Assembly (NCBI GenBank): GCA_003344405.1
Contig: NOWV01000017.1
Span: forward strand, 62,001 to 126,000
Direction: 5' to 3'
Source of the DNA: Trichoplax sp. H2
Taxonomy: Eukaryota
Length of the DNA: 64,000 bases
Both the position numbers and the translations under genes were made by a program. The notes below the pieces were generated by a model, which was not told the origin of the DNA, ran no database searches, and was given only the letters and a program-made list of their open reading frames with translations. Positions 1 to 64,000 of the stretch are shown here, piece after piece (position 1 is the first letter of the stretch; the number at the start of each line of letters is the position of its first letter).

Positions 1-108
1 AGGGATAAATTGGATATTTTTCCTCCTTTCGTTAACGTTGTTTAACACAAACTACGGTATTCCATCATTATACGAGATACAAGCATTATTACTCGCAATT
101 CAAAAAAT

Positions 109-3100
109 ATGGTAAGTTGAATCATTTTCTTTCCTTCTTTACGATTAACTATTGAAGTATTTCGATTGATTGGCTAGCTTACCGCAAATCTTATATCAAT
201 GTAGCTCAGTACAGTATGATGTTAAAGCCAATACAAATATGTTGCGTTGTCGATGACACAATTATACCTACAATTTTGACGATTCTGGACGTTTATGCAC
301 TAGATGAATCCATTAGATTATACTCTAAATTGTATTATTTTGACACGATTGTAAATCTAGTATGGCTAAAATGCCTTTATTTGCATCTAATGTATAAAAT
401 AGCGCTATAATTAATTTTTATACTAGCTATGAGAAGCATGAAATGTGAGTTTGCAGTCATGAAAAATTCAACTCGATTAGCATTATTCAATTAAAGCAAC
501 AGAAGCGGATTATTTTGACCGTTACAAAGTAAATATCTCGACGCATTGATATTATTTACTAGGTTTAAAGCATCGACGAATGCAGTATATCGGTTTCCTT
601 ACCTAAGATGAATATTTAACAATTACGTGTTATATTGATAGCCGCAAACAAGCCATTTTCTAAAAACTCATTTTTATGTCTATCTACAGTATCCATCGCA
701 CTCATCGCTGTCATCGATCATTGTCATTTTAACTAGATATTTACAGTACTCACTTTTTTATCAAGAGTATAGTGGATACGGTGAAGAACAATATGTGGTA
801 TGCTGTATCGATACTCTAGATAAAAATTGTTTTATGAATCAGCTCTGAATAAAATATTACCGATCGACGAATGATTGCGTTAAGCGTGTTAAAATATTAT
901 CGCATGTTTTTATTATCAACATTACTGATAAATATTAAGTTCAAGCAGTCTATTCCATCGCATCCATACAATCCCTATTTCATCGTACTTATACTATTTC
1001 TATTACAGCCTAATACAAGTATCATTCAAAATCCTTTTTATTTGTAACTTAATTTAATACCACACGCCTGCATGAAATGAATGTTTCGCCACTTACATAT
1101 TCTGGGAAGCTACGTAAATTTTACTTCTATTACAGTTTAACGTATCTATGGACTATAAATAAAAGTTAATTATGGCATACTTGAATGAATTGTTTCTTAT
1201 AGGCTTCTGATACCGGCTTAAATGAAATTCATCAACAAACAATTGTTAATTACTTACGATTTGCAAAATTCAAGCGTTCTCAGCAGTTACGTGCAGTAGA
1301 TGCTTGCGTAAACGATTTAAAAGATAGCAGGTATGATCTAATGAATTATAAGTACGAAAGAGTTCTACACCATTAACTATCCTGTAGGCCAAGATTAAAA
1401 TATATTACAATAAAATTTTTAACGATTGAAATACGATAGACTCAATGAAGATACCTATACCAACGATGAAGTCAGCGAAATTATGGATGAATTACGATCG
1501 GTTTTGAAAGGTGATGTTGAAACCGAACTCCTCAATGTATCTCATACCAACGCTCTACTACTACAACAACTCTTTCATCAAGCGGAAAAGTGGCACTTGA
1601 AATTACAGGCTGATATATCACAATTAGAAAACAGGTGCAGATAATTAACACTAAGATATCTGTGCGATTAATGCATTGCATAAGCCGGTTTTTATAAATC
1701 TATTTTAATAACTATGCTCATGACTAGAGAGCTTCTAGAAGAAATTGCTAGGTTTGAAGAGGAAGAAGCTGCTAGCAACATGTCCAAGCAGGTGATTAGG
1801 ATAAATAAGACTTTAAAATAAAAATAGCTAGAAAATAAACATTTTTACTGTTATGATGGCGGTATACTCGAATATTATCGCCTGTCTAGGGTATGTCTGG
1901 ATCATTATCAGGAAAGACCTCAAAGTTACAACCTTTAAATGAAGGTGGTGGAGCAGCTTTGCTGCATATGGTTAGATTTACGCATTTGTATAACTACTTA
2001 TTCTCTTTTCTTCGGTAAATTTTTATTGGGACATTCAATTCTCATAAAATGTGACTAACCTTCCTTCTAAAGGAGATTAGTCGATTAAAAGAAGAAAATG
2101 AAACGTTGAGGGGCCGATTTAAGATGCTTGAAGCTAAGGTATAAGATTATATCAGTAGCTTAGCCTCAATACTGTATTAGTTCTTTTATCGCTAAATTAA
2201 ACAAATTTTACTCATGTCACAAGGCGACAGATGCCATACGAGAGAAAGAAATGTTAAAGAAAAGCTTAGCTGAAACACAAAAGCAATTGGAAGCAACAAT
2301 AGATGACATTAAAGTTAGCAAACCTCAAAATTAATTTTGCACCATTGCCCGTTACAATTTTTTAACGAATATTTAATTATTCTGTCCTGGCCAGTCCGGT
2401 AAGGCTTCGGTGCAAATAATCAAAGATATGGAAAAGAAAATGGCTGAAATGAAAATTAACCTTGATGAGGTAGCTAAATGCTTTATTGTATTTCCTCGGC
2501 GTAAATAATTAGACACCAACATCTAGTATAACTAATTAACATTGGATAAGACTAGAAGGGTATAGCCTATTTCTGACATACAAAATTTCGTTATATTTTT
2601 ATTAGAATTCAAGCCAACTTGAGAAAGATAATGCAGCAGTTATGGGCGATCTTACAGAATCTAAGGTTAGTTAAGTTAAAGGTATAACTTTCCTAGCCTA
2701 CTTTATTAACAAGGAGTACAGTAAGCTATCATACCATTTTTACCTCATACCAATACCTACTTACATGAATAAGTTAAGTTCATTCTAATCTGAATGGTAC
2801 CTTATATTTTACCTTAGCATCAACTATTAGCTCTTCAAGCTGAGCTAGAACAAACGAAAAGTGTAAGTTAGCAAAGTAGTAAAATCTAAGATAAAATACC
2901 ATTTTATGTGATCTTGTTGTCTACCATTTCTTATTTACCAACATAGCATAAACAATCAATAACCATGCTATCTTAATGATCTCTTATAGGAATTAGAAAA
3001 GAAATTTGGCGAAACATCGCAGTATAACAATATGAAAAAGATGCTTACAAATAAAAATAATCAGATAAAAGAGCTTAGAAGTCGTCTCCGCAAGTAAGTT

Positions 3101-3241
3101 TGTGTGATAACACAACCATAATTGCAATATTCAAAGGCATAGTTCTGTTACATTGTTTTGGCTAATAATATTTCAATATTATTTGCTTTCTGTTTATAAC
3201 AATGGGTTATGGTCAATAGCTACGAGCCGGATACTGATTAG
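109..3241 (+). CDS. LZTFL1: Leucine zipper transcription factor-like 1 (BBSome regulator, BBS17); multi-exon
   Basis: ATG at 109-111 is followed directly by a gtaagt donor. Exon 2 from 1203 reads ASDTGLNEIHQQTIVNYLRFAKFKRSQQLRAVDACVNDLKDSR, exon 3 reads LNEDTYTNDEVSEI...TNALLLQQLFHQAEKWHLKLQADISQLENR, and the last exon ends YEPDTD* at 3241. These match recalled LZTFL1 motifs (GLNEHHQ..VINYMRFA, QAEKWYLKLQTDISELENR, C-terminal YEP). Confidence 0.93.
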
Positions 3242-5281
3242 AAGAAAATTTTTCTCGATATATTTTACGAATTGTTTTATGATTTACTCTTGAAATTGGA
3301 ATTGCTTAGTACTGCCGTTTCAGGTTATTTTTTGTTACGAATAATATCATTCTATGCTTGCGCCTAGTTATAAAATTATAAATTTTTAATTAACTTAGTA
3401 TATTTCCTTTAATCTTCCTAACATATATATATATATACTATATCTCGTTCGCTATCGAATAATACAATTAAACAGGAGATTGTCTTTTAACAGATTGGTA
3501 CAAATTACTATGTATAATCTTATTTGTGACTGATTCATCTTCAAGTCGACAATTAGAGTGATTACTTGACCTTTATTAATTCTAATTCTATAACTATACC
3601 TTGTTATTCCCGAAAGCTAATATGAGAAAGTTTACATGTGCTCTGCATCATTTATTGAAGTTGATTGATTATATAAATTAAAAATAAAGTCGTTAGGGCT
3701 ACATATCAACTTATTGTACATCTGTGGCTTCACTTTTCAGATGAACTTAATTGCAACTTATCAAAGCTTATCACCTAACCTAAAAGAGTAAAATTAAGGG
3801 TGTTGCTAATTGGTGATACTTATTAAATTATATTTATATCCAGTATTATCTTTATGGGAAGTAACAAAGTGCCAAGTTGCTATCTCAGATATAGAATTGC
3901 AATTTATCTTTTGATTACAACTGATTCAGTGTATTGAATTCCACCTCTCATCTCAGTTATCATGATTTGCGGAACTTTACGCATATTTGAACAATTTCTT
4001 ATATATAAATACACATATAGGCCTCTATTTGCAGTTTGACAAACACTTTCTTATCGTAAAAAAGATTTAGAAATTGGGTATTACTTTAGTTTTGATAATA
4101 AAGTAAAATTGATATCAGTAGCATTAATTATTAGCCAGGATCGCTAATTGTTTACGCAATCTAAACGTTGTAATGTGTTCTTGTAGTAGCTCAGATAGGA
4201 ATCTTAAAAAATTATGGAGACCGTCTTTATGATTTCTAAAGTAAAAGATGTTAGTAGACATAATACATGGTATTGGGTTAATGATATCCATGAGGGCTTG
4301 CTTCGTTCTGCTGAATACACAGCAACAATTTTTTGATCCATTAAACGTTTCATAGATAAAATAAATTTAAAAAATAATCTTGGGAGATAAAACTTGTAAA
4401 ACAGGGCTCCAAGCAAACGATAGATATTGTAATATCAAAGTTTATTAGTATGGTAGCAAAAGGAATCATCAAGTATTATAATCGATAAACAGTAGGACTA
4501 CTATTGAATGTACATCTGTCTTAAATATGATAAACATCACCTGGTATACTAATCATATAGCATACTTTTAACATTCCTTATATATTAATATATGAGCAAT
4601 AATGGCTTTGTACAGTATATGATATCGTATTACTATATTATGAAATTTGTGTGGTTAAATATAATCGTAAACACGATCGTAAATACGTTTTAATACGATA
4701 CTCAGTCGATAAATATGGATATGCCATACGAGTAAACGTCTATTTAATTATACTCAATAAATTTGGAATAAACATAATATACAATTTATAATTAGCTGTA
4801 ATTGCGGATAACGAATAAGCAAAATTTATAGCTGATATTATAGCATAGACTATAGCGATATATTACCAATTCAATACCATTATAATCATTTAAATACAAA
4901 AAGGTTAATTGTTATCTCTATCGTAACCCTATTTTCCGTCGCTAGGGTATGAAATAAAATACATAAGGTTTGTTGTCAAATATGATCTAAATAATTCTAT
5001 AATCAAACTTGCAATATAATTATAATGGTACGCTATGCCGCTGTATAGTCTATGACGGCATATAATAATAGAATCCTTGTATAGTGTATGCGACTATATA
5101 GCAATATTCTTTGGTCCATAGGTAAAACATACGTCAAAAGAAAAAGCAATTTATAGTAGTATGTTCATCCAACTAGTATATAAAGCGAATAAAATTATCC
5201 AACAGCTATAAAGAATATATTAATTGGCTACACTAATTATTATCATAGCAAGATAGATATTACTGTATACTTTTATGCTAA

Positions 5282-6715
5282 TTATAAATTTTGACAGATT
5301 GGAATAATTTTAGGATTATGTGGATGCTTCTTCATATACAAATCAACTATCCACTGCTGGAAATTACCACCACCAATAGTAATTAAGATGTCAGCATGAC
5401 TTAATATTTGCATTTCGACAATAGCCGTCGCTCCATTATCTCTTAATATAGCACGGTCATTTTTATCCACGAGACTAGCGTTGAAAACATGGGGCTGACT
5501 CAATTCAGCTATAGCCATATGGTATAATTCTTTCTTCTTTTCCAATTTTCTTTCCTGTTCATAATATTTATTATAAATAGTATCTGAACCAGAATCAGCA
5601 AGATCAGTGGATAAAAAGGAACGATCAATGTTATGTTGTTGACGTAGGTAAAATAAATTACGATTTAATACTTGCATACAACTTCGTAGATATCGTATTC
5701 CAGCTTGAGAAGTTTTACCAATTAATAAGCGTTCAATTCTTCCATGAACAGCAATATATCTTGGAGAGAGATAACGTTTGATATATGTCTTAGCAATACT
5801 GATCAATTTTTTATTATGTGGGAATAGCGATGGTTTAATGCGCTGATTGCGTGTCAAATTAAACAAAGCACGATTAGTACCAATCCCTTTCCACTGTACA
5901 AAACCAATACACTTTGTATCTTTTAGAACTTGTCTTTTAAATTTTTCAACTGATTGAAATTTAGTTGGATCAACACAGATATAACGTTTAATATTAAAAT
6001 CTCCTAGTTGTTGAGCAATATTAGCATTGGCAATAAATGGACAGAATGTCCAACCCTTTTTCGTTTTAGCTAGCCGATCTTTAACCTGTTGGAAAATTCT
6101 GTTATTAATTTTGTACCATTTCTTAGCATCTTTAGTATTGCCTTGAAAGATGAAATGGATTAAGACATCTAACGTTTTATTGCATCGACTAGTTAAGTAA
6201 TCATAGGATACCAAGGGTGAATAACCATGTTGTTGCAAGACTTGGTTAACACCTTTAAGATCGAAATAAAGTGACATATTAAAATAGCGAATATCATGCA
6301 ATTTTCGATTGCGACCGATGCCTTGTGGTACACCAGACATTCGTGAATGGTGGACATAAGGAATGACTGCACTACCGTCGAGTAAAGTAGCCAAGCTAGC
6401 TAAAGATATAAAGTTAGTTGTTGCCATTGCAAGTTGTTCAAAATAACGATAACTAAAAATAAGACGAACGCAATCTTGTGAATGTGGAGCAATGTGGTGT
6501 TGCTGTTGTTGTTGCTTTGGTGTTGTTGATTGGATAACATGTTGCAATTGGCAAGATAACATTTTATTCACGTTGTCGTTGTCGCATTCTAGACCTGTTG
6601 GCTCGATGTCAACGAAAATGGAGGAATTTAAATAGATGAAAACGACCCAAAGTGCTGTAGCTATTGTTGCGATGAATAATAGCAATGTAGCTACTTTCTT
6701 CATTCTAGTAGCCAT
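5282..6715 (-). CDS. GDP-fucose O-fucosyltransferase-family (O-FucT / GT-B) type II membrane protein, single coding exon
   Basis: 477-aa uninterrupted ORF with an N-terminal TM anchor (VATLLLFIATIATALWVVFIYL) and a stem containing poly-Q. Motifs YIAVHGRIE, FLSTD and AIVEMQILSHADILITIGGGNFQQWI resemble fucosyltransferase motifs I-III. Probable 5'-UTR intron at about 6719-6957. Confidence 0.75.
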   Translation of the reverse strand: MATRMKKVATLLLFIATIATALWVVFIYLNSSIFVDIEPTGLECDNDNVNKMLSCQLQHVIQSTTPKQQQQQHHIAPHSQDCVRLIFSYRYFEQLAMATTNFISLASLATLLDGSAVIPYVHHSRMSGVPQGIGRNRKLHDIRYFNMSLYFDLKGVNQVLQQHGYSPLVSYDYLTSRCNKTLDVLIHFIFQGNTKDAKKWYKINNRIFQQVKDRLAKTKKGWTFCPFIANANIAQQLGDFNIKRYICVDPTKFQSVEKFKRQVLKDTKCIGFVQWKGIGTNRALFNLTRNQRIKPSLFPHNKKLISIAKTYIKRYLSPRYIAVHGRIERLLIGKTSQAGIRYLRSCMQVLNRNLFYLRQQHNIDRSFLSTDLADSGSDTIYNKYYEQERKLEKKKELYHMAIAELSQPHVFNASLVDKNDRAILRDNGATAIVEMQILSHADILITIGGGNFQQWIVDLYMKKHPHNPKIIPICQNL

Positions 6716-8469
6716 CGTCTAAAAGTAGGAATGATTGCAACATCAATGTTAGAGTCAACTGCTAGGACCAACAGATAACTGTTAATTTATTATCACTTGG
6801 CTCATATGCTGTAAGTATAGGACGATAGCGTGGAGTAACAAAGTAAATTGTTTTCACACAGTTAAAACAACAATACCAATTTAATTTGACATCAAAATGA
6901 AATGACGTTTGTGTAGAGTTTTGTTTGAAAAATTTTTTTTTCTTCCACTTTTCTTACTTGGCTGGAAAATCGATGATGAAGGTATCGTCAATTTGTTGTC
7001 GTGGTCGAAAATGGATCAATACGCGTGAAAAGAATGATGAAGAAGGGGATGAGCGTTTTAATGAACTTGATCGATGGATCGCAAGTAGAAAATAACGTTT
7101 CATTATCCAAACATGCAAAGCCAGTATATCTTAATTTCTATCGTTTAAATGAATAATAGGTAGAGACAAGGCAGTTGTTGAATAGTTGTATTATTTCACT
7201 AGCATTAAACTGTAAATTATTAATTACTCTTTAAATGAGAATCATTAGGAACTAATTGACGTGGGTCATGATGGTCAACTAGAATAATCTTTTAATATCG
7301 ATCAAGTTGTATTATTTTCAAATGGACATTCCGTACCAAATACAAGGTAGAACTGACATAATAGACATTTCTCGATGACTGACTAGCAATGCTAGACAGT
7401 TTAAACTTCAATCACTTTTAAAGGGGTGGCAGTCCTCCGATCATCTAAGGTTGATTTCAACATTCACTCTCTCTCTCCAATGGGTTTGTGTTTGAAACTC
7501 AACGCTCTTCTACCAAGTATAGCGTATTCCTAGCATGGCTCTCCATGGAGTAAATGGCATATCGGTCTAGGATTGAGCTATTGTAAATTACAATCAGCTA
7601 TTATTGTCTTCATCTTTATTCATTTTTATTTTATTTGTTTTGTTTACATTTTTTTCTCTCCCTCCCTCCTCTCCCTCGTCTGTGGTCCAGTAGAGACCGT
7701 AATAAGAGAGAAAGGGTCCTAGGTCCAGCTCTCACCCCTTTCTTTTGTTTACAAGGTTGACACGATTGCATATTTCCTTATGGTACTATAGAGAAGGTAC
7801 TGACGCACAGCGGGGGTTCATCCGAGTACAGTCGTGCCGACGCTATTGTCCTCTTCTATTGTCTTCATTGCCTATAAAGAAAGTAAGGATGGACTTGACG
7901 ACGGATACTATGCTGAGGAATGTATTGTGTCACGCTATTGTGGAGGTCAATGGCACTAGTAACACCTAACCCATACAGCCATTGAATGCGATCCACTTGT
8001 ATTATACCATAAGTTGCAACTGCAAGTTCAGGATAATACTGGAGGAGTGTGCTGTAATGTACGTTTGGGGGGATGTGTTAACGGTATCCACCTGACCAGT
8101 GAGACCACCCACCCTTCCACTTCCATCGCTGTCAAGAATTTTTTTTTTTATTTTCTTCTTTCTTTACTTTCAACTCCACAATTATTCGATCTAGACAATA
8201 AAATCAATCAATCTACCCACTACATCAATTGTCCTCCAATTTTTGTTAGGATTATAGTTTGGTTCGTATTCTACACAATCGTTGTGAACTTTTTACCAAC
8301 AATACTTTTGGACTTGCAACACCGATCCATCATTCTACAATTGGAAGGCAATATCCAATCTTTGCCAAGTGACAGGTGTACACTGTATAGTACAGTACAG
8401 TACTGTTTTTCCCACCATCGATACTAGTCGACTACAGTACAATAACTGGACATTATCAATACAGTACAG

Positions 8470-8565
8470 TATTGACAATGCTGTTGGCTCATGTTAGTTT
8501 TTAGTCATGAAATATTGTATTGGCAATGTTGTTGGCTCATGTTTGTTTTTAGTCCTGAAATACTT
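8470..8565. repeat. Tandem duplication, 2 x ~48 bp
   Basis: attgacaatgctgttggctcatgttagtttttagtcatgaaata is followed by attggcaatgttgttggctcatgtttgtttttagtcctgaaata. Confidence 0.8.
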
Positions 8566-10546
8566 TACATTCTTGAGTTGGAGCCAAAAGAGAGGTATTG
8601 TACTGTACTGTACAGTATGCGCATACTTTTCAGTTATTACAAATTTACAATGGACAAAGACATGATGTCATGGGTACTGTACTACACTGTACGCTTGTAC
8701 AGACAGTACAGTACAGTACGCATGCATACCTTTCTAAACCTTGGTTAACCTTTGATACAGTGTCATAATAAATAAATGGAAAATGGATGCCTAATTTTGT
8801 ATAATAAGGATGTGAAATATCAAATGACTTTCCCAACACCCTCAACACAGTACAGTAAAAATCGATCATTTCACATACAGTATGCTTACTGTACTCTACG
8901 CTATGAATATTTTCACCGGCGCAGTTGGCGGGTTCAAAACTCGTAATAATAATAGAGACAAGTCTAACGTGAACTTCAATTCAATTTTCAAGTTTAAATT
9001 GAAATTTGATTTTTTATATACCCCAGCACACGTGAACATTTGGAACATGTGAACTATGCATTAGACAAAATGTAGAATGTACGTAGATAAGCCGTACAGT
9101 ACTGTATAATGCAAGCCACCAAGCTACAGACTGTTCAGTATACACAGTACCACAGTACAATCACAGCCAAACGGAGAGTGGATAGTCAGATTACTCAGAT
9201 AGATATTTTGAGGTGCAGTAATAGATTTACACGCTAAGTGCCGAAAGTCCGGCCGGATTGACACTGGCTAGTACCGTATAAAGTAGTTATGAAACTTACT
9301 ATAATACTGTACATTACACTACTGTACTCCTCCGAAGTATGGAAGAAAATACGTACAGTACATTGTTATCCTCGTTTTTCATTTCTTGAAGTTAATTAAT
9401 TAATAATCGATCGTTTCTCGTTGATAGTACTAAATTGTCAAGAAAAATGAAGAACTCATCTGAGCATATGAAAATAGATAGTCAACTGACACCTTTGTTG
9501 ATGACTACAAAGCTCATTTCATATTACAGTACTATTATGAGATAGTTCAATTTCTCCACTGAACATATTACATACTGTACTGTACAAGTCTACATATTCT
9601 CATTCGTTCTCATAGATCAGGCCGCAATTCACTGGGATACTCCTGCTATACAGTCACGACTTTGACGTGAAAGAGCAGAAACCCCTTTTACACTGGAATA
9701 GCTGGAAACTCTACTTCATACAGTGACGATTTTTATGCCAAAAGACCTCATTTTACACACGAATTCGAGCATTAAGTATCAGTACAGTGACAGGCTAAAT
9801 TTAACGTAATGAAAGAAGAACACAAAAAGTTCTGCAAAAAAGTACAGTACTACGTTTTAGGACGAATATACTGTACTGTACACTGCACACTGCACAGTAT
9901 TGTCTGATAGTTATTGTACGGCGGATATACTCTATACTAAAGCTGACAGCCTAATCTGATTATTGTTCCTCAATGAGACCAATTAAGCTCATCATATCTG
10001 AGATTTCCTGTAAAACTTGATAGGATATTATTAATGATCTATAGTTTGTAAGATCACGCTGGCTATTAAGTTAAAGGCAGTTAGCATGCACGATTATGGA
10101 CTCAGAGGATAAAACACTTTATCATTACATCATACCATTACATTATATAAGCGCTTGTTTGGACTGTATGGCATGTAGTATATTTACATTTACAAGAACG
10201 TCTAAAACAAACTTAATGCATTATAAAATTGCAGCAAGTTAGAAGCAAAAAGTCCCTTAAACCGAATGTAGACTATATCCAATATTAATTATACATTACA
10301 TCAGGTATAAAGTCATGCTAACGAGAGAATCGCAAATGTATAAATTTCTCTGTATTTACGGTACTTTAAAGTTCCAACAGACATTTCAGTTGTACTTTTC
10401 GTTCTGTTGATAACATAATTACAATTGCTCCACTATGTAAAAATAATTATACAGTGCTATCCAAAGCAAGCTTGTTACAGGCGTAAAATCGTATACAACA
10501 AGTTTTCAATATTAGTTGATCTACGGTACAGGAATTTCATATCATT

Positions 10547-13299
10547 TCAGAATTGCCATCCGCAGTCTTCATCTTGCCATCCGCAGTCTTCATCGATGCT
10601 ATCTCGTCTCTCTGATACTATGCCTATATCTGCTGAAAAATTTTATCACGGATGTGTGAGCAAAATTTATAAATATGCCCTATTATTACAAAGTTGAACA
10701 CGGGTATAATTATAAAATATTTTCATCTACAGTATTTAGTAAATTTATTAACAAAATAGAGGATCTACTGTACTGTATGGTCTTATCAGTTAGTAATCAC
10801 CTTCAGACACTTTAAATTCACTAATGGGCTTGGCTAAGTGTAGAAATTCCTGTAGGATATCTTCATTAGTTATTTTAATCTATAAATCAATAACAAATAA
10901 TGTCAGTTGCATCCCAAATAGCAAAAGTCCATTGTAGTACGAAGATTGTGTACTGCAGTATTGGCTACTGTAGGCAATACAATCGTATATAGCAGCTACT
11001 TCGTCATTACCCGCTTAAAGAATGGATGTGTTGCTAGCTGGACTGCCGACCATCTATGATATCCGAAATTTTTAAAAATTATTATAGTTATTCGATAGAG
11101 CGATAGTAAAGAAATATTACAAAATATTTTATGACACAAACTAACCTATCTGAGTCTGACTTGAAGCAGCTATCAAGGAGCTAATTTTTAGGAATTATGC
11201 ATTTAATTTAGAAATGGATTTGGTCTACTTCAAATGAATGAGTTATCCCATTCTTAAATCTATTAATACGATTACAAGAGGCGATATATTCATACCTGAT
11301 AGAAAGAGTTCGAAAATACTACATCCGTTGTGTTCTGAATAAAGCTGTGAATTCTAGCGTGGGAAATACCATTTAATTTTTCTAATAAAATCTTAGATAG
11401 TAATAAGATACTTGAGTAACATTTTATTTATTATTTAATGTAAAAATTGACACTTAATGTATTTGTCTAATTGTATCTACCTGAGTTACTGGCATATCAT
11501 CAAAGGGAATCCTACCATAGGCCAGTTCTACAGCAGTCATACCAAGACTATAAATATCAACTTTACAATTGTAGCCATGTATATCCTACAAGCAAGAAAT
11601 AAGCAAGATTCATCAAACTGATCAAGAATCTCCTTCCATATCCACAAGTCATTCTTCGCCTTTTAGTATCATAACAGTAATCAATTTATTACAATAAATA
11701 TCGACAAAAATCAAAGCATAGTAGAATCGTACATACTTGAGCAAGAAGTTCAGGAGCAGCCCATACAACGCTATCAGCTGCTCTTTCAATGAATTCATGA
11801 GCAACCCAGTCTTGTTTAAAGGTGGACTTCTTAGTAGCTTTATCCATTCCGCTTAAACATACGTTTCCATTAGCTGAGATTAAAATATTCTTACCTTTGA
11901 TATCCCTTTGTAAAATATATGAGCAGATAATAGCCTTTAATTTTCAGTAGTGAGCAACAGTAATCAACTTGTATTAAGTAGAGAAGCATAATGAAGTATG
12001 AAGCTTTCCTTATTAACCACGATATTATTAAGTACCTATGTGCATAACCGAGTTCGTGTAAATAGATTAGCGCGTTCAATACTGAGCGCAAGACATGCAT
12101 CAGTAATAATTCCTTTTGATTGGGTAGAATATCCATTGCAAATAGATTTACAGACGATCCTATAACAAACAAGATAAATATCTCATTACCAGATCTACAA
12201 GTATTGATGGATGGACCATTCTTGTAAAACAATTTTTGAAATAGTATTTCCGACAAAAATAAATTTAGCAGTCTTACCATATGAATAGTAAGGCATTGAT
12301 AACCAAGTTTCATTCCCAACGGTAGCAGCATCGTAATAGCAAATAATATTAGGATGTTTAAACGATCTGACAGCAGCAATTTCATTCTAATACCATAAAC
12401 AATTCAATATTTTATAATTTAGGTTGGGTACGAGTAGATTACGTTGTGATAATAGTCATGGTTAGGTGAAAGATAAGATAGTGGATGATGACTATTCACT
12501 GCACAAATGTTTATTAGAATTTGAACCGCTAAAGTGAGGTATAGCTATCCTTATACCCGTAAAATTTCAAGGTCCTTAATGCATTTATTTTCCAAATTGA
12601 TTCTCTTGATGGCTATCATATTGCCAGATTTGGAATCTTCAGCAGTCCAAACTGTCGTAGAATTATTGGAATTATCCTTGCCATCTTGAGAATAAGAGTA
12701 GTACGTACATCAATAGCTAGCACTAAATTACTGAAGTGTAAAAAATAACTATCTAATTAAGAATTGTTCTCATATATTAATCACATTATACTTCGTTGTA
12801 ATTTTCAGCATGTTTATAACTCATAGTATAACAGTAACCTGCGATCCAAAGTCAAGATGACTAGTAATTTAAAATTAACGACCATAATCTCTATTGAATG
12901 CGAATAATACTAACTTTACTGTTACAATTGGTGAATAACAGAGTTAACTCAAGTGACTGTTAACCACTACTGTTAACAGTCTATTATCAGTAAGCAATCA
13001 CATTAGAATAAATTCTATATTGGCTTTCTCGTCCAACATAAGTCGTAGTATTTAAATAAATATACCACATTAAAAGTCAGGATGCTATGATACGTTATAA
13101 GATCCATTTCTTAAAGAATATACAAGGTATTACTAGTGGTATAAGTTGGTCTAGTTGTGTACAGTATGTGTAGCCTACTGTGGACAATTCGTGATATCCG
13201 ATGAATTAGACCACAATATTATTCATGAGCGTTTACGCCTGTACAGAAGGATTACTTACCAATTCTTTCTAAGAATTTGTATCTCTTAGCATCAGTCAT
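10547..13299 (-). CDS. STRAD: STE20-related kinase adaptor (STRAD)-like pseudokinase; multi-exon
   Basis: Spliced translation: [135 protein letters not shown]..WQF*. The LSG replacing DFG, the PFxDMPxTQxLLEKLNG segment and the terminal WxF are STRAD hallmarks. The start codon is tentative. Confidence 0.88.
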
Positions 13300-13820
13300 G
13301 ATGATATAAGTACACGCCACTCTTCTGTGATGATGGTCTTGTTAATCTTGTATACGTATCTATAGTAAAGGTTTAGGCAAACTATTTGTCGAATTCCTTG
13401 TCGTTTACAGGTCAGTACATTCGATATACTAAAGCAAATTATATTATCAACACAGTTATTCAGCTTAGTGTACTGTACAAGATTACATCTGTTACTTACT
13501 AAAATTTATCTAGAACTAATCAAAGCGTTGAAAAGTGAACTGGACAAGCTCTATTCAATACTATTTCGCACATAACTATATCAGTGTCGAATCGAGAGTA
13601 GAATTGAACACTAGAAATCGGCATTAAAGGATCGTTAACGAGCTTCTTATATGGATTGCTTGTAACTACTAGGATCTCCTGCAAACTACTCATACGTTTC
13701 GTACCGAGCTTGTAATGTAGTGTGTGTTGTTGGTTGTTGTAGCCAAACTACAGCCCTGTTCTAGTTTCAACATAAACGTTGTTGGGATTACGGCTGCGCA
13801 GACTACTGGAATCAGTACTG

Positions 13821-14757
13821 CACAAATTCTGTGTCCAGTTTTAGTCTTGTCGCCATGGACTAGGCAACCCCGGTGTCACGGAGTCGCGGGTATACTTCTG
13901 TGAACTACTATTACTACCAGCAGAAGGTCATCCGTCCGTACAGTCGTCACACAAATTCTGTGTCCAATTTTAGTGTTGTTGCCATAGACTAGGCAACTAC
14001 CGGTGCCACACACTCACGAGTACACTACTGGGGTCTACTATTACAGACCACCCGAAGGTTGTCCGGACGTACAGTCGTCGCACAAATTTTGTGTCCAGTT
14101 TTAGTGTTGTTGCCATAGACTAGGCAACTCCCGGTGTCACGGAGTCGCGAGTATACTACTGTGAACTACTATTACTACCACCAGAAGGTCATCCGTCCGT
14201 ACAGTCGTCACACAAATACTGTGTCCAATTTTAGTGTTGTTGCCATAGACTAGGCAACTCCCGGTGTCACGGAGTCGCGAGTATACTACTGTGAACTACT
14301 ATTACTACAACCAGAAGGTCATCCGTCCGTACAGTCGTCACACAAATTCTGTGTTCAATTTTAGTGTTGTTGCCATAGACTAGGCAACTACCGGTGCCAC
14401 GCACTCACGAGTACACACTACTGGGGTCTACAATACTATTCTTACAAACCACCAGAAGGTCATCCGTCCGTACAGTCGTCACACAAATACTGTGTCCAAT
14501 TTTAGTGTTGTGGCCATAGACTAGGCAACTACCGGTGTCACGAACTCTCAAGTAGTGTACACTACTATTAACGACCGTTAATAATACGGACCACTAGAAG
14601 GTCATCCGTCTGTACAGTCGTCGCACAAATTCTGTGTCCAGTTGTAGTGTTATTGTTACCATGGGCCAGGCAACTACCGGTGTCATGAGTCACGAGGACA
14701 CTACTCTTAACTATTTTGACGGACTACCAGAAGGACGCCCGTAGTCCTGCTGTCGTC
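13821..14757. repeat. Tandem array of 7 x ~130-bp units with internal inverted repeats
   Basis: Units begin cacaaat at 13821, 13950, 14081, 14211, 14341, 14482 and 14624 (periods 129-142). The conserved core is gaaggtcatccgtccgtacagtcgtcacacaaattctgtgtccaattttagtgttgttgccatagactaggcaact. Confidence 0.95.
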
Positions 14758-15285
14758 ATAGGGATTAGCGATTGCGCCATTTGAAGTCTTTTACTCGGAC
14801 TAATTTCTAAATACATTTCTTTATCCTATTAAATCAATAAATTAAATATAGTTGATTAATTTGCTACTGTACTTGAAAAGTTCTAACAGCTACAGGCGTG
14901 AATATGAACTATCCTTAAAACAACAAAACGTGTTTGCCAGAAGGAAAGACGGATGATCTGTCTCTGGACAGGCCAATCGAAGGTGGAGGAGGGATTCGTT
15001 AAAGTCAATCACACAAGTGGTCTTATGCTAAGTTATGCATAGTAACTACTGTTAGTAGAGTGGACTTAAATTAATGTAGGAGTTAGCGACCTAAACTCTG
15101 ACGTCAGGAAATCAACATTTTTTAGCCCTGTCAGGGGTCTCTATTTTACGGCTCTACCTAACAACGATAGCTCATGCTAGCGTATTGAATCTATTCCTAG
15201 CAGTCTAGACTAAATAAGGGAATCGATATTGATAATACTGTATAAACAGTATTAATGCCCTGCCTTGCCGTTTAATGATTCCAAA

Positions 15286-18200
15286 ATGACAACTGAAAAC
15301 CAAGTTGTCCATGCCTTGAAAGAGATGATAGGAGGAAACTCCTTGCTTAAAGTGGGAAGAAATGTAAGTGATTGTCATCATACCGGGTTACTATAGTAAG
15401 GAAGTAATGCTATGATCGACTATGGTATCATTCTAACTCTACTGTATGTGATAGAATAGCGGACTTGGATTAATTAACGGTCGACTGTGATAGTCATGTA
15501 CCGTACATCTATTAATCTTATCTCTGGTGCTATCAACCTTAAAAATTGAATGACTAGATTAAAGCATTGCCTCAAGCATCATGGTACAGTTATTTCAACC
15601 TTATCATGATATAAATTCAATCACCCTATTTATCGACAAAGGCAAAAACATCAGATAATCAATCATACTTTTATTTTATGCCAAGATATAAGATTTCGTT
15701 TTGTATTCTGTTACTTGTGTCATATACTGCAGATAAAGGCACCAACCCTAAACGAGGGTTGTAACCTTCAAATATAGCTACCGCCCTAGTCTGCTGTCAG
15801 ATATGTCTTTCTCGATCCACTGACAAACAGTCGGATTCCAGTACTGACTGACAATCTCTCATCGTCATGAGCTCATAGTAACTATAAGTCTTTTCTAGGC
15901 CAAACCACAAAATATAAATCTTGCTGAAAACTCAATCAATTTATGGCATAGCTACGTAAACATCAATACTTACATAATACTAGCTATTAAAACATACAGT
16001 ACAACTGTCTAATATAAACTAGGGTCTGCTAATGGTGTAAATGCAGATAATGTCGATATCGCTAAAGTTTCAACATGTGTCACGACTATAATGTAAAATT
16101 TAATTTGCAATAATCTATAATCAAGGTTTCGCTTACCTTGAAGGTATAGAGGAAAGATCAATTTCTACATTACTGTAGGCTACAGTACAATAGCATATGG
16201 CTAAACTTTATGCAATCTACAGTAAACAGTATGTGCTCGTACAAGGAAACAAATTAAGAATAAACGTTCAACTTCAAATGAATAAGTAAATAATTCCAAT
16301 AGGAGTTATTTCCTTAGAAATCAAACCACTTTATTTCAAAAATAGAATCTAAAGTGATCTATTGGTTAAATAACCTGCTTATTGTACTAGATATCAATTA
16401 ATCATCGATAAAGGAATAACTCTGACTTAGTATACTGAAAATAGATATAGGTGTATGTTGCAATCTTGGTTTGGAAACATAAATTGTGATTGCTATCTAT
16501 ATAATCTATAGTAGTAGGCCCTATAACGTACGTACATATTACTATTAGAATATGAGTATGCCTAAGTATGCCACCAAAAATAAACGAGTCTACAGAATTG
16601 CAAATTATCACATAGGAGTAACAAGAATATTCTAATTCTGAAAACATCTATACTTTAAAACTTATATTGAAACGCAAATTAATCAGATCACCTTCAGCCC
16701 TAATTTCGGCTGTAACCAAATGACCTAATATTTGCAATACCATTGCGTCTACCTACTATGGAATGAGATTACCATTTGAATAGGCGATGAAGACAAACCT
16801 TCTATATAATAGATTAAATCGTTTACACATTGTACACAGTTATTCAATATGCACGCTCAGATTACGCACATGTACTGTATCTTATTGAAGCCTCAGTCTA
16901 AATATTCGTGTCATAGTTTCTATAACAAAAATTGAAAGTACTGTAGTCAATCTCCTGTGTGCTACTCACTATTTACATCAATTTAGTGCTTTATCATTTA
17001 ATTTTCTGCAATTATTCAACCATCTTGATATTTATATTCTATAAAATGTATACACTTATGTTTCTAGGGAAAAGCGCATTTTAGGCATTTTAGGCTAGCA
17101 AAAGGTAAGTTCAGAGTTCACGCAATTCATGTAATACATAACAATGTAAGGAAATTAATTAATGTCAAGTAGTGCAAATTATAGAGAAATCTATAAGTGC
17201 AAAGTACGTACATCATCGAGAGAGTCGGTTTGACTTTTTTCTTATTTTCATACTGACTTTGATTTCTTAAATTTATAGACTTATCTGGCATCAGTTGGAG
17301 TTCTCCACGCAAAGATAAACAAGAAACTATAATCCTAGTTTCGCAAATGGATTCTCTATTATTAGGACAAAAAACAAAAGTTTTTCTAGCCAAACCAATG
17401 CCAGAATTAAAGGTTTCTTTCTTTTATTAATATATCAAAGTGATAACTCTACATCAAGATATAAACTAATTATTATTATTAATAAAACTATCGTCTTCTT
17501 TTTACGAGATAGACTCTGTCCTTCTCATTACTGTATTCGGATAGTGAAGGCTTCCATCGTTCGCTAGATATAGTATGCCAAAAGCAACGAGAATTCGATA
17601 TATGGATAATAGGATTACAACAATTAATCAATGGAATCGACGATAAGTCAATTACAACAGAATTATTCCAAGATGCCAAGACAGAGTTAATAATTAATAC
17701 AGAACAATCAGTAGACGATTTGGTAATACTTAGCTGACCCTATATTGCATTTTCCATCATCCAGACATAATTTAGAAAATAAATAATTTAAAAATCTTCA
17801 AATTTTTTTAGGTCGAACTTGATCATTTAATCGTTCTTAATTCTGCACAAATTGATCAATCTGTCTTCGGTGTATACACCTGGGGAAGTGGAATAAACGG
17901 TGCATTAGGTCATGGAGAAGATATTGATATACCATCTCCTAGAGTTGTTGAGGCTTTGTTAGCATATAACATTAAAAGATTAGCTTGTGGCTTACATACA
18001 GTCTTCGCATTAAACGGTATATTTTGTAATAATGATTTAACCCTATTGTATTTGATGTTTTACTACCTTTTGAAAATAATAATTAAGGCTTTACTTTCAA
18101 ATATTCGAGCAGAAGATGGCAAGGTTTATTCCTGGGGCTTAGGGAAATATGGCATTTTAGGACAAGGAAATCTACGTAGTAGATTTGCACCCCTTAAGAT

Positions 18201-20063
18201 AGCTAGTTTTAAAAGTAGTAACGTCATCGACATTTCCTGCCATGAATTACATGCCGCAGCTGTCACATGTTAGAAAGAGAGATTTTTACTTCGAATATAT
18301 AAATATTCTTAAATATTATTCATGTTATTTTAACAAGGCTTGAGAAACTTATAAGCTGTCAAAAATTTTAGCTTCAGGTGAACTTTACACATGGGGTAAA
18401 GGTTCTGAAAATTTTAATCGCCTGGGATACTTATGCCAGAATAAGCAAACGAGTCCGGCTTTGGTTCATTCTCTTTCGGCATATACTATTTTCAGTGTTG
18501 CATGTGGATACAATCACACTTTGGGTTAGTACGTATGAAAAATTTATTGTCCTTGAAACTATTGTGATCAACTGCAACGACATTCACATCATATCTGATC
18601 AAAACGTATATATACAATAATTACTAAATGAGTCTGTCTGCTAAGTTAGTCGTAATGTTAAATGTTAAGTACTTGTAGCTGTCGCACAACTAAAAATACT
18701 TATAGATACTATTACTAAAATTAATTAATACACTTATCAATTGCATCCTGATAGCTGTGACAAATACAGGTAGCGTATATTCGTTTGGCGATAACTCAAA
18801 CTCACAATTAGGAGTTGGTGATACTGAGCCGTATGCCGAGCCTCAATTAGTCACTGTATTAAATGATGAAAACATTATCAAAGTTGCATGTGGTAAATAT
18901 CATTCTGCTGCGCTATCAGGTATTGTATGATTAATTATCGATGATAACGTAATACTATCAATACTATTTTAATTAAGCTACGTAAGCACTTATAACTTAA
19001 ATTTAAATTTGGGTTTTACTTCAATTTCAATCTCTGTCCTAATTTTGTTTTAAATTACTTGATCAATCACAGCAAAAGGAAATTTATTTCTTTGGGGCCT
19101 TGGTGACGACGGCCAATTGGGTCTAGGTAATTATAATCTTTCAACCGAACCCACTATACTTCATATAGGAGAAAAGAAAGCTAAAGTTATGGATGTTGCT
19201 TGCGGAGATCTCCATACATGCATACTGACAGGTATACTTGTTACATTTAATATGTGAAACGAAATTTTTATGACAGCGATTTTCTGCAAAAATAGTATCT
19301 GTAAGCAACTGTAGTATAGACTTAAGCACCCAATCGTGTATCATCGTTCCTAAATAATGGAAATTTTTCTACATTCTTGTAGTCGGTGGCCTTGTCTACG
19401 CCTTCGGTAGTAATATTTATGGACAAATAGCTGCACCGAGTATGAATAAATTTCACCTTCCTTACCGCATTAGTTTCAATACAAGTAAAAGATTTGTATC
19501 AGTGTCATGCGGATCTTTCCATTCCGCAGCTATTACAGGTATTTTTATATTGCTAATAGACATAGACGTAATTTGACGTAATAATTTTAATCAAATACGC
19601 TTTCTGATCTATATGGAATTTCTAATGGAAATAGTTACAAATAGTAAAATACTACTATTAGTTTAAAATTTCTCCATCCAATCTTACGTCGTTTCCTCGA
19701 AAATTTTTAATAATAGAAAACGGTAAATTATATGCATGGGGACTGGAGACCGATGGAAGATTAGGCTTGGGGGATTGTAAACAAAGGTATAGTTATAAAG
19801 ATACAGTTTTACTTAGCAGTCAGTTTTATATGTTCAAGGTAAACGTTTACTTTTATAAATACACAAGGAAACATTTTATAGCGCCACTTGTGATCATTAA
19901 TTTTGATTATCCTATTTTGTGCAGATCTTCACCGACGGAAGTGGAAGGATTTCGTGATAAGAAGATAGGTCGTATAGCCTGTGGTAGTAAACATACAGCA
20001 GCGCTGATAATTCTTTCAAGTTCTGCGGACAAAAAGTTCAAATCTAGTTGGCGAACTACATAA
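15286..20063 (+). CDS. PH-domain + 7 RCC1-repeat protein (PRAF/RLD-like N-terminal architecture); multi-exon
   Basis: Exons 15286-15363, 17068-17104 and the next two splice in frame to ALKEMIGGNSLLKVGRNGKAHFRHFRLAKDLSGISWSSPRKDKQ..LLLGQKTKVF..SFSLLYSD..RSLDIVCQKQREFDIWIIGLQQLI, a PLC-type PH domain. Seven RCC1 repeats follow (VYTWGSG..GALGHG, VYSWGLGKYGILGQG, LYTWGKG, VYSFGDNSNSQLGVG, LFLWGLGDDGQLGLG, VYAFGSNIYGQI, LYAWGLETDGRLGLG), and the stop is at 20063. Confidence 0.85.
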
Positions 20064-21141
20064 AACGATACTTTATATATGAAACGAAATTAATTTTTTT
20101 ACAATATAGTTTAAACTTTCATACTAAAACCGGTTTTATCGAATATGATAGTAATATCATTTACACCTATATCTACTAACAAATTCATCACAAAGTACTC
20201 ACACTTAGCAAAATTTATCTCTGTAAAGCTCTATAATTAATGCCTTTCTTTATTTTAAGTATCTCAATCAAATTATCTACTCTGTGTTAGATATTATCGA
20301 TATTTATCATTATTTGTACTAGTATTTATGAGCAAATTTATTGCAAAGTACTAAAATCATTTCAGGTTTTTGAAAGCTAGAAGGAAAATTCTGGATTGAA
20401 CACTATGCTTCATTGAGCAATTTTAATCAAACAATGAGATGAGCATATACTGTTACATGCAATTGCAGTGTTGGCTAAACCAATTTCTTACTTCACTGTT
20501 TGCAGATACAGTAGTTTTGCTGTACATAAAATTTTACTGTAAAATTCCAATTTTTGATCCATTACATTCAATAAATTTCAATGGGACAAAAGATAAATTA
20601 CGTCGTATACCGTTTATATTTTTCGTACTATCTGTTTTATTATACATGTGGAATTAGTTTCGTTCGTTATTGACTCTTTTCAGGGAACAAAAGATTAACA
20701 TGATATCACAGTCATACTGAGTAACAAAAGTTACATTATACAGTAGTTTGATTCTCCAGCATCGATTGCAATCCATTCAAAACTTAAGACATGAACAAAC
20801 GACGAACAATATTCGTCGTATAACTGTTATCGTACATGTAAAATAAATCATGAAGACACCTGAATTTAAAGGTTATATGTCATCGTTTACTGTGTATAGA
20901 AATAATATTATCAAAGAACAGCACACATCAATTACGCCAAATATCCAGTTTGAATTTCCGGTAGTACAGCATATTAGTTTTTGCACAGTTCTTTGTAAAT
21001 TAAATTTATTAATGATGAGCATTTGATTAGCGCATTTCCAATAAATTGAATTATATAGTACACTTTTAAAATGATAGCTCTAATGCAATATCATCTTATC
21101 ACCAAATAAGTGTCACTACATTTATATTTCTTGCCCATTAT

Positions 21142-24100
21142 TTACTCTTTTCTTTCATCATCTTCACCTTCACTTTCATCGCCGACCAAAGCCGCGAATT
21201 TACTTTCTTGACTAAATACCTACCCAATATTTAAGATACATGCTAACTTAGATGGCACTTCAAAATCTTAACGGTATACGAGTAAAATAATCATGTGTTA
21301 CAATAATAAATATTAAAGAATTTGATATCTTCTAACCGGTTTCGGTGGTTCTTCGTACTTCTTAAGCTCCACAGGCCTATAGGGTTTCCTACCCCTACCA
21401 CCTCCTCGACTTCCTCTGCCACGACCTCTACCACCAAATCCTCTGGAGTTTCCATCACTGCTGAATCCATATCGTTTATCGCTACTTTTGTCATCTCGAC
21501 TATTATCATCGTCCTGATCTTGATCTGCACTTGTTGTCTTATCAGCTGCTTCCTGATCATCGTCTTTACTCGTCTGATCTTTAGCAACAGCTAAGCGTTC
21601 TTCAATTTCTCGCTCTTTGGCTGCCGTATCAACCGGCCTGGCTGAACCAAAGATTGACGATGAACGGTTGACTTCTTCCTCTTTATTTTCTATAGGTTTT
21701 GATCGAGGTTTCAAATTGAGTGCCCGTCTTTGTGGTGCATCTAGAATTTTGTGATATTAACGGTTAAACAATTAAACAGTATTTACGGTTATTAGGTTAA
21801 ATTGTAGCTGGTGACATCTATAGTAATACAGCAGATATTCATATGAAGGCATAGTAGTCATATTAGGGTTATCCATTAACCTTTCTCTTTCTTTTCTTCG
21901 TAATCGCCCTGCTTAGTGTTATCGCTACTTTCAGCTCTTTCTGTATCTCTTCTCACAGAATCATTGTCCTCCCTTGATTGCCTACCACCATCTACATTAT
22001 CAACATCATAATTACGTCTTTCGTCTCCATTTTCAAATCTGGATGATCTAAAATTATCAAAGCCACGTCTTTTCCCGTCATCCCCATTATATCGTGAAGA
22101 TCTACCTCCAAAACCACCTCTATCGTAGTTTCTTCTTCCGCGTCCGGAAGATTCAAAATCATTATATCTACGGTTTCCACTACCAAATCGATCTTCTCTT
22201 CCGCGAAAACTGCTCCCTCCATCATTGTATCGACTACCAACACCAGCAAATCTGTCATCGTCACGATCATATTGTCTCCTATTCGATCGAAAGTCCTCTG
22301 TTGGTGGTCCGGCGCGTCTCCAATTATCGCTATCGGTGCTTCGTTCACCACGATCGTATCTATCATGATGTGATCCTCTACTCCCTCTGTCATTGAAATT
22401 ATTTCTGTCATTATCACCTGTATGATTAGCGAAAAACAAATGAATTACAAGGTCAATTTTTGACTTACCACATGAACTAACAAAACAACAAGACAAAGAG
22501 TACATACTAGATGGGAAAATACAAATATAGACAGTATATAAATAATAAATCGTTGTTAAGCATACGATGTTAAGATTTTTAAGACATAACTTTCGATATA
22601 CAGTAATGATTTCATCAGTTAATGGATAAAAAAAATTTTATTTATTGTACTAATAATAATTAATCTTTTAATTAATTAGTCTATAAACCTTACCTCCAGC
22701 AATATCCACACGGATTTTACGATTTTTCAGTAACTATATGGGGTAAATGAATAGAAGATATAAGTTTTGTTTAGAGATATAGGATTACATATAGATTACT
22801 TTTTAATTAAAAATAATGAAAAAAATCATCAAGTTGTCAGTTATGATAACAACTATTTCCTTTGAATATGTCAAAACGGCATGACATACTGTATACGCGT
22901 TCAGTAATAGGGGAGAGTTATGTATTGTTAAGACCACCATAATATACTGACGCGCGTATAGTTTAGTTAATGATCAGAAAGTCAAGTTGAAGGAATAAAG
23001 TACTTTAAAGATACAGTAGGTCTGTCAAATTAGCAAGACGCCCATCATTTTGAATATTCGAATTCACCTGATCATTTAGTGACATCGCATTAACTAGTGA
23101 TTCTAAATCTTCAAATTCGGTATATCCAAATCCTCTTGGTCTACCATCCGTTGTGCCTTTGGGTAAGCGAACAGAGTTTACCTACGTATAACGAAAATAG
23201 ACAATCATTACTTGATTTATCACATCATTCCAATATCTACAAGTATCGTAAGAATCGATCTACAATGTCATTTATATTGAAGAGAAAGCATATATATTCC
23301 TCTTGTTAACAGAACATTACATTATATACGGTAGTCAACGTTATACAATGTAATTAATTGGCTGCAAACTTCTATTCCCTATCACCATCACTACAGTAAG
23401 ATGTTAACAAGATTACAAGTAAGGTAGTTGTGTATTTCAATCCATTATTTCTGATCAATGCGTAAGGTAATCAAGATGATGAAGTTCTACTTCACAGAAT
23501 GTCAGATAGATACTGTAGTCGATCATTTGCAAAACAAGTAGAGTATATTGAACTGACCTTGCTATCCTTGAAGAATTGAGTAATATCTTCTTCAGTCACA
23601 TCATAAGGAAGATTAGCAATGTAAGCAGTAAAAGGTGGCTTAGTAGGAAGTCTACTCCTATCGATACCAGCCAAGGCACGAGCAGCTTTTGGAGCTGTTG
23701 GTAGCATGGATGTATCAATGGTGGGCTGACTCCGCCTATCTGTAAATGAACGATGATGACGACGATGGAAGATTAATTTTGTATCAAGATGTAGCCATTG
23801 AAATTGGTGAATAGTGTAGAAATGATGAATGTTAAAGAGAGTAGAGCACAATCGAGGGAGAAAAGTCCATTTCTAGCAGGTTAGCGCTAGAAAGATATGG
23901 ATACTGTATAAGACTATTTTTTTCTATCTACCAAGTACGATAGATAAGTATTTGAATATTTAATGCATAGCATCGCAATCCTAGATTATAAAGACTGCAT
24001 CATGCCGTGTCAAATTGATCGACATTGATGAGAAATTTGTAATTGTACTGGTATGTATCTGAGTATAATAAATCAAGTTATTGTTGTACAACACAGTTTA

Positions 24101-24463
24101 TAGGATAAAAATAGGCCTATCCACATGTCCAATCTAAGAAGGAAGTCGAACATGAAATGACCGGGTAGATAGAATCAAGTTTTGTCACCTTCATAACCAC
24201 GGGAATCGTCTTTTTCAGACCAATCACTGGTTTTTCGTTGTGTTAGAATATTGGCAACTTTGCCATCATTTCCATCAGCAAGAAACTCGGTCAAATTGAC
24301 CGTTTTGCCTTTCATTTTTTTGGATTTCTTGCCTATAAGATCAATTTTTATGATTTATTACATATAATGTATCCAATAGACAAGGATAAAGTGAATTTAT
24401 TAAATACAAGTCATTCATATTGATGAAATTGCTCGATCAACCTGATGCCGGTGTAGTAGCCAT
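21142..24463 (-). CDS. EIF4B: Eukaryotic translation initiation factor 4B; multi-exon
   Basis: MATTPASG|KKSKKMKGKTVNLTEFL.., LPTAPKAAR..IDRSRLPTKPPFTAYIANLPYDVTEEDI (RRM), a D/R/Y/G-rich region, LNLKPRS, SIFGSARPVDTAAKEREIEERL and C-terminal SKFAAL..acidic tail*. All are characteristic of eIF4B. Confidence 0.93.
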
Positions 24464-25508
24464 CTTGACAATGTGCAGCGGAGAACAGTAGGGCGCCGTG
24501 GATTGTGGGTACTGCCACAGTGGATAGTGAGGGCATTCCAGTGGTCTTGGGGCAGTACAGTGCAAGTTGCAGTCCTGTACTGTGTACAAGACAGTACAGT
24601 ATAGGACAGTACAGTATACAGTACTGTAGTAAGTGTACTGTACACTGTACAGTATCGAAGTACAGCACACCATGGTCGATTCACCATGGTCGTCCGTGAC
24701 CCAGCCTAGCGGACGAGGTTAGCCTTGACGGTGTTGGACTAGGGTATCGTATGGTATTTTACTACTGACTGAGTACTACAGTAGCATCAAGAGCTCTGAC
24801 ATGGTCCGCGCCAGTTTAGCATGGTTGATTGGAAACCGGATGCTGGTTGTATCCATCATTTTTGCAGCTATTTTCAAGGTTACTCCAATTGATTCAATAA
24901 TATCCTATCATGATTACGTTATACAGAAATGAGACTGTGATTGAATCCACTTTTGCAACAAGCTGGTTAGAATCACAAGAAAGGTCTTGACATAGTCGAG
25001 AGTGCTGCCGCTGAGTATTTACACTGTACACTATGTGGCTAGGGCACTTGCTAGCGTGCCAATGCTGTTGGTTGGTCTGTCCAGGTTAAGGTTGACAGTG
25101 CCACCATGGGCTACTACAACACCACGGTACTGTACCAGTGACGGTACCAGTGACGGTACCAGTACCGGTACTAGTACCGTTCCGGTCCACCAAGGGACAG
25201 AACAGCGCCAACCGTGTCGTCTGTATCCAGGCCTGGCAATAAAACCACTTGCTGCCCATACAATACACTATCTTATGTATAGTACAGTAGCTAGAAGGGG
25301 CATACTAAAAGACTATTCTTGCACAAAGGTCAATTGCGATAGTCAATGTTGTCTAATTAATTAATTTTAAAAGCGTTGGCCAACAACACCAACGACAAAC
25401 ATCGGAGAAATCTTAGCCATCGCTCTTCTACTCTTTGCAGTTTTCTTCTTTAGCCAGTGCCTGTACACGATATTGAAGTGTACAGCAGAACGATAGTACT
25501 ATATTAAT
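24464..25508. promoter_or_regulatory. Putative bidirectional promoter region between eIF4B and the FYCO1-like gene
   Basis: Head-to-head start codons lie about 1 kb apart. GC is locally elevated, with a dense gtacagta/tactgtac cluster (about 24550-24670) and 12-bp ggtaccagtgac-type repeats (about 25126-25180). Confidence 0.55.
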
Positions 25509-30941
<5,433 letters not shown>

Positions 30942-33083
30942 AGTTCGACTCCTTAGACTGCTTAGAGAATGCACAAAATCATGCTTAAACGTATGGATGA
31001 CTACAGTGTAATTTATTCATGAAAATGACGTGTTACTTTACTAATACATTTAGACAATACTGGATAGCAAATAAAATTTACTAATGATATTTCCGATATA
31101 TATATATATATTGGCAAGAGATTGATCGATTTAAATTAATTGTATTGTATCCTTTCGGGTTGTAAGGGTATAGTAAAAATTTCTTATGTTGAACAATTAA
31201 AATTTCGGAATATACGCGTATATGTATATACCTATAGATCTATATTTTGGATGTTACACGTTAAATTTCCCATGATCGCCTTATCTTGTACAATCAAGGA
31301 GCAAATATCTATATTGATACTAACTGGATAAATTTAAATTTTAATATTACAAGGAATAGTGGAATGTTGCGTAAACATTCTTTTCATTTCATTGGTAACA
31401 ATAATAATCTGATGACAAAAAATTCAGCTGCATATGTATATTAGTAACTGCAACTTCTGCAATAGTATATATGTGTTCGTTGATCATAACATAGTTGCTG
31501 TACTGCATTCTCTTTAATTTTTCCTATATATATATATATTTATTTAAAATTTTTTGTACCAAGCGGTCACAACATATATAATTCATCAAAAACAATAAGT
31601 CTAAATCTGGTATCTTTCTACATGCTGAATCGTTTATAAAATATTCTAAATATAAACTCTAAGTGAAAATATAGCAACGACTGGTAACACTCAATTACTG
31701 CCTAACGTACCCAGTGCAGCTACAACGTACAATTCTTTTATATAATGTATAATTCTCTCAGCGATATTGGTATATTAAAGAGACGGTAGAAAATCATTGG
31801 AAGTGGCATATTTAAATATGTGCTAGCTAACGATAAATACTTTATTAAACTATGCTACTAAGTATATCTCAAAATATGAGGTATCATTATTTAACTGATT
31901 ATTACTCTTGTATTTTATAATTAATCGGAATAACGGGAAAAAGGTAAAACTTATACGTTTATTGTTCTACAATTGAAATCATGACTAAAAATATTCTGCT
32001 TGGACAGAAAAATTCAAGAATTTAATGCTTAGCTTTATTACATACAATTACTATGCGATACTTCCTCATTTTGGAGCTTAATGTCGATTGCAACGTTAAT
32101 TTTATGCTAATTATAATTTATCGTTTAAATAACAATTATATAAGTTTTACTATGATATATCATTTAATCGAGACAATGGGGACCTGAGTGAAGTCAAGGC
32201 GAACTATAACTAAGTTTTTCCTACTTATATGCTAGAACCTTGTAAGCAAATTCTATTCGATATCGTAGGTACAATAGTGAATATTCTTAGGCTCCAAAAA
32301 ATTATAAGCTACTGCATTATGGACTAATATGGTACAGTATAATATATATTTTTAATTATATGAGCGAATTTTAAGTTAATTTGATCCAGTATCAAATTGC
32401 CTTGTTAGCGGAATTTAAAATACCGTCAAATTTCTCCGATTCTTTGCAATGGCTTATATTATATCCATAGTTGAGAATCTATATGTTAACAAGGTTTCCA
32501 TTTCGAGATCAGTACATCCAAACGTAATATCTTAAAACTTAATTTGACCCAGTATTAAATTAATCACTTGCCCGAGGTAATACAGATAATATTAATTTTC
32601 CCAAGTCTTAAGAGTAAAGTATGCGTGATGGCCTATGCTTACATTCACAGTTAATATAATTGGCAGCCCAAACGTCATAAAGATATATCAATAATTACCC
32701 TAATTTAATACTAGTATATCCGACTTTATAACGAATTAGTATATGATCAAGCAATAAGTAATTAATATTTAATCAAGCTATTAATTGTTTGAATAACCAA
32801 TCAACAGTGATTGATAATATGATATCATCATCAATTACTGACATCTAGCGGCAATATGGCATGGAGAAAATGTTAAAAATAAAATAGAGTAGCATATGGT
32901 TGAAATTAACTAGTCTCTGACCAGTTGAACTAATCTGAATGTATTTGTTGTAAATCTATGCAGTAATTCGACTCGACTCTTCAGTTTAATAGTCGCCGTA
33001 CTTTTAAGTACTTATCAGAAAAAAATTTATAAAATCAAGAGAATAACTGCAGTATTAGTGAAAAAGACGTAGAAAAAAGAAAT

Positions 33084-36000
33084 ATGGATATTACCGTGAC
33101 AGAACCTGAGAAAAGAGTGGTCAATACCGACATGCTAAAAGATACTTTTATGGTCTATCTAGTCCAAACAAAGTACAGTATATAATCTACATATGCAATA
33201 TAGCTCCATCATCTAACTAGAATTATTATGAACTCGTGGTTCTACGCGTTCTATTTGATATAGAAAGAAAATTTTACTTTAATTAGAAAGTTTCGTGATC
33301 GTTTACCGCTACTATCGAAATTTCAATTCCCTTACATCAGCTTAATCTATCAACCGAGAAATAATTTAATGACACTATCTCTGCATTGCCATTGCAGAAC
33401 AAATTGTAGTCAATTACTAATGTAGTAAACGAATTAGCACGTATCTAGCGTATAATTTTAGTATAATACTTTGATTAGATGCACGGGCCATGGAGGACCT
33501 GACGATTTCGAGAAAGGAACTCACTCTGTTTGGAGACGTTATAGTGAATTCGATCTGTTGCGAAATTATTTTAACGTAACTTACCCATACGTAAGTTTAT
33601 CATTTTTCCTACCTATTGATTGAATATAAATATATAGAAAATTGATAAATGCAATTTGTAAAGAGCAGACGAAACTATTACTCTAAATCTGCCTATAAGG
33701 ATTCTCTTATAATTGTACTGACTTCTACTCAAATATAATTTAGATTATTATCCCACCTATACCGGAGAAGAAGGTAGGGCAATCAAGATTTATCTTAATA
33801 AATGACTGACTACCATAAATTCAATTTAAATCGCCATTATACTAAAGTTGTATCATAACGTCGATAACTGTTTACGCGCGTCAAAGAAATACATATAATC
33901 TCTTTCTTGGCTTATTTTTATAACGTCTAAGTTACCATCGTTTCATATGAGCTGGAAAAATATCACTACAGACACATTCGATCAAGATTTTATTGAGAGA
34001 AGGAGAAGCGGTCTTGAGGTAGCGTTTACTGTGATTCGAAAATAGCAACTTACCCCACTTTGTTACGATTCAAAAATGATAATTATCAAATCATAACATC
34101 AAGATTTATCATTTTCATTTAATATCTAACCATGCTCCTCCTATACGAAGGCATTCCTTCATCGTGTAGCACAACATCCAACTCTATGTCAAGATAGAAT
34201 TTTTCACTCTTTCTTACAAAAGGTCAGCGTTATTTTCTACATCAAAATCATATTCTATCAATCTTCGATTATCGTTACTGTAGCTGAATGATTATTATTC
34301 CTTACTTGCATCATTACCTTATCAATGTATTACAGGAAGAAGGCTGGAAAGAAGTCATTCAATCAACTAACTTTCAATCAAAAGTAAGTGCGAAAGCTAC
34401 AATGATTTTATGGAAACATTCGATAACCTTTTATTTTAAAGCTATGTTATACTAAATTAAATAATAAGTTCACTTTCTCAACTACTTAACAAATCAATTT
34501 AATTTCATGCAGGCTGATAGTCGCATTCATAAGTTAAATTCCTACTTCAGAGTACAACGAGTTGACAAGTAAGGATTGAAATATTGTTGAGTTTAAGTAT
34601 TAACTACCTGTATAATTTCAAAGAATGGAAAGAAAAATTATTTGAATTTGTCTCTATAATCTCATAAATTGCATTGAACTATTGCGTTTTATTATATCAT
34701 TAATATCTTTTGAGTTGTTTAATATTGATTATATTCAATTAAACGAGTTAAACATAATCTAATACATCAAATATCTTGATATTAATTCATTGAAAAAGGA
34801 AACATTGTACTCAGCAGTTTATCTAGATTTTAATATATATTAGAAACTATATCATTTATTGTCTATCAAGTCTGGTAATATCTAACGTTAATCAGAATAG
34901 ATTAGAACCGATCAATTATATCATATAATGTACTGTAATATAAGATTGAAAGGAAGATTTTGTACTTGATGTTGGACTTTTCTATTACAGACGATTCGGT
35001 GATTTGAGGCATTATGCGGATAACCTTCATAATAATATTGCTGCAATCCTTCGAATTCGCCATGTAAATTGCGAATAATTATAATTAAAATATGAGAATC
35101 AATAGAGCTCTAGTTATGCTAGGATTTAATAAGTTTAATGTATATTGGTTTTAACAACGAGTATTAATGTATGGTATCTTATGAATTTATCATCGCTCAA
35201 AACTCTGTAGAGAATGGTCAATTCGGTATTTTTCATTTATAAAGGCCATCGTCATTATGGCTCTATGTTTAGGTAAAATATACAAATAGAGAACTCTATA
35301 AAAGTTTCAATTTTAGCCAAAATCGTTATCGCATAACTGATTACTACTTGCTCTTACCTTTCCAGTGATTGGGCTTCCATGGAACCAGAAATGGTCTCAT
35401 CTTTGCATACGGTGGCAAGAACGATGGCTAGGTTTCTTACTCTCGATATTTGATAAACTTGGACTTACTTTAGCTAAATTTATACTAATTTCATAATCAT
35501 ACGCAAATTCCTTCCTATCAATATTATTTTGTTATAGAGAACAGATGACTAACTAATCACTCTATCATATTTTATATTTCGTAGCTTTTCTGATTCAATT
35601 ACCGGCGTTTTGGAGGACGAGGAGCTAAACTTCCATGATTTACTTAAGGAATATATGTTATATGCGGATTCGATCAGGTCTTTTTGTCGATCATTATTGA
35701 CTTGATCTACAAGTAAGATCACGTTATGACATTGAACATTTTTCATGCTATAACGACCAGGAGTATCACCAAAAAACATGAAATTCTCCAGTTTGAAATC
35801 GAACGTAGTGAAGAAGCATTAGTAAACAAAAGGAAATTAAGGGATGAAAGTGGCCTATCTGTATGTTGATAACATTAATCAGTATTATATCTTTTTTGTC
35901 AACTGCATTGTAATTATAAGAGTTTAAATTTTAAATATGGCTATAATATTCATCGATGGATATCATACAAGGCTGATAATAAAATATTGACTAATTATCA

Positions 36001-37216
36001 ATCATAGCAGTCAAAATCTTCATCTTCAACATCAGATAATGTAAGCCAACCTGATGAAGATGCCGAGCAACAAGATGAGCATTCAAGTGAAGATAGCGAA
36101 GAGCAAAAGCAATCAACGGGCCCAGAAGATGAATCGTCCCAATCAGTTGCTGTAAGATTACTTAAAAAATTCACCAATAATTTTAATCGCTCATCGTAAT
36201 CTATATTTGCTCGCATAATTAAAATATTGACTTCATAGAGGCTAAAACTCAATAGCTTCATTAACACTTAGCTATGATTTAATTCTTTTACTGGTGTCTA
36301 ACCCTTTTCATTGTGATCACTACTTGCACTAAGAATTACTTTATTTAGCTACATTATATTTTTATGCAGCATTTTTAATATTAGACCCACAAATCATCAT
36401 ATCCCATGATGTATAATAATGCTTAAATTTGTTACCGACGAGAGCTATTCCTTGTGCAATGTACTGCATATTCTAATCTTTTTTGCTCTCATAAAGCAGT
36501 TCATCAATTCTACCAATTTACCCATCCTTCTATCAGTCACTCATTATATCATTATTACTATTAGAATGTACATGCAGAAATTTCGACAATATATTACATC
36601 TAAAAATTTTATATCTTTAATTAAAGCAAAAACCTCGGTCAGCCATGGTTAGTAATGTAGTTGGTGGAATTGGTAAAGTTAGCCGTGGTTTTGGCTCAGT
36701 TAGGCGTAAGGTTCAAAATAAAGTTTTCGGCGAAGACGCACCTGAGATTAAGGAAACTAAACTAAAGGCTATAGATGATAACATCAAAGAATTAGAAAAG
36801 ACGCTAGATGAACGTCGACTAGAAGCCAAGTAATAAATTAATTTGATTCACAACTTTTTGAACCTTCGTAATGTCTGGAATTTTTTTGGATTTATTGTCC
36901 AAAGTGTTTTATCCTTTCTACTTGGCATTAAATCTTAAGTTACTTTGTTGTTTTATAATAACTTCAATTATTAGAAATTTTGGCGAAAAAGCGAACGAAG
37001 ATTTAGAAAGGTTTTATTTGCAGAGAGATAACGATATACGAGAACTTTTAATGAATTATGTCAGCATGCAAATTGATGTTTGCAAGAAGGCAAGTTATAT
37101 GGACAGTTACTTAGTCTTTTGACTCTTGATGTGCGTTATTTAATTTCCATTCTTTCCCTCTAAAATAGGGTCTTATAACATGGCAAGTCATGAAAGAATC
37201 ATTTGGCTCTTTATAA
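33084..37216 (+). CDS. SNX4: Sorting nexin 4 (PX-BAR); multi-exon
   Basis: MDITVTEPEKR..YLVQTK, SVWRRYSEFDLLRNY..YPY|IIIPPIPEKK, DFIERRRSGLE|AFLHRVAQHPTLCQDRIFHSFL, ADSRIHKLNSYFRVQRVDK, LLKEYMLYADSI, VFGEDAPE, MQIDVCKK|GLITWQ..* all match SNX4. The true start may lie in an upstream exon. Confidence 0.9.
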
Positions 37217-37825
37217 ATCATATAAAGCTGTTAAAAATACGGAAGGAAATATAGTAAATGCAATTAGTTATCCTTATTATACTCGTATGATCGAAAAAAT
37301 CTGTCTAGCGATTGATTACAATAATGGTATTTGTTGTTTTTTTATCAAGTTAGCAATTTTATTGAAATTGATATTAATCTAGCTAAGCAGTAGCTCAGTT
37401 TGAATCTATATACAGATGAGTTCGATAGATGAATCTTCCATAAATCGTATATTTTGTGTAAAACATCATCGTAATCTAAACGCACGCAATATATCAAATG
37501 GTACACACTAAAAATGCTGCTTAAGGCTGAAGCTGTGAAGCCATTATAAATACTATAAATTGAAGGCAAATACGTTTGATGCCTACAAAATAATCAGAAT
37601 GGATGCCAACAGTATACAGATTCATTTAGAGACTTTCTAAGTATAAAACTACCAATTTAAACATTTGTTTATTATAGAACTTACTTTTATAATCCATTCA
37701 ATCTTACTAATTGTGACAAGAATAAAATTACTATTAGAAATTCGTCATCAGAAGCAGATTATTATTATACATTGTACATACGAATGCAATAACTCAAAAA
37801 TATACTGTTACTATTTAATTCCAGT

Positions 37826-40800
37826 TCAATCGTCATCATCACTATCTAATATTTGCCGTAATTTTTTCTTCCTTTTCATCATTATTCTCTCATTGTCGGA
37901 GTCGTTACTTGCATCTCGCTTAATTGTATTTACATCATCTTCCATCTCTTCCTCGTTGCTACTTGAATCATCGCTCATAAATGATTTCGGGAAATTTATT
38001 TCTTCAATGATTTCACGTTTCTCAATCGGGTTAATATTCTTTGAATTTATATTGTCTAATTCTTAATAACACAGTAACAAAGCAAAAAGTAATAATTACA
38101 AAGATGTGATTCACTTTCCTTCTATCCAAATGGTAGATTATAGCTACTTATGGAGTAAAAGACAATATTTTACAATTAGGGCTTAGAAAACCTTGTATTA
38201 TGGTAGACTTTAAAGACTCCAACTTCTTAGTTGAATAACTAGATGGAATATACCAAATAATATCCTAATAAAGATAACAACGCATTGGTTACTATCAGTT
38301 TGTTACAACATATATGGCAAGATACAATGGAATATAATCGGTATAATTACATCTTCATCGAATCTGCTTAAGAATCCAATAAAATATAACAATTCTTGGG
38401 TAACTGCGCTTTTAAATATTTCTTCGTTATTGGTAATAATTGATTCAAGATCAATTTCATCTTGATTTTCTATGATTCGATAATTGTTTTCATAATAATA
38501 TAATTATGCTGCAGAATCTAATAATTTGAAATACGAGTATATGTATGCATCCCGCACCTCCTTGTTTTCGTGTAGTAATTGCAAACTGAAGACACTGTAC
38601 CACAGCATCGATGACTTCTTTATTTACTAAATCACCCAAAAATTATTTCATATATCAGCTGATGTTATTTAATTTGGCAACAAATTCTAGCATTTCTCAA
38701 GTCGACGTATGTATGTTGCCTAACATAAAAATGTAGGACACCTTACCTGTTGTAATAACATCATTTATTAAATCATGCAACTCTTCTACGTCAACATCTG
38801 CATCTTTATCAGTTTGTTGGTCTTCAATTTCGTATTCTTCCAATGATTCATGGTTAAACTAAAAAAAAACACTATCAGTTTGCTCACAAAGCCTATCAGT
38901 ATCACATCGAGTGAATAGTAGGTATTGGTAAGCACGAACTTCTCGTCCAGGAACAGGTGCGCTTTTCTTTCGTTTTCGAAGTCGGTCACGATCAGTAACA
39001 GTACCTGACGTTAACAATTTCCTTCGTATCTGTTTAAATGAGGTTACATACGCATATAAGTAGATCAAATTTGGTATATACAGTATGCAGTTCGGTGTAA
39101 CAAGAACCAAAAGTCAGATGCTAATATTTTAAGCAAACATGTGACAGCTAACCTGAGCCCTGCCCTTGTCGCTAAATTCCACAAATTCGCTCAATATATT
39201 ACCGATAATATCTATAACGTGACAATAGCATTTACTACGTTAGTTTTACCTGCATTGGTTGAGAAACAATGCAGGTTTAATTGTATTAATCAGTAATTTT
39301 ACTAACCGTCAGAATCTTCGTGTTTTCGATACAATTCGATTAATTTACTTTCTTCCTCTTCGGACCAAAAGCCTTTTGTTTTACGTTCCTCCTTCTCTTT
39401 ACTACGATACACGAGAGTAACATACTGTATTACAAGATAATAAAAAAATCCATTTCAGTCATAACAAGTTACCTTAAACTTCCATAGCCTTCAGTAATTT
39501 CGTAACAATCGCCAGCACTTTTCCAAAACAAAGTCTCAACGTAAACGACGGGATTTGATTTTGTCGTTTCAAAAAACCGCGACAATATATAATTTACGAA
39601 GGTAACCAGCTCCTATCACGAGAATATAAACAAAATACACATTAAGTACTCTTTGGATAATTTTTCGAAATTTAAAAATTTTGATAATTATATTATTGAC
39701 CTTATATCTGTCCAATGGTGGTTCACTTAATATTTTATTGAATATTAAGAAAAGTCTTAATTGGTATAGCATTGCATGCATGCGGAAATCATGCGCAATG
39801 CGGTAGAACCATTTTACGATATAATGATTTACTGAATCATCATTTTTATCATAGGTTGATAATAAATCGACATAATGCCTTAGGACCTTCGAACTAGTGA
39901 ACCTACAAAGAATTAGATTAAAAAATAAATGGGTGAATTTTTAGTCGAGCTAAGTCTACTAGATATGTTAATAGCTGTACTTTTTCAAATAGTTCATTAG
40001 GTTAAAATTTTTTTCGACTCCGTTTTGTAAAACAAAGTCTTCCTCTAAAATAAGTGGTAAAATCATAAAAGTTACATTAGACAAAGCATTATAATCATTA
40101 GGTTTAGTACTGGTAACAACAGCAATACGAGTATACAACCTTCAGAGCTTGAAATATCTTTCGCCTTGTTTTCTATTGCATAGTCGAATGAAAACGTTTT
40201 ACAATTCAGTCAGTGTTGGTCTTTTAATAGACGATCGATTTCATAGTAATACTAATTTTGATTGAAAGTACAGTAATAGTATACCTTTTGCTATATAAAT
40301 ATTTTTTAAGCATAATAATTCTTCTTCGTTATTTGCATTATTTTGTCCAAAGTCTTCAACTTTATCGGGTAGTTTATTTCTGCAAATTCTCAAAGTAGCT
40401 ATAGCTTCACTATAGCGGCTTTCAACTAAACAGTTCCTGATTTCTTCCTTGGCAGCGCCACTAAATTAAAGAATGGCATGAGCACTCATGTAATAGCTTC
40501 CTAGTTTTTACAACAGCACTATACGGTACGTCCACAATCAAATTCAGTTATCCAGATAAAGCTTACGGTAATTCAGAAATAGGCACACCATCCAAGGCTG
40601 GAATGAATATTTCAAGATTCTCAAAAGTTGATAAGGTATGAGTGATCTCTTTCGATAGGTTTTCCCATTCAGCAGTCAACTGCTTAGAGGCTGTATTAAT
40701 AGAGAGGACAAAATATTAACACTATAATAGGTTGATGATAGGGAAAATTTTTCTACCGGAATCTTTCTTTGACTTCTTTTTCATTTTTCTTTTTTTCTCC

Positions 40801-43800
40801 TGAGAATATATGTGTGTTGTAATATGAGCAATATTATTAAAAATTTTATAAAATTTTTTAGCCGCTTCCGGGCAAATAAACAAGGTATAAAAAGCGAACA
40901 TAACGAAATTGCATTACAATTCAAATATACCTTAACCATTACTTGACCATTTTTAGAGCATTGTCTTTCAATCATCTTTAAATATATATGAGTGACCGTA
41001 ATAATTTCCGTCAGATATGATCTAGGATAAAATAATCAAGATAAGTATTTAAATAATGGTGCCACGGTCTTCACTTCACCAATAGAGAAGTAAGATATAC
41101 ACGTAGCAAACATACCTCGTTTGCCTTGTTGGATCATATTTTGTTAGCAGCATAAGTGGTATCTCTCGGAATTCAGGCATATATAATATATTGCCTAAAA
41201 ATTTGAAGAGACAGTATTATAGCACGTTTATAAAAAAATCAATCGCATTACTTTTTATTACTTTTTATAATTTTCGCATTCTCATTAAGACAATGATCTT
41301 CAATTTGTTCCATAGCTATAACGTTAAGAAGCAACTCCTTGTAAGCACTGACGACATAGTGCATCCTGTTAGGAAGAGACGTAAATATTCATTATGATAT
41401 ATACCAATATATATATATATATATTATTACACTTTAGCAACTGCTAAGTATGACATTCTTGTTATGCAATATGTAGTCTTACCGTCTAGCCCATGGAATA
41501 CTATCTTCCTTATTACTTATTAGCCCGTCATAGGCATTATAAATATTTTGGCAAGTAAAATGGAATATTGGCATTGATAACGTCTCACTAAGGTAAAAAA
41601 GGTAGATATAAGATTATCTTGGCCTATTTGCAACCTAAGGTGTTCTATATAACACAGAGTGTCAGATTGTCAACCTAATTAATGCCACTTGAAGTGATTT
41701 ATGGCGATTAAATTCCATGAAAAACCTAAAATGTAATGATATTACGTTTCGGGATAAAATACCTAGTTCAAACCTGATCAGAAATTGCTAAAAAAAATCC
41801 TATAATAAATCCTACTTCATCATCTTAAAGTAATATGTTTCGTCATTTTGCTGGGATTTGTTATGCATCAATTTATTCTATTAAATTTAGTAGAATATTA
41901 ATGAAGAGTAGATGTGATATTAGATCCTAAAGTTCTTCTAATTCGAAAACAGACACAGAAGAACAAAAAATCATTCTACTTACACGAACGTTATTCATCA
42001 AGGAATTATAGCAATAATCCAAAAATTGAACGCAAAATGTTTTAAGGCTCAACCTATACAAATCCAGAAAATTTTTTAAGAAATTTATAATAAAGTGTGT
42101 AAATGTTTACCAAAAGCCTAAGGCTGGTTATAATACCTTATTGCTAATGGTGATTCACGAACTCTCGCATGCTCCACGGCTGGAAGTTTCCTTTTAGGAA
42201 CTCGAGGAATGCTCTTATTGCAATCAAATGACATCTTTTTGGCATCTATATCACAAATATGTTACTATGCATATGACATTGTCCTAGACATGTAGTTTTA
42301 ATCTATTTTTCAAACTTTTAAGACTACTGTAAGAAATAGTATAGTAATGTACTGTACTTACTGGCTAACGGGCGATGATAAACTATATTATTTTCACTGA
42401 TCCCTTTCATATCTTTAACCCAGAAACTTCCACCAAATCGTGAATGTCTGCGAAAGAATAAGATAATTTTTGAATTTGAGAGATAGAGCTACGTCGTGAA
42501 TAATTCGCTTATCTTCACACCTTCCAGATATGTTATATTCACTCCTTCTTCTTTCCGCTTCTGCCACATCCTTGGCTACTTTTAGCTGTCTAAATTTCAG
42601 GCGTAAAATTTGATTAATCACAACATTACAGAAATTTACCCTGAAAGCTTTAAAGAACCTCGATCCAGCTTTCTTTTCTGTTTTAGTATCCTCTGTCCGC
42701 GCCAATAGCGCTCCTGACTGTTAAATAGATAATTGTTAAGTATATATTAGCAGATCCCCAAACAAAACTATTTACATGGCACCAATCTATAAATAATCGA
42801 TTAATTCTAAATAGCATTGAATATCAAATCTTTGCAATGTTGATAACTAATGGAAGGATTAATGGTAAGGTTGTCTTTCAAATACTAACAGACAGCATTG
42901 TTATATAGTAATAAATATCCGCAATACAATTATACCGTACCTTATCTCGCAACATCAGGGAGATCATTTCCAGAACATGTAAAGTCCACATAGTCTAAGG
43001 ACAGTGGTATTATTACCTAAAATTAGTATCTGATTATCGCTAACTGGGATTCGTTTATAATGCGTTTTAGGCTTACTTCGTGTGGAGAACTCGCTATGTA
43101 AATAAGTAAATCGTTCATTCCACTGGAATGCATTTGCCTAGGATGTGGACACGTAGCAAACAGTTAATTAAACTGTATATCATAGTAAAAATTTATACAA
43201 ACGTCTTAATACCATAATAACTGATCGTGAAGGCTGGCATCGCTGTTAGTGGCCTAATTTTACAATTCAAAAAGAATCGACCATCAAAATACGCACATTT
43301 TATGTACCACCTTTTGAATCTAACATAAGTAACGCTGGTAACGTAATCTCCCTTCAGGGACTATTCACATCATTATTACATTTTCTTGGTTATCATCTTG
43401 CGGAACATGTAAGAGATTTCTTATAAGCAACAGCAATCTTTCCATAAACAGCAAATCGTCATCGTCGCGGTCATCGACAGGCTGTAAAATTTGATCAATC
43501 GCTCATTATTAAAAATTTTAGAGATAACATATAATGAATGATGCCGTATATAGTCCATCTATGATCACAACACTAGGTTCAAATAAGACGCGACACTGCA
43601 CAAACTTTCTACGTAAGTAGTTAATAAATAAGCCAAAGCTATATATCTTACGATTTGCAAGGTTTTACCAAGTTGCTGGGTCAGGATAGCCCATAAATCG
43701 GAATCATTAAAAGCCTAATATTGAGTTAAGAAAATAATTCTTTTACACTTACAGCTACCAATTGTTATTCAAGTCAACATATACACTTTAAAGGTCAGTT

Positions 43801-46226
43801 GTATAAATCAATCGTAGAAGTTTTAAGTCAATGATAATGAGCATAAGGTAAGTACATTGTCCGCTAGATTTTAGCCACATAGGGGTAGTTCAAGACGTTA
43901 AAGGTAATCATGTTTACACGCCGCTACTGCTATTACAGTTCTAGCATTAGCTGCCAGCTCCGCTAATAACCACTAGATGCAATGAAGATCGTGAGTGAAC
44001 CCTTTACTGTACCTGTTTGTAGGCATGAAGGTATTTCTCAATTTCAAGCCAATACCTAGATTGATTTTGATCCTTTTTTGGTATTTTTCCATCAAAACAG
44101 ACTATGGCAGGTTGAGTTAAGTTGACCATTAATCTATTATCATTTAAAGATAAGCGATAACGTTTGTTTAAATCCGATATAGCGACCTCATATATACAAT
44201 AAAATGTAGTCAATACTAGACAGATCAAAATATTGTATAGGATACGATTATTTTCTATTATATCATATTAAAAATATAGTTATAGATTTTCTAAACTATT
44301 TCGACAGAGATCAAGTTTATCCGTAGTAGAAATATTTTATAGAGGACCGACCTAATAGTTAGGGATAAAAGTTCTGCATCTTTCCAGTGGCATTTAATAA
44401 TTGGAATTAAATCCTAAACATCATGAATAAATTTATAACATTGGTTATCCATATTGGACTTTAAAATAAAATAATTTGACTAATGAAGTCGATATATACA
44501 TTGCATAGAAGAATCTAAGAATTTTCTTTACTTACATTTTTGATGATAAACGATTTACCAAGCTGTCGTCGGACAACTTGATTATCATCATCTCGTCGTA
44601 AGAAACGGATTAAATCTTTAATTGTCACTATAAAAATCGAAATTAAGAATAGTTATTAAAAGGCTTAATTTGCAATATATCGTAGGTAAGGCAGTTTCTA
44701 AATACGAGTAAATCATTCCAAATTGAAATCAAAGTTCCTTCAGTTCAGAGGTAGTTATTCCAAGCATAGGTAGAAGAGATTTAATTCATAAAATTTTCAT
44801 AGTTCTCTAACGCAAATGGTTCTTTAATGAATTTTTACATTGTTAACCGTTACCCATTCTAGCTGGCTTGAAAGTATAGAAGAATCGATAGCTATATAGT
44901 GCAGTAGACCGTATATACCAAGACTGATATATATTCAACGTAAACGTCAATGATGAAATACGTGTAAGTAGTACGAAGGAGATAAAGTAAATTTTACAGT
45001 TGAAATTTACTTCCTTTTCACTTAGTAATGGGTTACTGTAGGGATAGAAGGAATTTTATTCCATGAAATTTGATACTTGTGTACGCAATTGACATTTATA
45101 GGCCTCGATATCATCGAAGGAGAAAAGGATAAATGTAGAAATGTATATATTCAGTGAATTACCGCGGTTAACCGTAAGATTTATTTACTCCTAACTGCTA
45201 CGAAAAGTACAGTACCTACCAGTACAGAGAAATCAATATTACAGTCTATTAACTTAATCAAGATTGATATTCAAAGTCGATCTCAGAAACGCAAATGAAC
45301 TGCCTAGAGGGAAATCAAGTGAATTTTATAGCCAGACTTTCATTTCTTTCATCAAGAAATACAGTAGGTTAATGTAGGCATTGAAGGGATTGAATTTAAT
45401 CCAATTTTTATCATTGCACACCATTGACACTTTTAATCCTATTAAAGTCGTTGACTTTGTGAAACATTCTAGCCGACTTGAAAGTGCTACAGGGACATGG
45501 ATAGAAGAGTACCCTTACCAAGGCTGATATCCCATGTACATGTACATCCATCTAAGACCTCGGTAGAATACAAGGTCATTCGTTTCATTTCTACGATTTA
45601 ATGCTGTATGAATCTCAGTGAATGATATGTTTATTTTGTAACAGAAAGTCTCTACCACACCATTCTAGCAAGGAAATTCTAAAAGTATTTGCAAATAGGA
45701 TATCGATCGTTGAAGTAATGACCGTTCTTGGCCTGTATAATGCAGTTTTACAGTATGCAAGTGAATTTTACAGCCGGATAAGACCTAACTGACCCAATTC
45801 GTCGACGCTCTCATCACCCTACACTATCAATCAATCAATCAATGCATCAAAATGACAACGTATCCTTGACAACTTGTGTTACAGAAAGTCTCTACCACGC
45901 CATTCTAGCAAGGAAATTCTAAAAATGTTTGCAAATAGGATATCGATCGTTGAAGTAATGACCGTTCTTGGCCTGTATAACGCAGTTTTACAGTATGCAA
46001 GTGAATTTTACAGCCGGATAGGACCTAACTGACCCAATTCATCATCGCTCTCATCACCCTACACTACCAATCAATCAATCAATGCATCAAAATAACGAAG
46101 TTTCATTGACAACTTACAAATGCAATCTTTATCCAAGACATATTGGTCGTCTTCACAATAGCCAATATAACTTATAGTGGCAACTAACTCGTTATTAATC
46201 CCGTCAATGGCAAGGGATGCATCCAT
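37826..46226 (-). CDS. TIMELESS: TIMELESS (Timeout/Tim2-type replication fork protection protein); multi-exon
   Basis: MDASLAIDGINNELVATISYIGY..DCI|LTIKDLIRFLRRDD..VRRQLG..|DLIPII..IR|LMVNLTQPAIVCF..YLHAYKQ|AF.., ERLLLLIRNLLHVP, SRHSRFGG, VETLFWKS..EITEGYG, a Myb-like repeat, a PAB-like domain and an acidic tail ending DSDDDD*. Confidence 0.93.
45641..46116. repeat. Recent tandem duplication, 2 x 240 bp, in TIMELESS intron 1
   Basis: acagaaagtctctaccac.ccattctagcaaggaaattctaaaa... occurs at 45641 and 45881, and the copies are near-identical over about 235 bp. Confidence 0.95.
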
Positions 46227-46247
46227 ATCCAGACAATTTGGAGTTGG

Positions 46248-46417
46248 TACAAGATAGGCCTTACTCTTTGCTTCTACTCAAGCCGTATAGATCCAATGTT
46301 CAAGATTAAAATCCTGCAGGAAATACGCGTACAACTAGTTTTACAAGATAGGCCCTACTCTTGCCTACTACTTGAGTCGGATTGATCTAATGTTCAAGAT
46401 TAAAATCCAGAAGGAAA
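46248..46417. repeat. Direct repeat, 2 x ~75 bp, just upstream of the TIMELESS ATG
   Basis: tacaagataggcc.tactct...ctact...aatgttcaagattaaaatcc...aggaaa occurs at about 46248 and about 46342. Confidence 0.8.
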
Positions 46418-46596
46418 CAGTTGGAAATAATTAGTAAAGGACTGCAGGAAATTTTCACTAATGGCAATTTTCTTTGGATGTGGCGGTGGAATCCTGGCCA
46501 GTGACGATTGAATTCACTGAAGAGGTCGATCGAAATAGGCTGAAACTACCGTGGGTGAAGCTTTATACGCTTCCAATAAGATGATAGCATTCGATC

Positions 46597-46617
46597 TTCC
46601 CGCCAAATATTTGCGCG
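46597..46617 (-). promoter_or_regulatory. Putative E2F sites upstream of TIMELESS
   Basis: TTCCCGCCAAA (reverse complement TTTGGCGGGAA) at 46597-46607 and an adjacent TTTGCGCG lie about 370 bp upstream of the ATG. Confidence 0.45.
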
Positions 46618-46811
46618 TGCGTCTTGATCTGAAGCAAAGGAGCGTTCAGTGCCAAGAAAAGGCCACTTACAGTGCTACAGTACATGGTACACTGTACTGT
46701 ACACTGTACACCTGGAGTGGGACAGCGGACACCGGACTTGGATGATCGGAAACATAATTAATAAAGAACACGACATGGCGCTATGGCTAGAGCTATCGCG
46801 CTTAAGAAATG

Positions 46812-47860
46812 GCGGATTTCCGTCATCGCAGACATTTATAGTATTCATACACCTAGATGTGATGTATTAAAGGTCTGCCTCAAAAATTAAAAGTCGATTT
46901 AAATCGGTAAATGAATATATCGTAGCCATTAAAATCATGAAGTGATGCATGTTATTCATGAAAAATATTATCTCTGTTGAAGGTGATTTTCATACAGTTA
47001 TCCAAAAAAATATAGGTGATTCTGATTTTATCGTAGTCGCGTGTAATGAAGGCTAGGGGTTTCCATTATCCCAGACATTTGTAATATTCATCCACTTAGA
47101 TGTATTAAAGGTTTACTTCAAAATTAAAATCGATTCAAATCGGTGAATGAGAATATCGTAATCATTAAAATCATGAAATGTTAAACAGCATGTTATCCAT
47201 GAAATGCATATCTCATCCTTATTAAAAGGTGATTTCCGACATTTGTAATATTCATCCACCTAGATGTATCTAAGGTTCGCTTCAAAAACCAAAGTCGATT
47301 CAAATCGGTGAACGAGTATATCGTAACTATTAAAATCATGAAATCATACATGTCATTCATGAAATATCCCATCTCTATTAATATAGTTAAAAATGATTCT
47401 GCCTTTAATCGTCCATAAAGAAGGATGGGGGTTTCCGTCATCGCAAAATTGGCAGTATTCATACACCTAAAGGAGTAAGTACATCATGCTCATTAAATCA
47501 TGAAATGATGCACGTCATTCATGAAATATCCCATCTCTCTATTAAAAGGGATTCTGTCTTTGGTTACGTGTAATGAAGGATGGGGATTTCCGTCATCGCA
47601 AAAATTTAAAGTAGTCGTATACCTAGATGAGTACTCGTATATCGTACCCGTTAAAATCATAGAATAAGGTATGCTATTTATTAAATACCAATATCTCATC
47701 ACTAAAGGCGATTCTATCTTAGATAAATAATGAGTTTCCATCGTCGCAGACATTTGTAGTATTCATGCACCTGAATGAACGTATAATAGCCATTAAATTC
47801 ATCAAAATGACGCATATTATTGATTTATTCAATATTCCATTTCTAAAGGCGATACTATTT
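46812..47860. repeat. Degenerate tandem array (about 6 units, 150-240 bp)
   Basis: Recurring tttcc.tcatcgcagacattt.ta.tattcat.cacctagatg..., tatatcgta.c.attaaaatcatgaa.tgatgca.gt.attcatgaaatatc and aaaggtgattct blocks start at about 46815, 47060, 47235, 47430, 47585 and 47735. Confidence 0.85.
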
Positions 47861-48238
47861 TAGAATTGTTATTGGCAAATAAGCCCTAATAAATATTGTT
47901 CGGTATAGATTAGCACTACAGTAGATATTTCACTACAGATTAAACGCCAGGAAATAAATATAATGAGCTAGTGTACGAAGATGAATTAAAATGTTGATTT
48001 AATTGCGCTGTTGATATAATTTAATCACAGTAATTAACGCGAAATTATTATCTAACCATATACGCGTACATCTACTCGTATGCGTATACCGATCACTTTT
48101 CATCAACTTCCCTTCTTTAATTCATTTTATTTACTATTACATACCACCCAACTAAACAGAAGTTTCTCTTTAGTACATTGAGGCTAACCGGAATGACTAC
48201 AGCATTTTCTTGTTATAATTTATTAGCTGTTGTGTAAG

Positions 48239-48305
48239 TTGCAGTTGAAGTAGCTTCATAACATAACACAAGTTGTGTTGTGTTATGAAGCTACTTCAAC
48301 TGCAA
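48239..48305. repeat. Near-perfect 67-bp palindrome (33-bp arms, 1-nt centre, one mismatch)
   Basis: ttgcagttgaagtagcttcataacataacacaa-g-ttgtgttgtgttatgaagctacttcaactgcaa. Confidence 0.95.
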
Positions 48306-49685
48306 AACCTGTTACTGTATTTCCATCGACTTAGAACGACTAATGTGCTGATACTATGATAGATTTAAACCTCTTGCAATCGTGCTTAGAGCAAGTACAA
48401 TCACCAGAAAAATGATTCTAACTGTACAATATACTAAACTGCTTGAGTCATATTTTTTGCTCCTTGTAGTATTCTTATACATATACTGTACAGTACTTTA
48501 CTGGATATTTTGATCCACATTTATAGTAGCCTGTGACTTTTTAACTTTATTCCTTTACTAACTGGTATTCAATTACTACATCAGTGTAATCACTAAGTTA
48601 TCGCGGAAAATTTTTTTGGCTATTCCTTAACATTTTTTTAATTTTTCAAAATTTCTAGCAGATATTAATACCAGTCACTGCTGTACTTGTAGAACAGGAA
48701 CAGATTTTAACCTCCAACAATTGTTGTCATTTAAACGCTTACTACAAGGTTATACTACAGGTAGTAAGTATATGCTTATAAGAAAAATAAAGAACTGTTC
48801 TTTTAGGACTACAAGTTTGTTTTGTAGCTTAAAAACTAATCTACATTCATTCATAGTCATTCATGCGCACTCCTGCATAAAGATAGACTTGCATATTTAT
48901 TCAGTATTCTTATCTTGATACATACAGTTAAGAATAGGAAATGTATTAAATTATAAATTACTATCCTGTCCGAATAGCCTAGATAGAGATACATATTGAA
49001 CGTAATACAGATATAAAATTGACCAAACGAAACAATTAATAGACCACAGTAACACGAAGAAAGAACAGGTAGAGAAAAAAGCAAGAAAGAAAAAGTAATC
49101 TTGGGGTATCTCAAACATGGTGAACACATCGACGCCACAAACAAAATACGAAAGATATAAATATATTGCAATCACTTCGACGACCAATGAACATGGCGTT
49201 CCGATAACTGCGATATGCAGTATTGCAAGCTTACGGAATGCGTCTATAATATACATCCACACGCATATCGGTTAAACATACGAGTATATAAATAAATGCA
49301 AAAAAGTCTAATGTAATTTGCAATACTGTTGATAGTGTTAGAATGAGATATAATAAATTCCACATTACTGCGCGTATTACCAAATAAAATGCATATTCAG
49401 ATGAATGAATTTGTGTTAAAATCATCCTGAATAGATTATATTATTATTATTATTCAATACGACTTGACGCAGCTTAAAATAACTAAAAAAAGAGCCTAAA
49501 TGAATAATATCATGATTATTTAGGATATAGAATTAAAATAATAATGATAATAAACAAGCAATTGATTAGAATGCTATGGTCAGTCATGGATATTGGCTAT
49601 TCTAGATATCATGTAAGTTGTTTATTCTGGGACAAGGATAAGATTGAAATATTGAATACCAGCAAAAACATCTATTTTATTTTAT

Positions 49686-52600
49686 TCAAGTCGTTGTATA
49701 AGTAAGCCTAAAACCTTGGCTGGTAATCACTTCATCAGATACAAAAAGAACAGTTAAATGTCTATTTGTAGTAGTGTAGACTGATGGTAAACTACTTCCA
49801 CAATATTTTCCAACTAGTTGTGCATTAGTATCTTGCCCATTATACAGTGCGACATAATCGCTATCACAAGATGGTGTCTGTTGGATATTTATAGCTGTCC
49901 AAGTGACTGTAATTTGTCTAGTGGATAGGACATCGATATTCATTGTACAAGTAGTCGAATTAGGATAGGTGAACGGATAATTTGGCGATGTAAGACTGCC
50001 AGTAGGCCCAGTAATAGTACCGCTACATCCTATAAAAAGAGAAGAAAGAGAAAATAACATTAGCTAACATTACTCTTGCTTAAGATATGGAAAAACCAAA
50101 GAAATGATCTAGTCAGCCAAACAGAATATTTCTAATATTTTTCTTTCTATTCTGCAGTTAGAGTACTTATATCATTCAGTTTGTAAAGTAAATAGAACAC
50201 GGCTAATAGACGCCCATACTATTGACCCAATTAATATGCCACTTGTAATATTGAAAATATTCCTAGTCAATTCTTTATAGTGCGCAGAAATGGTATTCAT
50301 TAGTTTTCAGTTTACACATTAGGCAAAATACCATTAAATACTGATTCATATTATTAGCTCAATCATAAAAGATGATATTAATAAAACGTAAAAAGTATAT
50401 CTTGATATTTTTTCATTTCACATAACTGAAGTATCTATTCCATTTTAGTTCATTCAGTAATTAAAGTACTGCTCACTAAACATCATTTGTTTAATTAATG
50501 TGATAATTTTAATACAAAATACTTCCGAATAAAATATACAGATATAGAATTACTATTCAGTTTATACAATACCATTAAACCTTAATTCGTACTATTGGTT
50601 TAATTAAAATAATAACTTTATACACTATCTCCATAATTTTTATCAGTAGTAGTAAAATTGACATGAGTTAGTAATATTTATCGAATTGAGTTACGATTGC
50701 TTCACTGTTCTTACCATCAAGACTAGCCATATAGGAAATATCAAATCCTCTCCTATGGAAATTTTTATCAGTGAGGAACCGCATAAAGACCGAATTAGTC
50801 GACGAGGCAAATGTAAAGGGTAACGATGAGCCACAGTATTGACCAGCTAATGGAGATGCTGCTGACGAACCATCGTAAATAGTTAATGAATCACCATTGC
50901 AATTAAACAATTGCTCCAACTCAAAATCGGTAAAGAACATAACGACAACACCGCTTGATACAGTGATTTTGTAGGTACAATTTGCGTTGCCTAGGTAGGA
51001 TTGTGGATAATTTTCAGATACAATACGACCACCATCTCCGGTGTAAGTGAGTGCACAATCTACACGATGAAACACACAATCTGTTAAAATTCGATGACCA
51101 CAAAGGCTATACCATACTTAAATATCAGAAATAGTATGATATCATTGGACAATACTAGAGGCTATAAAGTAGTATTTAAATTAAAATAATTATTTTAATT
51201 TTTTTTATATATTAGTAAGCAAAGAAATACACTAAAGTTAATTTTTTAAATTTAAATTTATTATGCAGTTTCTTATCACTTTTTATAATACTGTATTAAT
51301 GATGAATTATAAAGATCAAGAAGCTGTAAGCAGTTAACTTTTCCGATAACTTGCCTTTAATATAATAAGTCATGTTAAAACCAGAATCAGTATTAGACGC
51401 ATCGCTTTTGAAAGACATAGTCAGCAGATTTGCAGCACTAAATGCTGGTTGAGGTGAATATTGATTACAGAATCTACCGATATTGTAAGGTCCTTGTGAA
51501 CTTATTTCCAATAAATCGATATAATCCTGATTGCAGAAAGCGCTGGGACTCATTGAAAATGATGTAAAGCTATAAAAGATTTGTTTGCCAACAGGAGCAG
51601 AAATAAAGTAGCGACAATCAGCGTAATTATTATAGTTATTGGGATAGTTTGGCGAGGTGATGAATTGTGGATTTGTAGTAGCTGTAACATTTTGACCACA
51701 TCCTATCACAAATTATAAATTTGGTGAACTTTTCAATACATTTAGCGATTGTAATGAGTATAGGTAAGTTAGCACTCTATGTTCTTTTCTTAACTTATGG
51801 TAAGTACCAACGGTAGCGAAGAAAACTATATTAATTTCTGTATTTACTAATGTAATGGATACCATTTATAGAAATATAGTAAATTCAACTTAGAAATATC
51901 GAAAAATTTTAATTTAATCGCAGTTATTATGTACACCTAAAATTGGTATAATACACAAGAAAATCACTTTAAATCAAATAATAATACTGTAATCAGTTAA
52001 ACAGTATACCTGGTACGGTTACCCACGTAGCATTGAAACCTTTCATATTAGATGCTGCATTTGTATGAAATTTAATCCACAAGCTAGTTGTAGTTGCAAG
52101 AATTGTAGCTGGCGCGGTAGAACCACAGTACTTATTCAATAATGGTGATGACTGTCGTAGCATGAAATCAAGAAAATATAATCTTGTAAATCAAGAGTTA
52201 TCCTTGTCTGTTTTACGACATAAAAATCGTTAGATGATAGCATGCCAAAAATTGAATATACCTGATATGGGCCATTTCTGATTTCTATATAATCATTTAC
52301 GCAAGCGCTGGATGATTCGAGAGCAAAGTCAGTAAAAGTGAGTGAGATACGTCTTCTGAATCCAGATGACTGGATTTTATAAATACAATTTAGATTGGAA
52401 GCGTAATTGGATGGGTAACCAGGTGACTGGAAAGTACCATTTTCCGTATTAAAATCTTGATTACACCCTAGTTGATAGTAAATTACAGCAATTAGTTAGT
52501 TAATGATTTCATCGAAGCTATAGTACAACTGCAAAGTTCTTTATTGTATATAGAATCAATAAAAATGTAAATAAACAGTTAAAATAAAAAATAAAGCAAT

Positions 52601-55600
52601 ACAGGGTACGGATCAATCGCATTTAATGATTGAAGAGACAAATTGCATTACCTAGACCGGAAGTATATTGGGCAGCAAAGCCACTAGCTTCCGTAGATTG
52701 ATCACTGTGGAAATGTATGTACATAGAATTACCAGATGATATAATTTCACCTATCGAATTGTTACCACAGAATTTGCCAACTAAAGGTGCAGATGAATTT
52801 AATCCGCTTCTGATTTCTACGTAATCATTTTCGCATAGAACACCTGATGCGACGTTAATAGATGCAAACGATAGCGTAATAACATTTCCAGTAGCAACAG
52901 TGATGGTGTAATAACAATCTTGTTCAGGTCTATAATTGTTAGGGTAGTTAGGCGTTGTAAAGGTTCCACTTGATGTTGTGTAATGATAATTACATGCTAC
53001 CAGAATCAAAGAAAAAATTAAAAACTAAGCATTACATGCAGTACTAATAAAGATAATTACTAATAATAGCTACATTGCATAAAAATTGAATAAACCAACA
53101 AATGATCATTAAATTACTGACTTACAAGCTTGCCAGGTTGCTTTGAATCCGGTAAGTTGTTGACTGCCATCGGAGTGGAAATGAGCGTACATTACATTAC
53201 CAGTAGTAGTTATCTTACCTGGCACATTTGTTCCACAAAATTTACCTAATAATGTATCATTAGACCTTGCTCCATCCCTTAATTCTATATAATCGTAGAG
53301 GCAATTTGCATTAGCTTCCAAACCATAGCTTGTTGGACTAAACTTTAATGATATCGTTTGACCGGGCGGACCAGTTATTACCCATCGACAATCACGCCTT
53401 GCTGGATATTGATTAGGGTAATTTGGGGATTGGATAGTACCATAACTACCGTTGAAACTACCACCACAGACTAAAATGATTTGATTAGTTTAAAATCAAT
53501 TTTCAATACTAATATGGAACTTTACACGATCACAATAGAAAATATTTACTATTCTTAACAGTAAAAAGGTAGACAGTACCTGTGTCATAAAATATAATGA
53601 ATCCTCTTCCAGTTACGTTAGCGTTAGACGAAAATACTAATTTGGCCTTATGGGTAGGAACTAAGAACGGCTGAGGAACTACCGAGCCACAAAATTTAGC
53701 TAATAACTTGGCATGGACATGAGTGTCATCGTAAACAGCCAAGTAATCGTTAGCACAATTGGGTGATGACTCCATATTGAAAACGAAAAATTGGAGTGAA
53801 ATATATTCGGACTGAGCGGTAGTAATAATCCAAGAACATTCCGTACTAACAGGGTAATTTCTTGGATAATTAGTTGAATAAATGGTATTTCGACGCGATG
53901 TAAATATAGCTCCACAAGCTTCATAAGAATATTTACAGAAATGTATTAGTAATCAATAATATATCAACCGATAAGCGATTCATCTAATTACCTCGATGCT
54001 GACTAGTCCATGACATCATAGTACCCGGTTTCTGAGCACTACCATCCGAATGAAATCGAATGTAAAGATGATTCTCAGATGATGTTATTGGACTTGGAAC
54101 AGTAGTACCACAAAATGTACCAAGCAACGGAGAGGTAACACTTTGGCCATTACGAACTCGGAGATAATCAACGTTTTGACAGTTTTGCTATAAATTAAAT
54201 ACAATATTTAGGATTAAACGCTCGTACAGTACCTTTGGATATTAATATTTTACAATCAATTCTTAATCGTTACCGGAAACGATAACTGATAATTAATTAT
54301 AATTTACTCGTATATATTTGCATCAAGTAAGGGCAATAAGTCTATCTCCAAAAAGAATAAAATTTAATACCCCTGCTTCCAAGTTGAAGCTCCTGAATGT
54401 CAGCGTAATAGCATTAATGAAAGGAACAGATAAAATCCATAGGCAATCGGAGTTTGCAGGATAATTACTTGGATAATTTGGAGTAGTGATATTACCAGAG
54501 GCGGCAGTAATCCTGCCACCACAACCTGAAGACATTAAAATTAAATATACTTCTTTGTAGGAACATTTCATGACAGAAAAATTCTATTTCTTTAAAAATT
54601 AGTTGATAAATCTTTTATTGTGGATAATATTAACTGACCATGCTTATAATAAACTTGGAATCCAGTATTATTGCCAGCACTATCAGTTTTAAATCTTAAG
54701 GTTAGTTGAGATCCGGTAGAAATAAGAGTCTTTGGTATGTTACTGGAACAAAACGTCCCAAGTGATGGTGAACTGGTACTAGGCCCATCAAATACCTTAA
54801 AAATATACACGTATATCAACATATAAAATTTATAAATCTTAACAATTCAAACTGCCTGAGCTGGCCTAGATACCAATTAAATGAAAAGATAGATGGGAAA
54901 CACTGTAGTTGAACGAATCTAAGCGGCTGCAGTTTAGAAGAGAGGCAGGTACAAGTACTATCTGCTTCCTAAATTGCTAACACACACGTATTGACTATGA
55001 AGCCAAAATGATTATCTTTAACAGCCTCAAATAGGAGAGTGAACTTTAAGATTTAATCCTGTTAAAAATGTACTATGTAAAGATATACACATGTATAAAA
55101 ATCGATTTGATATTGCTATAGTTTCTTATTGATATGGTGCTATGGTTAAAATCCTACATGTATCTACTGTCAATAATTATAATGATTGTATATGTTACAA
55201 TATCTAAGCAAAAACTCTATCTACAAAGAAATTATAAAATAATTACCTGAACAATATCGGTTACACATGCTCCACTATTAGCTTCAAGTCGGAAGGTAGT
55301 AAAAATAAGTGAAACGGTCCCATTTGGTTCATTAACATTCCAAACACAATCTAGGTTATTGGGATAATTTGATGGATAGTTTGGCGATCGGATAATGCCA
55401 AGGGCACCAGTAACTACTCCACCACATCCTAATCGTCGATGATTGAAGCGGTAGTAAAGTTTTTTAGCGCATTACATTGAAAGATTTTTGAACAAATGAA
55501 CAAACGAATGAAGAATACAACGATTTTAGAATAATGAGATAGAAGAGTAGAATTCACCTTATACAGTATTCGTATATTGTGGGATATGTGTATTAAAGTC

Positions 55601-58600
55601 AATATAGCAATTTTAAAATATTAATAACTACTGTAAAAGATATGAACCAATATAGTATGTTAATCAACAGGATTATAGAGTAATGATAGAAATAGTCACA
55701 ACTATGACTAAAGTTGCTGCAATAAGCGCTTTCCTCTGTCGGTTAAGGAGATTAAACATAAAATATCAAGATCATTCTAGCTAATCAAATGATAATTAAT
55801 AAGCTAGAACTATAAGGATTACTGTACAGTATATTAACTCTTAATGTGATAAATTTTAACGTCATTTTTACCTGCACCATTAGATGTATAGGAAGCGCTA
55901 AATCCACCACGGTTATCTGTTGAACCCAAAGTTGAATCGAAAACAACAATCATTCTATTACCGCTTGAAGTTGTTACAGGGGGTAGATTACCACCACAAT
56001 AATCGACATATGGAGAATCCGTAGTTGATCCACCTAAATAGACTCTAACGTGATGATTAGCAGTGCATCCACCAGAAGTTTGTGGAAAATTAAAATTATT
56101 AAATTGTAATCGCACAGCACGACCAGGTTGAACGGTGATACCCCATGTACAGCGGACATTTAACGGATATCCACCAGGATAATTAGGAGTTGTAATAGCA
56201 CCCGAAGAAGTCGTTAACGTTCCACCGCAAACTAAAGATAAAATAAGATACATTAAGACGTATATACATAAATTTTACAAATCATCAACATTATTTCAAT
56301 TGCATGATTCCAGAAATTATGTATCAGTAAAAATAGTGTCATACAAGGTCTGTTGTTTTTAAGGCGAGTGTTGAAGGGAGTAAATTTATTCTATTTTACA
56401 GCTAAAGATAAAGAACACTCAGTGGCTACTACTGCCTATCTCCTCACCAAAGTTAGTTTGGGCAAAACGAAGGCTAAATCCCTTGTTGGTAATGCTGCTA
56501 TCCGTGACGAAATTAATAAATGCATGATCGCTAGATGAAGTATAGCCAGGAGGTGTACTAGTACCACAATATTTACCAACAAGACGAGCAGAAGCATCTT
56601 TACCATCACGGACCATAACATAATCATTTGGGCAACCAACGCCACCTTGTAAACTAAAATCATTAAAAGTAATGTTCATGGTGTGACCTCTTGTAACTTG
56701 TACGACATAAGAACAGTTTAGATTGTTCTTATAATCATTTGGATAACCATTAGATCTGATTGTGCCCGATTGACCAATTCGATAACCTCCGCAGCCTAAA
56801 TTTGTATATACAACAAGTAGAACCAGATTATATTGCATAAATCGCCTCACTGGTTCAAGTACGAATTTAATTCTACATGTCAATCTATATAGATTTCCTA
56901 ACACTCATAGTATCGAATTTGTTAATTAAAAACTATCTAAAGAAAATTACGAGGCAATGCAGCATATCAGTTTTGCTATTATTGCATTATCGCTACTAAA
57001 CCTTTCAAGTATTTAAATTGTCTATGAATACTAACGTAAAAAGGATATCATAGCTATGGAAAGTTAAGTGGCTTATTATTTTGGCATGGATGGATGTCTT
57101 TAAGCCAGTATTTAAAAAGTATATCATTGCTGCACTCTAGTTAAGACTTTAAGAAGGCATACTGTGTGATAATAATTAATATCTTTCATCCACCCACTAT
57201 TCTATGAAATATTTATCTACGTATCTAAAAGCACTGATTTTTAGCAGACTCAGATATTGACTCAGGCTATGCAACCTACCGAGTGATAATGTCGCCAAAA
57301 ATCCGGTACTAACAATGCCAAAGTTAGATCTAAACTTGATATATATTGAATTATAGGTGGAAGAGACCATGGGTGGTAAGGATGTAGAGCAGAATTTGCC
57401 AAGAAGTGGATCACGCGCGGTTCGTCCATCATGAATTTCAACGTAATCGTTGAAACATTTATTCGATGTTTCTAGCGAGAAATTCTTAAAGTTGATAGCT
57501 ATATTTTCGTTGGCTGGTGCATTGATAGTCCATTCACATTCAACATTAGAGGGATAATTTTGTGGAAACTTAGGTGATGTAATATCAAATGGAGTTGAGC
57601 CGAGAGTAAATGTACCACCGCAAGCTAATTCAGAATAATAAAAAAGAGAGAAAAAACATAATAAAAGATCAAAACCGATGGCGCAAATTAACTAATCCTT
57701 TATAACTAAACAATTTTTTTAAATTAACATATGCAATTATCATGCATACTGTATTATAATACGAGTCTATCATGACATTCGATATAGATTGTAAGCAAAC
57801 TGGAGTAACTTCAAAAGAAATGATGATTTACTAACCCAATTGCTGCCCTTGGTAACTAAGCCTAAAACCAGCTCCTCCTCCAGATGCACCCGAAACAAAG
57901 CGGACAAGCAATTTATTATCAGATGATTGGATTGGCAATGGTGCAGTATCACCACAATAACGACCACCAATGATAGGTGACGATAAAGAATCGCCATTCC
58001 TAAACTCGATATAATCTCCACTACATTTAGAAGTAGTACGTATGTGGAAAGTAGAGAAAGTAACGCGAACAGTACGTCCAACAGTTTGGCTGATAATCCA
58101 GGTGCAGTTGACATTTCTGCCATAAGCACGAGGATAGCCAGGAGATGAAATAGAACCAGCGAATCCAGTTAAAGTACTACCGCAACCTATCAATAGGAAT
58201 CAAATGAAAAGTTTGAGGTGGAATCTTTTGATAAAAGTTTGTACATATCTTTTATATTGATATATAAATGCTAACCTATAGTATAAGATGCATTAAAACC
58301 ACTTTGTGGGGCTCCAAAATTAGAATTAAAAATAAGTAACATTTGGTCGCCTGATGATTGAACTGCTGCTGGTATTTGCGATCCACAGAATTTGCCTAAC
58401 GTTCTTGCAAACGGTGATGTTCCATCCATGACCGTTAAAGAGTCAGCAGGACAATTAGCTCCTCCTTCAAGGTTGAAGGAATTAAAGGTCAAGATAATGT
58501 GATTATAGGATGGGACACGAATAGACCATCTACAAATGACATTGTTAGGGTAATTATTGGGATAATTGGGTGATAGTATCATGCCAGTTGTGTTCGTTAG

Positions 58601-61600
58601 TAAACCACCGCAAGCTAAGTTGAAATATTATACAAAAAATCAACAGTTATCATGAAGTTTTTCACACGATAAATAAATACGTATATCGGATACATATAGG
58701 AAAAATACTTACTAACTATGGATTGATTACTCTGTTGGTATTCCAACTCAAATCCTGTACCAGTATTTACTCTATCGCTGTTAAATCTAATCCAAACTGA
58801 ATTTCCTGATGAAACAATAGGAGAATTCGGAGCATTGCCATCGCAGTATATGCCAAGACGTGGTGTTCCAATAGTAGGCCCATCAAAAATTTCCACGTAA
58901 TCACCAAAGCAACCACTACAGTAGATGCCATAATAGATATTATCAAGTAATCATGAAATTTGATATAGGTATAATTATATATTATTATAAAACAATAAAA
59001 ATTATTGTTCGTTACTAGCTTTAATCACTCTCATGACTAGAATTTTAAACTGTTAAACTAATAAAAACCATACTACAAGATTTACGTAAACGCATCATGT
59101 TATAACATTATATCAGGCTAAACTTACTTAGAACTTCCTCTAACATCAAATGCGTTAAATTTCAAATTAATTCTCACACCAGCCGGGGCCGTAATCTGCC
59201 AATTGCAGAGTTTATTCGTTGGATAGGCATTAGGATAATTTAGTGATTGAATCAATTGAGGCGATGTACTAGCTGTTAGTGCGCTACCACAACCTAAATT
59301 ACAAATTAGCATGAAACAACACTAAATTTTTGTAAGAGCAAAAACACAAATTTTAATATTTATTTTTAGTAGTGATCTACTAAGGGTAAGTCCATCAATT
59401 CCAGCGATTTCTTTACATTCTGTACTGATAGCAACATGTTATGGTCAAGAAAATCTTATATTACCAATGACATAGGAGAGACGAAAACCAGTACCGAAGC
59501 CATTAGCGCTAGTCCTCATATTAACATAGATGTATTGACCAGTTGATGAAAACGTTGCTGGTACGGTAGTACCACAATATTTTCCAAGAACAGTCGCATT
59601 GTTAGAATTGCCATCCCGTACTTCAATATAATCTGTCGCACAATTGTTAGACATGTTAAGTGATACGAAGGAAATCAAAATTGTATCTCCGGCTGGGGCA
59701 TTGATTCTCCAAACGCAATTTACATCTGGAGGATATGTGGTTGGGTACCCAGGAGAATCGATAACACCTCTGTCTCGCGTTAATGTTCCACCGCAGGCTA
59801 GAATGAAAGGAATAAGACAAATACAATTTCTCTTAAAATCAACAATGACAACTTCTATCGAGGATTTTATATGTGAAACACTTACTGTTAAGTTGTGAGC
59901 TATAAACCAATCTAAATCCAGGAGCAGTTACATTTGTGTCAGTTCTAAACATAAGATACAAAGCGTCACCACTTGAAGTAAAAGGCCCAGGCAGGGTAGA
60001 TCCACACAGCTTGGCTAATAACGGAGAGCCCGACGCAGGTCCATTATTAATCTACGGTACAATTTAGACAAATTGATATTAGCCACTTATATACTTAATT
60101 AAGAGCGCACATAACTAAATGTTTAAATATTTGCCACATTCTCTAATATATTATTTCTGATTCAATATCAATATGAATTACTTCATGTGAAAGAGAGTCA
60201 AGATTTGACTTCTATTTCCAACAATACAATAAGCAACAACTACAATTATCGATGATGAGACAACAATTATCTTGTTCCTACTAAATTGTCAGCCAAAAAA
60301 CTATTCGTCCAAGATGGGATCAAGGTAATCGATATATTAACTGTGGTGTGTATCATAGTTATTTAAATGTAATCGAGTACAAAAGAATATGTAAACAAAT
60401 CTCATTCAAATTACTACATCTATAGTAATCTAACTACAGATGATGTAAGCAATTATAATATTTATACAGGTAAATAATAAAATGAAATTAAATACCGTAG
60501 TAGGTATATATTGAACACATTGTAAATTTTTGTACCTGAAGGAAATCTGCTGTACAGCCAGTGCTCTGCTGCAAATTAAAGTTTGTAAACGTTAACGTTA
60601 AAACGAAACCAGGCTGCGTAGTCAATGTCCAAGTACAGAAGCTTCTATTATCATAATTGCTGGGGTAATGAGGAGATGCCAAAACACCACCTTTTGCAGC
60701 ATATAAAATACCGCCGCAGGCTAAGCAAAAAATAAATGTCTTATAAATGAGTAACCTCATGTTTTCCAATTTTTTAAAATAAACTTTAAATTGAAAATTA
60801 GAAATTCTTACAAATGCATATACAGATAAAAATGCTTAATTAACCTGTAGTGTAGGTCGCATGGAAACCTTTAGCTTGAACTGCTTTATTAGAAACAAAC
60901 TTAATCCACATTTTATTACCAAGCGATCTAACCGTTCCCGGTAAATTATGGCCACAGTATCTACCAATTAAAGCGCCTGTCGAAGAATTTTGACGAACTT
61001 CTAGATAGTCATTACTTAATAGAAACATACAGAAAAGATTCATTAAAGGAAGTGAAGATATGACTAAAATAGGCCACCACTGATTCCAAATTGACATAAT
61101 TATTATTTCAATTACAAACTTACCTGCAGACATTATTGGTACCCTCGATGTTAAAACTGTTGAAGCTCAGCTGTACAATGTTGTGCGGACTAACTGTGAT
61201 AGTCCAGATACATTCCTCGTTTGCGCCATAGTTACTGGGATAATTAGGAGATGATAAAGAACCATGACGCGATGTAAAGGCACCACCACATTCTACGGTT
61301 TAAGAATATAACATTTCATATAGTTAAGAAACAATACTTTAACAAGTTCAAGAGACTACAGGCACCATATAGGAATCTAATATCAATACATTATTGCATA
61401 AGCGCAATAGTCAGCTTTAACATTGATTTACAAAACAGTACCACCTACAATAGTCATAAATTGACAATTATCCGTAACTGAGAAAAAATATCTTAGGGAG
61501 AGTAGATACTAGCAGAGGTTCACGACTATGCTTAATTTTACCCAGTAGTAAGGTGGTTAAGTGCCCATAGTTTTCTACGTAGATACAGCATTTACTTATC

Positions 61601-64000
61601 TAGTTCTTTTTAATTACAAAATTTATCGATCCATCAAAACCTACTGGTAGATGTTGTCGTATAAGTTGCATTAAACCCTCTGCCAGCCGTTGGTCCAGAT
61701 AAGAAGAGCAGCCACATACGATTTCCAGATGAAGTTATAGTAAATGGATTTCTATTGTTGCAATAGATTCCAAGTGTAGGACTACTACGACTAAGCCCAT
61801 TATGAACTTCTATGCTCGAAGAGCACGCAGTACCGCCCAATTGGAAGGTACTAAAGCGAACTTGGATTGCTTTACCCAAAGGTGCTTCAATACTGTATTC
61901 ACAACCCACATTCGGTGTATAATTATTGGGATAATTCGGACTACTAAAAGTACCAGAATTTCCAGATAGACGTGCACCGCATACTATAATGTAGCAAAAA
62001 CATGATCATTACAGAATTCAATTTTGACAGATGCCAAACATTACAAAAGAAAGTTGCAATAATTAAATACCTGATGATGTATATGCAAGCCTAAATGTAG
62101 GAGCTTGATTAAAACCATCGCTAAAATATCGTATCCAAACGTTACCACGTGCCGAAGAAGATGTTATTAAGATAGGTGCTGGAACACTTGTTCCGCACAA
62201 CCGAGAAATTAAACCCTTATTAGGATCAGATCCACTTCCTACAGCCAGGAAATCACTGGGGCATCGATTAGTATCTGGCGATGGAACATTAAAATTCGTG
62301 ACTGAAACAGTAACATTTAAATAAAATGGGAGTTGTATTCTCCAAGTACAGTTAACTAGATTGTTAAATGAATTGGGATAATTTGGACTTGCAATAAAAC
62401 CGTTCCTGGCGGTTAATGTTCCACCACAATCTAAAACATCGAATTTTAAATTATAAAAATTGGATAGATAAGCTTTAACAACCTATCTTATATTTATAGA
62501 TTATTGGCTTCTATCCACAGTAATAAATATTACTAATATCATCGCCAGATGTATTGTATAAGATATTATATGCATTCGGTAAACTTAATATTACTGTATA
62601 TTCATAAGCACTCAAAATACAGTATATTGATAAATAAGCTGGTGTCTTACCTCCGGTATATTGCAATCTAAAACCCTTAGAAACTTGATTCCCATCTGAT
62701 CGGAATAAAATTCTGATGTGATTCGAAGTTGATTTAATCAAAGCCGGTTTACTACTTCCACAATAACGTCCAAGTAGCGGAGAGGTAGGATATGAACCAT
62801 CACGAATCTCAACGAAATCATAGCTACAATTAGCATTTTGTTCCAAATCCATATCGGTAAATAATATCTCAAGCTTATTGCCAGGCGGTCTAGCAACCGT
62901 CCACACACAGTCAGTACTAACGCTATAGAAATTAGGATAATTGGGAGAAGTAATAACTCCAGTTGGCGTAGAAAGTGATCCACCGCAAGCTAAAATCAGA
63001 TAAGAGCAATGCAGAAATTTATTTATCTCCGTAAGAATAGGTATAGATCAAAACGAGCTTTCTGGCTAAGCCTTGGACTTCATATCAAATCTGTTATTTG
63101 CTCATAATATTATGAACTTTGTAATTTTTTTTATGCGTATAGAGCATAATGAAACTAAATTGATATCCATTACAAGGACACAATTGCAACATGTTATAAA
63201 TCTGAAATCGTAAAATCTTAATCGAAAAATTATGTTTTGTACTTACTTGACGATGCAGTGGTATAAGTCAAGCTGAATCCGGTGTCCGTTAAGAATACAC
63301 TGGATCGAAATAGAATGTAGAGACTGTTGCCACGCGATATTAAATAAGGTGGCAATGTTTTACCGCAGAATGCCCCGAGTACGGGAGAATTAACATTAGG
63401 CCCATTATATACTGTAACACCTTCAAAGATACAATTGCTAAATCCTACAGAGAAATTTGAAAATGATAGAGAAATCTGTTGCCCAGTAGGCACTGTTATT
63501 AACCAAGCACAACGAGCTCCACGAGGATATTGATTGGGGAAATTAGGGGAAGTAATAACGCCAGTTGGACTTGTAAGATCGCCACCACATGCTATAAAAG
63601 TTGATACATGAAGTACGTAATCATTATAGCCATTATCAGGTTAAGCATTTCTGTATAATATTTATAATTGAATCTCGCATTATTTACCTTTCTCAAAGTC
63701 GAGAATCTTATAATTCACTGAAAAACCATTACTTGTAACATTGCTATCTGACGTAAAAGATAGTCTAGCAACATTACGTGTTGAAGTAAAAACTGGCGGT
63801 ATATTATTGCCACAATAGCTTGGACCTTGGACTGTGTTTGGATTAAATGATCCAACATCGTAGATTATTACTTTATCAGCTGAACAGTTACTAGAAGCAT
63901 GAAATTAAAAAGGTGAGCTTAAAGTTTCATATATAATTTAACAGTAAATTTTAATATATTTACGTGTATTCTATTAGGTTATTCCTAGATATCTAAGTAA
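49686..64000 (-). CDS. CUBN: Cubilin-like multi-CUB-domain protein, 3' portion (5' end beyond the window)
   Basis: About 22 complete CUB domains plus one partial (CGG..G.I.SPNYP.NY....C.W.I....C..DY.E..DG.....G.YCG...P....S....F.SD....GF...Y), each bounded by phase-1 introns. The protein ends GFRLTYTTT* with no TM segment, as in cubilin. The N-terminal EGF repeats are not in the window, so orthology is not proven. Confidence 0.8.

Follow-up and report, generated by a model that had tools for sequence, protein, structure and literature searches.

Does the placozoan Trichoplax sp. H2 encode a counterpart of the plant PRAF/RLD proteins and, if so, how did it come to have one? The question is raised by a locus on contig NOWV01000017.1, within a window of 64,000 nucleotides (the whole stretch of DNA that was analyzed), in which exons missed by the open reading frame track had been spliced by hand. 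The original prediction described the product as a PH domain joined to an RCC1 propeller, and placed it in an early animal lineage. The latter is right, as the genome is that of Trichoplax sp. H2, an early-branching animal.

The PH-RCC1 gene and its exons

The coding region runs from 15286 to 20063 on the plus strand and consists of 12 exons (1665 nt, no internal stop codon) with a product of 554 amino acids. All 11 introns are of the GT-AG type and every junction keeps the reading frame. The hand-spliced exons are therefore real and lie where they had been placed, and all of the peptide strings quoted from them were found in the translation. The gene is not new to the databases, however, since it was already present in GenBank as RDD45256.1 (585 amino acids), under the name 'Ultraviolet-B receptor UVR8'. 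The coding region described here corresponds to RDD45256.1 minus one intron that was kept by the annotation.

The first four exons, all on the plus strand as are those that follow, encode the PH domain. Exon 1 (15286–15363; residues 1–26) contains the start codon and the first PH strand, and ends at a GTAAGT donor that opens an intron of 1704 nt; the remaining ten introns are 89–230 nt long. The basic β1-β2 stretch is encoded by exon 2 (17068–17104; residues 27–39), the middle of the domain by exon 3 (17279–17412; residues 39–83), and its last strands and C-terminal helix, together with linker sequence, by exon 4 (17513–17722; residues 84–153). Exons 2 and 3 are supported by alignment with a protein from the breviate Pygsuia biforma, and exon 3 also by tblastn with that protein. 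When scanned singly against Pfam, exons 1 and 3 gave no match, and exon 4 matched PH_12 at 19.1 bits, under the cutoff of 27. A search of the PDB with exon 4 alone returned just two chance-level matches.

The propeller is laid out with one blade per exon, apart from blade 7, which is split over the last two. The end of the linker and blade 1 are encoded by exon 5 (17812–18016; 41.6 bits against RCC1), and blades 2–6 by exon 6 (18110–18268; 55.4 bits), exon 7 (18372–18524; 39.7 bits), exon 8 (18755–18919; 62.7 bits), exon 9 (19073–19231; 51.5 bits), and exon 10 (19383–19538; 47.9 bits), respectively. Exon 11 (19717–19786), taken from the gene model, contributes the first half of blade 7, and exon 12 (19925–20063; 25.7 bits) the second half, a 17-residue tail with which the protein ends, and the TAA stop codon. 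All seven of the RCC1-coding exons tested in this Pfam scan (5–10 and 12, exon 11 being left out) scored above the RCC1 cutoff of 21.7. Scanning the locus for Rfam families and tRNAs gave no matches.

The intron kept by the annotation lies between exons 5 and 6, at 18017–18109 on the plus strand. It is 93 nt long, bounded by GT and AG, in frame and free of stop codons, and the RDD45256.1 model translates through it to give 31 extra residues, which have a pLDDT of ~ 31 in an AlphaFold2 model. These residues are missing from both the Pygsuia protein (EP00033_P002197) and the T. adhaerens protein (TRIADDRAFT_21647), and 554 amino acids is therefore the better product.

The PH exons could instead form a small gene of their own, or part of an untranslated leader, leaving a true product with the RCC1 repeats only. 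Both Trichoplax lineages (sp. H2 and T. adhaerens) have the gene, and the T. adhaerens model is indeed RCC1-only and lacks the PH exons; the length of intron 1 relative to the other ten would also fit. However, TRIADDRAFT_21647 is marked partial and skips blade 3 (exon 7) as well, and for this reason it was judged to be merely an incomplete model. The canonical splice sites and the frame kept at all junctions also argue against a gene-model artefact, and the evidence-based H2 annotation links the same exons. In addition, the Pygsuia protein, which derives from an assembled transcript, has PH and RLD regions in one open reading frame, and its alignment to the Trichoplax protein passes unbroken across every PH-exon junction, 15363|17068 included, and across the join between PH and RCC1 regions. 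An artefact of this kind is accordingly given very little credence.

Domain make-up and the UVR8 name

Pfam analysis of RDD45256.1 identified a PH_12 domain at residues 17–123 (28.8 bits, a margin of only 1.8 bits over the cutoff of 27), seven RCC1 stretches totaling 315.6 bits, and a WD40_RLD match of 289.4 bits (cutoff 150). A linker of ~ 45 residues separates the PH domain from the RLD. The RLD has the features by which the RCC1 superfamily is recognized, namely 350–500 residues with seven RCC1 repeats arranged as a β-propeller. No FYVE or BRX domain was detected in RDD45256.1 at E ≤ 0.01, neither the BRX nor the BRX_N family being matched, and no FYVE-like coding sequence was found in 20064–21312, between the stop codon and the next gene. 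The predicted architecture of an N-terminal PH domain and a complete seven-repeat propeller, with neither FYVE nor BRX, is thus borne out.

A FYVE match further downstream, at 29590–29682 (exon 29542–29712), was considered as a part of the PH-RCC1 gene and rejected, as it belongs to a separate plus-strand gene and a minus-strand RRM gene lies between the two. That plus-strand gene opens with a long open reading frame that looks like coiled-coil by eye, and its one Pfam match is the FYVE finger.

A structure was modeled with AlphaFold2 from a three-row alignment (mean pLDDT 56.8). The PH region (residues 1–171) had pLDDT values below 50, and only the propeller part was usable for a fold search. 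The modeled propeller matched the solved structures of HERC1, HERC2, UVR8, RPGR, and RCC1 with target-normalized TM scores of 0.66–0.87, the HERC1 and HERC2 RLDs ranking first (0.84–0.87; Foldseek E 4e-30). The RLDs of RPGR, UVR8, HERC1, and HERC2 are likewise seven-bladed and gave 195–223 bits by sequence and target-normalized TM scores of 0.75–0.87, while the chains of RCC1 proper, the Ran exchange factor, which is marked by a Ran-binding face with a β-wedge and by chromatin binding, were well under these at 127 bits. Closeness to RPGR, UVR8, and HERC at about 200–223 bits is as expected of any generic RLD, and these four proteins differ from the Trichoplax protein in lacking an N-terminal PH_12 domain; the Trichoplax protein, in turn, has no HECT domain.

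UVR8 is characterized by a tryptophan triad in conserved motifs of blades 5–7 and by a C-terminal COP1-binding tail. Were the database name correct, the Trichoplax protein would be an animal UVR8-type UV-B photoreceptor, and UVR8 chains are among its best solved matches (~ 205–221 bits; target-normalized TM 0.75–0.83). However, RPGR scored marginally higher (223 versus 221 bits) and UVR8 is without a PH domain. Two tryptophan motifs of the UVR8 chain 6xzm_A face D and S in the Trichoplax protein, and at the third site, where this W285A mutant chain has alanine, the Trichoplax residue is S. No tryptophan was found in the G-x-x-H-T/S motifs equivalent to the UVR8 sites; the RCC1 part has six tryptophans, each of which belongs to a blade-start WG motif or to the tail. 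With D, S, and S at the sites of the UVR8 tryptophans, the name is wrong: judged by these residues, the Trichoplax protein is not a UV-B receptor, and the contrary reading has next to no chance of being correct. Gene names in the Trichoplax sp. H2 genome are reported to come from an automatic pipeline based on Swiss-Prot matches.

A breviate relative and similar proteins in plants and other animals

The closest relative found by sequence searches was the transcriptome-derived Pygsuia protein EP00033_P002197 (615 amino acids), in which Pfam identified PH_12 (43.4 bits), an RLD, and a canonical FYVE domain (83.2 bits). RDD45256.1 aligned colinearly with it over residues 3–568 (280 bits, E 2e-90, 32% identity over 596 columns), and the PH regions alone gave 84 bits (E 4.6e-18 in a search of 5.8 billion proteins). 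The PH motifs are strongly conserved between the two, including the basic β1-β2 stretch, where K22, R25, K28, and R32 are identical. The Pygsuia protein differs by a long insert in blade 3 and by the FYVE domain, which comes right after blade 7. Given that Pygsuia has the FYVE domain, its absence from Trichoplax looks like a loss, and the Trichoplax form like a derived rather than an ancestral one.

The plant PRAF/RLD proteins also begin with a PH domain of the PH_12/PLC-like class (to which the Trichoplax domain belongs at 28.8 bits versus 27), followed by a seven-repeat RCC1 propeller. In plants, these parts are followed by a FYVE and a C-terminal BRX domain, neither of which is present in the Trichoplax protein; this is about half the length of a plant PRAF/RLD protein and resembles the front two-thirds of it. 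In the ESM Atlas, the nearest large clusters to the PH part were plant (Streptophyta) PRAF clusters (TM 0.83 and 0.82), although the separation from the PLC clusters at 0.75–0.81 is slight (0.83 versus 0.81). With the whole protein as query, PRAF-type clusters were again the nearest large ones (TM 0.70 over 465 aligned residues, spanning 21–585 and so both PH domain and propeller), all feature scores being < 0.9, a level that the tool rates as leads only. The likeness to PRAF drawn in the original prediction therefore stands for the order of PH_12 and RCC1 and for the nearest large Atlas clusters, but does not extend to FYVE and BRX.

The PRAF/RLD family has been described as plant-specific, and its latest survey is limited to green plants. 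The FYVE domain of plant PRAF has a variant basic motif that has been called unique to plants. An exception to the plant distribution is given by Banerjee et al. 2010 (PMC2837644), where an RCC1+FYVE protein of Nematostella vectensis is mentioned as the sole non-plant case in the survey; the supplement counts one metazoan RCC1+FYVE protein against 49 from plants. This animal protein, known here from its mention in the survey, differs from the Trichoplax protein in having a FYVE domain, and it is plausible that it is the cnidarian counterpart. A literature search for a non-plant PH-RCC1 protein, or for the Trichoplax gene, found no paper.

An exhaustive search of representative sequences with the whole protein gave 156,825 matches at E ≤ 0.001. 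Among the best 150 of these, 149 were proteins of 1,086–7,235 amino acids with many RCC1 stretches and one was a T. adhaerens fragment; a PH profile built from RDD45256.1 and EP00033_P002197 matched none of the 150. Word-index searches were made with three queries. Exon 4, searched among longer proteins, gave 25 candidates, of which one passed, namely the protein from which the query was taken. Residues 1–170 of RDD45256.1 gave two passing candidates of 315, the protein itself and Pygsuia. Residues 1–160 of EP00033_P002197 gave one of 213, itself, so that RDD45256.1 was missed. Since the Pygsuia query missed even RDD45256.1, the absence of other animals from the word-index searches is weak evidence.

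Origin and possible function of the PH-RLD fusion

Pfam assigns the PH domain of the Trichoplax protein to one family with PLC-type PH domains, and it could be that a domain of this type was fused with a generic RCC1-like propeller in the lineage leading to animals and breviates, independently of plant PRAF, in which case the likeness would be one of analogy. The only solved structures matched by the PH sequences were those of PLC delta-1 and PLC gamma-2, and for the Trichoplax protein itself only PLC delta-1 (PDB 1mai; residues 11–123 against 10–121), a weak match with E 0.0089 and 17.9 bits. Clusters of PLC delta, PLC eta, and PLC-like proteins are structural neighbors at TM 0.75–0.81, barely under the PRAF clusters, and PH_12 occurs in ELMO clusters of the Atlas too. 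For the propeller, the best solved matches were RPGR, UVR8, and HERC1/2, with no PRAF RLD structure among the matches, and the FYVE domain of Pygsuia carries the canonical basic motif as opposed to the variant of plant PRAF. Against convergence, Pygsuia and plants share the order PH-RLD-FYVE, which is less likely to have arisen twice by chance than to have been inherited; the whole-protein Atlas ranking puts PRAF-type clusters at the top with PH domain and propeller aligned jointly; and the solved PLC PH domains reach ~ 18 bits with either protein, where Trichoplax and Pygsuia reach 84 bits with each other. The rest of the PLC layout (EF-hands, catalytic X/Y, C2) is absent, with no PI-PLC-X, PI-PLC-Y, or C2 family identified by Pfam in RDD45256.1. 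Convergence is considered unlikely, at about one chance in four.

Had a PRAF-like gene recently been transferred horizontally from a plant or alga to a placozoan, this would account for nearest large Atlas clusters that come from Streptophyta, and for a family that the literature calls plant-specific. The original prediction had taken the many introns as an argument against this, and the eleven spliceosomal introns and host-like composition agree: the GC content is 0.39 in exons and 0.295 in introns compared with 0.333 in the window, without a compositional break. The plant-type BRX domain is missing, the closest relative found comes from a breviate and not from a plant, and the gene occurs in both Trichoplax lineages. 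Recent transfer is highly improbable.

The most likely reading is that the Trichoplax protein belongs to an old PH-RLD(-FYVE) family, as a member without FYVE. The full reading, held with a probability of roughly 0.6, is that of a cytosolic protein of 554 amino acids with a PLC-delta/PRAF-class PH domain and a seven-bladed RLD, acting as a membrane-targeted GTPase regulator, in a family of which plant PRAF/RLD is the expanded, BRX-bearing branch and from which the placozoan copy has lost FYVE. Common descent of the fusion in plants and in Trichoplax/Pygsuia is argued here from domain order and from the structure ranks in the Atlas. The ancient eukaryotic origin proposed earlier is likely to be correct insofar as the PH_12-RCC1-FYVE protein of Pygsuia and the published RCC1+FYVE protein of Nematostella point to a date before plants, but the Trichoplax form would be a derived one. 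More tentatively, and with the balance of probability somewhat against it, the PH-RLD-FYVE core may be an old eukaryotic membrane-trafficking module that was present at least in the breviate-animal ancestor, and near the root of eukaryotes if homologous with that of plants; plants would have added BRX, most animals would have lost the module, and placozoans would keep a FYVE-less copy.

The PH domain of AtPRAF4 is reported to bind PI(4,5)P2 in vitro and AtPRAF1 to have exchange activity, the RLD of PRAF1/RLD1 catalyzing exchange on Rab8a. By analogy, the Trichoplax PH domain is predicted to dock on a phosphoinositide-rich membrane, most likely through PI(4,5)P2 at the plasma membrane, whereupon a face of the propeller may serve as exchange factor or binding platform for a small GTPase from the Rab/Arf trafficking set. 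Such a protein would be a membrane-targeted propeller serving as a GEF or an adaptor. The PRAF functions cited in the original prediction, LAZY binding and polarity, do not carry over. The BRX domain of plant RLDs is reported to bind LZY/BASL-type partners, and LZY, BASL, PKS, and BG to recruit RLDs through it; partners of the LZY/BASL/PKS/BG type are excluded for the Trichoplax protein because BRX is missing, and a working route through LAZY/BASL-type partners would accordingly be closed to it.

In plants, PRAF/RLD proteins have a central part in cell polarity, PIN trafficking, and the control of gravity angle, and the placozoan PH-RLD and breviate PH-RLD-FYVE proteins suggest that the PRAF/RLD core is older than plants. 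If so, recruitment through BRX would be a plant addition, and the search for the biochemical role of the RLD propeller would turn to a conserved partner, for which the placozoan protein would offer an animal system in which to find the ancestral GTPase or ARF-GEF. What is described is an architecture visible in databases rather than a new mechanism, and the finding is for that reason given moderate weight. For placozoan biology the point is a modest one, namely one more putative lipid-targeted trafficking regulator under a misleading photoreceptor name.

Structure and annotation of the PH-RCC1 gene

The PH-RCC1 gene was located at 15286-20063 on the plus strand of a window of AT-rich eukaryotic DNA (GC 0.29-0.41 per 2 kb). 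Twelve exons were delimited from stop-free stretches and the sequence itself and were assembled by coordinates with a script, giving a spliced model of 1665 nt with no internal stop codons, a product of 554 aa, and GT..AG ends at all 11 introns. The GC content was 0.39 in exons and 0.295 in introns, against 0.333 for the whole window. The original prediction had spliced the exons by hand, and every peptide it quoted was present in the assembled product, with the start, the end and the 15363|17068 junction all exact. Blades 1-6 of the propeller were found to occupy one exon each, and blade 7 was divided over one further exon boundary. The six blade-separating introns (17812-20063) were all in phase 1 and fell at the identical point of the RCC1 repeat, a pattern compatible either with exon duplication as the way the propeller grew or with intron positions that are very old and have been conserved. 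A tandem array (13821-14734; 130-bp unit, 6.8 copies, 82% match) lies some 550 bp upstream of the start codon, and the GC content of this region (0.405 in 14001-16000) is above that of its surroundings.

A query with exon 4 returned a 100% identical protein of Trichoplax sp. H2, RDD45256.1 (585 aa; here P0001), which shows that the window is placozoan and that the gene had already been annotated, under the product name 'Ultraviolet-B receptor UVR8 [Trichoplax sp. H2]'. The sole difference between P0001 and the 554-aa model was the translation of an in-frame, stop-free 93-nt intron (18017-18109), so that the propeller gained an internal segment of 31 additional hydrophobic residues. These residues were missing from the Pygsuia biforma protein P0002 (EP00033_P002197) and from P0034 (TRIADDRAFT_21647), an older, partial T. 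adhaerens model of 330 aa without the PH exons and without blade 3, and their pLDDT in an AlphaFold2 model was near 31. According to its published description, the H2 annotation was made with Maker in an evidence-based mode that drew on transcript assemblies, and product names were taken from Swiss-Prot hits.

The tryptophans of UVR8 are its chromophore positions. In an alignment with the UVR8 chain 6xzm_A, two of the tryptophan motifs were matched to D and S of the PH-RCC1 protein, and a third position, which is alanine in this W285A mutant chain, was also matched to S. The only tryptophans in the RCC1 part were those of the blade-start WG motif and the tail. Sequence scores against solved structures were 223 bits for RPGR and 221 bits for UVR8. 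The UVR8 name is wrong for this protein; the retained intron in RDD45256.1 is an annotation error, and so is the misleading product name.

Domain architecture and the downstream region

Pfam scans were run on single exons and then on the whole of P0001. The RCC1 cutoff (21.7 bits) was passed by all seven pieces tested (exons 5-10 and 12, with exon 11 left out; 25.7-62.7 bits). Exon 4 alone gave PH_12 at 19.1 bits, under the Pfam cutoff of 27, and exons 1 and 3 scanned singly matched no Pfam family. When the whole protein was scanned, PH_12 reached 28.8 bits over residues 17-123, the seven RCC1 stretches together scored 315.6 bits and the WD40_RLD match scored 289.4 bits, with no FYVE or BRX family at E<=0.01. 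The architecture first proposed, a PH domain fused to a seven-repeat RCC1 propeller with neither FYVE nor BRX, is thus borne out, and the identity of the gene is clear.

A tblastn search of the window with P0002 gave no match after the PH-RCC1 stop codon up to 21312, and therefore the protein ends 17 residues past blade 7. The sole FYVE match in the window, at 29590-29682, was rejected as part of the PH-RCC1 gene because it belongs to a separate plus-strand gene and a minus-strand RRM gene lies in between. The FYVE gene (27468-30859, plus strand) consists of a long ORF from 27468, a canonical FYVE exon (29542-29712; 56.4 bits) and more C-terminal exons. No Pfam family other than the FYVE finger was found in it; by eye the long ORF looks coiled-coil and the gene resembles the FYCO1 type. 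The convergent RRM gene (21313-24354, minus strand) has its RRM split over exons 23005-23181 and 23492-23872 and carries a long arginine/glycine/aspartate-rich (RG-rich) tail, and looks like a candidate eIF4B/eIF4H-type factor.

Proposed relationship to plant PRAF/RLD proteins

In published work, PRAF/RLD proteins are called plant-specific and their architecture and variant FYVE motif unique to plants, and a 2026 preprint traces RLD homologues within green plants and algae only. A 2010 census (PMC2837644) gives a single case of RCC1 with FYVE outside plants, in Nematostella vectensis, and its supplement counts the combination in 1 metazoan versus 49 plant proteins. Literature searches turned up no publication that deals with the Trichoplax gene or with a non-plant PH-RCC1 protein.

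The N-terminal 170 residues of P0001 were compared with 5.8 billion proteins in the 321-1024 aa size range, and two of the 315 candidates passed: P0001 itself and P0002 (E 4.6e-18, 84 bits), a transcriptome-derived ORF of 615 aa in the breviate Pygsuia. P0002 comprises PH_12 (43.4 bits) followed by an RLD, with a canonical FYVE domain (83.2 bits) directly behind the last blade. The two proteins were colinear throughout the length they share (280 bits, E 2e-90, 32% identity), and the alignment continued without a break across each of the PH-exon junctions as well as the junction of PH and RLD. Against solved structures, both PH domains matched PLC PH domains only, at ~18 bits (1mai for both, with PLC gamma-2 additionally for P0002), compared with 84 bits between each other, and they are therefore far closer mutually than to those PLC domains. 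Basic residues of the beta1-beta2 region were also conserved between Trichoplax and Pygsuia. Word-index searches were insensitive, as the query P0002 did not recover P0001, and the output of an exhaustive whole-protein search was dominated by giant multi-RCC1 proteins. These giants, very many of which are in the representatives library, outscored every single-propeller relative; those among the matches listed (P0003-P0152) are up to 7,235 aa long with 6-30 matched RCC1 stretches each, and a PH domain was found in none of these listed matches.

The ESM Atlas contains a model of P0001, which was used for cluster ranking. For residues 1-135, the nearest clusters by structure were two Streptophyta PRAF types (TM 0.83 and 0.82), followed by PLC delta, PLC eta and PLC-like clusters (TM 0.75-0.81). 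For the whole protein, Streptophyta PRAF types were again nearest, both by features, where all scores were below 0.9 and serve as leads only, and by structure, the best match having a TM of 0.70 with 465 residues aligned between 21 and 585. AlphaFold2 was run on three sequences and gave a poor model, with a pLDDT of 56.8 overall and under 50 across the PH part; its propeller gave target-normalised TM scores of 0.66-0.87 with the RLDs of HERC1, HERC2, UVR8, RPGR and RCC1.

The best reading of these data is that the Trichoplax protein belongs to a PH_12-RLD(-FYVE) family and lacks the FYVE domain. The family occurs in a breviate and also among non-bilaterian animals, where at least one phylum and probably two have it. 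In domain class and order it agrees with the first three domains of plant PRAF/RLD proteins, whereas the plant proteins carry FYVE and BRX and the Trichoplax protein neither. The protein is a PRAF-like core in an animal. The original prediction had also proposed an ancient PRAF-like module, and this interpretation is supported in part, notably by the PH_12-RLD-FYVE protein of Pygsuia; that the plant proteins share an ancestor with it is what we infer from the order of the domains and the Atlas ranks. Alternatively, a PLC-type PH domain may have been joined to a generic RLD independently of plants, PLC domains being the only solved-structure matches of the PH domain and the next Atlas clusters, but with PRAF types ranked ahead of them such an independent fusion appears the less likely of the two.

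Under the preferred reading of a PRAF-like family member, a phosphoinositide would direct placement of the propeller via the PH domain, and the propeller so placed would act on, or scaffold, a trafficking GTPase. This role is likely because, in the plant literature, the PRAF PH domain is described as a PI(4,5)P2 binder in vitro and the RLD of PRAF1 as able to catalyse nucleotide exchange on Rab8a, and because the basic residues are conserved. The BRX recruitment route is plant-specific and cannot apply to the Trichoplax protein.

Other features of the window

A single 478-aa ORF (5282-6718, minus strand), which is free of interruptions and begins with a hydrophobic stretch, is unusual amid the intron-rich genes nearby and matched no Pfam family at E<=0.001. 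At the other end of the window, a large gene (50668-63640, minus strand) encodes one CUB domain per exon; CUB was detected in three of three exons tested (95.7-116.9 bits), and at least 8 further ORFs showed the same pattern by eye.
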